Notes under the pieces: generated by a model | The model's input: only the letters and a program-made list of their open reading frames with translations | Database searches by the model: none | What the model was told of the DNA's origin: nothing | From: an uncultured Ignavibacteriales bacterium | Lineage (GTDB): Bacteria > Zixibacteria > MSB-5A5 > GN15 > JAAZOE01 | Length of the DNA stretch: 64,000 nt | Assembly: GCA_964526635.1 (NCBI GenBank) | Contig: CAZGLR010000002.1 | Span: 3,912-67,911, forward strand | Direction: 5' to 3' | Program-made: the position numbers and the translations under genes | Shown here: piece after piece, positions 1 through 64,000 of the stretch | Layout: each line of letters opens with the position of its first letter | Position numbering within the stretch: the first letter of the stretch is position 1

Positions 1-192
1 GCGCAAGTTCTTAAGCCGTTTTCGGTCCAATCTCCCCAAAGCCCTATAAGTTGCTAACATATATGGGCTTGAAAAAAGGAAAAAGGCCTTGACTTTTTGC
101 GATAAATTTCTTTCTTACCTCTCTAAATCGGACCCCTTTGTGAAATTCATCACGAGGCTGATGGTCCGGAAACGGCAAAAGGAGTTGGTTAC

Positions 193-549
193 ATGCCCGC
201 TGATTATAGCGCCGTTTTGATATTCATCATCGTCGGTATCGGCCTCGTCCTCTTCACGTTCTTCTTCTCCAGCCTGATTCGACCGCATCGCCCGTACAAA
301 GATAAAAACGAGACCTATGAATCCGGCATTCAACCGTTTATGCAGAGCTGGGTGCAGTTCAACAACCGGTTCTATATTTTCGCTCTGCTGTTTGTTATCT
401 TCGACGTCGAGGCAGTCTTTCTCTTTCCGTGGGCGGTGGCCTATAATGCCCTGGGATGGTTCGCGCTGATCGAGATGGTTATTTTCATCGGCATTCTCGT
501 TGTCGGACTTGTGTATGCCTGGAAGAAGGGAGCGCTCAAATGGGTGTAA
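193..549 (+). CDS. nuoA: NADH-quinone oxidoreductase subunit A (NuoA/ND3)
   Basis: 118-aa 3-TM ORF with a NuoA-type core ([19 protein letters not shown]). An aaaggag RBS lies about 7 nt upstream of the ATG. First gene of the nuo array. Confidence 0.9.
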
Positions 550-1046
550 TCAAACGGCTCCCCATCTATATGGAAAAAATACCGGGTGGGAATATCGTAA
601 CCACCTCGCTCAATAAAATACTCAATATCGGTCAGGCGAAATCGTTGTGGTACTTGCTTTTTGGAACCGCCTGTTGTGCTATCGAACTGATGGCCACCGG
701 TGCGTCGCGCTATGATTTTGACCGGTTGGGCATGATTTTCCGAGCGTCACCGCGCCAATCGGATTTGATGATTGTGGCCGGGACGATCACGTACAAAATG
801 GCTCCGGTGGTCAAGCGTTTGTATGACCAGATGGCCGAGCCGCGTTATGTTCTCGCCATGGGCGGCTGCGCTATCGGCGGGGGACCATTTTATTACGACA
901 GCTATGCCGTCCTGCGCGGAATCGACAAAGTCATCCCGGTCGATGTGTATGTTCCGGGCTGTCCGCCGCGTCCTGAAGCCCTCTTGCAGGGCTGCCTGGA
1001 AGTCGGCAAAAAGATCCAGCAGCAGAAGATCGAAGATTGGAGTTAG
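540..1046 (+). CDS. nuoB: NADH-quinone oxidoreductase subunit B (NuoB/PSST)
   Basis: Translation from ATG 540, which overlaps the nuoA stop, gives about 168 aa with the N2-cluster cysteine motifs ([17 protein letters not shown]). The ORF-track start at 456 adds a non-homologous Arg/Cys-rich leader lying inside nuoA. Confidence 0.9.
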
Positions 1047-1057
1047 GGCGCTAAAAG

Positions 1058-1528
1058 ATGACAAAAGACGATCTGACTGCCTATATACAGGAAAACTTTT
1101 CCGGGTCGCTGGAGGTTATTGAAACCAGCCAGAAGGAGCCGTACTTTATTGTACCGGCCAATCAACTGGTTGATTTCGCCCGTTTTCTCCACGACGATAA
1201 CCGGCTTCTCATGACAATTCTCATGAACCTGTCGGGGATTGATACCGGCGAAAGGTTCGAGATAGTCTATAATGTCTGCTCGTACCGGTACAAACACCGG
1301 GCGTATTTCAAGGTCAAAATTTCCCATGATCACGCCGAGGTCGATACTGTCCAGCGCGTGTGGCGGGCGGCCGACTGGTATGAGCGCGAGGTATGGGAAC
1401 TGTTCGGGATAGCCATCACCGGTCACAACAATCTCCGGCGCTTTTTGCTGCCCGACGATTGGGATCAGGGCTTTCCGATGCGAAAAGGCTGGGAGGGGCG
1501 CGATGTGATCCCCTTCCCGGAGGTATAG
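1058..1528 (+). CDS. nuoC: NADH-quinone oxidoreductase subunit C (30-kDa subunit)
   Basis: 156 aa with the signature WYEREVWELFGI...GHNNLRRFLLPDDW. Positioned between nuoB and nuoD. Confidence 0.85.
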   Translation: MTKDDLTAYIQENFSGSLEVIETSQKEPYFIVPANQLVDFARFLHDDNRLLMTILMNLSGIDTGERFEIVYNVCSYRYKHRAYFKVKISHDHAEVDTVQRVWRAADWYEREVWELFGIAITGHNNLRRFLLPDDWDQGFPMRKGWEGRDVIPFPEV

Positions 1529-1531
1529 GCG

Positions 1532-2638
1532 ATGCCGACCGATCTGCATACCGAAGAACTGTTGCTGAATATGGGGCCGCACCACCCCTCGACTCACGGG
1601 GTCTGCCGTCTGGTTCTGCGTCTCGATGGCGAAGTCATTACCGGCTGTGAGCCGGTTGTCGGTTATCTGCACCGGGCGATCGAAAAAATCTGCGAAAATC
1701 GCACGTATGCCCAGATTATCCCCCTGATGGATCGTTTTGAATATGTCACGGCCATGATGGCCGACTGGGGCTTTTGTCTGGCGACCGAAAAACTGACCGA
1801 CCTGGAAATTCCCGAACGGGGTGAATATCTGCGGGTCATCTTTGGCGAGCTTAACCGTATTGCCAGCCACCTGTTGTGTATCGGCGTGACAGCGCTGGAT
1901 ATCGGGGCGCTCACGATGTTCATTTATCCATTCCGTGAGCGTGAGGATATTCTCGATCTGTTCGAAATGACCTGCGGCCAGCGGCTGACCTACAATTATA
2001 TCCGGGTCGGCGGTGTGGCGCGCGATATTCCGCCGGAATTTATCCCGAAGTGCAACGCTTTTCTCGACAAGCTCGAAAAGAAAATCGATGATTACGAGGC
2101 GGTCCTGACCAAAAATCCGATTTGGCTGGCCCGCAACAAAGGCATCGGTATCATTTCGGAAAAGGCTGTCTATGAGTGGGCAATATCGGGACCATCGGCC
2201 CGTGCCTCGGGCGTCAATTTCGATATTCGCCGTGATGACCCCTATTCGATATATGATCGCTTCGATTTCGACATTCCGGTCTTCCATGGCTGCGACTGCT
2301 ATGACCGATATCGGGCACGCGTCGAGGAATTACGCCAGTCGGCCAGAATTATCCGTCAGGCGCTCAAACAAATGCCCGAGGGCGATGTACGGGCAAAAGT
2401 CAAACTGAAATTCAAACCGGAACCGGGCGAAGTGTATGCACGCATCGAAAATGCCCGGGGTGAAATGGGATATCATATCATTTCAGATGGCTCCGAGAAA
2501 CCGTTCCGCGTCCGTGCCCGCGGCGCGAGTTATAACCATCTGCAGGCGCTGGCGGAGCTGACGGTCGGCCTTAAGGTGGCTGACCTGGTGGCGCTGTTCG
2601 CCTCGCTTGATATCATTTTGCCGGAGATTGACAGGTAA
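1532..2638 (+). CDS. nuoD: NADH-quinone oxidoreductase subunit D (49-kDa subunit)
   Basis: 368 aa with NMGPHHPSTHGV, RLTYNYIRVGG and a C-terminal LDIILPEIDR, all typical of NuoD/NiFe-hydrogenase large-subunit-like proteins. Confidence 0.9.
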   Translation: MPTDLHTEELLLNMGPHHPSTHGVCRLVLRLDGEVITGCEPVVGYLHRAIEKICENRTYAQIIPLMDRFEYVTAMMADWGFCLATEKLTDLEIPERGEYLRVIFGELNRIASHLLCIGVTALDIGALTMFIYPFREREDILDLFEMTCGQRLTYNYIRVGGVARDIPPEFIPKCNAFLDKLEKKIDDYEAVLTKNPIWLARNKGIGIISEKAVYEWAISGPSARASGVNFDIRRDDPYSIYDRFDFDIPVFHGCDCYDRYRARVEELRQSARIIRQALKQMPEGDVRAKVKLKFKPEPGEVYARIENARGEMGYHIISDGSEKPFRVRARGASYNHLQALAELTVGLKVADLVALFASLDIILPEIDR

Positions 2639-3672
2639 TGGAATTAGCACCGGTATTTTCATGGCTGTATAGCATCCTGGAATCACTGGGACTGGGATTG
2701 ACCCTGAACAAGATCATTGCCGAAACATCGCTGGCCTTCATGGTGTTCGGTCTGCTGTCGGTTCTGGCGTTGTTCCTGGTCTGGTGGGAACGCAAATTCG
2801 CCGGCGATGTGCAGCAACGGTATGGTCCCATGATGCAGGGACCATCGGGCACGCTACAAACGATTGTCGATGCCATCAAACTGTTGCAGAAAGAAGATAT
2901 TACCCCGACCCTGGCGGACCGTCCCGTCTTCTTCTGGGCGCCGGTAGTGGTATTCGCCTGCTCCTTTGCGGCCTATGTCGTGATACCGTTTGGCGAGGGC
3001 CTGATTGTCTCCGATTTGAACGTTGGGATATTGTACATTATCGCGATCACAACTTTCACCATCATCGGCCTGTTGATGGCCGGCTGGGGCAGCAACAATA
3101 AATATGCGCTTTTGGGCGGGATGCGATCGGCGGCCCAGGGTGTCAGCTATGAAGTTCCCATGGTCCTCTCGATTCTCGGGGTGGTGCTTGTTGCCGGTTC
3201 AATGTCGATGAATGATATCGTGCTGGCCCAATCCGGCTGGGGCGGTTTCAAATGGAATATTTTCTTCCAGCCGCTGGGATTTGTTATCTACGTCATTGCC
3301 GCGACGGCCGAATCCAACCGGACGCCGTTTGATTTGCCCGAAGCCGAACAGGAACTGGTGGCCGGATTCAATATCGAGTATTCCGGGATGAAGTTCGCCA
3401 TGTTCTTTTTGGCCGAATTTGTCAACATGTTCACGGTCGCGGCCATTGCCGCCACGCTCTTTCTGGGTGGCTGGAATGGACCATTCCTGCCGTCATGGAT
3501 ATGGTTTTTGGGCAAGACGCTCCTGATGGTTTTGCTGTTTATGTTCTTCCGCTGGACTTATCCGCGTCTGCGGGTTGACCAGTTAATGGAATTTGCCTGG
3601 AAGGTGATGCTGCCGCTGGCCTTCCTTAATATTCTGTACGTTGGGATTTTTGCGAAATGGTTCAACTGGTAA
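2638..3672 (+). CDS. nuoH: NADH-quinone oxidoreductase subunit H (NuoH/ND1)
   Basis: 344-aa polytopic membrane ORF with WERKFAGDVQQRYGP and PFDLPEAEQELVAGFNIEYSG motifs. Its ATG overlaps the nuoD stop, which leaves no room for nuoEFG. Confidence 0.9.
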   Translation: MELAPVFSWLYSILESLGLGLTLNKIIAETSLAFMVFGLLSVLALFLVWWERKFAGDVQQRYGPMMQGPSGTLQTIVDAIKLLQKEDITPTLADRPVFFWAPVVVFACSFAAYVVIPFGEGLIVSDLNVGILYIIAITTFTIIGLLMAGWGSNNKYALLGGMRSAAQGVSYEVPMVLSILGVVLVAGSMSMNDIVLAQSGWGGFKWNIFFQPLGFVIYVIAATAESNRTPFDLPEAEQELVAGFNIEYSGMKFAMFFLAEFVNMFTVAAIAATLFLGGWNGPFLPSWIWFLGKTLLMVLLFMFFRWTYPRLRVDQLMEFAWKVMLPLAFLNILYVGIFAKWFNW

Positions 3673-4394
3673 AAGACTTCGTGTCTGGGGCATACAACCT
3701 GATGCTGGGGATGTTTACCACCGGTAAACATATCGGGCGCAAAGAGGTGACCATACAATATCCCAAGGAACGCTGGGAAGTCCCGGAACGCTCGCGCGGG
3801 ATGGTCGTCCTGCTGACCGATCAGGAAACCGGACAGCTCAACTGTACCGCCTGTATGCTGTGTATGCGGGCCTGCCCGACCGCAGCGATACAGATTGAAG
3901 TCGAAAAAGACGAAAAAGGCAAGCGGCATCTCAAAGAGTTCGATCTCAATTATCATATCTGCTGTTTCTGCGGTTTGTGCGAGGAGGCCTGCAACTTCGC
4001 TGCGATCAAACTGGCCACCAAATATGAATTCCCTGAGTTCGACAGCAAAAAACTCCAGTGGACCAAAAAAGAGCTGGCCGAGTGGGGGAGGGATGTTCCC
4101 TACGAGAAACCTGTAAAGAAAAAACCTGTGGCCAAGAAGCCGGTGGTAAAAAAGCCTGAAGATAAACCGGCGGAAGAAAAGACTACAGACAAGTCAGCAA
4201 AGGCGGCGGCAGACGCGGCTGAGCAAAAACCGGCCGATAAACCCGACGGCGAGGAGAAAAAGGCGGAGGAGGCATCGTCTGAAAAAACTCCCGGGGTGGA
4301 CGCAAAAACGGATGACAATAGGGCCGCGACGGCATCATCCGATACGCCTGCGGAAAAATCCGACGACGATGAAGATAAGGGCAAGTCGCAATGA
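3657..4394 (+). CDS. nuoI: NADH-quinone oxidoreductase subunit I (2x[4Fe-4S] ferredoxin-type) with a long low-complexity C-terminal tail
   Basis: Two CxxCxxCxxxC motifs (CTACMLCMRACP and CCFCGLCEEACN) lie in the first ~140 aa. The last ~105 aa are K/P/A/E/D-rich (PVKKKPVAKKPVVKKPEDKPAEEK...[10 protein letters not shown]). Confidence 0.85.
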   Translation: MVQLVKDFVSGAYNLMLGMFTTGKHIGRKEVTIQYPKERWEVPERSRGMVVLLTDQETGQLNCTACMLCMRACPTAAIQIEVEKDEKGKRHLKEFDLNYHICCFCGLCEEACNFAAIKLATKYEFPEFDSKKLQWTKKELAEWGRDVPYEKPVKKKPVAKKPVVKKPEDKPAEEKTTDKSAKAAADAAEQKPADKPDGEEKKAEEASSEKTPGVDAKTDDNRAATASSDTPAEKSDDDEDKGKSQ

Positions 4395-4888
4395 CCGAAC
4401 AGATTGTGTTCTACCTGTTTGCATTTTTAATAATAGCCTCGGCGCTGGCGGTGGTGACCCTGCGGAATATCTTCCATTGCGCGCTCTTTTTGATTCTGGC
4501 TCTGTTTTCGGTGGCCGGGATATTTGTCCTGCTGCATGCCGAATTCCTGGCGGTGGTCCAGGTCCTGCTGTATGTCGGGGCGGTGGCGATACTCATGATT
4601 TTCGCTATCATGCTCACCTCGCAACTGGCCGGCAAACAGACAAATCTATCCAATGAGCAGACTTTCATCGGCGCCTTTATGACCATACTGCTGGTTTTCG
4701 GGCTGCTGTTTTCTCTCAGGGAAACGAATTTCTATATCAGCAGCAAAGCGGCGGTATCCGATCAGTCAACATTCGAGATCGGCAAGCTGCTGATGACCGA
4801 CTTTGTGCTGCCGTTTGAATTAGTATCGGTGCTGCTTTTGGCGGCGCTGATCGGGGCAATACTTCTGGCACGGCGGGAGGGTCATTAA
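4391..4888 (+). CDS. nuoJ: NADH-quinone oxidoreductase subunit J (NuoJ/ND6)
   Basis: 165-aa membrane ORF with about 5 TM helices. ATGA overlap with the nuoI stop. Positional and compositional match to NuoJ. Confidence 0.8.
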
Positions 4889-4890
4889 TC

Positions 4891-5196
4891 ATGCACCTGA
4901 TGCACTACCTGACACTGGCCGCAATTTTGTTTTCGATCGGCTTTTTCGGGGTCGTAACCCGGCGAAATGCGATCGCAATCCTGATGTCCCTGGAGTTGAT
5001 GTTCAACGCTGTCAATATCAACCTGGTCGCATTCAATTATTTTATTACCCCGGATAAATTCGTCGGGCAGATTTTTGCGATTTTTGTGATCGTGATCGCC
5101 GCTGCTGAAGCAACCGTCGGCCTGGCGATCGTCATTCTCATCTACCGGAACTGGCGGAGTATCGACGCCGACCGGGTCAACCTGTTGAAGTGGTGA
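4891..5196 (+). CDS. nuoK: NADH-quinone oxidoreductase subunit K (NuoK/ND4L)
   Basis: 101 aa, 3 TM helices, [17 protein letters not shown] core with the conserved membrane glutamates. Confidence 0.85.
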
Positions 5197-5197
5197 T

Positions 5198-7162
5198 ATG
5201 GCTGAGTATTCATATGTCATAATGTTGCTGCCGCTGGCCGCATTTGCGCTGATCGTCTTCTTCACGCACAACAACCGGGCCCTCTCGTCGGGTATCGCCA
5301 TCACTGCCATGGCGACCGCCTGGGTGATGTCGATTGTCCTGCTGATCCAGATGCTGACGTACCACGGTGATCATGCTTTCCACTTTGAGCGGGCGTTCGA
5401 TATCGTCGCCTACCAGGGATTTCACCTCGAACTGGGGATACTGCTGGAACCATTGACCGGTATCATGCTGATTGTGGTTACCACGGTCTCCCTGATGGTG
5501 CATATCTATTCGCTGGGGTACATGCACGGTGACCCGCGCTTTTCACGCTTCTTCGCCTACCTGGCTTTGTTCTCGTTCGCCATGCTGGGGCTGGTGCTGG
5601 CCAATAACTTCTTCATGATTTTCATCTTCTGGGAACTGGTCGGGCTGACATCATATCTGCTCATCGGTTTCTGGTATGAGAAGAAATCGGCCTCCGATGC
5701 CGGTAAGAAGGCCTTTATTACAACCAAAGTCGGTGACCTCGGCTTCCTGTTGGGCCTGATGATGATGGGCATGCTCCTGGGGACATTCAACTATCATGAG
5801 GTCTTCGAAAAAATTTCCCATGGCGCCATCAGCGGCGGCGCCCTGACCGCCATGGCTATATTCATCTTTTGCGGTGCGGTCGGTAAATCGGCCCAGGTCC
5901 CGCTGCATGTCTGGCTGCCGGATGCGATGGAGGGGCCGACCCCGGTGTCGGCCTTGATCCACGCCGCCACTATGGTGGCCGCCGGCGTTTTCCTTGTCGC
6001 CCGATCGATGACTATCTTTCTGGCCACACCCGATGGCGCCATGGTCGTGGCGGTAATCGGCTGCTTTACTGCGTTCTTTGCCGCCAGTATCGCCCTGGTC
6101 CAGGTTGATATCAAACGCATCCTGGCCTTTTCGACTCTGTCGCAGCTTGGTTACATGATCATGGCTCTCGGTTTGGGCGGTTATACGGCCGGTACATTCC
6201 ACCTGATGACGCACGCCTTCTTCAAAGCCCTGCTTTTCCTTGGCGCCGGGTCGGTTATTCACGCTGTTCACAGTAACGACATCATGGACATGGGCGGTCT
6301 GAAGAATAAGATGAGCATTACCGCGATGACCTTCATCATCGCGTCGCTGTCGATCTCCGGTATCTTCCCGCTGGCCGGTTTCTGGTCCAAGGACGAAATT
6401 ATTGCATCGGCTCACGGTCATCCGATCTTCATGATTGTCGCATTGCTGGTGGCCTTTATGACCGCCTTCTATATGTTCCGCCTGTGCTTTTTAACCTTCT
6501 TCGGCAAACCGCGCGATCAGGAGAAATATGACCACGCCCATGAATCGCCGAAAACGATGACCTACCCGCTGATTTTCCTGGCGGTACTGTCGGTCGGGGC
6601 CGGCTGGGTCGGGATACCCTGGTTGTCCCATGGCTACGCCTCATTTGTGTACCACGGTCACCCGCATCATGTGGAACCGGATATTCTGCTGATGATCATC
6701 TCCACGATCGTAGCGGTTTCGGGTATTGGGCTGGCTTACCTGATGTATTACAAAAAGTCGATTTCGGCCGAGGCGGTGGCCGAGCGGTTCAAACCACTTT
6801 ACAATCTGCTGTACAATAAATATTACGTTGATGAGCTGTATCAATTCCTGTTCATCAACCCGGCCCACGCCCTGGCCCGCTTCCTGTGGGGATTCGATGC
6901 CGGGGTGGTCGATGGTCTGGTTAACCTGCAGGCGACTATCACGCTCTGGTTATCCAATGTCAAAATGTGGATCGACGTCAATATCGTCGATGGCATCGTC
7001 AATGGTTTCGGCATGATCTGTTCGACAGCGTCGTCGGCACTGCGGCGCATTCAAACCGGACGGCTGGCGCATTATGTTCTGGTCGTGCTGTTCGGGCTGA
7101 TTGTAATCGGCTTGTTGGCGGCGTCGAATTTACTCGGCCAGATTTTCTGGCAGTTTAGCTGA
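5198..7162 (+). CDS. nuoL: NADH-quinone oxidoreductase subunit L (NuoL/ND5, antiporter-like)
   Basis: 654-aa Mrp-antiporter-like ORF (WELVGLTSYLLIGFW, SALIHAATMVAAGV) with a C-terminal extension consistent with the lateral helix. Confidence 0.9.
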   Translation: MAEYSYVIMLLPLAAFALIVFFTHNNRALSSGIAITAMATAWVMSIVLLIQMLTYHGDHAFHFERAFDIVAYQGFHLELGILLEPLTGIMLIVVTTVSLMVHIYSLGYMHGDPRFSRFFAYLALFSFAMLGLVLANNFFMIFIFWELVGLTSYLLIGFWYEKKSASDAGKKAFITTKVGDLGFLLGLMMMGMLLGTFNYHEVFEKISHGAISGGALTAMAIFIFCGAVGKSAQVPLHVWLPDAMEGPTPVSALIHAATMVAAGVFLVARSMTIFLATPDGAMVVAVIGCFTAFFAASIALVQVDIKRILAFSTLSQLGYMIMALGLGGYTAGTFHLMTHAFFKALLFLGAGSVIHAVHSNDIMDMGGLKNKMSITAMTFIIASLSISGIFPLAGFWSKDEIIASAHGHPIFMIVALLVAFMTAFYMFRLCFLTFFGKPRDQEKYDHAHESPKTMTYPLIFLAVLSVGAGWVGIPWLSHGYASFVYHGHPHHVEPDILLMIISTIVAVSGIGLAYLMYYKKSISAEAVAERFKPLYNLLYNKYYVDELYQFLFINPAHALARFLWGFDAGVVDGLVNLQATITLWLSNVKMWIDVNIVDGIVNGFGMICSTASSALRRIQTGRLAHYVLVVLFGLIVIGLLAASNLLGQIFWQFS

Positions 7163-7197
7163 AGATAGAGGAACGGCTTGGAGGATAGAGAGATACA

Positions 7198-8679
7198 ATG
7201 AGCTACTCATTCCCGATACTCTCGTACACGATTTTTGTCCCGCTGGCGGGAATGCTGGTGGTGATGGTTCTTGACCGCAAGAGCCATAACGCCATCCGAT
7301 GGGTGTCGACCATATTCGCTGCCATCGCATTCATCCTGACGTTGATAATCCTCAAGGATTTCAACTGGACAACCGCCCAGTTCCAGTTCATGGAAAAGCA
7401 CTCATGGATACCGGCGATCAATGCTGACTATCTGCTGGGTGTCGACGGCATCTCGGTGCCGATGCTGGTGTTGACGGGACTGCTGTCGCTGATTTCGATA
7501 GTCATCAGTTTCAACATTACCAAACGGGTTAAGGAGTATTTCGCGTTCTTCCTGCTGCTGGAATGCGGGATGCTGGGCGTTTTTGCCGCTCTTGACTTCT
7601 TCCTGTTCTACGTCTTCTGGGAAGTCATGCTGGTGCCGATGTACTTTTTGATTGGTATCTGGGGCGGCCCGCAACGCGAATACGCTGCAATCAAGTTCTT
7701 CCTCTATACGCTGTTCGGCTCGATCTTTATGCTGGTGGCGATCCTGGTGCTGTATTTCACCTCGCAGCCACATACGCTCAACATGATCGACATGATCCGC
7801 ATGGGGGCCGGCTTCGATCCGCGGATTCAAATATTCGCCTTCGCCTTCTTCTTCATTGCCTTTGCGATCAAAGTCCCGGTCTGGCCGTTCCATACCTGGT
7901 TACCTGACGCTCACGTACAGGCACCAACGGCGATTTCTGTCATCCTGGCAGGGGTTCTGCTGAAAATGGGTACCTATGGTATGCTGCGCATCTCGTGGCC
8001 GATGCTGCCGGAAGGCATCCGCTATTTCTCGCTGCCGATAGTTATTCTGGGGGTTATCGCGATTATCTATGGCGCGCTGGTTTCGATGGCCCAAAAAGAT
8101 CTGAAAAAACTGGTGGCATATTCATCGGTGTCCCATATGGGTTACTGTATGATGGCGCTGGGGGCCTATACCTCAGTGACCGCGCTGGCCGGTTGCATGT
8201 TCCAGATGGTGTCCCACGGTCTCATCACGGGTGCTCTCTTTGCTCTGGTCGGCGTGCTCTATGACCGGGCCCATACCCGTGAGATCGCCGCCTTTGGCGG
8301 TCTGGCCAACAAGATGCCGGTGTATACCGCCCTGATGACATTGTTTGCGATGGCCTCACTGGGTCTGCCCGGTATGTCCGGATTTATCTCCGAATTCATG
8401 ATTTTCATCGGCAGCTTCCCGTCGTATCCGGTTTATGTCGGTATCGCTGTTCTCGGTGTCGTGCTGACTGCGGCCTATATTCTCCGCATGGTGCAGAAGG
8501 TATTTCTGGGTGAATTCGATATTTCCCGCTGGGGGCATTTAACGGAAATCAATGCCCGGGAAATTATCTGTGTGGCCCCGCTGGCGGTGCTGACTATCTT
8601 CCTCGGTGTTTATCCCAAACCGCTGGCTGATATCATGCAGGCGACTTTGGAAAATCTTGTTATGCTGATGGCGCGGTGA
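7198..8679 (+). CDS. nuoM: NADH-quinone oxidoreductase subunit M (NuoM/ND4)
   Basis: 493-aa antiporter-like ORF (FWEVMLVPMYFLIGIWGG, HTWLPDAHVQAPTA). Confidence 0.9.
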   Translation: MSYSFPILSYTIFVPLAGMLVVMVLDRKSHNAIRWVSTIFAAIAFILTLIILKDFNWTTAQFQFMEKHSWIPAINADYLLGVDGISVPMLVLTGLLSLISIVISFNITKRVKEYFAFFLLLECGMLGVFAALDFFLFYVFWEVMLVPMYFLIGIWGGPQREYAAIKFFLYTLFGSIFMLVAILVLYFTSQPHTLNMIDMIRMGAGFDPRIQIFAFAFFFIAFAIKVPVWPFHTWLPDAHVQAPTAISVILAGVLLKMGTYGMLRISWPMLPEGIRYFSLPIVILGVIAIIYGALVSMAQKDLKKLVAYSSVSHMGYCMMALGAYTSVTALAGCMFQMVSHGLITGALFALVGVLYDRAHTREIAAFGGLANKMPVYTALMTLFAMASLGLPGMSGFISEFMIFIGSFPSYPVYVGIAVLGVVLTAAYILRMVQKVFLGEFDISRWGHLTEINAREIICVAPLAVLTIFLGVYPKPLADIMQATLENLVMLMAR

Positions 8680-8683
8680 TACT

Positions 8684-10132
8684 ATGGATTTGCGACCTTT
8701 AATACCCGAACTGTTTCTCTTTTGCTGGGCAATCGTGGTGCTGGCGGTCGATCTCTTCGCGAGGCGCCGCACGGCTGCTGCGCCGGCCTGGACCAGTATG
8801 GCGGGTCTGGCGATTACCGGAATTCTGGTCGTTGCCTTCCGGGGCGGCACGCTCTGGGAAGGAATGTATTCCTCCGATGCCTTCGCCTTCTTCTTCAAGC
8901 TTATCTTTGTCGGCGCGGCGTTTTTTGCCGTATCGTCATCATTCGAGACAGTCTCACGGATATCGCATCATCGTGGTGAGTACTTTGTACTTATCCTGTT
9001 TTCGACAGTCGGCATGATGTTTCTGGTGTCGGCCAAGGAACTGATTACGCTCTATATCGGGCTGGAATTGGTGACGATCCCGTTGTTCGTACTGGCCGCT
9101 TATGAAAAATCGATCAAACGCTCCAGTGAGGCCGGCTTAAAATACCTGATTCTGGGTGCGGCCTCATCGGCAATTCTGCTCTATGGCTTCTCGATCATGT
9201 ATGGCCTGACCGGCTCAACCTACCTCTATCGCATTACGATGAACCTGTCGATGTCATGGCTCTCGGCCGGCGGTATCGGACCGATGTTTACGGTGGCGAT
9301 GATGATGATGGTAGCCGGACTCGGCTTCAAAATTGCCCTGTTTCCATTCCATATGTGGGCGCCTGACGTCTACGAGGGCTCGCCAACCCCGATTACGGCT
9401 TTCCTGTCAGTCGGTTCCAAGGCGGCCGGCTTGGCGGCGTTTGTGCGATTGTTCGACGGCATGCTGGTCGGTTTCGATGATGTCATGGGTGATCATAGCT
9501 GGGGTCTGATGGTGGCCGTGCTGGCGGCACTGACTATGATCGTGGGAAATATCGCGGCCATTAAGCAAACCAATATAAAACGCATGTTGGCCTATTCCTC
9601 TATCGCCCAGGCGGGGTATATCATGGTCGGTGTCGTGGCCTGCTCTAATCTGGGTATTGCCTCGATCAGCTTCTATGCCTTCACCTACCTGTTTGCTAAT
9701 ATGGGTGCTTTCGCCATCGTGATACTCTATGCCCACAAAACCGGATCGGAAGAAATTTCAGATTATGCCGGATTGTCGCAATCGTCACCGGTCATGGCGG
9801 CACTGCTGGCGGTATTCCTGTTGTCGCTGGCCGGTATTCCGCCGCTGGCCGGATTCCTGGCCAAGTACTATGTCTTTGCCGCCGCGATCGAGTCCGGCTA
9901 TACCTGGCTGGTGATTATTGCCCTGCTGACGGCGGTAGTGTCGTTGTATTACTATGCCAATGTGGTCCGCCTGATGTATTTGGTCAAACATGACAACCCG
10001 CATCGCGTGATGCCGTCGTTCCCGACCGGCCTGGTCCTGGTCTTGACCGGTATCGGTGTCGTCTTAATCGGCCTGATGCCGCAGCCGATTCTCGAAATGG
10101 CCCTGGCCGCGGCGTCATCGTTCGCATTTTAG
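8684..10132 (+). CDS. nuoN: NADH-quinone oxidoreductase subunit N (NuoN/ND2)
   Basis: 482-aa antiporter-like ORF (LELVTIPLFVLAAY, HMWAPDVYEGSPTPITAF). Last gene of the array. Confidence 0.85.
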   Translation: MDLRPLIPELFLFCWAIVVLAVDLFARRRTAAAPAWTSMAGLAITGILVVAFRGGTLWEGMYSSDAFAFFFKLIFVGAAFFAVSSSFETVSRISHHRGEYFVLILFSTVGMMFLVSAKELITLYIGLELVTIPLFVLAAYEKSIKRSSEAGLKYLILGAASSAILLYGFSIMYGLTGSTYLYRITMNLSMSWLSAGGIGPMFTVAMMMMVAGLGFKIALFPFHMWAPDVYEGSPTPITAFLSVGSKAAGLAAFVRLFDGMLVGFDDVMGDHSWGLMVAVLAALTMIVGNIAAIKQTNIKRMLAYSSIAQAGYIMVGVVACSNLGIASISFYAFTYLFANMGAFAIVILYAHKTGSEEISDYAGLSQSSPVMAALLAVFLLSLAGIPPLAGFLAKYYVFAAAIESGYTWLVIIALLTAVVSLYYYANVVRLMYLVKHDNPHRVMPSFPTGLVLVLTGIGVVLIGLMPQPILEMALAAASSFAF

Positions 10133-10151
10133 GGATCTCCATAAAAAATGT

Positions 10152-10195
10152 CCATACAACATCCCATAATGGGGTGTTGTATGGTTGAAATTTCG
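10152..10195 (+). terminator. Hairpin terminator after the nuo operon
   Basis: ccatacaacatccc / ataat / ggggtgttgtatgg forms a 14-bp stem (one G-U pair) with a 5-nt loop, 20 nt after the nuoN stop. It is followed by ttgaaatttc. Confidence 0.6.
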
Positions 10196-10238
10196 CATCG
10201 GATGCCGATCTAACCCAAAAGGGGTGGAGTTTCGAAAT

Positions 10239-10892
10239 ATGATAAACAAGATCGGCAGTTTTTGCAGGAAACATTTCATCTCGGGGCTTTTGGTTACTGT
10301 TCCGATCATTGTTACATTTATTGTCCTGCGCTTTCTCTTTTCTCTTCTCGATGGTTTTCTTGATCCGGTGGTCCAGCGGCTGCTGGGATATCGAATTCCC
10401 GGACTGGGACTGGTCGTAACATTAATTGTCATAGTGCTTGCGGGATTGATATCAAGAAATTATTTTGGAGCACGTTTGTATCGCCTGGGAGATCGAGCCC
10501 TGGCTCGGATGCCGCTGGTTAGGGTAATCTATACGGCCGCCAAACAGCTTGTGCAGGCGATGGCCACACCGCGCACGCGGGCATTTTCTGAAGTCGCACT
10601 GATTGAGTATCCGCGCAAGGGCGTCTTTGCGATTGGATTTCTTTCAGGACGGCTTAATGTGACTGCCGGCGCTAATCGTGAAATGACACGAATCGTGTTT
10701 GTGCCATCGACCCCGACGCCGTTTTCCGGCTTTACTGTCTTTGTGCCCGAATCAGATATATACCCGGCCGATGTGAGCGTGGAAGAGGCGCTGAAGCTGC
10801 TGGTGTCCGGCGGCGTCCTGGCCCCGGATGAAATACGGATAGCAGGGAACAAGCAAGAGGAACTCGATGCGACTTGCAAACCTGTTGGATGA
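10239..10892 (+). CDS. DUF502-family membrane protein
   Basis: N-terminal TM helices followed by conserved blocks (RMPLVRVIYTAAKQL, IEYPRKGVFAIGF, VFVPSTPTPFSGF) typical of DUF502. ATG 10239 is preferred because the ORF-track start at 10185 abuts the terminator stem (10152-10184) and lies within the terminator call; ggtggag lies upstream of 10239. Confidence 0.75.
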   Translation: MINKIGSFCRKHFISGLLVTVPIIVTFIVLRFLFSLLDGFLDPVVQRLLGYRIPGLGLVVTLIVIVLAGLISRNYFGARLYRLGDRALARMPLVRVIYTAAKQLVQAMATPRTRAFSEVALIEYPRKGVFAIGFLSGRLNVTAGANREMTRIVFVPSTPTPFSGFTVFVPESDIYPADVSVEEALKLLVSGGVLAPDEIRIAGNKQEELDATCKPVG

Positions 10893-11772
10893 GGATCTGG
10901 TCGCCTATAACCTGAAATCCTCCACCAAACAAGAAGCAATCTCGGAACTTCTCAACCTGGTTCGGGCTAAACATCCCGGGTATGATTATGCTGCGATCCT
11001 GCAGTCGATTCTGGATCGCGAACAGATCGAAAACACCTCCTATGGCCGCGGCATAGCATTCCCCCATGCCCGCACCGACGCTGTTACCGAAATGCACGTC
11101 GCGGTTGGCATCTCGCCTGAGGGTTTGAGCGATACGACTCCCGACGATATCCCGCTTCGGGTTGTCTGCCTGATGCTGACCCCTTCGTCAATTGCCAAAT
11201 TGTATCTCCAGACACTCTCGGCATTTGCCTCGCTGGCCCGCAATCCCGAAATGCTGACCGCGGTGGCCTCGGCCAAATCCGCCGGCGGCGTGATCGACGC
11301 TATCTGGGAATCGGGCGTAACAGTCGAAAAAGAAATCACTGCCAAAGATCTCATGCGCCGTGATGTCATCAGTGTCAAACCCGGCGACAGCCTCAAAAGC
11401 GTGGCCAACCGCATGTTCCAGCATCGACTTTCTGCCCTGGCCGTGGTCGATGACGACAACAAACTGCTCGGCCAGATTACCGACAAAGAACTGATTCAGG
11501 CCGCTTTGCCCGATTTCAAAACACTGATTTCCAATCTCAATTATTCCATGGATGTCGAGCCGTTTGAAGAACTGCTCAAGCGGGAAGACAAGATCAAAGT
11601 CGAGCAATTATTTAATACCGATCATGAGGTCGTAACCAAAGCGACACCTATCGTCGAGGTGGCGGCTATGATGCTGTTCAAAGATCTCCGCCGGGTTTTT
11701 GTTGCCGAGGATGGCTATTTGTTGGGCATACTATTGCGCAAAGATATTGTGCACATGATCATCCGCGGGTAG
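10867..11772 (+). CDS. PTS EIIA type-2 (PtsN/EIIA-Ntr-like) domain fused to a CBS pair
   Basis: The N-terminal ~150 aa match the EIIA-2 pattern, including the phospho-His context GRGIAFPHART. The C-terminal ~140 aa show two CBS motifs (AKDLMRRDVISVKPGDSL...LSALAVVDDDNKLLGQITDKELI and ...RRVFVAEDGYLLGILLRKDIV). Overlaps the DUF502 gene by 26 nt. Confidence 0.75.
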   Translation: MRLANLLDEDLVAYNLKSSTKQEAISELLNLVRAKHPGYDYAAILQSILDREQIENTSYGRGIAFPHARTDAVTEMHVAVGISPEGLSDTTPDDIPLRVVCLMLTPSSIAKLYLQTLSAFASLARNPEMLTAVASAKSAGGVIDAIWESGVTVEKEITAKDLMRRDVISVKPGDSLKSVANRMFQHRLSALAVVDDDNKLLGQITDKELIQAALPDFKTLISNLNYSMDVEPFEELLKREDKIKVEQLFNTDHEVVTKATPIVEVAAMMLFKDLRRVFVAEDGYLLGILLRKDIVHMIIRG

Positions 11773-11965
11773 GGGGAGTCAACTACAAATCCCGATAAAT
11801 ATTCGTAGGCGACGGGTCCCCCGTCCCGGCACAAAGATTATCCTGATAAAAAAGTGTACGCCATTTTCACAACAGGCCGGTTCCCGCCAAAGATTGGATA
11901 TCTCTTCTGTCGCAGATTTGGCCGGAACCCACGGCGAGCCGATGGATCACCGGGCCACCCGGCGA

Positions 11966-11985
11966 CGCGCCCCTGAAGGGGCGCG
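11966..11985. other. GC-only 8-bp hairpin with a tgaa tetraloop in a 350-bp non-coding gap
   Basis: cgcgcccc tgaa ggggcgcg. A smaller hairpin, gacggg tcc cccgtc, lies at 11811-11825. Neither is followed by a T-run. Confidence 0.4.
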
Positions 11986-11992
11986 CCACAAC

Positions 11993-12036
11993 GCTTCGCT
12001 GAGGACCCTCGCTTCGCTGAGGACCCTTGCTTCGCT
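11993..12036. repeat. 18-bp tandem direct repeat (2 copies plus an 8-nt partial)
   Basis: gcttcgctgaggaccctc / gcttcgctgaggaccctt / gcttcgct... read directly from the sequence, in the gap between convergent genes. Confidence 0.8.
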
Positions 12037-12121
12037 CGGGCGCACTTCGTTTCACACAGCACCTTCGGCGGATCCTGACCTACACGGACTTTACATTATG
12101 CCGCTACCCCAATCATCCGGG

Positions 12122-12937
12122 CTACACTCTTACCGCGACCATCCGGCGAGTCATAACTACTACTAAAAGCAATAACCCGAACGTTACCACAATCGTCGCA
12201 CCGGTCGGCGTATCGAGCCAGAAAGAAAAGATTATCCCCAAAAGTGATCCAAACAGCCCGAAAATCCAGCCATAGAGCAGTCGCATTCCAATACGGTCGG
12301 TAATCAAGGCCGCAAACACCGATGGCACCACCAGGAAAATAAACACCAAAAGCACGCCGCAGATTTTTACCGATGATGTTACTACTACCGCAAACGATGC
12401 GTAAAACAAAAAATCCCAGAATTTCTTTCGGCGGACAGACATCGCATTGCCGAAAGTCAAATCAAGAAACTGCCGCCGGGCCAGGTAATGAAAACCGCCG
12501 ACAACAATGTAGGCGCCGGCTGTTTTGAGGACCATGCCGGGCGTTACTGTCAGAATGCTGCCGACCAGGAGATGGCGAATATGTTCGGCGCCCTCGGCCG
12601 AATGGCTCACCAAAAGTATCGCCGCTGCCGACGAAACGGCATAAACTATCCCGATAAAGGCCTCCTGCGGGACTTTTCCTTCCACACCGCGCGTCAATGT
12701 AAAGATAATTCCACCCAGCAGGGCAAAACTGAGCGCAAACACGTACCCGAGATCGCTGCCGGGGTCATGCCCCAGCAGCGATCCGAACGTCATCCCCAGC
12801 GCCGCAATCTGCGCCAGCGATAAATCGACAAAAATGATCCCGCGCCGAATCACATGCAGCCCGAAATACACATGAATGCCGACCAGAACAAGCGCGGCCA
12901 GAAACGGCCACAGGATGAAATGAAAATACTGACTCAT
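12122..12937 (-). CDS. Metal ABC transporter permease (ZnuB/TroCD, ABC-3 family)
   Basis: About 270-aa polytopic ORF with ABC-3 permease character (GIIFVDLSLAQIAALG, HLLVGSILTV). ATG 12937 gives an ATGA overlap with the upstream binding-protein gene. Confidence 0.8.
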   Translation of the reverse strand: MSQYFHFILWPFLAALVLVGIHVYFGLHVIRRGIIFVDLSLAQIAALGMTFGSLLGHDPGSDLGYVFALSFALLGGIIFTLTRGVEGKVPQEAFIGIVYAVSSAAAILLVSHSAEGAEHIRHLLVGSILTVTPGMVLKTAGAYIVVGGFHYLARRQFLDLTFGNAMSVRRKKFWDFLFYASFAVVVTSSVKICGVLLVFIFLVVPSVFAALITDRIGMRLLYGWIFGLFGSLLGIIFSFWLDTPTGATIVVTFGLLLLVVVMTRRMVAVRV

Positions 12938-13818
12938 TTCAAGCCATCCAGGAGCGCATCCAGATTTCCCTCGAACCACTCAAGGTAACTTTCACTCTTG
13001 TTGCGCCCGCCTATTGAGGGATACATTGTAACCACCCTGGCATTTGTTGATGATGCAATCTTCTCCGGTACCCGCTTGTCGAAATATGGCTCCATCGCGA
13101 TAACACGAAGACCCAGACTGCCGACTTTTTCGGTAAGATGCTTGACATGCGAGGGTGTCGGCGGAACGCCGGGATATGGTTCGATAAAATCGACCGCGAT
13201 TGTCCCGACGAAATCATTGAAATACGGCCACGAATTGTGATAGAACACTACTTTAGTATCCGTCAGTCGCTCAAGTTTCGGCTGCAACGCGCCTAATCCA
13301 CGCCGGATGTCATCGAGAAATCGTTTCTGGTTAGCCGTGTACACAGCAGCATTATCACTATCAAAGGCCACCAGCGCTTCAACGATGACATCGGTTATCG
13401 CTTTGATATTCTGTGGTCCCAACCAGTAATGCGGGTTGCCGTGCGGATGAATATCTCCATGACTGGCATCCGGTTTGAAATTAGGGACTTCCAGTGGTTC
13501 GATATACCGTGAGCAATCAACAATCACCACATCGCTGTTACGTGAGCCCTCGATGATTTTATCCATCCAGAGATCGAGTTCCATCCCGACTTTAAGGGCA
13601 ATATCGGCGCGGGCGGTTTTCATCATATTACTGGGCCGAATTTCTACAAAATGGACATCAGCGGTCGGCGGCGCAATCGCCTCGGCATCTACCAGGTCAC
13701 CACCGATTTGCTCGGCATAATAGGATAGATCAGTGGTCGAACTGATGACTTTGACCGCAGCCCCCGCAATGGGAGCAATGAGCAGAGCTGTCACGAACAA
13801 TAGAACAAACCTGTTCAT
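12934..13818 (-). CDS. Metal ABC transporter substrate-binding protein (TroA/ZnuA-like)
   Basis: Signal peptide (MNRFVLLFVTALLIAPIAGAA) and metal-ligand motifs (DVHFVE, HPHGNPHYWL). Size and layout match cluster A-I binding proteins. Confidence 0.8.
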   Translation of the reverse strand: MNRFVLLFVTALLIAPIAGAAVKVISSTTDLSYYAEQIGGDLVDAEAIAPPTADVHFVEIRPSNMMKTARADIALKVGMELDLWMDKIIEGSRNSDVVIVDCSRYIEPLEVPNFKPDASHGDIHPHGNPHYWLGPQNIKAITDVIVEALVAFDSDNAAVYTANQKRFLDDIRRGLGALQPKLERLTDTKVVFYHNSWPYFNDFVGTIAVDFIEPYPGVPPTPSHVKHLTEKVGSLGLRVIAMEPYFDKRVPEKIASSTNARVVTMYPSIGGRNKSESYLEWFEGNLDALLDGLK

Positions 13819-13832
13819 CTCATCCTCCCGTT

Positions 13833-15008
13833 TTAAAAGTTATGCGGCTTGTGGGGACCAAGACTTACCACCAGTTGGAGGGTAATTTCCCAGAAGCTTT
13901 CACCCTCTTTCAGTTCGGTCCAGTGGCCGGCCAAACGGACCAGGCTGGTTTCCTCTATTGGTGCGAAGCCGACAAATAAACCGGCGCGCCATAGCGATGA
14001 TGACTCAATCTCATGTTCACCATCGTGTTCATGGACCATCTCGGTTTCGAGGTATTCAAATATCCCGCCGATATTGTACTTCTGGGCAAAGCGGTAATCG
14101 ATATAGCCATAGCCGCCATAGGATGTGAGATTATCCTCACCTTCCTCATGCTGGTCCTGATACCGAGCCAGAAACTCGCCCTCGATCTGCAGGGTGGTGT
14201 AGCGATCGGGCTTGAATTTGTACTTGGCATCGATGCCGAAAATCCAGGCCCGGAGCTGATCAGGAACGTGTTCTTCCAAAACGGCCTTAACAACTTCCTC
14301 CTCCTCATGGGCGAATTCATAGACACTGTTGACTGCCGATACCCCGAGCGCCATCTCGGTGTGCATCCCGAGGGCAAATGATGTCGCCAGCCGTCCAAAG
14401 AAGCCCGGATCGGGATCGCCGTCTTCGGCATGGTCATGATCATCCTGCTTTTCGGCGTGCTCGTGTTCTTCCTCGTCATGAAGATGCCCCATCAGGGCGT
14501 CGCCCTTGAGAATACCGGCCATCAACTCAGTGTACGCATTACCGGTCGGCAGTAGAAATGACGTCCGTACGGCCATATCGGACAAACCTTCCTCCCCAAA
14601 AAAGACAACATGGGGGAGGGGACGGTGAATAAATGACCAGGCATGTTCATGAACCGGATTGAGCCGACCGAACTCAAGCAGGTATTTACCGACCCGCAGG
14701 TTTGTATTCAGCGGCAGGCCACGATGAACAGTAACGAAGGCTTCCTCAATTTCGGCATTATGACCACCATGCCAGCCGAAAACTGCATCGGCCCGGGCAT
14801 AGGGATTGAGCGCCCCGCCGATATTCAATTCAAGTGATGGATCAGCCAGGTTTAATTCTTCGATATCATCGATGCGGTCGGGGTCGTCGTGGGAATATGC
14901 CCGAAAATCACCGATCAGGGAGATATCGGGATTGAGTGAAGTCTGGGCGTACATCGCTGTCGAACATATAAGTATGCACATCACCAGGAAGGCGAAAAGT
15001 GATCGCAT
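13833..15008 (-). CDS. Outer-membrane beta-barrel (porin-like) protein with a His/Asp/Glu-rich loop
   Basis: Signal peptide (…STAMYAQ), alternating beta-strand pattern and a terminal aromatic residue (…HKPHNF). Internal GHLHDEEEHEHAEKQDDHDHAEDGD segment. Sits 15 nt upstream of the binding-protein gene. Confidence 0.55.
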   Translation of the reverse strand: MRSLFAFLVMCILICSTAMYAQTSLNPDISLIGDFRAYSHDDPDRIDDIEELNLADPSLELNIGGALNPYARADAVFGWHGGHNAEIEEAFVTVHRGLPLNTNLRVGKYLLEFGRLNPVHEHAWSFIHRPLPHVVFFGEEGLSDMAVRTSFLLPTGNAYTELMAGILKGDALMGHLHDEEEHEHAEKQDDHDHAEDGDPDPGFFGRLATSFALGMHTEMALGVSAVNSVYEFAHEEEEVVKAVLEEHVPDQLRAWIFGIDAKYKFKPDRYTTLQIEGEFLARYQDQHEEGEDNLTSYGGYGYIDYRFAQKYNIGGIFEYLETEMVHEHDGEHEIESSSLWRAGLFVGFAPIEETSLVRLAGHWTELKEGESFWEITLQLVVSLGPHKPHNF

Positions 15009-15057
15009 GGGTTACTCCTTTCATAGAGGTCGTTATGGAAAATGTGTTGCAGGAAAT

Positions 15058-15339
15058 CTATGAGTGGAGCGGGGGAGCCCGGACACTGCGAGAGGAGATT
15101 CGTTCAGCAGCGCAATAATAGACAGTATAAGTGAATGCGGCGAAAGATCGTTCGCCGTAAAAATATATAAAGACGATGATAACCGCCACCGTCAACACTG
15201 ACACGAATTGGCAGATCGTGCAGTGATCGACGGGACTATGGCAATGCGTCGCATGCCAGAGTGCAGCCCCAAGGCCAAACACTACAGCCGTGACAAGCAG
15301 TACTGTGATAGCTTTCTTTATGACGACGTTCATATTCAT
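15058..15339 (-). CDS. Small 2-TM membrane protein with a His/Cys cluster (HATHCHSPVDHCTICQF)
   Basis: 93-aa ORF with two hydrophobic helices flanking the H/C motif. Same strand as the metal locus and 50 nt upstream of it. No clear SD, so the coding status is moderate. Confidence 0.4.
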   Translation of the reverse strand: MNMNVVIKKAITVLLVTAVVFGLGAALWHATHCHSPVDHCTICQFVSVLTVAVIIVFIYFYGERSFAAFTYTVYYCAAERISSRSVRAPPLHS

Positions 15340-15360
15340 ATAACTAAGACCAATACGGGT

Positions 15361-15376
15361 ATTATTTTGTAATAAT
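15361..15376. promoter_or_regulatory. AT-rich inverted repeat ATTATT-ttgt-AATAAT (possible Fur/Zur-family operator)
   Basis: 6-bp perfect arms lying 22-37 nt upstream of the ATG of the small Cys/His ORF, in the divergent promoter region. Confidence 0.25.
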
Positions 15377-15496
15377 TGACATTAACAGCCCGGATGCAAA
15401 CAAAATCACGAGAAATATCCGCCCAATATACCGTCCAGTGGTTTTCGCGGCGTTTTTGGGTTTCCATACTTACTTGTCTCCAAAACAGTTTGGAAC

Positions 15497-15524
15497 TTGA
15501 CTGCCGGTCGACTTGTATTAATAT
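15497..15524 (+). promoter_or_regulatory. Candidate sigma-70 promoter (TTGACT-N16-TAATAT)
   Basis: Read directly from the sequence, about 55 nt upstream of the lipoprotein ATG at 15577. Confidence 0.3.
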
Positions 15525-15576
15525 TACCCTCACTGGAAATTATGTCTCTATCCGCAGTAGAAAGGCAGTGAAATCA

Positions 15577-16878
15577 ATGCGGTATCCCGTTTATCTCCTG
15601 GCGGCTCTGATTCTGGCCGTTGTTCTCATGTCCTGTGGCAAGAAATCTGTTCCACCGCCGCCCAATCTCGGGGCTGAATTTGAATTTGTCGGCGATTCTA
15701 TACTCACGGCCAAAGCCAATCTAACTATTGTCGATGCCTTCCAGATCCGTGTGGTTGGGGCCGATGGTGCTCCATTGGCCGGTGTTGAAGTCGAGTTTTC
15801 TCAAATTACTCCGCGAACCGATACCCTCTGGCAAACCGAGCGGTCTGCCACCACCGGTGCCAACGGCGTCGCTTCGGCAGTCTATCGTATAGATCACACG
15901 GTCGAGGTCGATACCGTGACTGTGACTGCGCCATCGTTGGACAGCATAACCGCCTATTTTGTCATCAATGTTCTTCCCAGTGACAACATCGCTATTGATA
16001 CATCGTACCCGGGCAATCAGGTCGGGACGATTGGGGATACCCTGGCTCAACCGCTCCGCCTGAAAGTCACCGATATCTACGACAATATCATCACCGATCT
16101 TCGGGTCAGATTTGTGGCAACCAAGCGCGGTTTGGTGCTGACCGATTCATCGAGTCTTTCAGATTTTGAAAAGGATACTGCCTATACACGACTGGATGAT
16201 TCCGGGTGGGCTGAAGCGCACTGGGTGCTTCCGTATAATCCCAGCCTGATCGATGCCAGAGTGAATGCTTATGTTCTACGGAATGATTCCGCCAAAGACT
16301 CGGCGCTGTTCGTTGCCGCAGCAATAAGTTTCCCGTCGTTGCTGTATTACAACGACGCCCGCATGATTTTCGAGGAAAACTGCTTTATCTGTCATTCCGG
16401 TCCGGGCGTTCCCGGTACTACCTATGGCGTCGATTTCTATTGGCGGGCCAACGACGGTGTCAATATTGTTCCCGGTGATTCGACTTCTCAAATTGTCAGA
16501 AACGCCAATCCTGATCATAACCTGACCGAAATTAACAAAGTCGAACAGGATAAAATCCTGCACTGGGTCTTTACGCATAATGCCGCTCCCGGCGTATCGG
16601 GTCTGAACAATTACACCAATCAGATGAAAGGCATCATCGATGCCAAATGTGCGACCTGCCATGGCGGGGCCACGCCCGATGGTCAGTACAATATGGAAAC
16701 CCATGCTGATATTCGCGGCACTGGTGTCGACGGCACCTCCAATGCCTTGCCGGGAGATTCGCTCTCGCTTCTGGTCCAGAGGCTTCTGCCGGCGGGCAAT
16801 ATGCGGCAGTATGTGACCGAGGCTGAAGCGGATTCACTGATACGCTGGATTGTCGTTGACTCGCTGCGCCAGTACTGA
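15577..16878 (+). CDS. Lipoprotein with Ig-like repeats and two C-terminal CxxCH (PSCyt1-like cytochrome c) modules
   Basis: Lipobox at MRYPVYLLAALILAVVLMSCG, using ATG 15577 rather than the ORF-track 15376. Beta-rich repeats resemble bacterial Ig-like domains. CFICH lies at 16381-16395 and CATCH at 16648-16662, the second followed by PGDSLSLLVQRL...LIRWIV, as in planctomycete-type cytochrome c domains. Confidence 0.6.
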   Translation: MRYPVYLLAALILAVVLMSCGKKSVPPPPNLGAEFEFVGDSILTAKANLTIVDAFQIRVVGADGAPLAGVEVEFSQITPRTDTLWQTERSATTGANGVASAVYRIDHTVEVDTVTVTAPSLDSITAYFVINVLPSDNIAIDTSYPGNQVGTIGDTLAQPLRLKVTDIYDNIITDLRVRFVATKRGLVLTDSSSLSDFEKDTAYTRLDDSGWAEAHWVLPYNPSLIDARVNAYVLRNDSAKDSALFVAAAISFPSLLYYNDARMIFEENCFICHSGPGVPGTTYGVDFYWRANDGVNIVPGDSTSQIVRNANPDHNLTEINKVEQDKILHWVFTHNAAPGVSGLNNYTNQMKGIIDAKCATCHGGATPDGQYNMETHADIRGTGVDGTSNALPGDSLSLLVQRLLPAGNMRQYVTEAEADSLIRWIVVDSLRQY

Positions 16879-16940
16879 GCATTTTTTGAACAGTTCGCCA
16901 TTATCCTTGTTTTGGGGCTATCGCCGACCGATATTTAGGG

Positions 16941-18704
16941 GTGATGGCGCGCAGAATTAAAAGACGATACTACGAAGATTTTGAACGCCACCCCGGGGGG
17001 CCGCGCTGGCTCCCCGCCGTGGTGTTTATTTCTATTACTGCCATCATGGCGGTGCCTTGGCTGCGCAATCTGCACGACTGGGGTATCCGCGACTGGGATT
17101 TATTCACCACCCTGCAGGCGGCGGTGGTGACATCTATTCGCGACTATAGTCAGTTTCCGTTCTGGAACCCCTATATCGGCGGTGGCAATATCCTGTTCGC
17201 CCATCCTGAAGTCGCCCTTATTCATCCCTTCACGATTCTGCTGCTGGTGTTCGGCACTCTCGTCGGCTTGAAGCTGCAAGTCATTGCCGCTTATTTGATT
17301 GGCTTTTGGGGTATGCATCGCCTTTCGCGGATGCTTGGTATCAGCTACTGGGGCGCGCTGGTACCGCCGGCCGCCTATATGCTGAGTTCTTACATGGCTC
17401 TGCATTTTGCCGCCGGTCATATTTCTTTTCATTATTTCTGCGCGTTTCCCTGGCTGGTCTATTTTTATAAATTGTCTCTGGAGAAACCGGTGCATATCCT
17501 TTCGGCTGGTTTGGTGCTAACATTTATGATCCTCGGTTCCGGCGCCGGGATTCCGCTTATTTTCTCACTGCTGTTTCTCTTCCTGTTCAGCCTGATGGAT
17601 ATAGGTGAAGACTATGGTATCATGCCGCCGCTCAAAGCGATCGCGGCCGGCATCTGCGGGCTGCTTTTCGGCGCAATCAAATTCGCCCCGATGCTCGATT
17701 ATTTTCTGCGTCATCCCTGGCAGCCGCCGATGGAGGCTGAGTCGATCCCGCTGTGGGTATTGCCGCACGCTTTTTTCAATTTCAATCAGGACAACTTTGC
17801 CAATCATTTCGCTTCCGGCACCTGGGGATGGCATGAATATGGTGCCTTCATTGGACCATTTACCGTCATCCTGGCCGGGATCGGCCTGGTCGTACGGATA
17901 CGCCTGGCCTGGAAATATATCATCCTGATCGGTATTTCGATTATGCTCATGATGGGATCATTCGCACCGTGGTCGCCATGGAATCTCCTGACCCAGGCAC
18001 CCTTTTTCGATACCATGCGGGTGCCGTCGCGCTTTTCTCTTCTGGCTGTGTTCTGTATTGCCTTACTGGCCGGCTGGGGGATAGACAGCCTGATGGTTTT
18101 CCTGAAGCATCAACGACGGATTCTGGCGGCGGTTTTGTTTGCCGGTGTCGTAATCACGCACTGCGCTGTCTGCTGGCCGATTCTGGGTTCGACCTTTACC
18201 AATCCGCCGGAACCGACAGTGCCCCCGGGTGCGTTTAAGCAAATCTATGGCGATCCTGACCGGATGTATGCCGCCTTTCTGGAAAATACCGGCACTATTC
18301 AGGCGGCCTGGATTTCGGCATATCGGCCGGGACGGGGGATTTTGTCGCCGGGTGGCCGGGTGGCGCAATGGTATTCGCAAGATGAGGCCGTCGATGTGCA
18401 ATCCTATGATTTTTCGCCCAACCGTCTGGTACTGAGAACAATCAGTGAGACCGGCGGAGCATTGGTGATATCGATGGGATATGATGCCGGCTGGAGGCAG
18501 GCCGATGGAGGCCGGCTCTATCCAACGGCTGAGTTGATTACGGTTGACGTCCCGCGCGGGGCGTCGCGGGTTGAGTTGTTTTATCTGCCTGATTACTTCA
18601 TTCTCGGCGCCTCAATCTCGGCTGTATCATTAATAGCTGCCCTGGTAGTTTATATTACAGCCTGGCGCCGTTCACGGCGTCATCCGAACTTGAATCCGGC
18701 CTGA
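16941..18704 (+). CDS. Large polytopic membrane protein (YfhO/GT-C-like, function unknown)
   Basis: 587 aa with at least 10 predicted TM helices and a C-terminal soluble beta-rich part plus a final TM. The FWNPYIGGGNILFAHPE loop resembles YfhO-type proteins. GTG/ATG start. Confidence 0.45.
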   Translation: MMARRIKRRYYEDFERHPGGPRWLPAVVFISITAIMAVPWLRNLHDWGIRDWDLFTTLQAAVVTSIRDYSQFPFWNPYIGGGNILFAHPEVALIHPFTILLLVFGTLVGLKLQVIAAYLIGFWGMHRLSRMLGISYWGALVPPAAYMLSSYMALHFAAGHISFHYFCAFPWLVYFYKLSLEKPVHILSAGLVLTFMILGSGAGIPLIFSLLFLFLFSLMDIGEDYGIMPPLKAIAAGICGLLFGAIKFAPMLDYFLRHPWQPPMEAESIPLWVLPHAFFNFNQDNFANHFASGTWGWHEYGAFIGPFTVILAGIGLVVRIRLAWKYIILIGISIMLMMGSFAPWSPWNLLTQAPFFDTMRVPSRFSLLAVFCIALLAGWGIDSLMVFLKHQRRILAAVLFAGVVITHCAVCWPILGSTFTNPPEPTVPPGAFKQIYGDPDRMYAAFLENTGTIQAAWISAYRPGRGILSPGGRVAQWYSQDEAVDVQSYDFSPNRLVLRTISETGGALVISMGYDAGWRQADGGRLYPTAELITVDVPRGASRVELFYLPDYFILGASISAVSLIAALVVYITAWRRSRRHPNLNPA

Positions 18705-18800
18705 GGCCGAATCGGGAGACGCCCTCCTTATATCTGCCTAATTTATTGCAGATCAATGAAATAGACACCTCTGGCGGCATTGCGGCGACGTGTAATTATC

Positions 18801-18829
18801 TTGACAGACACGGGCGTGTGCGCTATACT
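18801..18829 (+). promoter_or_regulatory. Consensus sigma-70 promoter TTGACA-N17-TATACT
   Basis: The -35 at 18801-18806 and the -10 at 18824-18829 are separated by exactly 17 nt. Lies about 37 nt upstream of the first EPS gene. Confidence 0.6.
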
Positions 18830-18865
18830 GTCCGGTTGAAATCGGACAAACATGGATAGTTGTAG

Positions 18866-20377
18866 ATGCGATATATTAATATGCGAAGCGCAGTTTGGAC
18901 AGCACTGATTCTCATGCTCGCAACTTTCAGCAGGGTCTCTGCTCAGGATATTGAAGAACAAACGCAATTAACTCTCGAAGAAATTGGACGAATGCTCCGC
19001 GCGCCATTGGCCGACGATCCCCGGAAACCGGGTGAGTTGTTGCAGCGTATTCAAATACGGTTTCTCGATACGTATGTCGACCCCGATCTATATATTGTTG
19101 GCCCCGGCGACAATTTCCAGATTAGTTTTACGTCCAATGAAATTCCGGACATCAATGCCGGGATTAATTCCGATGGCTCACTGTTTATCAAATCTGTGGG
19201 CACCTTGACTATGCCCCATGTCACTCTCGCTGAAGCCAAAACGATGATAAGTCAGGCTGTGGAGAAAAATTACAGCAAATCAGAGTATGCCGTCAATCTG
19301 GTCGGTTTCAGAGTCGCCCGCATGACTATTATCGGCGAAGTTGATAAGCCCGGTATCTATTATGCCCCCGGATCATGGCGCGTTTCAGAGGTTTTGGAAC
19401 TGGCCGGCGGATTGACAGCCAAAGCGGCCCAACGATCAATTACCTTAAGCGGCTTTGGTGACACCTTGACAGTTGACCTCGTGCGTTATCGCAGCTTTGG
19501 CCGGACCCATGATAATCCGCTTATTTGTCAGGGCAACCTGATTACTGTCCCGGCCCGCGACGATGAAACTGAAATTATCACGGTGGTCGGCATGGTCAAC
19601 CGTCCGGGACAATTTGAATACCGGGATAATGACCGGCTCCGCGATTATATTGCCTATGCCGGGGGTATAAACGGCCCCGCTGATGAAATTTTTGTCATGC
19701 TTTCTTCAAAAAATCATGATAGTGAAACGAACATAGATGCCGGCGACAGCGAAGCCCTGAATTCTCCGGTACGGGGTGGAGATAATATAAAACTGGAATG
19801 GAAATCGGACCGTACCACATATGGTTATATTGATATCTATGGTGAGGTGGCATTTCCCGGACGGCATGCGATCGACAGGGATACCCTCGCCCTCGACGCG
19901 CTCGTCGCGCTCGGCGGAGGATTTACTAATCGGGCCAACACCGAGACAGTCGAGATTTATCGTCGATCATGGCGGGATGATAATCAACGATATCGTCTGT
20001 CACGATCCACCATCGGTCAGGAGGTAACAGCATCGCGGCGCAAAACAAATTCGTACCAGATGAGTATTAATCCGCGGGAACGTCAAAACTATGGAGATAT
20101 CTTGCTGATCGACCGCGATTCTGTGTATATTCCACGGGCAACCGGTATGGTCTCTGTGATTGGAGCGGTTGCCACACCGGGATTGGTTACGTATACTTCA
20201 GGAAAAGATGTTGATTATTATCTGTCGCAGGTCGGTGGTTTGGGTTATAATGCGGATCAGGATGGCATTGTCGTGATTAATCCGTATACCGGCGGCCAGA
20301 TGCCGGCTGCGGCTGTGCGCCGGGTATTCGATGGTGAGATCATTCAGGTTCCTGTCAGGGAGAGGCAAAATAAATAA
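18866..20377 (+). CDS. Polysaccharide export outer-membrane protein (Wza/OPX family, Poly_export plus SLBB repeats)
   Basis: Signal peptide, the YIVGPGDNFQISF Poly_export motif, and several SLBB-like repeats (GEVDKPGIYY, GMVNRPGQFEY, GEVAFPGRH, GAVATPGLVTY). Confidence 0.8.
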   Translation: MRYINMRSAVWTALILMLATFSRVSAQDIEEQTQLTLEEIGRMLRAPLADDPRKPGELLQRIQIRFLDTYVDPDLYIVGPGDNFQISFTSNEIPDINAGINSDGSLFIKSVGTLTMPHVTLAEAKTMISQAVEKNYSKSEYAVNLVGFRVARMTIIGEVDKPGIYYAPGSWRVSEVLELAGGLTAKAAQRSITLSGFGDTLTVDLVRYRSFGRTHDNPLICQGNLITVPARDDETEIITVVGMVNRPGQFEYRDNDRLRDYIAYAGGINGPADEIFVMLSSKNHDSETNIDAGDSEALNSPVRGGDNIKLEWKSDRTTYGYIDIYGEVAFPGRHAIDRDTLALDALVALGGGFTNRANTETVEIYRRSWRDDNQRYRLSRSTIGQEVTASRRKTNSYQMSINPRERQNYGDILLIDRDSVYIPRATGMVSVIGAVATPGLVTYTSGKDVDYYLSQVGGLGYNADQDGIVVINPYTGGQMPAAAVRRVFDGEIIQVPVRERQNK

Positions 20378-21576
20378 TGATGAATGATTCGACGCAGGGA
20401 TTCAATCTCTGGAAACTGCTCCTGGTTCTGGCTCACCGCAAGTTCTTTATCGTCGGGCTGGTGGGACTGGTCACCGTCGTGGCCGTGATCATTGCCCTGG
20501 CCCTGCCGAAATGGTATCGAGCGAAAACGTCGATTCTACCCTCTCAGTATGAGCAATCACTTGGTATCTCCGGTAATTTTTCGCAATTTGTACAATCATC
20601 AGCCGGGTTCGAGCTGCCGATTATGGCGACGCCATCGGATGTGTTTGCAACTATGCTGAAATCACACACTATCGCCCGCGCCCTGATCGAGGAACATAAA
20701 CTGGCCGAGCGTTATGACATCTCCAGATTTCAGGAACTCTACGGGTATCTTCAGGATAAAACGAGAATCGTAGTGACCGAAGAGGGCATCGTCGAGTTGT
20801 ATTTCGAAGACCGGGACCCTGAGCTGGCCGCCGCCATTGCCAACAGCTATATCGAACATCTCGATAATCTCAACCGTCAGGTAAAATCTGCCAAAGCCAA
20901 GGCAGATCGCGAGTTTATCCATCAGCGGATGGTGACCACCAAATCCCGCCTTGATTCGGCCCGGGGAGATTTGCTTGACTTTCAGCGCGAAAACAAGGCT
21001 GTTGATTTGACTCAGCAGATGGAGATGGCGATCGCCTCGGCAACCGAACTGAAAACCCGCCTGGCCTTGATTGAGGTCGAACTTGACGTCCAGAAGAACA
21101 TGTACTCCAGCGAGCATTCCCGGGTCCGGAAACTCGAAACCGAGGCCGCCGAACTCAAGCGGCAACTGACCCGGATTGAAGACGGTTCCGATGCGGGGGA
21201 AAGTTATACCAGCCTGGCGCTTTCGCGTATGCCGGAATTATCGGTCGTTCATGCGCAGCTCGTCGCCGATATGGCCATGCAGGAAAAAGTCTATGACCTG
21301 TTGGTTGGATTGTATGAAGAAGCTAGAATAAAAGAACAGAAAGATACGCCGACTATCGCAGTTCTCGAAACAGCCTATTCTCCCGATATAAAGCACAAGC
21401 CCAAACGGTCATTAATTGTCATGGTGGCATTCTTCGGTTCGCTGTGTGTTGCGGTCTTTCTTGCTCTGTTTGCCGATTACCTTGAGCAATTGCGCCGTAT
21501 ATCGCCGGCCGACTATGAACTGCTGAATCAGGCGCGACGTGAAATAACCGGGAAGACCAGGTATTCGGATTCCTGA
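20377..21576 (+). CDS. Polysaccharide chain-length determinant (Wzz/PCP family) without a kinase domain
   Basis: N-terminal TM plus the PKWYRAKTSILP Wzz motif, a long coiled-coil periplasmic region and a C-terminal TM. No Walker-A tyrosine-kinase module. Start overlaps the previous stop. Confidence 0.75.
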   Translation: MMNDSTQGFNLWKLLLVLAHRKFFIVGLVGLVTVVAVIIALALPKWYRAKTSILPSQYEQSLGISGNFSQFVQSSAGFELPIMATPSDVFATMLKSHTIARALIEEHKLAERYDISRFQELYGYLQDKTRIVVTEEGIVELYFEDRDPELAAAIANSYIEHLDNLNRQVKSAKAKADREFIHQRMVTTKSRLDSARGDLLDFQRENKAVDLTQQMEMAIASATELKTRLALIEVELDVQKNMYSSEHSRVRKLETEAAELKRQLTRIEDGSDAGESYTSLALSRMPELSVVHAQLVADMAMQEKVYDLLVGLYEEARIKEQKDTPTIAVLETAYSPDIKHKPKRSLIVMVAFFGSLCVAVFLALFADYLEQLRRISPADYELLNQARREITGKTRYSDS

Positions 21577-21654
21577 TATCTGCTGCTGAATGGCGCCAAT
21601 CGTGATCGTCTGTCTTTATCCACACAACCGTTTTGTCAAGGTGAGGAAATAGCT

Positions 21655-22413
21655 GTGGGAACATCATCCATTGACTCACACGCATCAATTGCATCCAGCG
21701 CTGTTATCGGCGACTTCTGTGTTGTCGCAAAAAACGTCTCGATCGGCGCCGGGTGTGTCATCGGTCATCATGTCGTAATTCACGAAGATACTGTCATCGG
21801 CGACAATGTTCGTATCGATGATCATACGGTCATCGGTAAGCGACCAATGCGGGCTGCAAATTCGGCGGTTACCAAAGATCAGCAGTTGCCGCCGTGCCGA
21901 ATCGACAGCGACTGCATTATCGGGACCGGAGCGGTAATCTATCGCGGCTGTGAACTCGGGCGCAAAGTCCTGGTCGCCGATCTGGCCACGGTCCGCGAGG
22001 ATGTCACTATCGGCGATTTTACCATCGTCGGCCGCGCCTCGGCCATAGAAAACAAATGCAGTATTGGCCGCTACTGCAAGCTGGAAACCAATTCCTATAT
22101 TACCGCTTACAGCGAGCTGGCTGACCGGGTCTTCGTGGCGCCTTGTGTGGCCACGTCAAATGATAATTTTATCGGACGGACCGAAGAGCGCTTTGAGCAC
22201 TTCAAAGGCGTGATTGCTGAAAAAGGCGCCCGCATCGGCGTAGGCGCAATTATTCTGCCTGGAAAAACTATCGGCGCCGACGCCCTTATTGCCGCCGGAG
22301 CGGTCGTCACCAAAGACGTTCCCTCCAAACGCATCTGGGCCGGATCACCGGCCAAAGATATTCGCGAGGTCCGCAAAGAACAACTGCTTGAGAATCAGGG
22401 ATGGCCTGAATAG
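21655..22413 (+). CDS. Left-handed beta-helix (hexapeptide-repeat) acyl/acetyltransferase
   Basis: Repeated [LIV]G-x4 hexapeptide pattern throughout (IGAGCVIGHHVVIHEDTVIGDNVRIDDHTVIG...). GTG start. Confidence 0.75.
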   Translation: MGTSSIDSHASIASSAVIGDFCVVAKNVSIGAGCVIGHHVVIHEDTVIGDNVRIDDHTVIGKRPMRAANSAVTKDQQLPPCRIDSDCIIGTGAVIYRGCELGRKVLVADLATVREDVTIGDFTIVGRASAIENKCSIGRYCKLETNSYITAYSELADRVFVAPCVATSNDNFIGRTEERFEHFKGVIAEKGARIGVGAIILPGKTIGADALIAAGAVVTKDVPSKRIWAGSPAKDIREVRKEQLLENQGWPE

Positions 22414-22422
22414 GGAGCGATT

Positions 22423-23523
22423 ATGCCGGTACCATTGATTGATATCACCCGTCAGTATCAGCCGATCGAACAAGACATTCACGACGCTGTCGGGCGTGTC
22501 TTGAAACATTGCCGATTTATCCTTGGTGACGAAGTCAAAGAATTTGAAGCTATGGCCGCAACATACTGCGGCAGTAAACACGCTATCGGCGTCGCCTCGG
22601 GCACCGACGCCCTGATTCTGGCCCTCCACGCCTGCGGTATTGGCCACGGCGATGAAGTCATTACGTCCGATTTTTCTTTCTTCGCCTCGGCCGGCGTTAT
22701 CAGTCGCCTGGGGGCCCGCCCCGTATTTGTCGATATCGATCCCGAAACCTTCAACATGGATCCAGGTCTCATCGAAGCCGCTATCACTGTCCGGACCAAA
22801 GCCATTATGCCGGTCCACCTGTTCGGCCAATGCGCCGATATGGATCCGATCATGAACATCGCACGAAAACGCGGTTTGAAAGTCATCGAAGATGCCGCCC
22901 AGGCTATCGGCGCCAAGTACAAAAACCGCAATGCCGGAACGATCGGCGATTTAGGCTGCTTTTCCTTTTTCCCGACTAAAAATCTTGGCTGTGCCGGTGA
23001 CGGCGGCATGGTGACAACCGATGACGATCACCTGGCCGATATTGTCAGAATGCTGCGCACCCACGGTGGAACTTCAGAATACGAACACAAGATGGTCGGG
23101 TATAACTCGCGCCTCGATGCCCTTCAGGCGGCCCTGCTGGCAGTGAAACTTCCGCACCTCGACGCCTGGACCGAAGCCCGCCGCACCCACGCTGTCCGCT
23201 ATGATACCGAACTGGCCGGTTTGCCCGTGAAGACTCCCGCTGTTTTCGATGGCAACTACCATATCTATAACCAGTATACGATCTCAGCCGAACAGCGCGA
23301 TGATCTCGCGGCCTTTCTGAAAGATCGGGGTATCGGCCACAAAGTCTATTATCCGGCGCCATTTCATCTCCTGGAATGTTTCGCCGATCTCGACTATTCA
23401 AAAAGCGAGTTCCCGAGAAGCAAGAAAGCGACCGAGACGGTGCTGTCCATCCCGATCTTTGGGGAGATGACCGACGATGAACAAACACAGGTTATTGCGG
23501 CCATAAAAGACTTCTTTGTATAG
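22423..23523 (+). CDS. DegT/DnrJ/EryC1/StrS-family PLP sugar aminotransferase
   Basis: 366 aa with GDEVITSDFSFFA, DAAQAIGAKY and SFFPTKNLG (Lys for PLP), typical of the family. Confidence 0.85.
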   Translation: MPVPLIDITRQYQPIEQDIHDAVGRVLKHCRFILGDEVKEFEAMAATYCGSKHAIGVASGTDALILALHACGIGHGDEVITSDFSFFASAGVISRLGARPVFVDIDPETFNMDPGLIEAAITVRTKAIMPVHLFGQCADMDPIMNIARKRGLKVIEDAAQAIGAKYKNRNAGTIGDLGCFSFFPTKNLGCAGDGGMVTTDDDHLADIVRMLRTHGGTSEYEHKMVGYNSRLDALQAALLAVKLPHLDAWTEARRTHAVRYDTELAGLPVKTPAVFDGNYHIYNQYTISAEQRDDLAAFLKDRGIGHKVYYPAPFHLLECFADLDYSKSEFPRSKKATETVLSIPIFGEMTDDEQTQVIAAIKDFFV

Positions 23524-23594
23524 ACGAGAACACTGTCACCAGTGTATACAGGAACAGCGGGCAACGGTAAATCAGCTGAATAAGAACGGGTTGA

Positions 23595-25139
23595 ATGAAC
23601 GATTCGTCGGTGACACCCAAGCAGGCAACTGTAACTATTGCACTTCTGGTGCTTGCGGCCAAAGGCATCGGGTTTATCCGCGAAATCATAATCGCACACC
23701 GTTTCGGAACCTCCGCCGAATATGACGCCTACCTGGTGGCCATCTCAATCCCGATCGCCCTGTATGTCCTCATCAACGGCACCCTGACAAATTATTTCCT
23801 GCCGCGTTACACCCGCGCGATAAAATCCGAACAGACGATGTCGGTGCTGGCCCTTTTGAGTGGCGAATACCTGATAGCGCTGGCGGGCTCGGTTGTTGCA
23901 GCCATACTTGTGGCACTGGCCGCCCCGCAGATAATTTCGCTTATTGCTCCGGGAATAGATGGATACTTTCGCGATCAGGCGATTCTGTTTACCCGTCTTT
24001 CGACTGCCGTTATCATCCTGTCAGTGATCGAGTCGATTGCGCGGGCGGTTTTGCATGCCCGGAAGCGATTTGTAGTCCCGGCTTTGGCGCCGATTATAAA
24101 CAGCCTGATTTTGATCACCGCCATCCTTGTTCTGTCGGGTAAGTTGTCGACTTTGGCTATCCTGATCGGACTTGTGGCCGGGCATATGGCGCAGGCTGCA
24201 CTAATATATATCCCATATCGCCGCGTTGGTCTGGGAACGGAGTCATCGGCGGCGCCTTCGGGACGCCAATTGCGGATATTTACGGTAACAGTTTTCACTA
24301 TCCTGGTGATTGAGGCCTCCGCCCAGGTGTATGCTGTCATTGACCGCTATTTTGCATCGTTTATGGGGGACGGAATCATCTCCGCGCTGGGCTATGCCTA
24401 TATCGTCATGATGCTGCCGGTTAACCTGCTGGCATATGCGTTGTCGACCGCGATCTATCCCTATTTAAGCGATGCCTTTGCCGAAAACGATTCGGCCCGA
24501 TCGGGATATTTACTGACACGCGGCCTCTGCGTGGCCTTGGTGATGGGAATCCCCGCCGCGATTTTTCTCTTTCTCTTTGCCGAGCCGCTGATCATACTCC
24601 TGTTCCGCCGCGGGGCATTCGACAGTCAGTCGGTGATCCTGACATCGAATCTCCTGATGGCTTTCGCCCCCGGGCTGGCCGGGCAGTTCTTAATATGGAT
24701 CCTGGCCCGCGCCTGCTATGCCGCCGGACGATTCACGCTGCTGGCCCTACAGGTAATTCTCTTGCTCGCAGCGAAATTCTTCCTGTCGGCTATGGCGATG
24801 GAACTCTATGGCTATACCGGACTGGCTATCGCCAGCAGTATCTGTTATCTGGGCGGCAGTATCATCATGGCAATCTTTGTCCATCGGGTGATTACGGCGG
24901 TTGACCTTAATCGGATTTTATCCTATGTTGGTAAGTTGCTGGCCGCTGGTGCGATGTCTTTGACGGCGGGATGGGCTCTGTCTGTACTTGTGCCCCTCGA
25001 TTCAACGACGTTTGTTACTGTGGCGCTGACATCAGCCCCGGCAGTGATAGCTTCAATAGCAGTGTTTTTCGCTATCGGACTGATTATGAGAATACCTGAA
25101 ATAGTCGACCTTTTTTCAGCGATGAGGCGTGCTCACTAA
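23595..25139 (+). CDS. murJ: MurJ/MviN-family (MOP superfamily) lipid-linked glycan flippase
   Basis: 514 aa, about 14 TM helices. The N-terminal AAKGIGFIREIIIAHRFGTSAEYDAYLVA matches the MurJ signature. Confidence 0.65.
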   Translation: MNDSSVTPKQATVTIALLVLAAKGIGFIREIIIAHRFGTSAEYDAYLVAISIPIALYVLINGTLTNYFLPRYTRAIKSEQTMSVLALLSGEYLIALAGSVVAAILVALAAPQIISLIAPGIDGYFRDQAILFTRLSTAVIILSVIESIARAVLHARKRFVVPALAPIINSLILITAILVLSGKLSTLAILIGLVAGHMAQAALIYIPYRRVGLGTESSAAPSGRQLRIFTVTVFTILVIEASAQVYAVIDRYFASFMGDGIISALGYAYIVMMLPVNLLAYALSTAIYPYLSDAFAENDSARSGYLLTRGLCVALVMGIPAAIFLFLFAEPLIILLFRRGAFDSQSVILTSNLLMAFAPGLAGQFLIWILARACYAAGRFTLLALQVILLLAAKFFLSAMAMELYGYTGLAIASSICYLGGSIIMAIFVHRVITAVDLNRILSYVGKLLAAGAMSLTAGWALSVLVPLDSTTFVTVALTSAPAVIASIAVFFAIGLIMRIPEIVDLFSAMRRAH

Positions 25140-25145
25140 CAACGT

Positions 25146-26534
25146 ATGTCGTCGCGAATAAGCCATATTCCGTTTTACGACCGGCACACGACGCCGGATT
25201 GGAAACTGTTTGTCGCCGGGTTGCTGTATATCATACCGATCGGTCTTTTGTATTTTTATAAGCCGATGCTGGCTGTGCTGTTTGCCCTGACGCCCCCGTT
25301 GATTCTGCTTATTTCACATGGCGCAACTACCATATATGTCTTAACCGCAGCCACATTCCTTTTTTTGCCGTGGGATGGTCCGGTGACTCTGCTGCCGCCC
25401 GATATTATGGCTATGATTCTGGCTGTGTCTTATTTGCTTGATCTTCTGTGCCATGGCAAACTTGCCCGTCCGAACATGATTGCCCGCCTGTTTTTTGCCT
25501 ATCTTGTTGTCGCCCTGATCTCGATCGCCCTGCAGGGTTTCACCATGTTGTCGGTGCGCTACTTCGGACGGCAGATACTCCTGTTTATCACCTTCGCCGC
25601 CGTTGCCCATTTCGGGCCAAAACTGCGTGTTAAAGACGTACTGATGGTTTATGTCGGGGTTACCCTGCTGAATTCGCTGTATTCACTGGCGCAGTTTTTC
25701 GCATCTGGAGGTTCGCTGCGGACCTTCGGATTGGCGGGACGGGGCTATGGCGACCATGCCGTGATCGCCTTCATTATTTCGGCCATCTATTTTATCTGGT
25801 CGCGTGATATCCGGCACCGGTTTTTCTGGCTGGGCGCCAGTCTGATCACCATTGCTGCTCTGGCTGCCACGCAAACACGGGCGTCGGTGATCTCCGCCGG
25901 AATCGCCGGCGTTGTCATCCTTTTTTCGACATTCTGGGCGATGCGCCACTCGGGAGACCGACTTCCCCTCAAAAATCTGCGGCTGGCCATGATTCTGGCC
26001 ATTTTCGGAATACCGCTTCTTGCTATTTATACGCCGATCTTCGATGGCATCCTTGATCGTTTCTCATACATCGGACCGACCCCGTCGGAAACCATACTGC
26101 TGCGGGTAACGATCTGGAAAGCCGCCTTTGCGGCGTTCATTAAAAACCCGCTGTTCGGCATCGGGGTCGGCAACTATGCCAATGTCGCCCAATGGGTCCC
26201 GGAAGTACGCTTTGATCATATTTTCTATCTTGTGGCCGGGCGCAGTGCCCATTCCGTCTTTATGTCTGTTCTGGCCGAGATGGGTATTTTCGGCATTATC
26301 GTCGTTACCTGGTTTTTTACCCGCTCGGTGCGGCATTCATGGCGCCTTTTCGCTGTTTCCGGTTCCTATACCCAGGTTGCCGAAACCCAATCGCTGTTTG
26401 TTATTGCCCTGATAATTGCCATATCATCCATCTATGCCGGCGCCTGGTTCTGGGGGAGCAACAGCTATCATATGGCCCTGTTTTTGGGACTGGCGGCCAC
26501 CTATCGCCATAGCCTGCCGAAAGATGTTTCATAG
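25146..26534 (+). CDS. O-antigen ligase/polymerase-like (Wzy_C) membrane protein
   Basis: 462-aa polytopic ORF with the AATQTRASVISAG loop motif and a large periplasmic loop typical of Wzy_C proteins. Confidence 0.7.
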   Translation: MSSRISHIPFYDRHTTPDWKLFVAGLLYIIPIGLLYFYKPMLAVLFALTPPLILLISHGATTIYVLTAATFLFLPWDGPVTLLPPDIMAMILAVSYLLDLLCHGKLARPNMIARLFFAYLVVALISIALQGFTMLSVRYFGRQILLFITFAAVAHFGPKLRVKDVLMVYVGVTLLNSLYSLAQFFASGGSLRTFGLAGRGYGDHAVIAFIISAIYFIWSRDIRHRFFWLGASLITIAALAATQTRASVISAGIAGVVILFSTFWAMRHSGDRLPLKNLRLAMILAIFGIPLLAIYTPIFDGILDRFSYIGPTPSETILLRVTIWKAAFAAFIKNPLFGIGVGNYANVAQWVPEVRFDHIFYLVAGRSAHSVFMSVLAEMGIFGIIVVTWFFTRSVRHSWRLFAVSGSYTQVAETQSLFVIALIIAISSIYAGAWFWGSNSYHMALFLGLAATYRHSLPKDVS

Positions 26535-26548
26535 GGCAACATAATCCA

Positions 26549-27619
26549 ATGGCACTTTCCAGAACCATAGCCATGACTGCCCCGGCCGCCTCACCCCACA
26601 CGCAGCGCTGGGCAAAAGGACTGGCCGACCGTGGATATCAGGTCGTACTAATCAGCAACAACCATCGGCGCATCACGCTCGATGGCATCGACATTCATTA
26701 TCTGCCCGGTTCGACAAAGCTGTCCTATATTACCAATCTGCCACGGGTGAAACGACTCCTGAAGCACCTTCGGCCCGACATTGTACATGCCCATTTTGTG
26801 GCCGGCTATGGTCTCTGGGGGGCCGCCGAGGGCCGGGCGCCGTTTATAGCCTCGGTCTGGGGCTCAGATATCGAAGACGCTCTTGCGCATCGCGCAACGA
26901 TTGGCCTGATTGTCCGCAACACACTGCGCAAGGCGCGTTTTATCACCGCCTCCAGCCGGTTTCTGCTTGACCGCGTGCGGTCTTTTGATCCTATGCTGAC
27001 CACACGCAGCCGGGTCATACCGATTGGCGTCGATATTCCCGACGAAATACCGCCTAAGCCAGAATCGCCGGATCGCATCACTATCGTTTTTGCCAAGGCG
27101 TATCATCCGTTTTATGCGCCCGAAGTCGCCCTGCAGGGATTTGCCTGGGCCGCGGCCAAAGACAGACGCCTTCATCTGGTGATGCTTGGCGCCGGTACCG
27201 ACAGCGCCGAATGCCGCGCGCTGGCTCGCCAATTGAAAATCGACGATCGCATCAAACTAATCGGTGCTGTCGATCACTCCTGTGCGCTACGGCATATTCA
27301 AGAATCCGATATCATGATCATGCCGTCGCGACGGGAATCATTCGGCGTCGCCGCCCTCGAGGCCGCCGCCGCCGCTGTTCCCGTGATTGCAAGCCGCATC
27401 GGCGGTATTCCGGAAGTAGTCGATGATGGCATCACCGGCATCCTGATTGATGTCGATGATTCCATTGCGCTGTCTGAAGCGATTTTGAAAATATCCGAAG
27501 ATGCCGCCTTGCGCAGCACCATGGGGGCGGCTGCCTACGAAATGGTAAAAGCGAGATATTCAAGCGATGCCGCGCTGGATCACATGATCGAACTCTATGA
27601 TCAGGCGCTGGGGGTATGA
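26549..27619 (+). CDS. Glycosyltransferase, GT4 (GT-B) family
   Basis: C-terminal MPSRRESFGVAALEAAAAAVPVIASRIGGIPEVV, the E-x7-E GT4 signature. Confidence 0.8.
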   Translation: MALSRTIAMTAPAASPHTQRWAKGLADRGYQVVLISNNHRRITLDGIDIHYLPGSTKLSYITNLPRVKRLLKHLRPDIVHAHFVAGYGLWGAAEGRAPFIASVWGSDIEDALAHRATIGLIVRNTLRKARFITASSRFLLDRVRSFDPMLTTRSRVIPIGVDIPDEIPPKPESPDRITIVFAKAYHPFYAPEVALQGFAWAAAKDRRLHLVMLGAGTDSAECRALARQLKIDDRIKLIGAVDHSCALRHIQESDIMIMPSRRESFGVAALEAAAAAVPVIASRIGGIPEVVDDGITGILIDVDDSIALSEAILKISEDAALRSTMGAAAYEMVKARYSSDAALDHMIELYDQALGV

Positions 27620-28848
27620 TGCGGATCCGGTTTGTCACACTTTATTATCCGCCCGAGGTCGGCGCCGCCCAGAGCCGAATTTCCGAACTGGCCCGGCGAA
27701 TGGCTAAACGAGGCCATGAGGTGACAGTCCTTACCGGCTTTCCCAATTATCCTTCCGGGAAAAAGCCGGAAGGATACCGCGGCAGAATATGCATGAAAGA
27801 GACGAATGATGACTGCCGTATCATCCGCGTTCCCCATTTTATCGCCCCCAATCGCGGTTTTTTCAAACGCCTGATGATCCATCTCAGCTTTGCCGGCACT
27901 GCCTCAATCGCCTCGCTGTTTATGAAAAAAGATGATATCATGTACCTCGAGTCACCGCCACTATTCAACGGCGTTATCGGCCTGACCGCCAAATGGCTGC
28001 GCGGCATTCCCTATGTCTTCAATGTTGCCGATTTATGGCCGCGAACAGCGGTCGAGATGGGATTGTTGAGTAATAAAGCTGTTATCAACATCGCCCTTTT
28101 CCTTGAAAAAATCTTCTATCGCCAGGCGCGGCGTATTTTGGCCATAACGCAAGGATTATACGAGGATATCATCGCCCGGGGCTACGACGAGCAGAAAGTC
28201 AGACTGCTGACCAATGGCGTCGATCCCGCGATTTTTACTCCCGATACAATCCCGGATCGGGAAGTCGCATCATATCGTCCTGAAAACGGTTTCCTCATCG
28301 TTTATGCAGGCACCCACGGTTTAATCTATTCACTGGAGACTCTCCTCAATGCCGCAGGGGCATTGCGCGATAAGCCGGTGCATTTTCTGTTTATCGGCGA
28401 TGGCGCCGATAAACCGCGCCTGCAGCAAATTGCTGAACGACGGCAACTGAAAAATGTCACTTTTCTGCCGCCGCGTTCGGGAGATGACATGCCGGCCGTT
28501 TTCCGCGCCGCGGATGCCGCTGTTATTGCATTGCGCGATATCCCCGTATCCCGGGCCGTTATGCCGCTCAAATGCTTCGAACTTATGGCTGTGGGATGTC
28601 CCATCATATTTGCCGCCCGGGGCGAAATGGCCGGCCATATCGAAGATGCCGACTGCGGTATTGTCATTGAACCGGAAAACAGCGACGCTATGGTCAGCGC
28701 CATTACTAACCTGATAAAGTTGACCGATTCCGAACGCCGGTCTATGGGACAGTGCGGCCGAGCCTATGTTACAACGCATTTCTCGCGGGCGAAAATCGCC
28801 AAGGATCTCGAAACGATCCTGATGGAGGCAACCGCCTGTGACAACTGA
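27616..28848 (+). CDS. Glycosyltransferase, GT4 family (WcaI/WbuB-like)
   Basis: N-terminal MRIRFVTLYYPPEVGAAQSRISELA...GHEVTVLTGFPNYP is typical of WcaI-like enzymes. Overlaps the previous gene by 4 nt. Confidence 0.8.
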   Translation: MMRIRFVTLYYPPEVGAAQSRISELARRMAKRGHEVTVLTGFPNYPSGKKPEGYRGRICMKETNDDCRIIRVPHFIAPNRGFFKRLMIHLSFAGTASIASLFMKKDDIMYLESPPLFNGVIGLTAKWLRGIPYVFNVADLWPRTAVEMGLLSNKAVINIALFLEKIFYRQARRILAITQGLYEDIIARGYDEQKVRLLTNGVDPAIFTPDTIPDREVASYRPENGFLIVYAGTHGLIYSLETLLNAAGALRDKPVHFLFIGDGADKPRLQQIAERRQLKNVTFLPPRSGDDMPAVFRAADAAVIALRDIPVSRAVMPLKCFELMAVGCPIIFAARGEMAGHIEDADCGIVIEPENSDAMVSAITNLIKLTDSERRSMGQCGRAYVTTHFSRAKIAKDLETILMEATACDN

Positions 28849-29524
28849 CCGTGACCGTCAGGATGCCCTGATCCGCCGTCGGTATGCCAATCGTTCTTTG
28901 GACGATGTAAAAAACCCCGGCAATGCGTTTATTGTCTCTCAACTCAGAAGCATGCTGACTCATGGTTTCCATCAGCGCTTCGCCGACAGGCCAATTGACC
29001 GCATTCTCGATATCGGCTGCGGCGAGTTATACTGGTGTTCGCAGTTTGAAGCCCTGGGTGTTGATTCCAGTCGCTGCTTCGGCGTCGACCTGCTCGACTG
29101 GCGATTGCGCAAGGGACGGGACGAGGGGCGAGGGTATTCCTGTGCTGTTGCCTCAGCCGCAAACCTGCCCTTTCATGATAATTTATTTACACTGGTCAGC
29201 CAGTTCGTCGTGATGACATCAATTACGAACTCAGAGCAGAGAAAGAAAACAGCGGCTGAAATGATTCGCGTTACAGCTCCGGGCGGTTATATTTTCTGGT
29301 ATGATTTCCGTTACAATAACCCGGCCAATACCGATACCCGGGCAATCGGCCGACGGGAAATCAAATCGTTGTTTCCCGGGTTGCCGGTGACCATACAAAG
29401 TCTGACGCCCCTGCCGCCGCTGGTAAGAAAAATTCCACGCTTTCTTTCAGGCATCTTGCCATTACTGCATGGGATTCCTATGTTACGCACGCACTACATG
29501 GCCTGGATCGGACCAAAGAGGTAA
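28838..29524 (+). CDS. Class I SAM-dependent methyltransferase
   Basis: SAM motif I ILDIGCGELYW and an acidic motif II region. GTG start overlapping the previous gene. Confidence 0.7.
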   Translation: MTTDRDRQDALIRRRYANRSLDDVKNPGNAFIVSQLRSMLTHGFHQRFADRPIDRILDIGCGELYWCSQFEALGVDSSRCFGVDLLDWRLRKGRDEGRGYSCAVASAANLPFHDNLFTLVSQFVVMTSITNSEQRKKTAAEMIRVTAPGGYIFWYDFRYNNPANTDTRAIGRREIKSLFPGLPVTIQSLTPLPPLVRKIPRFLSGILPLLHGIPMLRTHYMAWIGPKR

Positions 29525-29525
29525 T

Positions 29526-30680
29526 ATGACTGTCACGGATGTGCCCTTTTACAGACAATCATTCAGCAAGGCTGAAATTGCTGAAGTCACCGATACTATC
29601 AAAAGCGGCTGGTTGACCACCGGTAAAAAGACCCACGAGCTGGAAGCACGGTTAGCCGCATATATTGGTGCAAAACAGGCTGTTGCCGTCAACTCCTGTA
29701 CCGCCGCCATGCATCTGCTGCTGGTAGCCGCCGGCATCGGTCCCGGCGATGAGATCGTGACAACGCCCTATACGTTTGCTTCCACTTCCGAAGTCATTCT
29801 CTATACAGGCGCCAGACCGGTCTACTGCGATATAAATTATGACACGCTCAACCTTGATTCTGAAACCGTCGCCGCAAAAATCGGCAGAAAAACCAAAGCG
29901 ATCATGCCGGTTCATATCGCCGGCCTGCCGCTTGATATGACGAGTTTTGTCAAACTGGGCCGTGATTCGAAGGTGCGGTTATTCGATGATGCCGCCCACG
30001 CCATCGGCGCCAAATCCAACGGCAAGATGATCGGTTCAATCGGCGACGGCAGCGCCTTCAGTTTCTATGCCGTTAAAAATCTCACGACCGGAGAGGGTGG
30101 ACTGGTCACGACACGACATAAACGCCTGGCTGATAAGATTCGGCTGATTCGACTTCACGGCATGTCAAAGGGTGCCTGGAATCGCTATGGTAAAGGCGGC
30201 TCATGGCGTTATGATCTCGTTGATCTCGGATACAAGTACAATCTGACCGATCTCCACGCTTCAATCGGATTACGCCAACTCGACAAATTCGCATCGTTTC
30301 AGGAAAAACGGCGAAAAGCTGTCGAACGGTACCTCATAAATCTAAAAGATATCGCCGCTCTCAAACTTCCTGCCACCGATCCCGATCACGCCTGGCATCT
30401 GTTTATCCTCAGACTGAGATTGAATCAATTAAAAATCACCCGGGACCGTTTTATCGAAGAATTAAACCGGCGCAATATCGGAACCTCGGTGCATTTTATT
30501 CCGCTGTTTATGCAGTCGTTTTACCGCAGGCATCTTAACCTTCGGGCCGCCGATTATCCCAATGCCACCCGCGCCTTCAAAGAAGTGATTACACTGCCAT
30601 TGTTTCCCTCAATAACGCGGGCTGAAATCGACTATGTCTGTGAGGCTGTGGCCGATATCTGTAAAAAACATAAGCGATGA
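29526..30680 (+). CDS. DegT/DnrJ/EryC1/StrS-family PLP sugar aminotransferase (second copy)
   Basis: From ATG 29526 (MTVTDVPFYRQSF...). Motifs GDEIVTTPYTFAST, DAAHAIGAK and SFYAVKNLT. The ORF-track start at 29469 lies within the previous gene. Confidence 0.85.
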   Translation: MTVTDVPFYRQSFSKAEIAEVTDTIKSGWLTTGKKTHELEARLAAYIGAKQAVAVNSCTAAMHLLLVAAGIGPGDEIVTTPYTFASTSEVILYTGARPVYCDINYDTLNLDSETVAAKIGRKTKAIMPVHIAGLPLDMTSFVKLGRDSKVRLFDDAAHAIGAKSNGKMIGSIGDGSAFSFYAVKNLTTGEGGLVTTRHKRLADKIRLIRLHGMSKGAWNRYGKGGSWRYDLVDLGYKYNLTDLHASIGLRQLDKFASFQEKRRKAVERYLINLKDIAALKLPATDPDHAWHLFILRLRLNQLKITRDRFIEELNRRNIGTSVHFIPLFMQSFYRRHLNLRAADYPNATRAFKEVITLPLFPSITRAEIDYVCEAVADICKKHKR

Positions 30681-31294
30681 AGCGGATTTTTGATTTCATT
30701 CTGGCGGCAGCAGGCCTGCTTGTTTTTGCACCACTTTTTATTCTCATTTCTCTGGCGATTCTGGTCACCATGGGATTTCCGGTATTTTTCACTCAAACCC
30801 GAATCGGACGGCACGGGAAACCATTCAGGATAATCAAATTCCGTTCAATGATCACCGACGCCGATAAAAAAGGACTGTCGATAACCCGGGGCGGTGATCC
30901 CCGGATAACCCCTCTGGGGAAATCCCTGCGAAAAACCAAACTCGATGAACTCCCCCAGCTTATCAACGTGCTGTGCGGCCAGATGTCATTTGTCGGGCCC
31001 CGTCCGGAAACTCCCGAATATGTGGAATTGTACGACGATCAGCAGCGACAGGTCCTCACTGTCCGTCCGGGTATCACCGATCCCGCGACGCTGGCCTTTC
31101 GTAATGAGGAGGAGGTACTCTCTCAATATGAGGACACCCATCAGGCCTACGTCGACATAGTTATGCCGCAAAAGCTGAAGATCAATCTCGAGTACCTGCA
31201 GACCGCCACGCTTTTCACCGACCTCAGGATTGTGTTAAAAACTATCAACGCCCTCTTCAAAACCGCTAATTCCTTGCCCAATGACCGTATTTGA
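30677..31294 (+). CDS. Small monotopic phosphoglycosyl transferase (Bac_transf, PglC/WecP-like initiating enzyme)
   Basis: 205 aa with MKRIFDFILAAAGLL, KFRSM and DELPQLINVLCGQMSFVGPRPE motifs. Confidence 0.85.
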   Translation: MKRIFDFILAAAGLLVFAPLFILISLAILVTMGFPVFFTQTRIGRHGKPFRIIKFRSMITDADKKGLSITRGGDPRITPLGKSLRKTKLDELPQLINVLCGQMSFVGPRPETPEYVELYDDQQRQVLTVRPGITDPATLAFRNEEEVLSQYEDTHQAYVDIVMPQKLKINLEYLQTATLFTDLRIVLKTINALFKTANSLPNDRI

Positions 31295-31328
31295 TTATAT
31301 TATCTGACTTATACGTTCGGAGATATAC

Positions 31329-33143
31329 ATGCGAAGACGTTTTCCATATATACTGGCAACTACCGATTTCATTGTCTTCAATCTGGTGATCACGGGGGTT
31401 ATGCTTCTCCAGCCGGAGGCCGCCTCAGTATTCGGCCAGAGTCTGCCGGTTTACTTACTGCCGTTTCTGGTGTCGACTTTCATGGTCGCCCTGCAGGGGA
31501 TTTTCCGGCAATACCGTTTTCGGCAACGGGACCGTTTTCTCCGCCAGTTTATGGGCGCCTATAATGTCATCACGCTTGGCTTTCTCCTGCTGGTTATTCT
31601 CGGCTTCGATCTGGCCGGAGTTATGGCCGCCAAGCGAGGTATGCTGCTTTTGTTGTTTACCGGATTAATCGGTGCGACCACAATTTCCCGGATCATTATA
31701 TATATCTGGATGGGTCGCAAAGTCGATTTCTCCCTGAAAGAACCGCTGGTGCTTCGCAACGATCGCCGTCTGGTCACCGGTATTGATCAACCGCCGATTC
31801 TACCCAGTTCAATGACTGTCGGTGAAGTTCGCAAACGGCTTGAAAACTCGAACCATGACTTTGCCGTATTGACCGATGCAAAGGGATACTACGACGGCAC
31901 TATCGTCGATGGCGATATCCTTGAAGCCACTCTTCAGGACAGCAGCGGGACCGATCGCCCCATAGCCGAGATCATGAATCGCCAGTACCCGGTCGCCCGC
32001 GAAATACTATCGCCGGGCCAGATTCATCAAACGATGGTCGAACGCAATCTTCGCTTCCTGCCGCTTCTGACCAATGAGGGCAAGCCCTCGCAGATAGTCC
32101 TGCTCTCCGATCTCGAAGAAAAATATCGCCTGAGCAAGAAAAAAACCGGCAGCGGCCGCAAAGTCCTGATTATCGGCGGGGCCGGCTTTATCGGTTCAAT
32201 CATGACCCGGTATATGCTTAAAAAGGGTTACTCGGTATCTGTCCTCGACAATCTTACCTTCGGGTATACCCCGCTCGAGGGCCTCGACAATCATCCGGCC
32301 TACCGTTTCTACCGGGGCGATTGCCGCAATATCCAGGATCTTCTGACTGCGCTCAATGGTGTCGATACAGTTATTCACCTGGCTGCTATTGTCGGTGATC
32401 CGGCCTGTGCCCTGGATCCCCGGGCCACGATTGAAATCAACTATGAAGCTTCCAAGCTTCTCGTTGATGCCTGTCTGCAGAAAAATGTCGAGCGCCTTCT
32501 GTTTGCCTCAAGTTGCTCGGTCTATGGCGCCAGTGAGGGCAATCAACTGCTCAACGAACAATCGCCGCTTAATCCGGTTTCGCTCTATGCTGAAACACGG
32601 CTCAAATCTGAAGAGGCGATTCTCAAGCAGGCCAAATCCCCGCTGGCCGTGGCCATGCTGCGCCTCTCGACTGTATTCGGTTTCTCCTACCGGCCCCGCT
32701 TCGATCTGGTAGTCAACACGCTGACTGCCCGCGCGTTGCAGGACGGCGAGATATCAATCTTCGGCGGTTCCCAATGGCGCCCCAATGTCCATGCCCTCGA
32801 TGTCGTCCGGGCCTTTGTGGCCGCCACCGAAGCGCCCAACAATGTCATTGATCGCGAAACCTTCAATGTCGGCTCCGAAAGCCAGAACTACCGTATCGAA
32901 CAACTCGGCGAGATGGTCAAAGAAGCCCTGCCGGAGACAGTCGTCAAGACGGTCAATGCCGAGATGGATCGCCGTGATTATCGCGTCTCTTTCGATAAAA
33001 TCGAATCGATGCTCGATTACAGGGCAATCTATACTGTCCAGGATGGTATCCGCGAGATTATCGATGCTTTCAAGCAGGACAAATTCGGACATTATTCGCT
33101 GCCGATTTATTCCAATGTCAAATACTTCAGTGAAGTGAAGTAA
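31329..33143 (+). CDS. Membrane-anchored CBS-pair plus extended-SDR (NAD-dependent sugar epimerase/dehydratase) fusion
   Basis: About 4 N-terminal TM helices and two CBS motifs (MTVGEVRKRLENSNHDFAVLTDAKGYYDGTIVDGDILEA; IAEIMNRQYPVAR...LRFLPLLTNEGKPSQIVLLSDL). These are followed by a Rossmann fold KVLIIGGAGFIGS and a catalytic region SSCSVYG...LYAETRLKSE. Confidence 0.75.
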   Translation: MRRRFPYILATTDFIVFNLVITGVMLLQPEAASVFGQSLPVYLLPFLVSTFMVALQGIFRQYRFRQRDRFLRQFMGAYNVITLGFLLLVILGFDLAGVMAAKRGMLLLLFTGLIGATTISRIIIYIWMGRKVDFSLKEPLVLRNDRRLVTGIDQPPILPSSMTVGEVRKRLENSNHDFAVLTDAKGYYDGTIVDGDILEATLQDSSGTDRPIAEIMNRQYPVAREILSPGQIHQTMVERNLRFLPLLTNEGKPSQIVLLSDLEEKYRLSKKKTGSGRKVLIIGGAGFIGSIMTRYMLKKGYSVSVLDNLTFGYTPLEGLDNHPAYRFYRGDCRNIQDLLTALNGVDTVIHLAAIVGDPACALDPRATIEINYEASKLLVDACLQKNVERLLFASSCSVYGASEGNQLLNEQSPLNPVSLYAETRLKSEEAILKQAKSPLAVAMLRLSTVFGFSYRPRFDLVVNTLTARALQDGEISIFGGSQWRPNVHALDVVRAFVAATEAPNNVIDRETFNVGSESQNYRIEQLGEMVKEALPETVVKTVNAEMDRRDYRVSFDKIESMLDYRAIYTVQDGIREIIDAFKQDKFGHYSLPIYSNVKYFSEVK

Positions 33144-33213
33144 ATCTTTTCGATTCTGCCTAAATGGTCCTTACAGTTCCACCGTTTTTATGCTGTGTTG
33201 CCGCAAAGTGATA

Positions 33214-33249
33214 ATGTCCTGTGTTGGCAAAACAGGACATTTCTATTTT
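33214..33249 (+). terminator. Rho-independent terminator after the EPS locus
   Basis: atgtcctgt / gttggcaaa / acaggacat forms a 9-bp stem, followed by ttctatttt. Confidence 0.6.
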
Positions 33250-33347
33250 GCGTTGACAGGGCGTCTTTATGCTGTTGACCATAAAGAAGCGATTGTCTAC
33301 ATTACTCAATTGATATGTAATTCTCGTACCGGTAAGGATGGTCAGGC

Positions 33348-34616
33348 ATGCTGGATATAAAATACGTGCGCGAAAACCCCGACACGGTTCAAAAAGCCTG
33401 CCGGGATAAAAACGACAAAGCTGATATCTCCGCAATTCTCGAACTGGATAAATCCCGCCGCAATCTTTTGACCGAGGCCGAATCGATTCGGGCTGAACAA
33501 AACAAGGCAACTCAGGAAATTGCCAAAATAAAGCGCGAGGGCGGCAATGCCGACGACGCTATCGCTGCCATGAGGGCGGTCTCCCGGAAATACAGCGACA
33601 TGACTGCCGGCGTGCGTGAAGTTGAAGACGAACTGCATCAGGCCATGCTGCGCGTTCCGAATATTCCCCATAAGTCCGTACCGGTTGGTCCCGATGAAGA
33701 ACACAATGTGACCGTGCGCGAATGGGGCGAGAAGCCGTCATTTACCAACACGCCGGCCCCGCACTGGGAACTGGGCGAGAAGCTGGGTATTCTCGACCTC
33801 GAACGAGGCGCCAAAATCAGCGGGTCAGGGTTTTTTGTTCTGCGCGGCTGGGGGGCCCGGCTTGAGCGAGCCCTGATACAATTCATGCTCGATTACCATG
33901 TCGAAAAACATGGCTTCACCGAATTGGCGGTGCCGTTTGTTGTCCGTCCCGACGCTATGACCGGTACCGGGCAACTGCCCAAACTGGCCGAAGATATGTA
34001 CCGTGTCGAAAGTGATGATCTGTTTCTGATTCCCACCGCTGAAGTACCGGTCACGAATCTGCATCGAGATGAAATTTTGAATGAAGATGATCTACCGCTG
34101 AAATATGTCGCCTTCACGCCCTGCTTTCGCCGCGAAGCCGGCGCCGCCGGCAAAGATACCCGGGGCATCCTGCGGGTGCATCAGTTCAACAAGGTCGAGA
34201 TGGTCAAAATCGTTCATCCGGATACGTCGTATGCTGAACTTGAGTCATTGACTGCCCAGGCCGAGGGTTTGCTTCAAATGCTTGGTATACCCTATCGAGT
34301 AAGGATGCTGGCCACCGGCGATTTGTCCTTCGCTGCGGCCAAATGCTATGATCTTGAAATCTGGTCGGCCGGGATTGAAAAATATCTCGAGGTATCGTCA
34401 GTCTCCAATTTCGAGGATTTCCAGGCCCGCCGCATGAATTTGCGCTATCGCGGCGCCGATAAAAAGATGCATTTCCCGCATACCCTCAATGGTTCCGGGC
34501 TGGCCCTGCCACGATTGATCATCGCTCTTTTGGAAAACTATCAGACCGAGGGCGGCGCTGTCACTGTCCCCGAGGCCCTGCGGCCGTATCTTGGCGGAGT
34601 TGAAAGGATCGGTTGA
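33348..34616 (+). CDS. serS: Seryl-tRNA synthetase
   Basis: 422 aa with MLDIKYVRENPD at the N-terminus, a coiled-coil arm, and class II motifs (FRREAG, GSGLALPRLIIALLENYQ). Confidence 0.95.
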   Translation: MLDIKYVRENPDTVQKACRDKNDKADISAILELDKSRRNLLTEAESIRAEQNKATQEIAKIKREGGNADDAIAAMRAVSRKYSDMTAGVREVEDELHQAMLRVPNIPHKSVPVGPDEEHNVTVREWGEKPSFTNTPAPHWELGEKLGILDLERGAKISGSGFFVLRGWGARLERALIQFMLDYHVEKHGFTELAVPFVVRPDAMTGTGQLPKLAEDMYRVESDDLFLIPTAEVPVTNLHRDEILNEDDLPLKYVAFTPCFRREAGAAGKDTRGILRVHQFNKVEMVKIVHPDTSYAELESLTAQAEGLLQMLGIPYRVRMLATGDLSFAAAKCYDLEIWSAGIEKYLEVSSVSNFEDFQARRMNLRYRGADKKMHFPHTLNGSGLALPRLIIALLENYQTEGGAVTVPEALRPYLGGVERIG

Positions 34617-34622
34617 CGACAG

Positions 34623-35852
34623 GTGAGTACAGTTAATCATAACAAAAACCTGCTGTCGGTCTCGAGCCGTTTTACGACCTACTTCAAGATTTTTCTCATC
34701 TTCGGAGTCGTGGCTATCGGCGGTGTTTTTGTCTATTACACACAGGATGTGATTGCCGACATCCAGGCCAACGAGGCCGAAATCGCCCAGACCTATACCA
34801 AAATATGGGCTCTGGTGGCTTCCGACAGTGTCAGTGGTCCGGTGACTTCGGTGTTGTTCGATGAAGTCATCCTCAAATCAAACTTCCCGATTGTCGTAAC
34901 CGATTCGGTTGGTAATCCCCTTTTCTGGAAAGAAGTGCCGGGTCTCGATCAGGCCGACGCTGATCCCCGCACTCTGGAACGAGTTCGTCGCTACGTCGAA
35001 GAGCTGGATAAAAAAAAGGGCGAAATCCCTATATATATCGATTCAGTCGTTATATACAATCTCTACTATGGCGACACCGCTCTGATCGGCAAACTGCGCG
35101 TTATCCCGATCGTCGAAATGGGGCTCTTTATTGGATTTGTTTTTCTCGCCCTGGTCGGTTTTCAGCATATCCGCCGCAGCGAACAACGCAGTATCTGGGT
35201 TGGCATGGCCAAGGAAACCGCGCATCAGATGGGAACGCCGATTACATCGTTGTTGGGGTGGATCGATCTGCTTAAATCCGGCCGCGAGTCGGAGACCTTC
35301 TCTCGCAATGATATCTATTCCCGCATCGAATCCGACGTCGCCCGTCTCGAAACTGTCGCGAACCGTTTTGGCCGCATCGGCTCGATCCCAAAACTGGAAC
35401 CGTTGGAAATAAACCGGATCACCGGGGATGTGATTAACTATTTCCGGCAGCGGCTGCCCCACGGCGGCAGCGGGGTCAGGCTGCACTTTGATCCGGGCGA
35501 AGAACTGACCGTCAATCTCAACGAAGATCTCTACCGCTGGGTTATCGAAAATCTGATTAAAAATTCGCTGGAGGCGGTCGATTCGCGCAGCGGTCAGATA
35601 ACTGTGCGAACCTATCGCGAAAACGGCAGTAAAAACATCAAGGTTGAGGTCGCCGACAATGGCCGTGGTATCGATCCTCACGATGCCCGCCGGGTATTTC
35701 GACCCGGTTATACAACCAAGCGGCGCGGATGGGGACTGGGGCTGTCGCTGGCGCGCCGTATTATACATGATTACCATAAGGGGACTATTGTCCTGGCTTC
35801 AGGAGAACAGGGGAAAGGAGCTCGTTTCGTCATAACGCTACCGATTGCATGA
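34623..35852 (+). CDS. Membrane sensor histidine kinase (PorY-like partner of the REC-PglZ regulator)
   Basis: Two TM helices flank a periplasmic segment of about 130 aa. H-box MAKETAHQMGTPITSLLGW and an HATPase_c domain (DNGRGI, GWGLGLSLARRII). GTG start 7 nt after serS. Confidence 0.8.
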   Translation: MSTVNHNKNLLSVSSRFTTYFKIFLIFGVVAIGGVFVYYTQDVIADIQANEAEIAQTYTKIWALVASDSVSGPVTSVLFDEVILKSNFPIVVTDSVGNPLFWKEVPGLDQADADPRTLERVRRYVEELDKKKGEIPIYIDSVVIYNLYYGDTALIGKLRVIPIVEMGLFIGFVFLALVGFQHIRRSEQRSIWVGMAKETAHQMGTPITSLLGWIDLLKSGRESETFSRNDIYSRIESDVARLETVANRFGRIGSIPKLEPLEINRITGDVINYFRQRLPHGGSGVRLHFDPGEELTVNLNEDLYRWVIENLIKNSLEAVDSRSGQITVRTYRENGSKNIKVEVADNGRGIDPHDARRVFRPGYTTKRRGWGLGLSLARRIIHDYHKGTIVLASGEQGKGARFVITLPIA

Positions 35853-35890
35853 TGTCCAAACACTGATGCTCATCAATAAGGACTGTTTCT

Positions 35891-37459
35891 ATGGCTGCAA
35901 CGCAAAACCAGACCCAGGTACTCTGGGTCGATGACGAAATTACGATGCTCTCGGCGCATATCGCCTTCCTCGAAAGCAAGGGAATAGCCGTTACCCCCTG
36001 TGCCTCCGGCGATGACGCTCTCGATCTGCTCCGTGAAAAAGACTTCGAGTTGATTCTGCTCGATGAAATGATGCCGGGCAAGGACGGCCTCCAGACACTG
36101 GTGGAAATCAAAGAATTCAAGCCGCATATCCCGATTGTGATGATCACCAAATCGGAAGAAGAAACGCTGATGGATGATGCCATCGGTCAAAAAATCGATG
36201 ATTACCTGACCAAACCGGTAAATCCCTCGCAGGTGCTCATGGCCATCAAAAAATTCGTCCAGAGTAAGAAGATCGTTACCGGCAAACTTGGCCAACGCTA
36301 TATTTCCGATATCAATCGCATCAATATGACCCTGATGGGGCCGGCCGACTGGACCGACTGGGTCGAAGCTTTCCGGACCCTGTGCGAATGGGATATCGAG
36401 ATGGATCGCTATCCCGACGAAGCGCTGATGGAAACTCATGCCGGAACCCACAAAGACTGGAACAACCAATTCACCCGCTATTACGAAAAGAACTATGAGC
36501 AATGGGTAAAATCGAAAAACCGCCCGCCACTGTCGGTGGATGTTGTCGACCGGGCTGTAGTGCCACGATTGAAAAATGGCGAGCAGGTTGTCTTTATTGT
36601 CGTCGATTGCATGCGCATGGACCTCTGGCTGCGTATCGAGCCGCTTTTGGCCGATTTATTTCACATCGACAAGGACTACTTTTTCTCGATTATTCCCTCG
36701 GCCACTCCCTTTGCCCGCAACGCCATGTTCGCCGGCGATTTCCCGGCCAAGGTCGCCAGCCTCTATCCGGATGACTGGAAAGCCTATCCTGATGATGAAA
36801 TCTCCCGCAACAGGCGCGAAAATGAACTGATGGAACGGCAATTGAAGAAAAAGGGTATCAACCTTGACCCGGGACCGAAGTATATCAAAGTGCTCAAGGG
36901 CAAAGACAGTGTCGACCTGACCAAGCGAACCGAAAATTTTCTGGCCTCGCAACTGGTCTCGATCGTTATCAATTTCGTCGATGTCCTCACCCATGGCCGT
37001 TCCAGCAATGTCCTGCTCAAGGAAATTGTCCCCGATGAGGCTGCTTTCCGTTCCCTTATGCAGACATGGTTTGTGCATTCGGCGCTGTATGAAACACTCA
37101 AGTTCCTCGCCCGTAAAAAAGTCACGGTCGTCGTAACCACCGACCACGGCTCCACGCTCTGTTCCCGGGGAACTATCGCCCACGGCAAAAAAGATACTTC
37201 GACCAACCTGCGTTACAAATACGGCGACAACCTTAACTGCAATCCCAAAGAGGCCCTGCTGATTAAGAATCCCGATGCCTACCGGTTGCCGTCGTTTACT
37301 GTCGCCAGCACCTATATTATCGCCCGCGAGGATTTCTATTTCGTCTATCCGAACAAATACAATGAGTATCAGCGGCAGTTCCAGAACAGCTTCCAGCATG
37401 GTGGTATCTCCATGCAGGAGATGATTCTCCCGATCGTAACCCTCAAGCCTAAGGGCTGA
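35891..37459 (+). CDS. Response regulator with a PglZ (alkaline-phosphatase-superfamily) output domain, PorX-like
   Basis: REC domain (VLWVDDE...ELILLDEMMPGKDG...ITK). The PglZ-type catalytic elements look intact (VVDCMRMD, IIPSATPFARNAMFAG, VDVLTHG, TTDHGS). 522 aa, the same architecture as PorX. Confidence 0.8.
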   Translation: MAATQNQTQVLWVDDEITMLSAHIAFLESKGIAVTPCASGDDALDLLREKDFELILLDEMMPGKDGLQTLVEIKEFKPHIPIVMITKSEEETLMDDAIGQKIDDYLTKPVNPSQVLMAIKKFVQSKKIVTGKLGQRYISDINRINMTLMGPADWTDWVEAFRTLCEWDIEMDRYPDEALMETHAGTHKDWNNQFTRYYEKNYEQWVKSKNRPPLSVDVVDRAVVPRLKNGEQVVFIVVDCMRMDLWLRIEPLLADLFHIDKDYFFSIIPSATPFARNAMFAGDFPAKVASLYPDDWKAYPDDEISRNRRENELMERQLKKKGINLDPGPKYIKVLKGKDSVDLTKRTENFLASQLVSIVINFVDVLTHGRSSNVLLKEIVPDEAAFRSLMQTWFVHSALYETLKFLARKKVTVVVTTDHGSTLCSRGTIAHGKKDTSTNLRYKYGDNLNCNPKEALLIKNPDAYRLPSFTVASTYIIAREDFYFVYPNKYNEYQRQFQNSFQHGGISMQEMILPIVTLKPKG

Positions 37460-37460
37460 T

Positions 37461-37907
37461 ATGGCGCCGTTTCCGCTGAATGCCCCGCAGCAATCATCAT
37501 CGCTTGCCGACACCGATCATCTGGCGGCGGCGCTGGCCAAGCGCCTTGAACCATATGATATCGTCGGTCTTACCGGCCCGCTCGGCGCCGGCAAGACAAC
37601 CTTCGTCCGCGGTCTGGTCAAAGCGCTGGGCGGCGATGGCGACCAGGTCAGTTCACCATCGTTTACGCTGATCAATGAATACCACGGCACCCGTATTCCG
37701 GTATTCCATTTTGATCTCTATCGCTTTTCAAATCCATCGGAGTTTCGGGCGATCGGCGGCGACGAATACCTTGATCGCGGGGGGATTGTGTGCGTCGAAT
37801 GGCCGGAACACGGCGCCGGATTTTTGCCGGAATCACGATATACACTGGCCATCGAAATAGTTTCTGCCGAAGAGCGCATCCTGACACTAACCCGGGAGGT
37901 ATCATGA
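37461..37907 (+). CDS. tsaE: tRNA t6A37 biosynthesis ATPase TsaE
   Basis: 148 aa with P-loop GPLGAGKTTFVRGL, SPSFTLINEY and HFDLYR motifs. Confidence 0.9.
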   Translation: MAPFPLNAPQQSSSLADTDHLAAALAKRLEPYDIVGLTGPLGAGKTTFVRGLVKALGGDGDQVSSPSFTLINEYHGTRIPVFHFDLYRFSNPSEFRAIGGDEYLDRGGIVCVEWPEHGAGFLPESRYTLAIEIVSAEERILTLTREVS

Positions 37908-38563
37908 TCGTGCTCGGTATCGATAGTTCCACCGCGCAACTCGGTATCGGGCTGGCCGATGATCACGATGTTCTCATCGATATAGTAGAAGACGCTTCGC
38001 GTGAACACGCGGCCCGGATAATCGGCATCATTGAACAAGCCCTGACCGAGGCTGACAAATCCAAAACTGATCTTGGTGGCATCGGCGTTGCGATAGGCCC
38101 TGGATCATTTACCGGTCTGCGCATTGGTTTGTCGGTCGCCAAGGGCCTGATCACCGCTTTGAAAATCCCCCTGGTTGGCATATCAACGTATGAGATCATT
38201 GCCAACCGAGTCGCGGACGTGTATCCGAAATTCTATTTGGCCGGACGGTCCCGTCGCGGCGAATATTATCTCTGCCATCTTGAAGACAGTGAGTTGTCTT
38301 TTGATTTGTGCGATGAAAAACACCTGGATGATTATGTTGGTTCCTTACCGGTTGGCCTGATCGGCGGCGATGATAAAGACCGCGCGGTCTTTGCCACGCA
38401 CAACATAACCCTGATTGATCCCGGCCTTATGGCAATATCGGCCGGTCAACTGGCCCTGACGGCGGTTCGAAGAATAGCCGATGGCCAAATCGATGATCCC
38501 GGCACCCTGGAACCATTGTATGTGGCGCCATCGCAGGCGGAGCGGAAATTTGGACACCTCTGA
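37904..38563 (+). CDS. tsaB: tRNA t6A37 biosynthesis protein TsaB
   Basis: From ATG 37904 (ATGA overlap with the tsaE stop): MIVLGIDSSTAQLGIGL, GPGSFTGLRIGLSVAKGL. Confidence 0.9.
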   Translation: MIVLGIDSSTAQLGIGLADDHDVLIDIVEDASREHAARIIGIIEQALTEADKSKTDLGGIGVAIGPGSFTGLRIGLSVAKGLITALKIPLVGISTYEIIANRVADVYPKFYLAGRSRRGEYYLCHLEDSELSFDLCDEKHLDDYVGSLPVGLIGGDDKDRAVFATHNITLIDPGLMAISAGQLALTAVRRIADGQIDDPGTLEPLYVAPSQAERKFGHL

Positions 38564-39005
38564 GATTAATATCCGGCAAATGCGGGCCCTTGATATCCCT
38601 CAAGTGATTGATATCGAACAGGATGTGTTCTCGGATCCGTGGCCCAAACGGGTTTTTCTCGATGACCTCTATTCCGAATACAGCTACCCGTTTGTTGTCG
38701 AATGCGAGAATACCATGGCCGGGTACGCGATTCTATGGATGGGTTACAAGGAAGGTCATTTGACCAATATCGCCGTGGCCAAAAAATTCCAGCGGAAATC
38801 TATTGCCAAACGCCTGCTAAAATATATCTTAGAGCTTGCGGCAGAGCTTGGGCTGGAGCAGGTACTTTTGGAAGTACGGCCATCCAATGCGGCCGCCATT
38901 AGTTTGTACGAGACCTTCGGGTTCAGCCGTCTTGCGATAAGGAAAAACTATTACCATTCGCCGGTTGAGGATTGCCTTGTTATGGTGAAGTCATTGGCCT
39001 CCTGA
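38550..39005 (+). CDS. rimI: Ribosomal-protein-alanine N-acetyltransferase (GNAT)
   Basis: GNAT core HLTNIAVAKKFQRKSIAKRLL...LEVRPSNAAAISLYETFGF. The start is ambiguous: TTG 38550 overlaps the tsaB end, and ATG 38580 is the alternative. Confidence 0.8.
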   Translation: MDTSEINIRQMRALDIPQVIDIEQDVFSDPWPKRVFLDDLYSEYSYPFVVECENTMAGYAILWMGYKEGHLTNIAVAKKFQRKSIAKRLLKYILELAAELGLEQVLLEVRPSNAAAISLYETFGFSRLAIRKNYYHSPVEDCLVMVKSLAS

Positions 39006-39021
39006 CCGGCCGGTATTATTT

Positions 39022-39885
39022 ATGCACTGGTTTCGGAAATCCAAGGAAGGGCTGGTCAGCCAGCAGAAGAAAGAGATCCCCGACGGTCTCTGGACCAAAT
39101 GCAAAGCCTGCGGCGAGGTCGTTTACTCTCGCGTCCTCCAGGAATCATTATGGGTCTGCCATAACTGCGGGTATCATTTCCGGATCAATTCCCGAAAAGT
39201 AATTGAACTGCTGCTCGACGACGGTCGCATCGAGGAATTCGATGCCAACCTGGATTCGCAGAATCCACTGAATTTCCGCGATTCAAAAAAATACCCCGAT
39301 CGCATAAAGGCCTCCCAGGAAAAGACAGGTATGCGCGACGGTGTTATTTCCGGTCTTGGCGCGGTCGATGGCATCCCGGTATCCTTCGCAATCATGGATT
39401 TTACTTTCATGGGCGGTTCAATGGGCTCGGTCGTCGGTGAAAAGGTCGCCCGGGCTATCGAGCGATCCATCGAACGCTCAATCCCGCTGATAATTGTCTC
39501 CTGCTCCGGAGGTGCCCGCATGCAGGAGGGTATTCTTTCATTAATGCAGATGGCCAAAACCTCTGCGCTTTTGGCCGTGCTTGATCGTAAGAAGCTTCCC
39601 TTCATCTCCATTTTGCTGAACCCGACTACGGCCGGCGTGATGGCGTCCTATGCGTCGCTGGGTGACGTTATTATCGCCGAACCGAAAGCCCTGCTGGGAT
39701 TTGCCGGACCGCGGGTGATTCAGCAAACAATCGGCCAGGAATTGCCCGAGGGGTTTCAGTCGTCGGAATTTTTCCTTGAGCACGGCTTCCTTGATATCAT
39801 CTCCGAACGCAAGGACCTGCGCAGCACCCTGAGCCTGTGTCTGCACTTTATGTTCGATCCCCGGACCGAGCATCAATCGCGATAA
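39022..39885 (+). CDS. accD: Acetyl-CoA carboxylase carboxyltransferase beta subunit
   Basis: Zn-ribbon CKACGEVVY...CHNCGYH followed by the carboxyltransferase core (FTFMGGSMGSVVGEK, GGARMQEG). Confidence 0.95.
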   Translation: MHWFRKSKEGLVSQQKKEIPDGLWTKCKACGEVVYSRVLQESLWVCHNCGYHFRINSRKVIELLLDDGRIEEFDANLDSQNPLNFRDSKKYPDRIKASQEKTGMRDGVISGLGAVDGIPVSFAIMDFTFMGGSMGSVVGEKVARAIERSIERSIPLIIVSCSGGARMQEGILSLMQMAKTSALLAVLDRKKLPFISILLNPTTAGVMASYASLGDVIIAEPKALLGFAGPRVIQQTIGQELPEGFQSSEFFLEHGFLDIISERKDLRSTLSLCLHFMFDPRTEHQSR

Positions 39886-39900
39886 CCCGGACCATTAGAC

Positions 39901-41190
39901 ATGCCGCTCTCACGCTATCAACAGGCCCATAGTTTTATCTATAATCGCCAGCACTTCGGTATCAAGCTGGGATTGGATAATATTCGCCATATGTGCGAAC
40001 TGCTGGGCAATCCGCAGGACAGCTATCATACCGTACATATCGCGGGAACCAACGGCAAGGGATCGACCAGCAGCTTTATCGCCGCGATGCTCCAGGAATC
40101 CGGGCACAAAGTCGGTATCCTGACCTCGCCGCATCTGGCTGATTATCGTGAGCGCATTCGAGTCAATGGCGTAAAAATTTCCGAAGACGCGATCTGTGAA
40201 TTTGTCGAAACCCATCGCAGGTATATTCTAAAATCACAGGTGACCTTCTTCGAAGTCACCACCGCACTGGCTTTCTGGTATTTCCAGCAGCAGAATGTCG
40301 ATTGGGCGGTTATTGAGGTTGGTTTGGGCGGACGGCTCGATGCCACCAACATCATCACTCCACTTGTCAGTGTGATTACCAATATCTCGCTTGAACACAC
40401 CAATCTGCTTGGCAAAACAACCTATAAAATCGCCGGTGAAAAGGGCGGTATTATCAAGCCGAACACCCCGGTTGTGACCGGCATACTCAACAACGGCAGC
40501 CCGGCCGCGCGACGGATCCGTCAGATCGCCACCGAGAAGAACGCACCAATACACTGGCACCGTCCGCGGGGATACAAATACAGCGGCAACGGCGCCGGCG
40601 ATCGCATTGCCCTGCTGCACGGCCCCTTCCGGGGGCTTAGCGCTCCGCTCGCTTTGGCCGGATCGCATCAGGGGCAAAATGCCTATCTGGCGGTTCGCGC
40701 TATTGAAATTATCCGGCAACTGGGCCATCGCATCACGCGAGACGGTGTCCGGCGCGGCCTGGCCCGTCACGCCTGGCCCGGGCGATTTATGACTATCTCG
40801 AAACAGCCGACCGTCATCATCGACGTCGCCCATAACCAGGAGGGATTTGCGGTGCTGACCGAGACCCTCAGGCGCCATTACCCTGGCCGAAAATTCGATT
40901 TTTTAATCAGCATGGTGGAAAAGAAGAAAAGCGATCGTTGCCTGCAGCTTGTCGACCCGCTGGCCCAAAGTATAACCGTTGTACCTCTTCAAAATTTCCG
41001 TCGCGATGATCCGTATTTCATGATATCACGCCTGCACCCCGGCAATGGTCGAATTCGGGTCTTCCCGCGTGCGTGCGATGCTGTCAAAGACCTGTTGGAA
41101 AACGCCCGCCCGTCCGATATATTGGTCATAGCCGGTTCCCATTTTATCATGGGTGAGTTGGCGCCAATAATCAAACGGGATGGATTTTGA
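39901..41190 (+). CDS. folC: Bifunctional folylpolyglutamate synthase/dihydrofolate synthase
   Basis: Mur-ligase-type P-loop HIAGTNGKGST and VIEVGLGGRLDATN motifs. 429 aa. Confidence 0.9.
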   Translation: MPLSRYQQAHSFIYNRQHFGIKLGLDNIRHMCELLGNPQDSYHTVHIAGTNGKGSTSSFIAAMLQESGHKVGILTSPHLADYRERIRVNGVKISEDAICEFVETHRRYILKSQVTFFEVTTALAFWYFQQQNVDWAVIEVGLGGRLDATNIITPLVSVITNISLEHTNLLGKTTYKIAGEKGGIIKPNTPVVTGILNNGSPAARRIRQIATEKNAPIHWHRPRGYKYSGNGAGDRIALLHGPFRGLSAPLALAGSHQGQNAYLAVRAIEIIRQLGHRITRDGVRRGLARHAWPGRFMTISKQPTVIIDVAHNQEGFAVLTETLRRHYPGRKFDFLISMVEKKKSDRCLQLVDPLAQSITVVPLQNFRRDDPYFMISRLHPGNGRIRVFPRACDAVKDLLENARPSDILVIAGSHFIMGELAPIIKRDGF

Positions 41191-42536
41191 AGCGACAGGA
41201 TAAGGCCTCAGAACGAGCGCATCGGGCAGTCGAAATGCTTGGCTCATCAATTGATGTCAAAATCAATGAGCTGACCGAAAGCAACCGGCAGCTCAAACGC
41301 AAGATCTTCGACTTGTACACCATCTTTGAAATCAGCCGTAATTTCAATTCCGTCCTCAATTATCAGACACTCGTTGACTCATTTCTGCTGACCTCACTGG
41401 GTCAGGTCGGTGCCGCCACCGCCGCCCTGTATTTGCCGCCGATGCCCGATGATGATTTCCTCGGCCTGGCCAAATCCAAAGGGTTCTCCACAACCCGTTA
41501 CACCGATCAGCGCATTTCGATGACCGGGCGCCTGGCCAGACACCTGGTGTCAATGGGCAAACCGGCATCGATAGACGAATTGATCCCTCTGTTTGGCGGC
41601 GATCCGGAATTTGAATCATTTAAACCGACCCCCGCAGGGTTGCTGGTGCCGCTGATTATCAAATCATCGCTGCGCGGCATTCTGGCCCTGGGCGGCAAAG
41701 TCTCCGGGCATTCGTTTCCAACCGATGATCTTGAGTTTCTCTCAATTTTGGCCAATCAGTTTGCCGTGGCACTTGAAAACGCGCGCCTGTATGAATCTGA
41801 GAAAATGGCTCTGGAAGAGTTAAAGAATACTCAAAAACAACTGGTACTCAGCGAACGCCATGCCGCCATCGGCGACCTCTCAGCCCGTATCGCCCACGAG
41901 GTAAACAACCCGCTCAGTATCATTTCAAATTATCTGCATCTGTGTGAAAGATCGCTGGGCGATCCGGAGGTATTGAACGAACATCTCGGTATCGTGCGTG
42001 AAGAACTGGCCCGTATCGCCCGCATCGTCCGGCAATTGCTCGATTTTCATAAACCACGCGCAGTCGAAAAGGGACCGGTGAATCTCGAACAGATTGTCTC
42101 GGATGTCCTCTCGCTGGTCCGCTGGCAGTTTACCAAGAAAAATATCTCGGTGGATGTGACGGTGCAGGAGCCGATTCGGATGATCAATGCTTCTGCCGAT
42201 CAAATCAAGCAGGTCATTCTCAATCTGATTATCAATGCCCGCGATTTCGCGCCCGAAAACGGCCGTGTGCGAATCGAGTTGCACGCCGATGAAAAACAGG
42301 TGTTTCTGAGTGTCAGCGATAATGGCCCGGGCATCGATATTGAGGTCTTACCACGCGTATTTGAGCCGTTTTTTACCACCAAAGATGGTTCTGCCGGCAC
42401 CGGCTTGGGTTTATCGGTCTGCTATAGTATTATTCACGAGCATGGCGGTGTTATCGAAGCCGGCAATCACAGCGATGGCGGTGCCCGATTCGATATCAGA
42501 CTACCGATCGCCGCAGACAACGGGAGAAAGCAGTGA
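41187..42536 (+). CDS. Soluble GAF-domain sensor histidine kinase
   Basis: No TM helices. Coiled-coil N-terminus, a GAF-like region, H-box SARIAHEVNNPLSII and HATPase_c (DNGPGI, GTGLGLSV). The start overlaps the folC stop (TTG 41187; ATG 41235 is the alternative). Confidence 0.8.
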   Translation: MKRQDKASERAHRAVEMLGSSIDVKINELTESNRQLKRKIFDLYTIFEISRNFNSVLNYQTLVDSFLLTSLGQVGAATAALYLPPMPDDDFLGLAKSKGFSTTRYTDQRISMTGRLARHLVSMGKPASIDELIPLFGGDPEFESFKPTPAGLLVPLIIKSSLRGILALGGKVSGHSFPTDDLEFLSILANQFAVALENARLYESEKMALEELKNTQKQLVLSERHAAIGDLSARIAHEVNNPLSIISNYLHLCERSLGDPEVLNEHLGIVREELARIARIVRQLLDFHKPRAVEKGPVNLEQIVSDVLSLVRWQFTKKNISVDVTVQEPIRMINASADQIKQVILNLIINARDFAPENGRVRIELHADEKQVFLSVSDNGPGIDIEVLPRVFEPFFTTKDGSAGTGLGLSVCYSIIHEHGGVIEAGNHSDGGARFDIRLPIAADNGRKQ

Positions 42537-44656
42537 CAGACAAGAGCCATAATCTTGAATTGAATGAGATCATTCCCGCCGATACCAAAGAACGTATTCT
42601 GGTTATCGATGATGAAGAACGGATCGGTGATTCCCTGTCATCTCTACTAACTGGATCCGGTTATGAAGTAGCGATTTTCCGCAACAGCGCCGAAGCGGCC
42701 GACGAAATCCGCCGGGGGTATTTCGATCTCATCCTTTCCGATATCAAAATGCCCGATCTGTCCGGGATCGATCTGCTCAAACTGGCCCGGGAAGTCGATC
42801 CCCAGGCGCTGGTGGTGCTGATGACCGGCTATGGCTCCCTGGAATCCGCACTGGAAGCCATCGGGTTGGGGGCATATGACTATCTGCTCAAACCGGTTGA
42901 ATTTCCCCAACTGGAGCTGGTTATCAGGCGCGGACTGGAAAAGCGCCGGCTGGGTCGCGCCAAATCCTATCTGCTGAACGAGTTGAAGCAGAAGAACGAA
43001 GCCCTCGAAGCCCGCCTGCGCGAAATCAATGCCCTCTATGAAGCCGGAAAAACTGTCAGCTCAACCCTCCAGCTCAATCGTCTGCTCGACAGTATCATTG
43101 GCCTGGCCACCGAAGTGCTCGAAGCCAAGATAGGCTCGGTCATGCTTCTCGACGACAATCGGGAATTTCTCTCTATTGCGGCCGCCCGCGGTCTTGATGC
43201 TCATATTATCAAATCAACTCAATTGCCGCTGGGATCCTCCATCGCCGGACATGTCGCCGAATCAGGCGAGCCGCTCTTTATCAGCAATGTCGAAGCAGAC
43301 CATCGATTCCAGCGTGATAATCGCCAGGAAAGATATGGCCCCGCATCACTGCTGTCAGTGCCGCTGATAATCTCTAATCGTACGATCGGTGTCATCAACA
43401 TTGCCCATAAACAATCAGGCGGCGATTTCTCCGAACACGATCTCAAGGTGCTGCAGACCTTCGCCAATCAGGCCGCGGTAGCTATTGATCACGCCGCCAC
43501 CTTCAAGCAATTGAAACGGCGCGTCTCCGAACTGTCGGCCATTCAGGATATCGCTGATGCCATGTCGCGGGCAGTTACCGTGCAAAACCTCCAGGAGATT
43601 ATCTACTGGGGCATTCGAAATCTCATGCCCGCGGACCTGGCTTTGTGGTTTCGCTGGTCGCCCATCGGGAACACACTGAATTTTGTCGGTGGCGCCGGGA
43701 CCTCAGCGATACATCTGGAAATGACAATTACTGCCGATGGTGACCTTCTGGCCGATCCGATCAAAGCCCGCGATTTCATCATGACTAATCTGCCGACCGA
43801 GCTCGATCCGCCGATTCCCCATGAATCGTTTTTCGCCTTTCCCATCTTTGGCTCCACCGGTCTTGACTATGTTTTCTGTCTGGCGTCATCCCTGCCCGAT
43901 TGTTTTTCCGATGATGATATCAAGATCGCCGGATTAATCGCGTCGCAGGCGGCCACGATGTACGAACGGGAAAAAGCGATTCTCAATGCCACCCGCCTGC
44001 TGACAATGGGCAATATGATCTCAGAAATCTCCCATGATATGCGCAAACCCCTGACCAATATCCGGGGTTCACTCCAGATCATGCGCGACCGCTGGCCGGA
44101 AATCGCCGAAAATTCTGAATTATTCATTATGGCCGAAGAAGAGGTCCATCGCCTCAACGAACTCGTCCGCGAACTGGTTGACTTCTCCAATCCCAACAAA
44201 TATGAAACCGAGCGCACCGATATCGCCGCTGTCCTCAAACGGGCCGCGCACCTGGTCAAACCGGATCTGGAAAAACACAATATAGCATGCGTGGAACAAT
44301 TCGCCGAAGATACCGGTGAAGTCTTCGTCAATAAAAACCAGATCATGGAAATATTTTTGAATTTGATTATGAACGCTATTGATGCCATAGGCAATGACGG
44401 CACCATCACTTTGAGGACTTCTCGTGAAACGAAAGACCGCCGCGCCATGGTCCGAATCGAAATCGAAGATACCGGCTGCGGGATCAGTGACGCTGACAAG
44501 GGTGCTATTTTCGATCGCTACTTTACAACCAAGGAAACCGGTACCGGGCTGGGCCTGGCTGTCGTGGAACGGATTATTTCAGCTCACAATGGCCGTATCG
44601 AGGTCAAAAGCGAAGTCGGCAAGGGTACTACCTTCATTCTGCATTTTCCCGCATAA
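42533..44656 (+). CDS. Hybrid REC-GAF-GAF-like histidine kinase
   Basis: REC domain (ILVIDDEE...DLILSDIKMPDLSG), a GAF domain (…GSVMLLDDNREFLSIAAARG…SLLSVPLIISNRTIGVINIAH), a second poorly conserved sensor region, H-box ISEISHDMRKPLTNI and HATPase_c. 4-nt overlap with the previous kinase gene. Confidence 0.8.
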   Translation: MTDKSHNLELNEIIPADTKERILVIDDEERIGDSLSSLLTGSGYEVAIFRNSAEAADEIRRGYFDLILSDIKMPDLSGIDLLKLAREVDPQALVVLMTGYGSLESALEAIGLGAYDYLLKPVEFPQLELVIRRGLEKRRLGRAKSYLLNELKQKNEALEARLREINALYEAGKTVSSTLQLNRLLDSIIGLATEVLEAKIGSVMLLDDNREFLSIAAARGLDAHIIKSTQLPLGSSIAGHVAESGEPLFISNVEADHRFQRDNRQERYGPASLLSVPLIISNRTIGVINIAHKQSGGDFSEHDLKVLQTFANQAAVAIDHAATFKQLKRRVSELSAIQDIADAMSRAVTVQNLQEIIYWGIRNLMPADLALWFRWSPIGNTLNFVGGAGTSAIHLEMTITADGDLLADPIKARDFIMTNLPTELDPPIPHESFFAFPIFGSTGLDYVFCLASSLPDCFSDDDIKIAGLIASQAATMYEREKAILNATRLLTMGNMISEISHDMRKPLTNIRGSLQIMRDRWPEIAENSELFIMAEEEVHRLNELVRELVDFSNPNKYETERTDIAAVLKRAAHLVKPDLEKHNIACVEQFAEDTGEVFVNKNQIMEIFLNLIMNAIDAIGNDGTITLRTSRETKDRRAMVRIEIEDTGCGISDADKGAIFDRYFTTKETGTGLGLAVVERIISAHNGRIEVKSEVGKGTTFILHFPA

Positions 44657-44710
44657 ATAATTCAACCTGCAAAAATTTGCAAAAAAGTGGTAATTCTTTA
44701 CTCGAACGGC

Positions 44711-44739
44711 TTGATTTTTAGCAAAAATTGACGATTAAT
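44711..44739 (+). promoter_or_regulatory. Weak candidate sigma-70 promoter (TTGATT-N17-ATTAAT) ahead of the NtrC-type gene
   Basis: Read directly from the sequence. A TGCAAA-aa-TTTGCA palindrome lies just upstream at 44668-44681. Confidence 0.25.
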
Positions 44740-44759
44740 TGACAAAAGAAGACGAGTTT

Positions 44760-46196
44760 ATGGCTAAAGACCGCACAAAAGTACTTGTTATCGACGATGA
44801 CCCCAAAGTCGGCTGGATCCTCAACGAGGGACTTGCCGCCAGCTTTGATTTCGTCACCGCCCGCAATGGCGCCGAGGGTTTGCAGATGGTTACCACCGAG
44901 CGCCCTGATCTGATTCTCCTCGATATTAAAATGCCCGAAATGTCAGGGCTCGAAGTGCTCAAACGGTTGAAAAAAATGGAGGGGCGACCGGAAGTCATCA
45001 TGCTTTCCGGCCATGAAGAAACCAGCTATGTTGTTGATTCTATTAAAAACGGCGCGGCTGAATTCATCAAGAAACCATTCGACGTAAAAGAAGTCGAAAT
45101 TCACATCAATAATATTCTCGAAAAGAACCGTCTTCGCCAGGAAGTCACCAATCTTAAGACCGAGCTGCGGGCCAAGGCTCAGTATGAATCATTTATTGGC
45201 GATTCCCCGAAAATTGTTCAGGTGAAAAACCTGATCGAACAGGTAGCTGATTCGGAACTGACGGTGTTGATTCGTGGTGAATCCGGAACCGGTAAGGAAA
45301 TTATTGCCCGCATGATCCATAACGTCTCCAGTCGCAGCGAAGAATCGTTCACCAAGGTCAACTGCGCCGCCATTCCTCGCGATTTGCTCGAAGCCGAGTT
45401 ATTCGGATACGAAAAGGGCGCCTTTACCGGTGCGCATAAAACCAAGCCGGGCCGCTTCGAGGTTGCCAATAAGGGCACGATGTTCCTCGATGAAATCGGC
45501 GATATGCCGCACGATCTGCAATCGAAACTCCTCCAGGTTTTGGAGCAGCAGGAATTCGTGCGCGTCGGTGGGATCAATACTATTCATGTCGATGTCAGAA
45601 TCATCTGCGCCACCAACCGTAATCTGGAAGAGGCCATAAAGGACAGCAGCTTCCGCGATGATCTCTTTTATCGCCTGAACGAAATTACGGTCTTCCTGCC
45701 TCCGCTGCGGGATCGCCGCGATGATATTCCGCTTTTGACTGATCATTTCGTTGACAAATACAGCAAATTGTATAAAAAAGAACCGATCGTTTTAAGCGGC
45801 GAGACTATGTTTATGCTTTCCAGTGCGCCATGGCCGGGCAATGTTCGCCAGTTGGAAAACCTGATGAAACAAGCGGTTGTGCGTGGCGATGAATCGATTT
45901 TGCCGGAATTGCTGACCGCCCAGACAGCGGTGACCGACAAAAACGGCACGCACTCGGCCTCAGCACCGTCCAGTTCACCTGTGATAGGCGCCCCCGAACC
46001 ATTTGAAAATGATGACGACTCCTTATCACTCAAAAAACGCGTGGCCACCGCAGTTGCCCGTGAGGAAAAACGGCTTATCTCAAGAGTCCTGACCAAAACC
46101 AACTGGAATCGCCGCAAGGCTGCCGAGATTCTCGAAATAAGCTATCGTTCGCTGCTTTACAAGATCAAAGAATACAGTCTGAATGAAATGAAGTGA
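44760..46196 (+). CDS. Sigma-54-dependent response regulator (NtrC family: REC plus AAA+ plus Fis-type HTH)
   Basis: REC domain (VLVIDDD...DLILLDIKMPEMSG), Walker A GESGTGKE, the sigma-54 contact loop GAFTGA, Walker B MFLDEIGDM and a C-terminal HTH (RRKAAEILEISYRSLLYKIKEY). ATG 44760 is preferred over TTG 44739. Confidence 0.9.
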   Translation: MAKDRTKVLVIDDDPKVGWILNEGLAASFDFVTARNGAEGLQMVTTERPDLILLDIKMPEMSGLEVLKRLKKMEGRPEVIMLSGHEETSYVVDSIKNGAAEFIKKPFDVKEVEIHINNILEKNRLRQEVTNLKTELRAKAQYESFIGDSPKIVQVKNLIEQVADSELTVLIRGESGTGKEIIARMIHNVSSRSEESFTKVNCAAIPRDLLEAELFGYEKGAFTGAHKTKPGRFEVANKGTMFLDEIGDMPHDLQSKLLQVLEQQEFVRVGGINTIHVDVRIICATNRNLEEAIKDSSFRDDLFYRLNEITVFLPPLRDRRDDIPLLTDHFVDKYSKLYKKEPIVLSGETMFMLSSAPWPGNVRQLENLMKQAVVRGDESILPELLTAQTAVTDKNGTHSASAPSSSPVIGAPEPFENDDDSLSLKKRVATAVAREEKRLISRVLTKTNWNRRKAAEILEISYRSLLYKIKEYSLNEMK

Positions 46197-46434
46197 TCGT
46201 TCAATAACTGGACATTTTAGGCGGTGATTGTCGTTTCTTCTTGATATTTAATATAAGCGCAACAATTCTATAATTAAAAAAACTTTACCACCGCCCAGGT
46301 TCGAAACGCGCCCTTCCGGTTTCTGTAACTTACAAAAAAATAACGATATAGACACCCTCCGCTAATATCCCCGCAAATGGATTGACTGGTCTCGTAGCAC
46401 CGATTTGTCGAAAAATCTTTCCCATGCAGATGAT

Positions 46435-46450
46435 CGGTATAAAAATTGCT
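46435..46450 (+). promoter_or_regulatory. Candidate sigma-54 (-24/-12) promoter CGGTAT-AAAAA-TTGCT
   Basis: GG at 46436-37 and GC at 46448-49 have the canonical spacing. Lies about 55-85 nt upstream of the possible starts of the degenerate-GGDEF ORF. The first base is C rather than T. Confidence 0.4.
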
Positions 46451-46502
46451 TATATCCAGATGTCCTCTTATTGAGAAAACGCTCATGTGGGCGCGGTGAC
46501 CT

Positions 46503-46979
46503 ATGTTGACCAACAGCTTCAAGAGGAAAGAGGGTATGGACGCCAACACGATTAAGTCGTTTCGAGATATTGCCCTGCTTGAGCTCAAACGAGCTGAACG
46601 ATATCGCAATTTTCTTTCGATCTTGATCCTGAATTTTTCGGAATTTCTCGCAACAGCCGGCAGGCGGCGGATTTCATCGCCGGAAGATGCCGAACAATTT
46701 ATCGCCGAGGTCAGGGAACGGGTTCGGCGGGCCGCGCGGGAAACCGATATGGTCGGTGTTGTTAATGATTCACGATTGGTAATGCTCTTGCCGGAAACCG
46801 ATCGCGACAACGCCCAGACTGCGGGTGAACGGTTTCAGGATTTGATCAGCGAATTTTTGGGTGAATATCTGCAATCGGAATTTGATTTTGAAGTGCCGGT
46901 CGAGGTGGTATCATTTCCTGATACCACGGGGGATGTGACGCTGAAATCCCGCGTCAACAGCCTGTTTACCGAAAATTGA
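46503..46979 (+). CDS. Stand-alone degenerate GGDEF-like domain protein
   Basis: The sequence aligns by eye to the diguanylate-cyclase fold: LELKRAERYRNFLSILILNF (in place of DxD-FK), RETDMVGVVNDSRLVMLLPETDRDNAQTAGERF (VNDSRL in place of GGDEF). The start is either ATG 46503 or ATG 46536, the latter preceded by aggaaagaggg. Confidence 0.55.
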   Translation: MLTNSFKRKEGMDANTIKSFRDIALLELKRAERYRNFLSILILNFSEFLATAGRRRISSPEDAEQFIAEVRERVRRAARETDMVGVVNDSRLVMLLPETDRDNAQTAGERFQDLISEFLGEYLQSEFDFEVPVEVVSFPDTTGDVTLKSRVNSLFTEN

Positions 46980-47086
46980 TCGTATAAAGCGCTCTGGGAT
47001 TCAATCCGGTCAGGGTGGTTTCGGCCGATGCGTTTTGCACTGGCGCTTACTTATATTTTATCTATATTTATGCCACGGTAAAAAAT

Positions 47087-47713
47087 ATGAATCATTCTGA
47101 CAAAAACGATATCCAAATATCTGAAAAGGAACTGGTGCAGAAAGCCCAGGCCGGCGATTTCACGGCGTTCAATCAATTGATTGAACAGTATCGCCAGAAG
47201 ATTTATCGGCTGGCGCTGAAGATGGCCAAAAACGAACAGGACGCCGAAGATATTTTTCAGGATACGTTTCTCAAAGCAATCGACAAAATCGGCCAATTCC
47301 GCGCCGAATCATCTTTTGGAACCTGGCTCTATGCCATCGCCGTCAACGTCGCCCGGGCCCGCTACGGCCGGTCATTTGAAAAGGACCTGCTGCCGCTGGA
47401 AGAGTATTTGCCGGTCAAACCGGGCGAATCCGAGGCCCGGCCGGGGACTTTGTATGACTGGGATGATCCGCTGTCGAAGATGACCGCCGGCGAAGTCCAG
47501 CAGAAGTTATCGAAGGCGATTACCGAACTGCCTTTGAAATACCGGGTGGCGTTTTTGCTCCGGTATATCGAGGAGATGTCGGTGCAGGAAGTGGCGCAGG
47601 CGATGAACCTCACTGTCGCCGCCGCCAAATCACGGATCCTGCGAGCCCGCCTGGCCCTGCGCCAGAGTCTGAATGATTACTTTACCGGGGAGGCCAAGCA
47701 TGTCGGATTGTAA
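47087..47713 (+). CDS. ECF-type RNA polymerase sigma factor (sigma-70 regions 2 and 4)
   Basis: From ATG 47087. Region 2 (AEDIFQDTFLKA...FGTWLYAIAVN) and region 4 (LPLKYRVAFLLRYIEEMSVQEVAQAMNLTVAAAKSRILRAR). Confidence 0.85.
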   Translation: MNHSDKNDIQISEKELVQKAQAGDFTAFNQLIEQYRQKIYRLALKMAKNEQDAEDIFQDTFLKAIDKIGQFRAESSFGTWLYAIAVNVARARYGRSFEKDLLPLEEYLPVKPGESEARPGTLYDWDDPLSKMTAGEVQQKLSKAITELPLKYRVAFLLRYIEEMSVQEVAQAMNLTVAAAKSRILRARLALRQSLNDYFTGEAKHVGL

Positions 47714-47954
47714 TGAAATTATAAAATACTTATCGGACTATATCGATGGCACCCTTGATCCGGAATTGTGCCGTGAACTCGAAGAACAGCTCGGCGGGTG
47801 CGATAATTGCCGCCTGATGGTCGATCATCTGGAAAAGACAGTAAAAATTTGCCGCGATGGTGTCTGCGCCGAACTGCCTCAGGATCTGCAGAAAAAACTC
47901 AATTCCAAACTTGAAGCAAAATGGAAAGAAAAGTTCGGCGCCGGATCCTCCTGA
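47700..47954 (+). CDS. Small soluble Cys-rich anti-sigma factor (zf-HC2/ZAS-like)
   Basis: 84 aa, overlapping the sigma gene by 14 nt. The N-terminal CNEIIKYLSDYIDGTL...LGGCDNC pattern resembles anti-sigma zinc fingers. Six Cys and no TM helix. Confidence 0.6.
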   Translation: MSDCNEIIKYLSDYIDGTLDPELCRELEEQLGGCDNCRLMVDHLEKTVKICRDGVCAELPQDLQKKLNSKLEAKWKEKFGAGSS

Positions 47955-48324
47955 TAAGCCAATATTCTCTATTTGTCGGTGCTTTGAACAAAGTACGGTT
48001 ATCTAAAATGTTTAACGATAATTGATTACGCGATATGGTCGATTGTCCTTCCAAACCTGTCCATCTATTGGACACTTTGGGATGATTCCATTTTTTAATC
48101 TTCGTGGTCGCGATTGCCCTTCTGTTCCCCATAAAACTACAGCGATTTGTGTTAATTACTTGACTGACAATATGTTAACTACGCCTGTTCGGTTTTTGGC
48201 GCAGCCCCGGAGTATTTTTTTCGGCCGGAAAAGTTGTCGGCGACTCGTACAGTGGGGCGACCCCACATGACAACATATTTTTTAAGTCGTTGTCAATCAA
48301 TCGCTAAATAAATAATTTCGGTTT

Positions 48325-48340
48325 TGGAATGACCTTTGCT
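48325..48340 (+). promoter_or_regulatory. Near-consensus sigma-54 (-24/-12) promoter TGGAAT-GACCT-TTGCT
   Basis: GG at 48326-27 and GC at 48338-39 have the canonical spacing. Lies about 45 nt upstream of the AGGAG-preceded ATG 48386 of the PEP-CTERM gene. Confidence 0.6.
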
Positions 48341-48385
48341 GTTAGATAAGCCAGAGAAATGAAAACACTAAAAGGAGTTACGATA

Positions 48386-49048
48386 ATGCGTAAGAATCTA
48401 CTTATCACTCTGCTTGCACTGGTCTTCTGCGGATCAGTCTTTGCCGTCCCGACTCTTTATGTCGATGGCGACGCTCAGACTGATATTCGCGATGGTGCCG
48501 GAAATGTAGCGCTTTCGTTTGCCGGTCCGACCCAGACCTGGACGCTGCTGGCCGAATTTGCCGGTTGGGCGGCCGATAACAATTTCGGTTACTATACCGA
48601 TTTTGCTGATCCGGCTGGCGAACCGCCGACCATCATCTTCCCCGGCTCCGACAGCCCGGTCATCAACAAGACGACCACCATCGCTGCCGGTACCGATATT
48701 GGTCTGTACATGAAGTCAGAGGCTATTTCGCCGAATCCGACCCTGTACTCCCATTTCGCGTTCAACGAGAATACACCCGACGATACTTATCAGTATTTTT
48801 ATGTGTATGACGTCAGCATGTATCGCGGTATGGGCAAAACCTATTTCTTCGATACTGAAAACGAAGATTACTCCACGACCCAGGATTTCGACTATCTGAT
48901 TTATATCGACGATAGTGGTGCCGCTCTTCCTGAATTCGATCACAACGATATGATTATCGGCGTGACCGCTGTTCCGGAACCGACCACGATGCTCCTGTTC
49001 GGTCTGGGTATGCTGGGCGTTGGCGTGAGCCGTCGCCTCCGCAAGTAA
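48386..49048 (+). CDS. PEP-CTERM sorting-domain protein (DUF4114-like mature region)
   Basis: Signal peptide MRKNLLITLLALVFCGSVFA. The C-terminal VPEPTTMLLFGLGMLGVGVSRRLRK is the PEP motif plus a TM helix plus a basic tail. AGGAG lies 8 nt before ATG 48386; the ORF-track start is 48359. Confidence 0.85.
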   Translation: MRKNLLITLLALVFCGSVFAVPTLYVDGDAQTDIRDGAGNVALSFAGPTQTWTLLAEFAGWAADNNFGYYTDFADPAGEPPTIIFPGSDSPVINKTTTIAAGTDIGLYMKSEAISPNPTLYSHFAFNENTPDDTYQYFYVYDVSMYRGMGKTYFFDTENEDYSTTQDFDYLIYIDDSGAALPEFDHNDMIIGVTAVPEPTTMLLFGLGMLGVGVSRRLRK

Positions 49049-49076
49049 CACCGGTTCAATCAGACGTATCGATTTG

Positions 49077-49108
49077 AAACGCCACCTTCTACAGGTGGCG
49101 TTTTTTTT
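49077..49108 (+). terminator. Rho-independent terminator
   Basis: aaacgccacc / ttctaca / ggtggcgttt followed by T8, about 30 nt after the PEP-CTERM stop. Confidence 0.85.
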
Positions 49109-49145
49109 GTCATAACCTGTTTTTACCCATCCATTTTACGGAATT

Positions 49146-51599
49146 ATGCATAAACCCCAAATCCCCATCTTCGATTTTTTTGAATCGTTTTCGCGACCGG
49201 GCCATCTAAAAGGACAATTGCAGGAATTGATCAAAACCGAAAGGATGGGTGTCGTGAAAGAAGGAATAACAAATTTTTCGATAAAGCACCCCTTTATCGT
49301 CATCTCAATTGTGGTGGTCCTGACCGCCTTTTTCGGCTATCAGTTGACCAATATTACAATTGATACCGACCCGGAAAACATGTTGCCGGAAGATGAACCG
49401 GTGCGCGTTTTCAATGATGAAGTCAAAGAGATGTTCGGCATCGACGACTTCATTGCAGTCGGGGTGGTCGATCAACAGGGTGCCTTTACGGCCGAGCAGT
49501 TGCGCCGTATTTATGCCATTACCGAAGAAATCAAGAAAATCGATGGCGTCATCGTGGATGACATCATGGCGCCTTCGACCGTTGATGATATCCGCCAGGG
49601 CGGTGGCAATTCCATTGTTGTTGAAACCCTGATGGAGGATGCTCCGGATTCCGATTCCGGCGCCCAGTATATCCTGGGCCGGATCAAGGATAATCCGATC
49701 CTGAGGGGTAAATTGGCTTCCGATGACGGCAAGGCGCTGGCCCTTTTTATTCCGATAGAGGCCAAAGACCATTCGCACCGTATCGCCGGTGAAATTACCG
49801 CCATCACTGATCGGCTGGGTGGCGATGAGGATTATTACATTGCGGGCCTGCCGGTTGCCGAAGACAGCTTCGGTGTCATGATGTTTGGTCAGATGATCTA
49901 CTCGGCGCCGTTGGCCGGACTCATCATCTTTATCCTCATGTTCATCTTCTTCCGGAACATCAGGATAATCATCCCGCCTATGATCGTCGCCGTGACCGCC
50001 ATTATATGGACTATGGGCGCGCTGGTGATGACGGGGCATACGGTCCATATTATGAGCTCGATGATCCCTATCTTTTTGTTTCCGATCGCGGTGCTGAACT
50101 CGATTCATATCCTCAGCGAGTTTCATGATCGTTATGGCAAATACAAGCATAAAGAGCCGACTATTCGCCATACTATAAATGAGCTGTTTATGCCGATGTT
50201 GTTTACTTCGGCGACGACCGTGGTCGGCTTCCTGTCGCTGCTGTCCAACAATATTCCGCCGGTGCAGGTTTTCGGTATCTTCGTCGCCTTTGGCGTCGGC
50301 GTGTCCTGGCTGCTTTCGATAACGCTCAACCCGGCGTTTGCCATGCTGCTGCCGGACAAGACCCTGAGGAATTTTGGCAAATCGAGCGATGAAGAAGATA
50401 AGTCACCTCTTTCAGCGGTAAACCATTTCCTCCGCGATTTCGCCGCCAAATACAGTAAGTCCATCCTTTTTGGCGCGACTGCTGTCGTTATCGTCTCGGC
50501 CGTCGGTCTTTCGATGATCACGGTCAACGACAATCCGGTCAAATGGTTCAAACCCTCTGATCCGCTTCGCCAGGCTGATCAGGCGCTCAACGCTCACCTC
50601 GCTGGAACCTATATGAATTATCTGGTCTTCGAGGGTGACGATGAAGGTGCCCTGAAAAATCCCGAACTGCTGCGCTATATCGAGGGTCTCCAACAACACC
50701 TTGAAAAAATTGATATAGTCGGTTCCACTACCGGTATCACCGATGTTATCAAGAAGATCCGCTATGAACTGCTGGGTGCCAATGACATGGCGACTTACGC
50801 CATTCCCGATGATGAAGCCGCGGTAGGCCAATTCCTGTTTCTCTATGAAATGACCGGCGGTGATCCGGATGATCTTTTCAAGCTGATCACCTCGGATTAT
50901 TCCAAGGCCAATGTCTGGGTTCAGATGACTGGTGGTGATAATCAGGCGGTTGCCGGTGTGGTTCACGCCGCTGAACAGTATCTGGTTGACAATCCGCCGC
51001 CCGCCGAAGTCGATGTCCACTGGGCCGGTCTGCCGTATGTCAATGTCGTCTGGCAGGATAAAATGGTTTCCGGAATGCGCATCTCGCTGCTGTCCTCATT
51101 TGGCATCGTGTTTATCATGATGAGCTTCCTGTTCCGTTCGCTCATCTGGGGCGTGGTCTCCATGTTGCCGTTGTCGATCACCATTATGGCGATCTATGGC
51201 GCAGTGGGGTACATCGGAAAGCCCTATGATATGCCGATTGCGGTGCTGTCATCATTGACACTGGGGTTATCGGTGGACTTCGCGATCCATTTCATACAAA
51301 GATCACGGATGATCCACAAAAGAACCGGTAATTACAAGGAAACTTACCGTCTGATTTTCGAAGGCCCCGGCCGCGCAATCAGCCGCAATGTGCTGGTGAT
51401 TGCCATCGGTTTTGTCCCGATGTTCTTCTCGAACCTGGTGCCGTATATCACGGTCGGGACGTTCTTCTTCGCGATCATGACCGTTTCCGGGGCCGTTACT
51501 CTGCTCTTGCTGCCGGCCATAACGCAAGTGTTCCATAAGAAGCTTTTTCCGGAACATGAAAACAAGAAATCAAATGATAGAATAACCGTAGGAGGTTGA
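49146..51599 (+). CDS. MMPL/RND-superfamily exporter (12-TM, two large periplasmic loops)
   Basis: 817 aa with two 6-TM bundles separated by soluble loops of about 200 aa, giving internal duplication typical of the MMPL/HpnN-like RND family. ATG 49245 is an alternative start. Confidence 0.75.
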   Translation: MHKPQIPIFDFFESFSRPGHLKGQLQELIKTERMGVVKEGITNFSIKHPFIVISIVVVLTAFFGYQLTNITIDTDPENMLPEDEPVRVFNDEVKEMFGIDDFIAVGVVDQQGAFTAEQLRRIYAITEEIKKIDGVIVDDIMAPSTVDDIRQGGGNSIVVETLMEDAPDSDSGAQYILGRIKDNPILRGKLASDDGKALALFIPIEAKDHSHRIAGEITAITDRLGGDEDYYIAGLPVAEDSFGVMMFGQMIYSAPLAGLIIFILMFIFFRNIRIIIPPMIVAVTAIIWTMGALVMTGHTVHIMSSMIPIFLFPIAVLNSIHILSEFHDRYGKYKHKEPTIRHTINELFMPMLFTSATTVVGFLSLLSNNIPPVQVFGIFVAFGVGVSWLLSITLNPAFAMLLPDKTLRNFGKSSDEEDKSPLSAVNHFLRDFAAKYSKSILFGATAVVIVSAVGLSMITVNDNPVKWFKPSDPLRQADQALNAHLAGTYMNYLVFEGDDEGALKNPELLRYIEGLQQHLEKIDIVGSTTGITDVIKKIRYELLGANDMATYAIPDDEAAVGQFLFLYEMTGGDPDDLFKLITSDYSKANVWVQMTGGDNQAVAGVVHAAEQYLVDNPPPAEVDVHWAGLPYVNVVWQDKMVSGMRISLLSSFGIVFIMMSFLFRSLIWGVVSMLPLSITIMAIYGAVGYIGKPYDMPIAVLSSLTLGLSVDFAIHFIQRSRMIHKRTGNYKETYRLIFEGPGRAISRNVLVIAIGFVPMFFSNLVPYITVGTFFFAIMTVSGAVTLLLLPAITQVFHKKLFPEHENKKSNDRITVGG

Positions 51600-51601
51600 A
51601 A

Positions 51602-52408
51602 ATGAAGACTACGTTCCTTTACTCGTTACTGCTTGTCGCCACCCTGATGTTTGTGGGCGGTGTGGCGGTCGCTGAAGACGCCGCCGAGATTATGAAGAAA
51701 TCACACATGGCGTACTATTACGCCGGTGATGACGGTGTTGCCGATGTCACGATGGATATCGTAAAAAGCAACGGCAAAACACGTACCCGCGAGTTCACCA
51801 TGCTGCGCCTCGACCTGGTCGAGGGCGGCGAACAAAAGTACTACACATACTTTCGGAAACCGTCGGATGTCTCGCGCATGACCTTCATGGTCTGGAAAAA
51901 CCCCAACAGCAGCGATGACCGCTGGCTGTATATTCCGGCGGTTGATCTGGTCAAACGGATTTCGGCCGATGACAAGAACTCGTCCTTTGTCGGGTCAAAC
52001 TTCTCCTATGAAGATGTCTCGGGTCGTCATTGGACCGAGGATACGCATACGCTCGTCTCGGCCGATGAAACTCTCGATAGCCGCCCGGTGTATCTGATAA
52101 GCTCCAAGCCAAATGATCCCGGATACAAGGCCTTTGCCGAAAAGAAAACCTGGGTGGATAAAGAGAATTACCTGCCGCTCAAGGAAGAATACTACAACGA
52201 CAAAGGTGAATTGATCCGCGTCTTTGCCGCCGATCAGGTGGAAGAGATTGATGGTATCCTGACGGTTGTCACGCGGACGATGAAAGACATCAAGGGTGAG
52301 CAGCATACGACCATCACCTTCAATAACATCGACTACAATACAGGTGTCGGCGATGATATTTTCACTGAGCGCTACCTCAAGGCTCCGCCGCGCCAGTACA
52401 TCAAGTAA
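51602..52408 (+). CDS. Outer-membrane lipoprotein-sorting (LolA-like) periplasmic protein
   Basis: Signal peptide, then AAEIMKKSH...DDRWLYIPAVDLVKRISADDKNSSFVGSNFSYEDV...KKTWVDKENYLPLKEEYYNDKGELIRV...FTERYLK, which matches the LolA_like family pattern. ggagg RBS; overlaps the MMPL gene end. Confidence 0.8.
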   Translation: MKTTFLYSLLLVATLMFVGGVAVAEDAAEIMKKSHMAYYYAGDDGVADVTMDIVKSNGKTRTREFTMLRLDLVEGGEQKYYTYFRKPSDVSRMTFMVWKNPNSSDDRWLYIPAVDLVKRISADDKNSSFVGSNFSYEDVSGRHWTEDTHTLVSADETLDSRPVYLISSKPNDPGYKAFAEKKTWVDKENYLPLKEEYYNDKGELIRVFAADQVEEIDGILTVVTRTMKDIKGEQHTTITFNNIDYNTGVGDDIFTERYLKAPPRQYIK

Positions 52409-52432
52409 CTAAAAACCGGGAGGGAATTGACT

Positions 52433-53737
52433 ATGGAAACCGAATATACATCACGACGGCCCCTCCTGATGGCCCTGCTGGCGATGCTGATTATGGTATC
52501 GCCGGCAGCTATGGCCCAGGATTTGTACTGGGGCGGATTTGTTGAAGGACTCTGGACCGGCGGCTTAAACGACAACAATCCCACCGGCCGCGATTATCCG
52601 GCCTCCGAAGTCAGGCTGCAGCTTCGGGCGGAATCTTATTCGAGCGTCGCGGAAGCATTCTCCAAAATCGATTTTGTGCAGGATGGCTTCGACTCGACCA
52701 CGTATGAAATCGAGCTGCGCGAAGCCTACATCCGCTTCCGCATTCCGATCGGACTCGATTTCAAAGTCGGTCGCCAGATTCTCACCTGGGGAACCGGTGA
52801 TTTGATCTTCATCAATGACGTCTTCGCCAAGGACTACCAGTCGTTTTTTATCGGGCGGCAGGATCAGTACCTGAAAGCCCCCCAGACCGGCATCCGCAGC
52901 GAACTTTACACTGGAATCGGGGCATTCAGCTTCGTATTTATTCCTGATTTTGAGCCGAATATACTGCCGACCGGGAATCGTTTGTCCTTTTATGATCCAA
53001 TGGAAATGACCATCGTCGGACAGGCGACCCCGGGCTATATCTATATGACACCGGTCGAACCGGGCAACAGCTTCGACAATGCCGAGCTGGCCGTTCGCTA
53101 CAAGAACCGCATTGGCGGCTTCGAACTGGCCGGCTATGCCTATCGCGGGTTTTATAAAGACCCCCGGGGCTTCGATCAGTCGATCGGCGCCTATTATCCG
53201 CGCTTGAATGTCTATGGCGCCTCGCTGCGGGGGCAGATTATCGGGGGCATCCTCTGGATCGAGGGCGGCTATTATGACTCCCGCGAGGATACCGATGGTG
53301 ACAACTATTTCATTGAAAATTCATCACTGAAGGGCCTGATCGGATTCGAACGCCAGGTGGCGACTGACTTTACCGGCAATATCCAGTTCCAAATCGAACA
53401 GATGCAGAGCTATGATGACTACGCCGCCGCCCGCTCAGCCCTGATCGATGCTGCCATGCTTCCGCCCACTGCCCCCAAGGCCGAAGAAATCCGGACACTT
53501 CTGACCTCGCGCTGGACCAAGCAGTTGATGATGCAGACTATGACGATATCGGCTTTTGGTTTTTACTCACCCTCGGATCAGGACGCCTATGTCCGTTTCT
53601 CGATTGAGTATAAATACTCCGATGAATTGTCGTTGATGGCCGGCGGAAATATCTTCGATGGCGAAGATATTCACACCCAGTTCGGCCAGTTTGATCTCAA
53701 CGATAACCTCTACGTGAAAATTAACTATGGCTTTTAG
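52433..53737 (+). CDS. Outer-membrane beta-barrel protein of unknown family
   Basis: Signal peptide ending AMAQ, amphipathic beta-strand periodicity and a C-terminal YVKINYGF (terminal Phe). gggaggg RBS. Confidence 0.6.
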   Translation: METEYTSRRPLLMALLAMLIMVSPAAMAQDLYWGGFVEGLWTGGLNDNNPTGRDYPASEVRLQLRAESYSSVAEAFSKIDFVQDGFDSTTYEIELREAYIRFRIPIGLDFKVGRQILTWGTGDLIFINDVFAKDYQSFFIGRQDQYLKAPQTGIRSELYTGIGAFSFVFIPDFEPNILPTGNRLSFYDPMEMTIVGQATPGYIYMTPVEPGNSFDNAELAVRYKNRIGGFELAGYAYRGFYKDPRGFDQSIGAYYPRLNVYGASLRGQIIGGILWIEGGYYDSREDTDGDNYFIENSSLKGLIGFERQVATDFTGNIQFQIEQMQSYDDYAAARSALIDAAMLPPTAPKAEEIRTLLTSRWTKQLMMQTMTISAFGFYSPSDQDAYVRFSIEYKYSDELSLMAGGNIFDGEDIHTQFGQFDLNDNLYVKINYGF

Positions 53738-53749
53738 GAGATACAGGCT

Positions 53750-53947
53750 ATGTCAATCGAAAACATGATTCGCGTGCTGGCCGGAACACTGGTTCTTGTC
53801 TCGCTGGTACTCGGATTGACGGTGTCCCAATACTGGTTCATCCTGACCGGTTTTGTCGGTGTCAATCTGGTGCAGTCGGCCTTTACCGGGTTTTGCCCGG
53901 CCGAAATGATCCTCAGAAAAATAACCGGCGCTAAATCCGCCGGTTAA
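53750..53947 (+). CDS. DUF2892 (YgaP C-terminal-like) small membrane protein
   Basis: 65 aa, 2 TM helices, and the VGVNLVQSAFTGFCPAEMILRKI motif characteristic of DUF2892. aggag RBS. Confidence 0.75.
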   Translation: MSIENMIRVLAGTLVLVSLVLGLTVSQYWFILTGFVGVNLVQSAFTGFCPAEMILRKITGAKSAG

Positions 53948-53981
53948 CTGTGCAACACGTTTTTCACCCTCCTATCGGTTG

Positions 53982-54007
53982 AACCCGGCGGAGTAATCCG
54001 CCGGGTT
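53982..54007. terminator. Bidirectional hairpin between convergent genes
   Basis: aacccggcgg / agtaat / ccgccgggtt forms a perfect 10-bp stem. Confidence 0.55.
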
Positions 54008-54016
54008 CTTCATCTT

Positions 54017-55183
54017 CTACACCAGGTAACTCTTCAGAAACTGCGGGAAATACAACCACAGGGCCAGGAACGCCCCCAGGGCGATATAGACAAGCTTGAA
54101 CCATCGTGGCCGCGGTGAGGCGGCAATAATCATCGCGGCGGGCAGAATCAGCAAATAATGGCGCCAGACCGATGAAAACGATATTCCGGTGGCCGGGGAA
54201 AAGAGATACAATATCACGGCAAAAACAACCAATTCCACTTTGATTCGATATGGATAAAAAAGCAGAAAAATAAGGCCATACCATAAAAACACAAAATTCG
54301 AAAGATACTGCGTATGCTGAATATCCATGTAAAAATATGGGCTGCTGAACCTGAAATGCCTTAATGAATTCCAGATTGTCACCAACGGAAATTCCCAGCT
54401 GCGCTGGAAATTTTCCTGAAGCTTCAAAAACAGGAAAAAATCATCGAATTTGAAGTAGAAATACGATGATAAAATCAACGGCCCCAGCATCAGGGGCAAT
54501 GTATACAGGGCAAAAGAGGTAACCAGCCGCCCCACCGGATGCTGCCTGCGATTTGCCCAATACTCCCGCCATGATTTGATAAGGGGGACAACGGCCAGTA
54601 ACCACGCTGTCGGATAGCACAATGATATCCAAAGGCCCAGAAGCGGCAGCAGGATCATCGTCAGGCGTGTTTCCTGGCCGTACAACAGCCACAAATAAAT
54701 ACTCATCAAGGCCAGTAACAGGGCATAGGGAAAACCAAGCAGGAAATAAAAGGCTGTCGGGAATGCCGCCAGCGCGAGGGTTGCCAACCGTGGGGATACT
54801 TCCGGCGCCACTCGCTTGACCATTTTGAAGAAAAAGATGAACCCTATGATACTGAAAATGTATGGTAGAACCAGAATCCCGATTTGATTAAATCCCGGAG
54901 AAAAAGCCGTTACCGCCAGCGGCCATCCGGGAAACCACCCGACATTGCCGCAGATGTCGCCCATCGGGTAATCTTTGCCGGGAATGCACGGCCGAACATT
55001 GTAGCCATCCTCGGCAATCGAAAGATACAATTTGATGTCCCAGACCGGCTTGAACATCATGCTGTTGTGGTAAGAGAGGGCAAGTGAAATATAAACTCCG
55101 GCCAGTATGAGAAAAATAAGAAACGGCCAGAGAAGTGACCGTGGATTGGAAAACGATGATTCTGACATGGTCTTGTTCATCAT
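54017..55183 (-). CDS. PIG-V/Mannosyl_trans2-like GT-C polytopic glycosyltransferase
   Basis: Polytopic ORF with a first-loop motif VWDIKLYLSIAEDGY...GWFPGWPL, resembling the WD..Y..IAe.GY...FFPlyP signature of PIG-V-type mannosyltransferases. ATG 55183 forms an ATGA overlap with the upstream gene stop. Confidence 0.5.
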   Translation of the reverse strand: MMNKTMSESSFSNPRSLLWPFLIFLILAGVYISLALSYHNSMMFKPVWDIKLYLSIAEDGYNVRPCIPGKDYPMGDICGNVGWFPGWPLAVTAFSPGFNQIGILVLPYIFSIIGFIFFFKMVKRVAPEVSPRLATLALAAFPTAFYFLLGFPYALLLALMSIYLWLLYGQETRLTMILLPLLGLWISLCYPTAWLLAVVPLIKSWREYWANRRQHPVGRLVTSFALYTLPLMLGPLILSSYFYFKFDDFFLFLKLQENFQRSWEFPLVTIWNSLRHFRFSSPYFYMDIQHTQYLSNFVFLWYGLIFLLFYPYRIKVELVVFAVILYLFSPATGISFSSVWRHYLLILPAAMIIAASPRPRWFKLVYIALGAFLALWLYFPQFLKSYLV

Positions 55184-55818
55184 GTCATAAATATGACGCA
55201 ATACAGAAAAATCAGCAGATAAATCGTCGCGCCCAGCCCGCGGGTGAATCTGAAAATTGGTCGGTCATCAAAACGGGGCATTGGCTGACCGCGCATGACA
55301 TGAATTAAGCGATGCGTATAGACAGCCAGCGAGAGTGCAATAAAAATGCCGGCCACCGGCAGACTGATCATGATCGCACAGAGATTATCCAGCACATAGG
55401 CGACCAGAAGAAACGCGATGGATGCAAAGGCATACTTCCCGGTAAAATTCGATGATGGTATATCCTGAATCTTGCGATGAATCAGGAAGCTTCCCAGGAC
55501 AATCAGCAGATCCCGGCCGATTACAACCACAGCCAGCCAGAGGGGAAACGCCCGGTATACTATCAGCATGACTACCAGCACCAGGGCCAGAAATTTGTCC
55601 GACAGCGGATCGAGAATCAACCCCAGGCGTGTCTGCTGATTGAGCTTGCGGGCCAGGTATCCATCGAAGTAATCGGTCATCGTCGCTGCCGCCAGGCAAA
55701 GCAGGGTATAAATCCGGTATTCCGGCCCCGGGCGGGAAAGAAATATCGCAACGGGAATCAGCAATAATAACCGTCCCAGTGTCATCAGGTTGGGCAGCTT
55801 GACGATATCGGAAAGCAT
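55180..55818 (-). CDS. CDP-alcohol phosphatidyltransferase family protein
   Basis: Signature DYFDGYLARKLNQQTRLGLILDPLSDK, i.e. D-x2-DG-x2-AR-x8-G-x3-D-x3-D. About 6 TM helices. ATG 55818 (MLSDIVKLPNLMT) is preferred over 55869. Confidence 0.85.
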   Translation of the reverse strand: MLSDIVKLPNLMTLGRLLLLIPVAIFLSRPGPEYRIYTLLCLAAATMTDYFDGYLARKLNQQTRLGLILDPLSDKFLALVLVVMLIVYRAFPLWLAVVVIGRDLLIVLGSFLIHRKIQDIPSSNFTGKYAFASIAFLLVAYVLDNLCAIMISLPVAGIFIALSLAVYTHRLIHVMRGQPMPRFDDRPIFRFTRGLGATIYLLIFLYCVIFMT

Positions 55819-55947
55819 AGCCCAAGATAGCCCGGCCGAAATTGTTATGCAAGCGGAAGGATGATTCAATTACATAAAATAAATGAGGCGGGATTGTCTT
55901 ACATCCCGCCTCTGCCAACAACGATGAGGAGCGTGAAGGGGAGATCT

Positions 55948-57618
55948 TTACGGTTCTGTCACTACCTCTTCTCCAGAGTAGACGTAGCCGACATTGGTTT
56001 GACGCCAGCCCATGCGGACGAATGTCCGCACCACCGGGGTACCCGGCGGCAGCTTGTTCGGGTCGGACAAGTCGTTATCGAAGGCCCAGTTACGGAACGG
56101 CGGACTATACTCGCTGGGATAACTGTCGCCCTTCTGGGATTCCCAGAGGTTGATCATCGAGCCGGTATAATGCAATGTATCACCTGACCATGTTTCCAGA
56201 AAATGCGGCAGGTTTTCCAGACCACCATTATAATTGCCGCCGCCGGTCTCGACATTCCCCGTGATATACGAGAAATTGGTTGTTGTCGTCGTGGCCTGAC
56301 GATCACCGGTACTAAGACTGGAATTGGCATCATCCCAGTTGTTTGATAATACCGTCAGCGCGTCGGTTATGATTGCCATCGGGACCTTGTTAACACTGTT
56401 GATATCGCCCTGGGTATATACTGGCATGTCAGTAGCCAGAGTGAAACCGTCGGTATTAGTACCAGCGCTGTTGAGAATTTCATCGGCGTTCTTCAAGCGA
56501 GTGGCATGATATCCGCTGCCATTATCGGAGGCATACATGATGCCATTGGGCGGGAAGAATGCCGTCTCCTTGAGAACACCCATATCGATATCATAGGAAA
56601 GCACATCCTGGCTTTCGCGGCGGTCACGGAATGTGACGGTATCCAGTGCGCCCAGGGTCATCAACGTGTCGGTGACGTTTATCCACGAGGCACCATTGTG
56701 GAAGAAAGCGTCACCATCCATGATTTTCAACGTGGCTTGATTCTCGAAGGAGTCATCATTGCTGCCGCCGTCGCGTTCGATGATGGAATACGGATTCATG
56801 GGATTGTCCAGCGGCAGATTCAGACGCTCCTGACCATAGGCGGCATCCTGTACACGGCCGCCCCAGCGGGCGATGGAAGAGTCGAACCAGTGCGGATCCG
56901 ACGATTCCAGCCAGCCGGATCCCTCGCGCATCGAATGGAAGTTTCCGTCAATACCCATGATATCAACATCGCCATTGGAGTCGCTCTGACCTGATCCGGG
57001 CTTACGACCATGATGAATATCCCCGAACGCCGTGAAATATGAGTCGATCTGGATACTGTTGTTCGACTGCAGATATACGTCACGATTGGAGTGAATACGG
57101 CCCAGCAGGATCATGTCGGGACCCGGCGCGATTTCGAGATCGTTTTCATAAAACACCGAAAACTGGAAGATCGGGACCAGAGCGACCTCGAAGGTCTCAG
57201 TCAGCGTCATCGATGTTCCATTGAGCACATCGATTGCCGTGGACTCCAGAACGAACTGTTTGGTGGCGCCGCTGAGTCCAGCCAGCGGGCCTTTGTTCAA
57301 CACTTTGGTTGCCGTGTCACCTTCGGTCGCGAAATACTCGACCGTGACGTGACCGACCTGAACGGTGTCGGACGGCATAACCGTCGGCGGTTTCTGCTCG
57401 GCTTCATAATATGACTGGATGGCTGCAATAGCTCGATCCAGCCCCGCCTCAGCGGCATAGAATGTCTTCATTTCCTGAAGTTCGTTGCCGGCGATGGTGA
57501 TTTCATCATTCGAGGACTGAATAATCCCCAGGCCGACAATCGTCAGCATCAAAGTCAACATCAACGCAATAAACAACGCCATACCGCGTTGACTGCGCAG
57601 GGTAGACAGTAGTTTCAT
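55948..57618 (-). CDS. Large PilX/GspK-like minor (pseudo)pilin
   Basis: From ATG 57618: MKLLSTLRSQRGMALFIALMLTLMLTIVGLGI...FYAAEAGL, a PilX_N-type N-terminus lacking Glu5. It is followed by about 480 aa of beta-rich sequence. Confidence 0.6.
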   Translation of the reverse strand: MKLLSTLRSQRGMALFIALMLTLMLTIVGLGIIQSSNDEITIAGNELQEMKTFYAAEAGLDRAIAAIQSYYEAEQKPPTVMPSDTVQVGHVTVEYFATEGDTATKVLNKGPLAGLSGATKQFVLESTAIDVLNGTSMTLTETFEVALVPIFQFSVFYENDLEIAPGPDMILLGRIHSNRDVYLQSNNSIQIDSYFTAFGDIHHGRKPGSGQSDSNGDVDIMGIDGNFHSMREGSGWLESSDPHWFDSSIARWGGRVQDAAYGQERLNLPLDNPMNPYSIIERDGGSNDDSFENQATLKIMDGDAFFHNGASWINVTDTLMTLGALDTVTFRDRRESQDVLSYDIDMGVLKETAFFPPNGIMYASDNGSGYHATRLKNADEILNSAGTNTDGFTLATDMPVYTQGDINSVNKVPMAIITDALTVLSNNWDDANSSLSTGDRQATTTTTNFSYITGNVETGGGNYNGGLENLPHFLETWSGDTLHYTGSMINLWESQKGDSYPSEYSPPFRNWAFDNDLSDPNKLPPGTPVVRTFVRMGWRQTNVGYVYSGEEVVTEP

Positions 57619-57720
57619 TGCACACCTTCCTGTCTCAGAGTGCGATTCGCCGCACCGGACGCCATTGTCGGCACCGGAAAAAGCGATATCCGAATATTTT
57701 TCTGGCCGCGTCATCATCAC

Positions 57721-58530
57721 CTAATTTCTCAAACTGACCGTTGATTCGTAAGTTTCATAGCGATACGGGTCGCCAAACTCTTCATTTTTTCGTTGCGTAC
57801 GGGCGTCAATTTTGATGCCGATACGGCGCACGTCACGGGTCAGGGCTTCAGGTACTTCGTCCATGACAAAGCCGTTTTTCAGCATAAAGGTAAACTGCAA
57901 ATCGGTAATGTCTTCACCATATACTTCCGGCGGATTATCGCCGACCTGAATCATCAGATTCGGATGAGTGGTATCGCTGTCATCAATGAAGAATTTTATC
58001 CGGTCGATTGTCATGATCTCAGATCCCGCCGGGTAGGCACGCGAGAGCGGATCGCTCATGTGCTGAATATGCGAGGCTCCTGTCTGTACTGAAGATATCT
58101 CGAAAAACTCGCCTGACTCGATATAGGGATCATAGATGTAAGCCGTTTCCATAGCCAGAAAACAGCTGACATCATTACCGGTACAATCCAACACATCGGT
58201 CGGGTTACTCATGGCGACCACCAGCGGAGCATCGCAGTTGTCATTCACCCGGTAGTAAATCACCAGTGAGTCGGGATTCTCGTCATAGGTAAATAACCCT
58301 ATCATTCCGTTGGGCAGACCATAGCCAGTCATTCGAAGCTGACGCGTCAATTCGTCAATCGATGCCCGTGCGCTCTGCTGCATTTCGATCACAGAATCCT
58401 GGATCATCCAGGATTGATGCTGGTTGATATATACTCGAAACATGGCCGCGGTGATGATTCCGGTCATAAGGAGCGCAATTAGCGTTTCCACCAGCGTCAT
58501 GCCGTACTGATTTCGTAATTTCGATTTCAT
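57721..58530 (-). CDS. PilW/GspJ-like minor pilin (prepilin-type N-terminal cleavage/methylation domain)
   Basis: N-terminal MKSKLRNQYGMTLVETLIALLMTGIITAAMF, i.e. G|MTLVE with Glu5. 269 aa. Confidence 0.7.
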   Translation of the reverse strand: MKSKLRNQYGMTLVETLIALLMTGIITAAMFRVYINQHQSWMIQDSVIEMQQSARASIDELTRQLRMTGYGLPNGMIGLFTYDENPDSLVIYYRVNDNCDAPLVVAMSNPTDVLDCTGNDVSCFLAMETAYIYDPYIESGEFFEISSVQTGASHIQHMSDPLSRAYPAGSEIMTIDRIKFFIDDSDTTHPNLMIQVGDNPPEVYGEDITDLQFTFMLKNGFVMDEVPEALTRDVRRIGIKIDARTQRKNEEFGDPYRYETYESTVSLRN

Positions 58531-58540
58531 GCCGGCCTCC

Positions 58541-58933
58541 TTACAGGGAATCAGACTTGATAAAGGTATTGATCGTATTCACATGCGACCGCTGATCCGG
58601 GCCTTCCCAGCTCGCGACCAGGTCGACCTGGCGAAGATGCGAATCGACCGACGTTACCGTCCATTCACGAATCAGGGTTCCAACCGTGTCGTTCACCGAA
58701 AGAACCGGAATCGTATCAGCGCCCGATACCGGATCAGGCTGGAAACGTAATTCCTCGAGCTTGTCCTGTAATAACTGGGTGGCCGAGGTTGTGCTCGATG
58801 CCCAGGAGTTACCCTCCAGCGCCACCACGGCCATATGCAGCAACAAGAGAAGCGAGAAGGTCATGATAACCATGGAGGTCATCACCTCCAGGAGAGTAAA
58901 CCCGTCATCTTTCCGTATCAATTTCTTCATCAT
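58541..58933 (-). CDS. PilV/GspI-like minor pilin (prepilin-type N-terminal domain)
   Basis: From ATG 58933: MMKKLIRKDDGFTLLEVMTSMVIMTFSLL, i.e. G|FTLLE. gagg RBS. Confidence 0.7.
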   Translation of the reverse strand: MMKKLIRKDDGFTLLEVMTSMVIMTFSLLLLLHMAVVALEGNSWASSTTSATQLLQDKLEELRFQPDPVSGADTIPVLSVNDTVGTLIREWTVTSVDSHLRQVDLVASWEGPDQRSHVNTINTFIKSDSL

Positions 58934-59243
58934 CAATACCTCACTGCAAAATTCCAATGGTCATCAGATCAAGAAGTATGCCAAACGCCATAGTGATCCT
59001 CTCGACTGTCACCATTCGGCCCGTTTCAGCCTGAAACACCCCGGCGTTATACCTGTAAGTCGCAGATATGCAGTTGTTTAACATCTTCAGCGGAACGCTC
59101 ATGTAAAATAGCGATACCCCTATATGTGCAATTCCTGCATAGCCGGATCAATGGTTTGAGGGGCGAAAATGGTGCTGAGATTCCGATACCTGTGGTGTTT
59201 TTCCCATACTGAGATCCATACTGTCTGGCCAACACATGGTGTT

Positions 59244-59561
59244 ATGAGCTATCAGAAACAGGAATTCCTCCTGATTATAATTGCGCTCTGTTTGTTGCAT
59301 GGTTATCCTGATTCAATGAATCAGGGAATCAACAGCGTATATGCCGAGGCGGTATTCATGCCCCAGGGTGATCGCAGCGACTGGTACGCCGTCGCACTGT
59401 ATAATAAAGTCGATTCCGATCTCGATGGTGATGATTACGAGTCGGTTACCGGCCATCTCGGCTATGTCTTGCGTACCAATATCCGGCTGTTTATCGAGGG
59501 GACCTATGATATCGAAGCCGAAGAATCGCGCGTGATGACCGGATTTGTCACGGCCTTTTAA
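59244..59561 (+). CDS. Hypothetical small secreted beta-strand protein (possibly an outer-membrane-protein remnant)
   Basis: Signal-like N-terminus (MSYQKQEFLLIIIALCLLHG) and a C-terminus ending ...VMTGFVTAF. Followed by a strong terminator. No family recognised. Confidence 0.3.
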   Translation: MSYQKQEFLLIIIALCLLHGYPDSMNQGINSVYAEAVFMPQGDRSDWYAVALYNKVDSDLDGDDYESVTGHLGYVLRTNIRLFIEGTYDIEAEESRVMTGFVTAF

Positions 59562-59583
59562 AGCGAAACGCCGTGTGAGAACC

Positions 59584-59617
59584 AACGGCGGCCGCATGTG
59601 CGACCGCCGTTTTTTTT
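59584..59617 (+). terminator. Rho-independent terminator
   Basis: aacggcgg / ccgcatgtgcga / ccgccgtt followed by T7. Confidence 0.75.
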
Positions 59618-59699
59618 ATCATTTCGCATGCGAATTTGATAGTGGCAACGCTGCCTCCGCCGATATATATAAAGAGAAGTTTATGATGGAAATTCAGGA

Positions 59700-60038
59700 A
59701 TGAAACCGGTCTCAAAACTGACGTTTGCGATCATTTATGTCGTCCTCGTGGTCGTCATCGGGACAGTCGGCTATACCATGATCGAAAAATGGCCGCTGCT
59801 TGATGCGATGTACATGACGTTCATTACACTCTCGACATTCGGCTTCAAGGAAGTTCACAATCTCTCCGAAAGAGGAGCTGGCCAGAACGGCCGGATGATT
59901 ACACGCAAACTCCCTATGCCACCTGCTAATTCTAAAAAAATAAATAACTTACACAATTTCCCGATTGTTGGCGGGAAATCGGCAGAGAAGAAAAAGCGCT
60001 TGCAAAACATATGGGTTATTCATATGTTTGTACGTTAA
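59700..60038 (+). pseudogene. Truncated K+ channel remnant (TM1 plus pore helix/filter only)
   Basis: The first ~58 aa match two-TM K+ channels (VVVIGTVGYTMIEKWPLLDAMYMTFITLSTFGFKEVHNLS). No TM2 or RCK domain follows. After about 59875 the sequence becomes AT-rich and the translation basic and non-homologous. Confidence 0.5.
60005..60029. promoter_or_regulatory. Perfect 9-bp inverted repeat AAACATATG-N7-CATATGTTT upstream of the symporter gene
   Basis: Read directly from the sequence. It lies about 38 nt upstream of ATG 60067 and is overlapped by a TTGCAA hexamer at 59999-60004. Confidence 0.35.
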
Positions 60039-60066
60039 CGTCTTATAGGAGTTGAACGGTTACATC

Positions 60067-62559
60067 ATGTATGATCGTACTGGAAACCTACTGATTATCG
60101 CGATCATTATCGGCATGATTTTAGGCGTCGTTGCCGTGGCCCTTTTCGGGGAAGCGGTGGGGGCAGTTAAGTTTCTGGGTGATATATTCTTAAACGCCCT
60201 GAAAATGATTGTCATCCCGCTTTTGTTTGCCTCTATGGTGGTCGGAATCACCAATCTCGGTGATATCCGTAAGCTGGGGCGGACGGGTCTCAAAACCGTT
60301 CTGTATTTTCTCGCAACCAGTTCCATAGCAGTTATCATCGGCCTGACCCTGGTCAATATTTTTCAACCGGGTTCGGGTGTCACGCTGTCGAATCAGGCGG
60401 CCCCGGTCATCGGCGAGTATTCCTTTCTGGAATGGCTGACATCCCAAATACCGTCGAATATCATCCAGGCCGCCGCCGATACTCAGATTCTGCCGATTAT
60501 CATCTTTGCGTTGATTTTCGGTGGAGTCCTGACGACAATCGGCAGCAAAGGCAAACCGGTGATAGCGTTTTTTGATGGCGTCAATGAAGTCATCATGAAG
60601 ATCGTGCATATCATCATGTGGTTTGCCCCGATCGGTATTTTTGGTCTGGTTGCCGGGCAGCTGGCCGAACACGGTGGTCTTGCCGGCCTCGGTTCGATTG
60701 TCAGCGGCCTCTGGAAGTACTTCGTCGTAGTTGTACTGGGATTGGCAATTCACGCAGTTGTCGTCCTGCCACTCATTGCGCAGTTTGTCGCCGGCAAGAA
60801 TCCGATACACTACTTTATCGGTATGGCTCAGGCGGTCGCGACTGCATTTGCAACAGCCTCGTCAGCGGCAACCCTGCCGGTTACGATGGATTGCGTTGAG
60901 AACAAAAATGATGTCGACAAACGGGCGTCATCGTTCGTTCTCCCCCTTGGTGCGACGATCAATATGGACGGTACCGCGCTGTATGAAGCGGTCGCGGCCA
61001 TGTTTATCGCGCAGGCGTATGGAATCGAGTTATCGCTCTTTGCGCAAATCACTATCTTCGCCACTGCTATTCTGGCCTCAATCGGGGCCGCCGGCATTCC
61101 GCAAGCGGGACTGGTGACCATGGTCCTCGTCCTGCAGGCGGTAGGATTGCCTCTGGAGGGCATCGGCCTGATCCTGGCTATTGACTGGTTTCTGGATCGC
61201 TGCCGTACCGCCGTGAATGTCTGGGGTGATTCCATCGGTGCCGCGGTTATTGCGACCTCCGAGGAAATCGGTCTGGTTGACCGACGCCATAAGAAGCAGC
61301 GGCAGTCGCCCGAGCGAGGTGAATCATCACGATTTTCCCGTCGGGGCGACACCCGCGGACGTAAATTCCGTGATAAGGACCGCAAAGAGAAAACCAAATC
61401 GGACTGGAAAAAAGACTCACCGCGCCCGCAGCAACGTGAAGTCCCCAGCCGTGACAGTGGCGGTGGTCGTGATCCCCGCTCTAAAAAACGGTTTTCGCGC
61501 GGTACCGATCCCGGTGGCGGCTTCAAGATGACCGAGCAGAAGGAGGTCTATGCCCCTGACTCGCTCCATGCCGACACCAGTCGGAGTAAAGGTGCTCCCG
61601 ATGCAGAACGGAAAGCCGAAAACATTGGGAAGCCGAAGCCGGATCAGGAAAGAAGTGGAAGCGATCGAAGCGATCGAAGCGATCGTGGAACACGCGGTCG
61701 CGGCACCTTTGGCCGCAAACCGTACCGTTCCCGTCCTGATCAGCATGGCCGACCTGAAAATGAATCGGCCACCGGCAGGGGAGAACGCAAAACCCATGAA
61801 CGCCGCCCGACATCTGAATCCACCGAGAGTTCCGAAAACTCCGGAGAATTCTCAATACCTAAATTTCCCGAAAAAATCCTCGATGAACTGGCGTCGGCCC
61901 CGGTCGAACAGGAAGAATTCGTACCGGAAGCCGATCGGAAATCCGATCCGCTGACCGATGAAATCGAAAGCGAGCCCACTTTGTATCAAACCCCGGTCGA
62001 ATATTCTGGCCGTGAAGATGATACCGAGGAGGCCGCGCCGAAGAAATCATCGGAACAGCCCGTTTCCGAAGACGCTGGGATAAGGCCCGAGGATGCATTC
62101 AGTACCCTGGACAAGATGGTGCTTGGTGGTGATATGTCTTCACCGGCTATCGATGATCAGCAGACCAGGCCAACCGCCCAAGGCGAGTTGCCGCCCCCTG
62201 TCGATCATTCCGCCGATAGGGAAGACGATACCGAAGCGCCATCGTCGGTTGAACAGACCGATGATACGGCTGTCGATGAGTCTCCGAAAGCTGTCGATAA
62301 GCCTCGAAAACAGTTCAGGGAAACATCCGATCAGGTAGATGAATCAACAGAAACTTCACAAGATGTCGCTGAAAGATCACCTGAAACAGAGCCGGAAGAA
62401 GAAGGTGTTTCACCGGAATGGCGCGCCACGGCGTCCGATTCCACTGCTTCCTACCGCGATGAGAGTGATGCTGAAGATGAAAGCGACGACAATGACGATG
62501 ATTCTGATGATACGAAGATACGTTATGGTCGGACCAAAAAGAAGAAAATCAGTCGATAA
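60067..62559 (+). CDS. Dicarboxylate/amino acid:cation symporter (DAACS, GltP-like) fused to a disordered C-terminal extension of roughly 420 aa
   Basis: The first ~405 aa are a typical SDF/DAACS fold (ATSSIAVIIGL, LPLGATINMDGTALYEAVAAMFIAQAYG, DRCRTAVNVWGDSIGA). One uninterrupted frame then continues with an R/K/S/G-rich half and a D/E/S/T-rich half. ATG 60067 is preferred over TTG 60052. Confidence 0.8.
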   Translation: MYDRTGNLLIIAIIIGMILGVVAVALFGEAVGAVKFLGDIFLNALKMIVIPLLFASMVVGITNLGDIRKLGRTGLKTVLYFLATSSIAVIIGLTLVNIFQPGSGVTLSNQAAPVIGEYSFLEWLTSQIPSNIIQAAADTQILPIIIFALIFGGVLTTIGSKGKPVIAFFDGVNEVIMKIVHIIMWFAPIGIFGLVAGQLAEHGGLAGLGSIVSGLWKYFVVVVLGLAIHAVVVLPLIAQFVAGKNPIHYFIGMAQAVATAFATASSAATLPVTMDCVENKNDVDKRASSFVLPLGATINMDGTALYEAVAAMFIAQAYGIELSLFAQITIFATAILASIGAAGIPQAGLVTMVLVLQAVGLPLEGIGLILAIDWFLDRCRTAVNVWGDSIGAAVIATSEEIGLVDRRHKKQRQSPERGESSRFSRRGDTRGRKFRDKDRKEKTKSDWKKDSPRPQQREVPSRDSGGGRDPRSKKRFSRGTDPGGGFKMTEQKEVYAPDSLHADTSRSKGAPDAERKAENIGKPKPDQERSGSDRSDRSDRGTRGRGTFGRKPYRSRPDQHGRPENESATGRGERKTHERRPTSESTESSENSGEFSIPKFPEKILDELASAPVEQEEFVPEADRKSDPLTDEIESEPTLYQTPVEYSGREDDTEEAAPKKSSEQPVSEDAGIRPEDAFSTLDKMVLGGDMSSPAIDDQQTRPTAQGELPPPVDHSADREDDTEAPSSVEQTDDTAVDESPKAVDKPRKQFRETSDQVDESTETSQDVAERSPETEPEEEGVSPEWRATASDSTASYRDESDAEDESDDNDDDSDDTKIRYGRTKKKKISR
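61658..61684 (+). repeat. Perfect 9-bp tandem repeat (gaagcgatc)x3 inside the transporter tail
   Basis: Read directly from the sequence. It encodes SDRSDRSDR. Confidence 0.9.
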
Positions 62560-62572
62560 TGATCTCGCGAAT

Positions 62573-62608
62573 AACCGCCGGTTCATAACCTGAACCGGCG
62601 GTTTTTTT
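62573..62608 (+). terminator. Rho-independent terminator
   Basis: aaccgccggttca / taacc / tgaaccggcggtt forms a 13-bp stem followed by a T-run, 14 nt after the stop. Confidence 0.85.
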
Positions 62609-62730
62609 ACAGGTTACCGGGCGAACCGATTACAGAAACTTTTTGAATCCTTTCGGCGTTTTATTGGTACATATAGTGCTTGACAGGCAGCCGCCGGCAC
62701 TGCAACTTACTTGACTGAGGTGAAACAACG

Positions 62731-63597
62731 ATGAATACACTCAAGGTGACTTTTCTTCTGACGCTCCTGACGTTGCTCTTCGTGTATATCGGAGGCATGT
62801 TCGGCGGGCAGCAGGGGATGTTTCTGGCCTTCGCGCTTGCTCTGGTCATGAATGGAATCACCTACTGGTTTTCCGATAAAATCGTCCTGAAGATGTATCG
62901 GGCCCGCGAGGTCACTGAGCAATCCAATGGTGAATTGCTGCGGATGGTCCGCACTGTGGCGCAGCGGGCCGGTTTACCGATGCCGCGCGTCTATGTTATT
63001 CCGACGCGTGCGCCCAATGCTTTTGCCACCGGCCGTAATCCCAAACATGCCGCTGTGGCGGTAACCGAGGGTATCCAGCAGCTGTTGTCCCGCGAAGAAC
63101 TCGAGGGCGTCATCGGCCATGAAATGGCCCATGTTAAAAACCGGGATATCCTGATTGGATCGATTGTGGCGACCTTTGCCGGTGCGATCGGAATTATTGC
63201 GTCACTTGCCCGCTGGTCGGCGCTATTCGGCGGTTTTGGCGGCGGTCGGGGCGATGCCCGCGGCGGCAACCCGATTGCCCTGCTGGCCATTGCTATCGTG
63301 GCGCCATTGGCCGCCATGTTGATCCAGACGGCCATCTCGCGGACCCGTGAATACAAAGCCGATGCAACCGGCGCCCGTATCACGCACAAACCGCTGGCAC
63401 TGGCGGGAGCACTGCAAAAATTGCATCGGGCGCCGGTGCAACTGAATCTGGATGAACGGCCGGCGACAGCGCACATGTTTATCGCCAAGCCGCTCTCCGG
63501 ACGGGGGCTGACCAATCTGTTTTCGACCCATCCGCCGATGGAAGAACGGATCAAACGGCTGCAGCAGATGGCCCGATCCGGTGTCCCGGTTTCATAA
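62731..63597 (+). CDS. htpX: Zinc metalloprotease HtpX (M48 family)
   Basis: 288 aa with N-terminal TM helices, the HEMAH motif ([14 protein letters not shown]) and a downstream E ([10 protein letters not shown]). Confidence 0.9.
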
Positions 63598-63618
63598 GCA
63601 AGGAGATAGAAGCGGCCG

Positions 63619-64000
63619 ATGATGTTAATCATCGGTCCATCCATGGAATCGATATATCTTGAAAGCCTGGCGATTCTTGCTCTTGTTTTGGCCAACGGCT
63701 TTTTCGCAGCATCGGAATTCGCGCTGATTGCGTCGCGTAAAAGCCGCCTTAAAAACTGGGCCCGCCAGGGCAACAAAGCTGCCGAACGCACCTTTTCGCT
63801 GCTCAAACAATCAGACCGTTTCCTGGCCGCGGTGCAGGTCGGGATCACCTTCGTCGCCACTATGGCCGGCGTCTTCGGCGGGGCGACTATCGTCCAGTCA
63901 ATTACCCCGCTGGTGCAGGATATACAGGTACCGTTTATTCAGGCGTCCGCAGAAACGATTTCGATCTTCGCTGTGGTCATCGGAATAACCTTTCTCTCGG
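63619..64000 (+). CDS. CNNM/DUF21-domain (TlyC/CorC-type) membrane protein, 5' part only (runs off the window)
   Basis: Own translation from ATG 63619: MMLIIGPSMESIYLESLAILALVLANGFFAASEFALIASRKSRLKNWARQGNKAAE...LAAVQVGITFVATMAG, which is the DUF21 signature. No stop occurs before 64000, so the ORF is absent from the ORF track. Confidence 0.8.
   Translation, partial: MMLIIGPSMESIYLESLAILALVLANGFFAASEFALIASRKSRLKNWARQGNKAAERTFSLLKQSDRFLAAVQVGITFVATMAGVFGGATIVQSITPLVQDIQVPFIQASAETISIFAVVIGITFLS

Follow-up and report, generated by a model that had tools for sequence, protein, structure and literature searches.

A four-gene cassette encoding an inner-membrane RND transporter, a periplasmic LolA-like carrier, an outer-membrane beta-barrel, and a small DUF2892 membrane protein is best read as a previously undescribed version of the DUF1302/DUF1329/RND systems, which are themselves poorly understood. 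On balance, the cassette is likely to serve the proton-driven, stress-induced export of a hydrophobic or amphiphilic molecule across the envelope, and the proposal of an envelope-spanning exporter, made in a sequence-only reading of this DNA, was supported overall. Here, we further describe an ECF sigma factor and an RsrA-like anti-sigma factor encoded upstream, with one promoter motif preceding the sigma gene as well as the RND gene. The features of this region in the window (the whole 64-kb stretch of DNA that was analyzed) are as follows.

47088-47116, + strand: ECF-type promoter of the sigma gene, TGAATC-N18-TCCAA
47135-47713, + strand: ECF sigma factor, RpoE/SigW type; GTG at 47135 is the probable start (longest ORF from 47015)
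47700-47954, + strand: small, soluble, RsrA-like zinc-finger (ZAS) anti-sigma factor, 84 aa; zf-HC2, 9.7e-12
48325-48340, + strand: sigma-54-type promoter of the PEP-CTERM gene, TGGAAT-N5-TTGCT
48359-49048, + strand: PEP-CTERM protein gene; PEP-CTERM, 3.1e-8
49076-49104, + strand: terminator hairpin of the PEP-CTERM gene, 5' of the cassette; -18.5 kcal/mol, z -6.2, followed by U8
49181-49209, + strand: ECF-type promoter of the cassette, TGAATC-N18-TCTAA
49254-51599, + strand: inner-membrane RND transporter of the HAE3/MMPL type, about 781 aa; MMPL, TIGR00921 (ORF 49146-51599)
51602-52408, + strand: periplasmic LolA-like carrier (PF17131, TP_0789-like), 268 aa; PF17131, 9.3e-55; start ATG, RBS AGGAGG
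52433-53737, + strand: predicted outer-membrane beta-barrel of about 18 strands, 434 aa, ending in ...NYGF; start ATG; short, divergent DUF1302 relative
53750-53947, + strand: YgaP-like (DUF2892) two-helix inner-membrane protein, 65 aa, with a GFCP motif; PF11127, 7.5e-14
53981-54008, + strand: terminator hairpin closing the operon, with a 12-bp stem including 9 G-C pairs; -26.9 kcal/mol, z -6.5

Organization of the operon

The four ORFs all lie on the + strand and are as tightly linked as originally described, with gaps of 2, 24, and 12 nt between the RND, LolA-like, barrel, and DUF2892 genes, in that order. For genes 2 to 4, the gene calls in a public protein collection use identical starts, including an exact call of the LolA-like gene. 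The strong terminators said to bracket the cassette are real. That the genes share one transcript, rather than being transcribed independently, is suggested by their close spacing, by the terminators, and by the presence of only one conserved promoter.

The upstream terminator belongs to the PEP-CTERM gene. Together with its own promoter, this gene forms a lineage-specific insertion (48325-49104) that is outside the system; no such insertion between the anti-sigma and RND genes was found in 47 relatives.

The RND transporter and its start

The assignment of the first gene to the MMPL/RND family was borne out. The protein matched Pfam MMPL (PF03176) at 9.7e-36 and 123.8 bits (cut-off, 20.5) in two stretches, one per protein half. 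Its best NCBIfam match was HAE3 (TIGR00921; 6.6e-63), at 212.9 bits against a curated cut-off of 351.9 bits; because the best match falls below the cut-off, the protein probably represents a divergent HAE3 subfamily. The nearest solved relatives were HpnN and MmpL proteins (E values of 1e-7 to 1e-6). Hydropathy analysis revealed twelve hydrophobic segments and two periplasmic loops of about 180 aa after TM1 and TM7, giving the predicted order TM1 (about 14-32), loop (33-214), TM2-6, TM7 (404-422), loop (423-603), and TM8-12. D675 in TM10 and N282/S283 in TM4 were invariant across 61 RND sequences and are candidate proton-relay positions.

The gene had been taken to begin at 49146, which is over-extended. 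The N-termini of homologous RND proteins follow M-K-x-G-L-T-x-F-S-I-x-H-P, and this pattern fits the GTG at 49254 (MKEGITNFSIKHPF). Since the conserved promoter motif occupies 49181-49209, inside the supposed 5' end, the start should be near 49254 rather than at 49146, and the first 36 codons of the ORF are probably non-coding.

The LolA-like carrier and the outer-membrane barrel

The second gene was correctly recognized as LolA-like. Its product matched PF17131 at 185.6 bits (cut-off, 30), covering 183 of the 184 profile positions, and it carries a signal peptide without a lipobox cysteine. Residues 44-262 matched the solved open beta-barrel structures 3BK5 (3.2e-28), 9TP6 (1.5e-27), and 4Z48 (4.4e-27); 9TP6, one of these three closest solved relatives, is LolA3 of Porphyromonas gingivalis. 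A weak match to DUF1329 stayed below threshold (21.0 versus 23.1 bits).

The barrel ends in ...NYGF as described, with a length of 434 aa, and it is not the orphan without a nameable family that it was thought to be. It scored just under the gathering threshold of Pfam DUF1302 (PF06980; 21.0 versus 23.2 bits), over profile positions 135-317 of 541 only. DUF1302 was also matched by 20 of 26 members of the barrel family at E < 0.01 (best, 1.6e-6), and several members have precomputed PF06980 matches or the NCBI name "DUF1302 family protein." By these profile matches, the barrel is a distant, short, and divergent relative of DUF1302. The AlphaFold2 model contained about 18 long strands (pLDDT, 81; pTM, 0.75). 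Foldseek searches with the model returned only generic 16- to 18-strand barrels, AlgE among them (TM, 0.53), and none of the solved structures searched was specifically similar. The strand number and the weak AlgE-like similarity agree with published DUF1302 models. In the same published work, AlphaFold-Multimer predicted a complex of DUF1302 with DUF1329 at an ipTM of 0.84 (PMC13499233).

The DUF2892 protein

The 65-aa product of the fourth gene matched the YgaP-like transmembrane family PF11127 at 52.1 bits (cut-off, 25.3) and the YgaP transmembrane domain 2MPN at 2.8e-8; the rhodanese domain of the YgaP membrane sulfurtransferase was not found in it. The cysteine of its GFCP motif, Cys49, was kept in 99% of 76 sequences, in line with the conservation noted previously. 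Of 80 close loci, 75 carried the gene, against 28 of 80 distant ones, and its position varied. In one lineage a YgaP-like domain is joined to the RND C-terminus; such fusions were seen in locus L123 and in three independent protein clusters, P0389-P0391. Because of this variable position and fusion, the DUF2892 protein is probably a subunit of the RND pump, and this fourth member of the cassette, once wholly unexplained, is no longer so. About 70% of distant cassettes lack the gene, and the protein is therefore not essential to the core mechanism.

Conservation of the gene neighborhood

The order RND, LolA-like, and barrel gene is almost obligate across phyla. In practically all of 80 Zixibacteria-type genome loci, these three genes and the DUF2892 gene followed one another on one strand. 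The core triad was also kept in Desulfosarcina, SAR324, Hydrogenedentes, Acidobacteria, and Desulfuromonadaceae, at barrel identities of only 30 to 35%. Among 80 distant metagenome loci, the LolA-like gene lay upstream of the barrel gene in 59 of 60 cases, and both RND and LolA-like genes were present in 42 of the 43 loci with enough upstream DNA. Thus, the gene-neighborhood survey recommended with the first description found co-occurrence in close genomes, in at least five named lineages, and in metagenomes. The RND and LolA-like genes are even fused in locus L075, as also reported for TOL_3187 of Thalassolituus (PMC6304351).

The barrel family comprises 1,493 clusters at 50% identity. Whether it consists of generic porins found in unrelated contexts had been raised as an objection; in the surveyed loci, the family was not seen to be common outside the RND/LolA-like context. 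No other conserved neighbor was found around the barrel gene in 168 loci, and the module is therefore autonomous. Linked biosynthetic or catabolic genes that would hint at the cargo were likewise absent from this locus and from the 168 loci. That the genes are merely adjacent, with the barrel a general porin and the DUF2892 protein an unrelated small membrane protein, is barely credible: the Foldseek similarity is indeed only generic and porin-like, but the linkage is near-obligate in several phyla while the flanks change completely, natural gene fusions occur, and one conserved promoter precedes genes that are 2 to 24 nt apart.

Probable control by an ECF sigma factor

The sigma factor matched Sigma70_r2 (8.5e-17), Sigma70_r4_2 (4.8e-15), and, above its cut-off, TIGR02937; it contains regions 2 and 4 only, and its gene overlaps the anti-sigma gene by 14 nt. 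The anti-sigma factor has no transmembrane segment and showed a weak match to RsrA (TIGR03988; 1.4e-7, 31.5 bits against a 62.5-bit cut-off). In 51 orthologues, C4, C24, H30, C34, C37, and C51 were each kept in at least 96%; in the protein of the window, Q30 replaces the His zinc ligand of the C-x25-H-x3-C-x2-C motif.

The cassette promoter motif has no other exact match in the window, and with up to one mismatch only two sites were found, upstream of the sigma gene and of the RND gene. Among the 62 loci with enough upstream DNA, the motif preceded the RND gene exactly in 51 and with up to one mismatch in 59, at a fixed distance from the RND start. In 43 of 47 loci, a copy of the motif was also found directly before the sigma gene, implying that the sigma gene is autoregulated. 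The promoter resembles the RpoE type, GGAACTT-N16-TCTGA/TCAAA. From this motif pattern, a dedicated stress sigma factor appears to turn the cassette on.

Orthologues of the sigma and anti-sigma genes lay immediately upstream of the cassette in about 50 loci. The four genes first described are all present, but because this pair precedes them, the functional unit in relatives comprises six genes. The ECF pair and the motif were absent from distant loci; this mode of regulation is therefore lineage specific.

Proposed mechanism and alternatives

The export route would run as follows. The trigger would be cytoplasmic, with thiol-oxidative or electrophile stress the most plausible candidate; acting on the Cys-rich soluble anti-sigma factor, it would free the sigma factor, which would then transcribe its own operon and, from the motif at 49181-49209, the four-gene operon. 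The RND protein, with the DUF2892 protein probably bound as a small subunit, would use the proton gradient to lift the cargo from the inner membrane. The cargo would be passed to the soluble LolA-like protein, whose half-barrel may shield it in the periplasm. Finally, the carrier would dock on the 18-strand DUF1302-like barrel, and the cargo would be inserted into or released across the outer membrane. Candidates for the cargo are an endogenous lipid of the outer membrane and a toxic lipophile partitioned into the membrane. We infer this order of hand-off, together with the signal, the subunit role of DUF2892, and the kind of cargo; the outward direction is assumed from the precedent of other RND proteins.

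Import instead of export is unlikely. In this reading, hydrophobic nutrients (for example, alkanes, fatty esters, or compounds resembling sterols) would enter through the barrel, travel inward on the LolA-like protein, and be inserted into the inner membrane by the RND protein. In Pseudomonas putida, DUF1302/DUF1329 and RND/BNR genes are required for growth on fatty esters and Tween, and such fatty-ester phenotypes of relatives are equally compatible with uptake. In addition, the Thalassolituus MMPL-LolA fusion is upregulated 42-fold on C28 alkane (PMC6304351), and DUF1329 genes are located in aromatic-compound catabolic islands. However, the characterized bacterial RND pumps all transport outward, ECF/anti-sigma control is typical of stress responses and not of catabolism, and catabolic genes are not linked to the cassette in any locus surveyed. 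The related AmeABCD system confers monoterpene tolerance and Nile-red efflux, and its deletion reduces tolerance and efflux rather than uptake (PMC6394551).

A Lol-like alternative, in which lipoproteins would be sorted with the LolA-like protein as carrier and the barrel as receptor or insertase, is quite improbable. The LolA superfamily fold suggests it, as does the NCBI label of PF17131 proteins, "outer membrane lipoprotein-sorting protein." However, P. gingivalis LolA3, a close relative (about 1e-27), shows no binding to LolB, and neither the LolA nor the LolB signature, Arg-Pro or an exposed Leu, is found in it (PMC13103446); deletion of lolA3 in Flavobacterium johnsoniae left gliding and type IX secretion unaffected (PMC11885536). 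Moreover, Lol carriers are loaded by an ABC transporter and not by an RND pump, and the genomic partner of the LolA-like gene is an RND pump, not LolCDE.

Export by the cassette may also be placed in a broader and distinctly more tentative scheme. The triad of RND protein, PF17131 carrier, and short DUF1302 barrel might be a widespread, mechanistically distinct route for lipids or lipophiles across the Gram-negative envelope, from pump to soluble shuttle to barrel, with neither a TolC-like duct nor an ABC transporter; the DUF2892 hairpin, with its invariant membrane-interface cysteine, might be a true pump subunit; and in Zixibacteria the machine might serve solely as the output of an ECF switch that senses thiols in the cytoplasm. 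That all three hold together is possible but doubtful.

Significance

Apart from Lpt, Lol, Mla, and Tam/AsmA, the routes by which hydrophobic molecules traverse the periplasm are not settled. The module is compact, with three or four genes, autonomous, and present in many phyla, and its barrel family has about 1,500 clusters at 50% identity. For three "dark" families, PF17131, short DUF1302, and DUF2892, it provides a first foothold for functional work, and it is testable by virtue of the near-obligate triad linkage, the defined promoter and regulator pair, and the fusions that place DUF2892 on the pump. If DUF2892 is a pump subunit, this would be the first function for the DUF2892/YgaP-like domain family. 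If the ECF switch senses thiols, redox or electrophile stress would be tied to outer-membrane remodeling or detoxification. In Porphyromonas and Prevotella, which are oral pathogens, iron limitation strongly induces related MMPL/LolA-like operons.

Comparison with known systems

The parallel drawn earlier with DUF1302/DUF1329/RND clusters was correct, and it reflects homology rather than analogy, given the near-threshold DUF1302 match of the barrel and the weak DUF1329 match of the carrier. AmeABCD of Castellaniella defragrans and the DUF1302/DUF1329/BNR(COG4447)/HAE3-RND clusters of Pseudomonas, Shewanella, and Delftia share with the cassette an HAE3 RND protein, a periplasmic LolA-superfamily protein, and an 18-strand DUF1302-type barrel; their proposed role, export of lipophiles or envelope components, is also the one proposed here. 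However, the carrier here is a PF17131 protein of about 270 aa instead of a DUF1329 protein of about 450 aa, and the barrel is a sub-threshold DUF1302 protein of about 430 aa instead of 540 to 600 aa. The COG4447/BNR (Ycf48-like) beta-propeller is missing from the cassette and not conserved in the 168 loci, the genes run in the opposite order, starting with the RND gene, and a DUF2892 gene is added. Control is by an ECF sigma/anti-sigma pair, whereas LuxR-type regulators are found in those clusters.

The Porphyromonas and Prevotella (Bacteroidota) operons likewise contain MMPL and then PF17131 (LolA3, PGN0947, PDB 9TP6), followed by hypothetical genes. They differ in having TetR and two ABC ATPase genes and in being induced 13- to 136-fold by low iron, with no ECF pair and no DUF2892 gene reported. 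HpnN, for hopanoids, and mycobacterial MmpL3/4/5 also belong to the HAE3/MMPL-type RND proteins and carry lipids out of the inner membrane towards outer layers, but with low sequence similarity and no co-encoded LolA-like or barrel partner. MmpL4/5 need the small membrane partner MmpS, whose part parallels the one suggested here for DUF2892, although MmpS and DUF2892 are unrelated. In the aryl-polyene system ApeL/ApeM/ApeN, an RND pump and a LolA-like chaperone have been proposed to deliver lipid to the outer membrane, but the outer-membrane partner is a LolB-like lipoprotein (DUF3261) rather than a barrel, and the genes lie inside a biosynthetic gene cluster.

The regulatory part resembles SigR-RsrA and RpoE-type ECF regulons in its small soluble Cys/His zinc-binding anti-sigma factor, autoregulated sigma gene, and bipartite promoter. 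It differs in the weakness of the RsrA match, in the Gln at the His ligand position, and in having an envelope transporter as the sole target near the sigma gene.

Organization of the cassette

Four consecutive open reading frames were read on the + strand between 49.1 and 54.0 kb of the window, encoding an RND pump, a LolA-like protein, a barrel protein, and a DUF2892 protein.

Features of the cassette and its upstream region (window positions)
Ending at 47713, + strand: ECF sigma factor gene, orthologue of the sigma gene in the pair upstream of related cassettes
47700-47954, + strand: anti-sigma factor gene (zf-HC2)
48325-48340, + strand: sigma-54-type promoter of the PEP-CTERM gene, TGGAAT-N5-TTGCT, well spaced
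49076-49104, + strand: terminator hairpin of the PEP-CTERM gene, -18.5 kcal/mol, z -6.2, followed by U8
Corrected start GTG 49254, + strand: RND transporter gene; Pfam MMPL 9.7e-36; best NCBIfam model HAE3 TIGR00921, 6.6e-63, under the curated cut-off
Start ATG 51602, + strand: LolA_like/TP_0789-like gene; PF17131 9.3e-55
Start ATG 52433, + strand: barrel gene; 434-436 aa, C-terminus NYGF
Start ATG 53750, + strand: YgaP-like_TM/DUF2892 gene; 65 aa; Pfam 7.5e-14
53981-54008, + strand: terminator hairpin, -26.9 kcal/mol, z -6.5

Ribosome-binding sites accompanied the start codons at ATG 51602, ATG 52433, and ATG 53750, which leaves intergenic gaps of 2, 24, and 12 nt, and public gene calls gave identical starts for these three genes. 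The four linked genes between bracketing hairpins, as proposed by the sequence-only reading, are real. That reading had started the RND gene at ATG 49146, where a ribosome-binding site is absent. In homologous pumps the N-terminus is always M-K-x-G-L-T-x-F-S-I-x-H-P, a pattern that falls on GTG 49254 (MKEGITNFSIKHPF) in the window, preceded by AAAGGA; the start was therefore moved to this codon. The conserved promoter described below sits within 49146-49254. Neither a riboswitch nor a leader emerged from an Rfam scan covering 46900-54100, which gave no match at E<=1.

A minus-strand hairpin with a U-run was also seen at 53922-53946, within the 3'-terminal part of the DUF2892 gene (-15.7 kcal/mol, z -4.8). 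Together with the hairpin at 53981-54008, it suggests terminators in both directions for convergent operons. The genes facing the cassette are an overlapping pair, 54017-55201 (-) and 55180-55869 (-). The first encodes a 394-aa multi-pass membrane protein that matched nothing in Pfam or NCBIfam, and the second a PgsA-like CDP-alcohol phosphatidyltransferase. This pair may modify phospholipids or glycolipids. It also lies downstream of the cassette in the three nearest relatives (L001, L002, and L004) and nowhere else.

Conservation of the triad

Scanning a single genome for each GTDB species yielded 80 close loci, in which barrel identity is 44-68%. They come mostly from Zixibacteria; a few carry the labels Krumholzibacteria, Calditrichota, or Ignavibacteria. 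When the open reading frames of these loci were searched with the window proteins, the order and strand of the RND, LolA-like, barrel, and DUF2892 genes were kept in practically every sufficiently long locus. DUF2892 was present in 75 of the 80, and four of the five exceptions stop just past the barrel gene. No RND gene was found in L006, where a run of N at 7202-7301 makes an assembly gap the probable cause. In L075, the pump and the LolA-like domain form a single frame (2628-5867, +), a parallel to TOL_3187, an MMPL-LolA fusion described from Thalassolituus (PMC6304351).

The linkage extended well beyond this group. A search seeded with P0244, a barrel representative of 33% identity, led to seven distant contexts that were looked up, including Desulfosarcina, SAR324, Hydrogenedentes, Acidobacteria, and Desulfuromonadaceae, and all seven carried MMPL, PF17131, and barrel genes in that order. 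A metagenome scan with an alignment of the distant barrels added 80 further loci. The LolA-like gene lay upstream of 59 of the 60 barrels having >1 kb of upstream DNA, and both LolA-like and RND genes were present for 42 of the 43 having >3.7 kb. Clustering of flanking genes in the distant loci revealed no other conserved neighbor that could hint at a cargo. Since the triad of RND, LolA-like, and barrel genes is kept across loci while its flanks are not conserved, it is an autonomous module traveling between very different genomic contexts.

The window flanks contain housekeeping and signaling genes. In 27 Zixibacteria loci (within L006-L080, e.g., L035 9700-14600), a conserved same-strand block follows the cassette and encodes a putative lipoprotein, a MurQ/SIS-like protein, a small CxxCH-containing protein, and a 395-aa protein; an opposite-strand TPR protein gene comes after it. 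This block is not in the window.

The barrel as a divergent relative of DUF1302

The barrel had been considered an orphan matching no nameable family. Its homologues number >3600 in a 90% identity collection, mainly in Zixibacteria and other FCB-group bacteria, and some carry the name "DUF1302 family protein." In a 50% identity library, 1493 cluster representatives were found at E<=1e-3 and 308 at E<=1e-30. The sole Pfam signal of the window barrel is a sub-threshold match to DUF1302 (21.0 bits vs 23.2), and 20 of 26 aligned family members match this model, the best at 1.6e-6.

The protein has a cleavable signal peptide and an aromatic C-terminal residue. An AlphaFold2 model (pLDDT 81, pTM 0.75) has about 18 long strands, with a highly conserved helical insert after strand 5 (motif GRQILTWGTGDLIFINDVFAKDY...GRDDQYLKAPQ). 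Sequence and profile searches of the PDB gave no match, and Foldseek of the model against the PDB returned generic 16-18-strand barrels only (MOMP, OmpF-type porins, and AlgE; TM ~0.5), so that no specific structural relative emerges. DUF1302 has been described as an 18-strand barrel without a solved structure, AlgE-like at TM ~0.55, and its complex with DUF1329 was predicted by AlphaFold-Multimer at ipTM 0.84 (PMC13499233). The window barrel matches this picture, and because of this agreement we treat it as a short and divergent relative of DUF1302 that scores below the formal Pfam cut-off. The LolA-like protein also matches DUF1329, weakly and below the Pfam threshold. The parallel drawn earlier with DUF1302/DUF1329/RND clusters was thereby borne out, and the outcomes named as speaking against a cassette (unconserved linkage, a generic porin, and independent transcription) all failed to appear.

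Some barrel relatives (P0146, P0152, P0174, P0158, and others) carry N-terminal extensions of 100-350 residues. That these are fused LolA-like domains was rejected, as 10 such proteins gave no Pfam match.

Probable regulation by an ECF sigma factor

Neighbor clustering in the first 80 loci revealed two more same-strand genes directly upstream of the cassette, for an ECF sigma factor of ~200 aa and a soluble zf-HC2 anti-sigma factor of ~87 aa. The pair occurs in ~50 of the ~62 loci that reach far enough upstream. Alignment of the regions upstream of the RND genes identified the motif TGAATC-N18-TCTAA, exact in 51 of 62 loci and with <=1 mismatch in 59, at a fixed distance from the pump start. 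The motif resembles RpoE-type promoters. Across ~1 Mb of locus sequence, 64 exact matches were counted against ~0.5 expected by chance (our own estimate), all on the + strand and all before an RND gene or a sigma gene. With the -10 element relaxed to TCCAA or TCAAA, the motif was found upstream of 43 of 47 sigma genes. The 64-kb window holds only two matches with <=1 mismatch, at 49181-49209 before the pump gene and at 47088-47116 before the sigma gene. A bipartite motif common to an ECF sigma gene and its neighbor is classically the mark of autoregulation in an ECF regulon, which the sigma factor and the pump operon would form. The promoter is also kept in loci without a nearby sigma gene (e.g., L003, L005, L025, and L031), as expected if the sigma factor acts in trans.

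In the anti-sigma factor, C4, C24, H30-x3-C34-x2-C37, and C51 are kept in >=96% of orthologues (n=51). Its best NCBIfam match is RsrA, weakly, and it contains no membrane segment. Given these three features, the most plausible input signal would be a cytoplasmic thiol, redox, or electrophile cue. The window protein has Gln at residue 30, where 96% of the 51 orthologues have the His of the H-x3-C-x2-C zinc motif, with possible consequences for zinc binding or redox sensing in its lineage.

Both the ECF pair and the motif are absent from the distant loci L081-L088, and this regulation is therefore clade-specific. Other regulators adjoin distant cassettes, such as MarR and a sigma-54 activator in L081; ABC transporters adjoin the cassette in L083. 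In the literature, Bacteroidota MMPL/LolA-like operons are described as carrying TetR.

In the window only, a PEP-CTERM protein gene (48359-49048, +) is inserted between the anti-sigma gene and the cassette. A sigma-54 promoter was considered for the RND gene and rejected, as the sigma-54-type site belongs to the PEP-CTERM gene. An NtrC-type activator is encoded 2 kb upstream of that gene (44739-46196, +) and is similar to TIGR02915, the PEP-CTERM-box response regulator (3.3e-116, under the cut-off). Between the activator and ECF sigma genes, 46503-46979 (+) encodes a 158-aa protein whose GGDEF domain (7.6e-6) is degenerate and truncated.

The DUF2892 protein as a probable accessory of the pump

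The fourth gene with its conserved Cys had been noted as an unexplained member; the gene and the residue stand, and fusions now point to the pump. In alignment, the protein matches the E. coli YgaP transmembrane hairpin, whose structure is solved (2MPN, 2.8e-8), and it lacks a rhodanese domain. The motif QSxFTxFCPAE is conserved among the 76 copies linked to cassettes, with Cys49 in 99%; YgaP topology and the positive-inside rule would place Cys49 at the cytoplasmic end of helix 2.

A YgaP-like gene was found in 28 of 80 distant loci, or 11 of the 37 with full room. It mostly follows the barrel gene, as in the Desulfuromonadaceae locus L086, and otherwise lies between the RND and LolA-like genes (L155 and, weakly, L089-L091) or immediately before the RND gene (L097, L109, and L159). 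In the metagenome locus L123 (2-394, +), the hairpin is in frame with the RND C-terminus with no intervening stop. A search with this 130-aa fragment recovered three independent clusters of ENA and JGI proteins (P0389, P0390, and P0391) in which pump TM10-TM12 likewise run straight into the hairpin, so four metagenomic sequences of a single lineage, each assembled independently, show the fusion. Pfam PF11127 scored near or below threshold on the fusion proteins (24.8 and 17.2 bits vs a 25.3-bit cut-off), and the call rests on a cassette-specific HMM (50.8 bits) and the conserved motif QSxFTGFC. The fusion is topologically sound, because the RND C-terminus and the hairpin N-terminus are both cytoplasmic. 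By this Rosetta-stone evidence, DUF2892 probably works on the pump. Comparable small partners would be AcrZ with AcrB, YajC with SecDF, and MmpS with MmpL4/5. Since most distant cassettes lack it, DUF2892 is an accessory and not a core part.

Proposed function

In topology the pump is a canonical RND protein with 12 helices, two periplasmic loops of ~180 residues, and an invariant TM10 aspartate; its nearest solved relatives are the lipid movers MmpL4/5, HpnN, Dispatched, and MmpL3. The LolA-like protein is homologous to open hydrophobic half-barrels and has a signal peptide without a lipobox, which makes it soluble in the periplasm. In the best-supported model, based on these features, those of the barrel, and the RND-LolA-like and RND-DUF2892 fusions, the proton-driven pump would draw a hydrophobic or amphiphilic molecule out of the inner membrane and hand it to the soluble carrier, which would deliver it to the barrel. 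In related systems, deletion of AmeABCD reduces monoterpene tolerance and Nile-red efflux (PMC6394551), DUF1302, DUF1329, BNR, and RND genes are cofit, with export of an envelope component proposed, and the MMPL/LolA-like operons of P. gingivalis and Prevotella respond to low iron with 13- to 136-fold induction.

The same parts could possibly work in uptake, a reading that fits stress-type regulation and the RND precedent less well than export does. A role of the LolA-like protein in general lipoprotein sorting is argued against by P. gingivalis LolA3, which does not bind LolB (PMC13103446), and by F. johnsoniae, where lolA3 is not needed for gliding or type IX secretion (PMC11885536).

Comparison with known systems

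The finding is real, and its sequence-only interpretation was essentially right; added here were statistics showing near-obligate linkage, a family for the barrel, a corrected start for the RND gene, the promoter and its sigma/anti-sigma pair, and the fusions that bear on the fourth gene. The literature already notes related clusters, but the widespread PF17131-based triad, now directly testable, has no characterized member. The cassette would work like the AmeABCD or DUF1302/DUF1329/RND systems, with which it shares homology in two of its three core parts, but it falls outside that four-component family. The carriers belong to different Pfam families, the COG4447 propeller of the AmeABCD type is absent, the barrel is a shorter, sub-threshold relative of DUF1302, and a putative DUF2892 subunit and ECF control are added.

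What the first reader, a model, noticed from the sequence alone, without database searches (positions are those of the whole stretch)
61279..62559. Amino-acid/dicarboxylate symporter fused to a charge-segregated, intrinsically disordered tail of roughly 420 aa
After the last conserved DAACS helix (…VWGDSIGAAVIATSEEIG) the same frame continues without a stop. A strongly basic, RG/RS-rich half comes first (RRHKKQRQSPERGESSRFSRRGDTRGRKFRDKDRKEK…SDRSDRSDRGTRGRGTFGRKPYRSRPD…). A strongly acidic half follows (…EQEEFVPEADRKSDPLTDEIESEP…DESDAEDESDDNDDDSDD), ending in KIRYGRTKKKKISR. Block-polyampholyte tails with RGG-like motifs are typical of RNA-binding or condensate-forming proteins, not of bacterial secondary transporters. 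NuoI in the same window also carries a lysine/proline-rich tail, so this lineage may decorate membrane proteins with cytoplasmic disordered regions. The tail could tether RNA or ribosomes, autoinhibit the transporter, or organise membrane domains.
Basis: partly seen in the sequence, partly recalled or inferred. Interest (0 to 1): 0.6.

Follow-up and report, generated by a model that had tools for sequence, protein, structure and literature searches.

The report
Glutamate transporter with conserved disordered tail
A bacterial glutamate/aspartate transporter from the uncultured phylum Zixibacteria really does carry a ~420-residue floppy, charge-sorted cytoplasmic tail, and this tail, with five short conserved motifs, is kept in the same gene across the phylum, so it is functional but has no known counterpart or tested role.

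Summary
One gene (ATG 60067 to stop 62559, 830 aa) encodes an SLC1/DAACS glutamate/aspartate-type core, then a 426-aa tail with no stop, no Pfam, NCBIfam or PDB match, and AlphaFold pLDDT below 50. It is not a frameshift: about 95 homologues carry such tails, and an intrinsic terminator follows the stop.

The tail is more than a polyampholyte. Core identity is 76% and tail identity 21%, yet five islands are conserved: REEYKP, FGRK, F-E-V-PKFP-x-x-ILDEL, DFSRLD-x-x-x-LG, and a C-terminal W/Y-G-R-x-K-K-K-R-x-x-R/K placed exactly 11 residues from the end in 101 of 108 sequences. The order basic half, aromatic motif, acidic half, basic terminus holds in 81 tails.

An exhaustive profile search of 1.84 billion proteins found the tail only on this transporter. 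Among 80 genomes from more than 15 phyla, only Zixibacteria have it, always upstream of htpX and corC.

RGG motifs are not conserved and Arg and Lys interchange, so the RNA-binding reading is weak. My best guess, inferred only, is an electrostatic, ionic-strength-sensitive autoregulatory tether on the mobile transport domain. A motif-based docking hub is a close rival. It is a new variant of a known transporter family, of moderate interest.

The parts
60067..62559 (+). Whole gene: SLC1/DAACS transporter plus tail, 830 aa plus stop. The mechanical ORF starts at TTG 60052, but ATG 60067 is the likely start.
   Evidence: P0001 is 100% identical, 830 aa; all homologues start MYDRTGN; AGGAG at 60047-60051.
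60091..61257 (+). SDF (PF00375) transporter core, glutamate/aspartate type. It has NMDGT in TM7 and the TM8 motif D-W-F-L-D-R-C-R-T-A-V-N-V-W-G-D.
   Evidence: E 5.7e-131, aa 14-402. (best PDB match is aspartate transporter 9bgz at E 1e-106, then EAAT1-3 and GltPh; the alignment shows LDRCRTAVNVWGD against LDMARTTVNVTGD).
61264..61287 (+). Conserved juxtamembrane segment EIGLVDRR, which joins TM8 to the tail.
   Evidence: mean top-residue frequency 0.93.
61279..61848 (+). Basic half of the tail: 190 aa, net +19, with about 28% K+R and 15% D+E across the family. Predicted disordered.
61537..61557 (+). Motif 1: QKEVYAP in the window, family consensus R-E-E-Y-K-P.
   Evidence: 0.71 against a tail background of 0.27.
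61658..61685 (+). Perfect 9-bp tandem repeat GAAGCGATC x3.1, encoding SDRSDRSDR. It is a trace of slippage-type expansion in the basic half.
61702..61737 (+). Motif 2: GTFGRKPYRSRP, family consensus (T/V)-(F/Y)-G-R-(K/R) followed by basic residues. It is an internal copy of the aromatic-G-R-polybasic unit.
   Evidence: (G554 and R555 invariant in 25 sequences).
61849..61890 (+). Motif 3: FSIPKFPEKILDEL, at the boundary between the basic and acidic halves. P-K-F-P and the final L are 92-100% conserved in 48 sequences. A short helix is predicted. The short-tailed clade has FFDIEFSKIDFF or GIPKFDFF here.
   Evidence: helix 608-614; pLDDT 57-69.
61891..62523 (+). Acidic half of the tail: 211 aa, net -46. 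Predicted disordered.
62092..62127 (+). Motif 4: DAFSTLDKMVLG, family consensus D-F-S-R-L-D-x-A-V-L-G. A helix is predicted.
   Evidence: G692 invariant; F683, L686 and D687 at 90% or more; helix 679-691, pLDDT about 64.
62524..62556 (+). Motif 5: C-terminal YGRTKKKKISR, preceded by an acidic run. Family frequencies are W97%-G100%-R100%-x-K/R-K/R-K/R-R/K-P-S-R/K-COOH. The aromatic residue lies 11 from the end in 101 of 108 sequences. Net charge is +6.
62573..62610 (+). Intrinsic terminator (13-bp stem, 8 G-C pairs, T-run) 14 nt after the stop codon.
   Evidence: The equivalent terminator in orthologous locus L001 is shown.
62731..63597 (+). htpX (Peptidase_M48), a conserved downstream neighbour of every tailed transporter examined.
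63643..64000 (+). Start of a corC/CNNM-type gene that runs off the window. It is the second conserved downstream neighbour.
   Evidence: 64% identity to the L001 CNNM/CBS/CorC protein.

Best explanation
WHAT IT IS (shown, confidence above 0.95). This is a single translated gene for a glutamate/aspartate-type SLC1 transporter. Its last helix, TM8, continues into a 426-aa cytoplasmic, intrinsically disordered tail. The tail is a conserved, Zixibacteria-specific module found only on this one orthologous transporter. Its order is: conserved EIGLVDRR junction, basic block, aromatic helical motif, acidic block, then a terminal aromatic-Gly-Arg-polybasic 11-mer. Three further short motifs lie within fast-evolving linkers.

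HOW IT MOST LIKELY WORKS (inferred, about 0.35). It is an electrostatic autoregulatory tether. In SLC1 transporters TM8 belongs to the transport domain, which moves through the membrane like an elevator (established knowledge of GltPh and EAATs). So anything that pins the tail restrains transport.

I propose that at low cytoplasmic ionic strength the basic block and the Trp/Tyr-plus-polybasic C-terminus adsorb to the anionic inner membrane, to the acidic block of the same or a neighbouring protomer of the trimer, or to both. This would hold the transporter in one state. Rising K+/glutamate or Mg2+ would screen these contacts and release it.

The PKFP and DFSRLD helices would give the specific docking contacts that set the switch point. 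In effect this is a much longer analogue of the charged terminal sensors of BetP, ProP and OpuA, applied to uptake of glutamate, the main counter-ion of K+.
For: Shown:
- The tail is real and under selection.
- The charge plan is conserved while the sequence is not. In 81 tails the N-half has median net +20 (minimum +8), the C-half has median -16, and the last 11-mer is +5/+6. Core identity is 76% against 21% for the tail.
- Lys and Arg are interchangeable, with the Arg fraction ranging 0.20-0.85. This fits generic electrostatics rather than Arg-specific recognition.
- There is no TM segment in the tail.
- Neighbouring genes are cation-homeostasis membrane proteins: a K+ channel with RCK domains upstream in L001/L002 (a remnant in the window), CorC/CNNM downstream in 8 of 8 tailed loci, and a CDF transporter in L005.

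From the literature:
- Osmoregulatory transporters BetP, ProP and OpuA are gated by ionic strength or K+, through electrostatic contacts between a charged protein domain and the anionic membrane (PMC10906006).
- Trimeric BetP uses its C-terminal domain, K+ and lipids (bioRxiv 10.1101/2022.06.02.493408).
- An elevator-type transporter, Bor1, is autoinhibited by its C-terminal region via salt bridges (PMC11494103).

From established knowledge (memory):
- SLC1 termini are cytoplasmic and TM8 is in the transport domain.
- An aromatic residue plus 5-6 basic residues is a typical binder of anionic lipids.
Against: - There is no functional data of any kind.
- AlphaFold with a 90-sequence alignment predicts no confident docking of any tail motif. 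The islands reach only pLDDT 56-69.
- Net charges of the basic and acidic halves are not matched across homologues: r = -0.28 in the long-tailed clade and +0.29 in the short-tailed clade. This argues against a simple neutralising hairpin.
- W-G-R is near-invariant, its distance to the free C-terminus is fixed, and P-K-F-P is invariant. These look like recognition by a specific protein pocket rather than generic electrostatics.
- Tails of 150-470 aa are several times longer than known osmosensor tails.
- A terminator separates the gene from htpX-corC, so the neighbourhood link may be only positional.
Confidence: 0.35

Rival explanations
1. Motif-based docking hub. The tail is a flexible scaffold, and its five conserved short motifs each recruit a specific soluble or membrane partner to the transporter. 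Candidates include glutamate/aspartate-metabolising enzymes, a regulator, HtpX or CorC. This resembles the microdomains of the RNase E C-terminal half or eukaryotic transporter tails. The charged blocks would serve mainly as spacers.
For: Five sharply bounded conserved islands (top-residue frequency 0.71-0.77) sit in a background of 0.27. P-K-F-P, W-G-R and several Leu residues are invariant or near-invariant. The terminal motif is at a fixed distance from the free C-terminus in 101 of 108 sequences, as with ligands that are read from the C-terminus. Short helices are predicted exactly at motifs 3 and 4 with intermediate confidence, typical of fold-upon-binding segments. The neighbourhood with htpX and corC is strict: 8 of 8 tailed loci against 0 of 78 tail-less loci.
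Against: No partner has been identified. The motifs were found on no other protein in 170 kb of Zixibacteria DNA, and the tail profile hits nothing but this transporter in 1.84 billion proteins, so there is no sign of a shared motif network. The central motif changes form between clades. The conserved charge blocks are not explained by a pure spacer role.
Confidence: 0.3
2. Polyanion (RNA, ribosome or nucleoid) tether or condensate former. The basic half and the aromatic-G-R-polybasic units bind RNA or DNA. [quoted passage not shown]
For: The tail is a strong block polyampholyte: FCR 0.42, SCD -11 against +4.6 in shuffles. It is trivalent by trimerisation (established knowledge of SLC1). There are two aromatic-G-R-polybasic units per tail, and three in P0040 and P0043. 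The window's terminus YGRTKKKKISR resembles the Tat basic peptide YGRKKRRQRRR (from memory, a lead only). Precedents for disordered regions driving condensates at bacterial membranes are Rv1747 and RNase E (PMC10906006).
Against: RGG triplets are absent from the window tail and have a median of 0 in the family. RG/GR dipeptides have a median of 4-5 per roughly 170 aa. The Arg fraction of basic residues varies 0.20-0.85, whereas Arg and aromatic 'stickers' are usually what is conserved in RNA-binding or condensate-forming regions. The AT-hook core G-R-P is present in only 17% of sequences and not in the window. The long-tailed tails carry a net negative charge (median -10, window -23), which disfavours nucleic-acid binding overall. 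There is no RNA-binding domain and no Rfam element nearby.
Confidence: 0.15
3. Passive physical role. The tail acts as an entropic bristle or steric spacer. It might keep the transporter away from crowded regions, other membrane complexes or the nucleoid, or raise solubility during insertion. Conservation of the motifs would be incidental to folding or insertion.
For: Tail length is large and variable (150-470 aa) with frequent indels: gap fraction 0.34 against 0.01 in the core. There is a slippage repeat. Disorder is extreme.
Against: A passive bristle does not need invariant motifs, a fixed order of basic and acidic blocks, or a motif locked to the C-terminus.
Confidence: 0.1
4. Regulated-proteolysis handle. 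The disordered tail and its C-terminal motif are a recognition and initiation site for a membrane protease. This could be the HtpX encoded next door, or FtsH. It would allow rapid turnover of the transporter.
For: htpX lies immediately downstream in 8 of 8 tailed loci and in 0 of 78 tail-less loci. HtpX-type M48 proteases cut cytoplasmic regions of membrane proteins (established knowledge). Fixed C-terminal motifs are typical of degradation tags.
Against: A degradation tag does not need 400 residues or charge blocks. A terminator separates the genes. corC is equally conserved as a neighbour, so the link may be simple synteny.
Confidence: 0.07
5. Artefact. A sequencing frameshift, a missed stop or a chimeric assembly creates a false extension of an approximately 405-aa transporter.
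For: None found. The only weak point is lower synonymous-codon bias in the tail (0.072) than in the core (0.146), and this is within the range of reference genes (0.061-0.22).
Against: About 95 independent homologues from NCBI, JGI, ENA and Logan assemblies have the same architecture and the same terminal motif. 0 of 2000 shuffles keep the frame open. Frame 0 is the best-scoring frame in both halves. The terminator lies after the tail, not after the core. Tail-only fragments at contig edges are followed by htpX, as in full-length loci.
Confidence: 0.01

Closest known systems
SLC1 / DAACS glutamate-aspartate transporters (GltPh, GltTk, bacterial GltP/GltT, EAAT1-3)
   Same: The core is a full-length SDF domain (E 5.7e-131). 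Its best solved relatives are an aspartate transporter (9bgz, E 1e-106), EAAT1-3 and GltPh. NMDGT and the TM8 Asp/Arg/Asn/Asp motif are conserved, so it is a genuine member of the family.
   Different: Solved prokaryotic members and 78 of 80 best genomic homologues from more than 15 phyla end within 0-12 residues of TM8. This protein adds 426 disordered residues with its own conserved motifs. Eukaryotic EAAT tails are much shorter and share no motif with it.
Charged terminal osmosensor/ionic-strength sensor domains of BetP (BCCT), ProP (MFS) and OpuA (ABC)
   Same: Each is a cytoplasmic, highly charged terminal extension of a membrane transporter. BetP is also a trimer whose basic C-terminal domain interacts with anionic lipids and neighbouring protomers and responds to K+ (PMC10906006; bioRxiv 10.1101/2022.06.02.493408). 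This is the model for how the tail could work.
   Different: There is no sequence or family relationship. Those sensors are short, and helical or folded (by memory about 55 aa in BetP, a coiled coil in ProP, CBS domains in OpuA). This tail is 150-470 aa, disordered and block-charged with short motifs. Ionic-strength gating has not been tested here.
C-terminal scaffold half of RNase E (degradosome / BR-body forming disordered region)
   Same: It is a long bacterial disordered region, held at the membrane (in E. coli), with charge blocks and short conserved microdomains embedded in variable linkers. The disordered region is necessary and sufficient for condensation (PMC10906006; the charge-block and microdomain details are from memory).
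   Different: It is attached to a transporter rather than a ribonuclease. The Arg-rich RNA-binding character is not conserved. No sequence similarity was found.
Mycobacterium tuberculosis ABC transporter Rv1747 regulatory module
   Same: It is a bacterial transporter whose cytoplasmic disordered linker drives clustering or condensates at the membrane (PMC10906006).
   Different: In Rv1747 the disordered linker bridges two folded FHA domains and is controlled by Ser/Thr phosphorylation. Here there is no folded domain in the tail and no known kinase link.
C-terminal autoinhibitory regions of elevator-type and other transporters (plant Bor1; P4-ATPase tails)
   Same: A flexible C-terminal region folds back through salt bridges onto the cytosolic face and blocks the transport cycle of an elevator-type transporter (PMC11494103). 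This gives a precedent for a 'ball on a chain' reading of the terminal 11-mer.
   Different: These are eukaryotic, unrelated in sequence, and much shorter. AlphaFold does not predict such docking here.

Membership tests
SLC1 / DAACS (Pfam PF00375, SDF) | Full-length match to the SDF profile above the curated threshold | tested here: met
   437.5 bits against a cut-off of 27.9, aa 14-402 covering profile positions 1-386 of 387.
SLC1 / DAACS (Pfam PF00375, SDF) | NMDGT motif in TM7, and the TM8 motif with Asp, Arg, Asn and Asp that bind the amino acid and Na+ (GltPh D394/R397/N401/D405, numbering from memory) | tested here: met
   alignment: INMDGTALYE is conserved, and query LDRCRTAVNVWGD aligns to LDMARTTVNVTGD of the aspartate transporter 9bgz. 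These residues are invariant or near-invariant in 90 homologues.
SLC1 / DAACS (Pfam PF00375, SDF) | Homotrimer with an elevator mechanism and cation-coupled Glu/Asp uptake | not testable with these tools
   Inferred from family membership only.
NCBIfam equivalogs GltP / DctA / SstT | Score above the curated equivalog or subfamily cut-off | tested here: not met
   DctA 267.6 bits against 513, GltP 250.7 against 638, SstT 125.4 against 308. It is a family member but not an equivalog of any named E. coli-type transporter.
Intrinsically disordered strong polyampholyte | Fraction of charged residues above 0.35, low hydropathy, no predicted fold | tested here: met
   (FCR 0.42). (Kyte-Doolittle -1.7, order-promoting residues 12%). 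(pLDDT below 50). (no domain or PDB match).
Intrinsically disordered strong polyampholyte | Charge segregation beyond chance | tested here: met
   SCD -11.1 against +4.6 +/- 1.4 (no shuffle below -3.0), and kappa 0.236 against 0.17 +/- 0.02. The pattern recurs in 81 homologous tails.
RGG/RG-motif RNA-binding regions | Clusters of RGG or RG repeats conserved among orthologues | tested here: not met
   There is no RGG in the window tail (sequence). The family median is 0 RGG (max 2) and 4-5 RG/GR dipeptides per basic half, and the Arg fraction is 0.20-0.85.
AT-hook DNA-binding motif | Gly-Arg-Pro core flanked by basic residues | tested here: not met
   The window has Y-G-R-T. Pro follows G-R in only 17% of 106 sequences.
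Osmoregulated transporters with terminal ionic-strength sensors (BetP/ProP/OpuA) | Homology to the BCCT, MFS-ProP or OpuA families or to their sensor domains | tested here: not met
   the only domain is SDF, and the tail has no family hit. The comparison is 'works like', not membership.
Osmoregulated transporters with terminal ionic-strength sensors (BetP/ProP/OpuA) | Transport activated by internal K+ or ionic strength in a tail- and lipid-dependent way | not testable with these tools
   Needs proteoliposome transport assays.
Zixibacteria tailed-SDF orthologous group (defined here) | SDF core, then a basic block, aromatic motif and acidic block, ending in [WYF]-G-R-x-[KR]3-4-x-x-[KR]-COOH, with htpX and corC downstream | tested here: met
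   The window meets every element, with Tyr at the aromatic position (2% of the family).

The most novel reading that the evidence does not exclude
The tail is a bacterial, phylum-wide short-motif signalling module on a secondary transporter. The C-terminus-anchored W-G-R-polybasic unit (with its internal F-G-R-K copy) and the PKFP and DFSRLD helices would be specific docking sites. Together with the opposite-charge blocks of three tails per trimer, they would either gate the elevator movement in response to cytoplasmic ionic conditions (a 'ball-and-chain' or electrostatic latch) or assemble a membrane-tethered hub or condensate. Either outcome would be the first case of a long, conserved, motif-bearing disordered regulatory tail on a prokaryotic SLC1 transporter.
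Probability: 0.3. Interest if true: 0.75.

Novelty: new variant of a known kind. Interest (0 to 1): 0.5.

Why it matters
Long conserved disordered regions carrying short linear motifs are considered rare in bacteria. In membrane transport they are known almost only from eukaryotes. Here a well-understood transporter family, the bacterial relatives of the neuronal glutamate transporters, has acquired such a module. The module has been kept, at one locus, across an entire uncultured phylum, while its sequence diverged to 21% identity.

The system is compact and testable by heterologous expression, using one gene and five motifs that can each be deleted. It addresses three questions:
- How a disordered polyampholyte can regulate an elevator-type transporter.
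- Whether bacteria use motifs that are read from the C-terminus.
- Whether charge-block tails act as ionic-strength sensors or membrane organisers.

It also shows that automated annotation ('cation:dicarboxylase symporter') hides half of the protein.

Tried and rejected
1. Word-index search with a tail-only profile (A2). It was swamped by low-complexity candidates and scored only 2 known family members, so it is uninformative. I replaced it with the exhaustive hmmsearch.
2. The search for related loci with the tail alignment. I used the full-length alignment instead.
3. Motif-only search for other proteins ending in W-G-R-polybasic. I replaced it with a low-power regex scan of the window and ten Zixibacteria loci, about 170 kb in total. 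No other ORF carries the motif.
4. Look-up of the window's own protein P0001 on contigs. It is not on record.
5. 'Standalone tail proteins'. Nine short hits (P0121-P0130) looked like free tails. I reject this: all end in the same motif, and the one checked, P0122, starts at base 5 of its contig and is followed by htpX.
6. Docking of tail motifs onto the core. Two AlphaFold runs (25 and 90 sequences) give only pLDDT 56-69 at the motifs, so there is no support.
7. Charge-matching hairpin. The net charges of the two halves do not co-vary.
8. A PDB relative for the tail. There is none; the E 0.6 hit is noise.
9. Regulatory RNA near the gene. None found.
10. Tail-less Zixibacteria genes as evidence of tail loss. 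I reject this: L007, L013, L024 and L080 lack the htpX-corC neighbourhood, so they are paralogues at other loci.
11. Literature searches. No paper in the library describes this tail. One search failed on syntax.
12. FtsZ C-terminal-peptide resemblance (D-I-P-x-F-L against E-V-P-K-F-P) and the HIV Tat resemblance of YGRTKKKKISR. Both are recalled from memory, are too short to test, and are kept only as leads.

Full report

Yes. The + strand has one open frame from 60052 to the TAA at 62557-62559, 835 codons. The likely start is ATG 60067, giving 830 aa. Every homologue begins MYDRTGN. An identical 830-aa protein is in NCBI (P0001). An AGGAG lies at 60047-60051, directly abutting the TTG and so too close for it.

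Pfam finds a single domain, SDF/PF00375, at aa 14-402 (E 5.7e-131). Neither Pfam nor NCBIfam matches the remaining 426 residues, and the PDB holds no relative.

The tail composition is:
- 78 K+R and 101 D+E in 423 residues, a charged fraction of 0.42.
- Mean hydropathy -1.7 against +1.09 in the core.
- 12% order-promoting residues against 46% in the core.
- No hydrophobic segment.

The basic half (61279-61848) nets +19, the acidic half (61891-62523) nets -46, and the last 11 residues net +6. Segregation is far beyond chance: SCD is -11.1 against +4.6 +/- 1.4 in shuffles, and kappa is 0.236 against 0.17 +/- 0.02. AlphaFold gives pLDDT below 50 for nearly the whole tail, both with 25 and with 90 aligned sequences, while the core reaches 85-96.

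**2. Is it an artefact?**

No.
- None of 2000 composition-preserving shuffles keeps 426 codons open. Frame 0 has the best codon score in both halves, and synonymous codon bias is within the range of neighbouring genes.
- A strong intrinsic terminator (13-bp stem, T-run) lies 14 nt after the tail's stop, not after the core. The orthologous locus L001 has one in the same place.
- Most decisively, the 120 best database hits include about 95 proteins of 560-883 aa with the same architecture. They come from independent NCBI, JGI, ENA and Logan assemblies.

**3. What the tail really is**

Aligning 25 long-tailed homologues shows core identity of 76% but tail identity of only 21%. One third of the tail columns are gaps. 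Within this background (top-residue frequency 0.27), an unbiased 8-residue sliding window picks out exactly five islands at 0.71-0.77:

- **Motif 1:** R-E-E-Y-K-P (window 61537-61557).
- **Motif 2:** (T/V)-(F/Y)-G-R-(K/R) plus basic residues (61702-61737).
- **Motif 3:** F-E-V-P-K-F-P-x-x-I-L-D-E-L (61849-61890), exactly at the boundary between the basic and acidic halves.
- **Motif 4:** D-F-S-R-L-D-x-A-V-L-G (62092-62127).
- **Motif 5:** the C-terminal motif (62524-62556).

The junction EIGLVDRR after TM8 is also conserved, at 0.93.

In 106 sequences the terminal motif reads: acidic run, W 97%, G 100%, R 100%, x, K/R, K/R, K/R, R/K, P, S, R/K-COOH. The aromatic residue lies 11 positions from the end in 101 of 108 sequences. 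The window has the rare Tyr variant, YGRTKKKKISR.

Motif 2 is an internal copy of the same aromatic-G-R-polybasic unit. P0040 and P0043 carry three copies.

AlphaFold places its only tail helices on motifs 3 and 4, with pLDDT 57-69, and slightly raises confidence at the C-terminus. That is the usual signature of segments that fold on binding.

A second, shorter-tailed clade (tails of 150-340 aa) keeps the same plan with some motif turnover:
- A K/E/L-rich helix T-I-E-K-E-L-E-K-V-R-x-Q-L.
- A central F-F-D-I-E-F-S-K-I-D-F-F motif, linked to PKFP by intermediates such as G-I-P-K-F-D-F-F.
- The same terminal motif.

Across 81 tails the N-half is always net positive (median +20, minimum +8). The C-half has median -16, and the terminal 11-mer is +5/+6.

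A perfect 9-bp repeat encoding SDRSDRSDR (61658-61685) shows how such regions expand.

**4. Distribution**

An exhaustive hmmsearch of the tail profile against 1.84 billion representative proteins returns only 22 hits. Thirteen are SDF transporters with the match starting at residue 406-462 and, in 12 of the 13, running to the C-terminus. Nine are short 'tail-only' proteins. All nine end in the same motif. The one I checked starts at base 5 of its contig and is followed by htpX, so it is an edge-truncated gene call. The module therefore occurs on no other protein family.

Among the 80 best SDF loci in species-representative genomes from more than 15 phyla, only two have tails, and both are Candidatus Zixiibacteriota. 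All others end 0-12 residues after the core. These include Nitrospinota, Planctomycetota, several proteobacterial classes, Bacteroidales, Ignavibacteria and Myxococcales.

Four Zixibacteria loci are tail-less. However, htpX and corC lie immediately downstream in all 8 tailed loci (the window, L001-L006 and L008) and in none of the 78 tail-less ones. So the tailed gene is one orthologous locus, and the tail-less genes are paralogues elsewhere.

Named database hits are Zixibacteria or 'FCB group'. The window therefore most likely comes from a Zixibacteria genome.

**5. The transporter part**

The best solved relatives are an aspartate transporter (9bgz, E 1e-106), EAAT1-3 and GltPh. NMDGT and the TM8 Asp/Arg/Asn/Asp motif are conserved, so this is a glutamate/aspartate-type SLC1 member. 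It does not reach the NCBIfam equivalog cut-offs for GltP, DctA or SstT.

From established knowledge of GltPh and EAATs (memory), both termini are cytoplasmic and the protein is a trimer. TM8 belongs to the transport domain, which moves like an elevator. The strongly basic stretch right after TM8 agrees with a cytoplasmic location.

**6. How it most likely works (inference)**

The tail hangs on the moving part of the transporter. What is conserved is the order and sign of the charge blocks, the interchangeability of Lys and Arg (Arg fraction 0.20-0.85), and an aromatic-plus-polybasic terminus of the kind that binds anionic lipids. The neighbouring genes encode cation-homeostasis membrane proteins: an RCK-gated K+ channel upstream in L001/L002, CorC/CNNM, and a CDF transporter in L005.

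Glutamate is the main counter-ion of K+. Known osmoregulated transporters (BetP, ProP, OpuA) are switched by ionic strength or K+ through electrostatic contacts between a charged terminal domain and the anionic membrane (PMC10906006; bioRxiv 10.1101/2022.06.02.493408). An elevator-type transporter can also be autoinhibited by its own C-terminal region through salt bridges (PMC11494103).

I therefore favour, at about 0.35, an electrostatic, ionic-strength-sensitive autoregulatory tether. The helical motifs would provide the specific contacts.

The evidence against this:
- AlphaFold predicts no docking.
- The charges of the two halves do not co-vary.
- The tails are far longer than known sensors.
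- The invariance of W-G-R, its fixed distance from the C-terminus, and the invariant PKFP all look like recognition by a specific protein pocket.

That last point is the basis of the main rival, a motif-based docking hub (about 0.30).

- RGG clusters are absent and not conserved.
- The long tails carry a net negative charge.
- There is no AT-hook core.

It is not excluded, and it has precedents in RNase E and Rv1747 (PMC10906006). A passive bristle (0.10), a proteolysis handle for the neighbouring HtpX (0.07) and an artefact (0.01) complete the list.

**7. Comparison with what is known, and novelty**

The core is an ordinary member of SLC1/DAACS. The tail belongs to no described family. I found no paper describing it in the searchable library. 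Public annotation calls the protein simply a 'cation:dicarboxylase symporter'.

It resembles known charged regulatory tails and disordered scaffolds in principle, but not in sequence, length or motif content. I rate it a new variant of a known kind.

**8. Verdict**

The fusion, disorder and charge blocks are real and conserved, while the RNA-binding flavour is not supported.
- The key addition is the set of five conserved motifs, especially the C-terminus-locked W-G-R-polybasic unit, and the restriction to one Zixibacteria locus.
- Interest is 0.5. It is unusual for a bacterial secondary transporter and cleanly testable, but its function remains inferred and the organisms are uncultured.

Noticed in passing
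window 59700-60038 (+): This is a 112-aa remnant of a K+ channel. Pfam Ion_trans_2 matches aa 12-55 only. The orthologue in L001 (8856-9854) is 332 aa with TrkA_N and TrkA_C domains. The window copy diverges after ...TLSTFGFKEVHNLSERG and lacks the second TM helix and the RCK domains. It is probably a truncated pseudogene or a deletion.
   Followed up: partly
window 3657-4394 (+): This is a NuoI-like 4Fe-4S dicluster protein (Fer4_7 at aa 62-116). I did not test whether this tail is conserved in relatives.
   Followed up: partly
window 61658-61685 (+): A perfect 9-bp tandem repeat, GAAGCGATC x3.1, lies inside the tail and encodes SDRSDRSDR. A second, imperfect 21-bp repeat x2 lies at 62269-62309. 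Both suggest replication slippage as a source of tail length variation.
   Followed up: no
window 62731-64000 (+); L001-L006, L008: htpX (Peptidase_M48) and a CNNM/CBS/CorC gene follow the tailed transporter in 8 of 8 loci, and the htpX-corC gaps are only 21-46 nt. In contrast, 129-216 nt and a terminator separate the transporter from htpX. htpX-corC is probably an operon. The reason for the strict linkage to the tailed transporter is unknown.
   Followed up: partly
window 59169-59561 (+): A 130-aa ORF ends in ...GTYDIEAEESRVMTGFVTAF. The terminal aromatic residue and alternating pattern resemble the C-terminus of an outer-membrane beta-barrel protein. There is no Pfam hit.
   Followed up: no
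window 55948-58530 (-): Pilin-like genes (PilX_N, and an N-terminal methylation motif) lie upstream. The same arrangement occurs in the 46%-identical Zixibacteria locus L001 (PilX_N at 5413-7095). So synteny with that 4.46-Mb genome extends beyond the transporter.
   Followed up: no
P0040 and P0043 (homologues, 788 aa): These two homologues carry three copies of the S-W-G-R-polybasic unit, spaced about 60 residues apart in the acidic half. This hints that the unit can be multiplied and may act multivalently.
   Followed up: no
window 60828-61526 (-) and other antisense ORFs over the gene: Long antisense ORFs, up to 232 aa, overlap the transporter gene. They have poorer codon scores than frame 0 and are most likely shadow ORFs of a GC-rich coding region.
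   Followed up: partly
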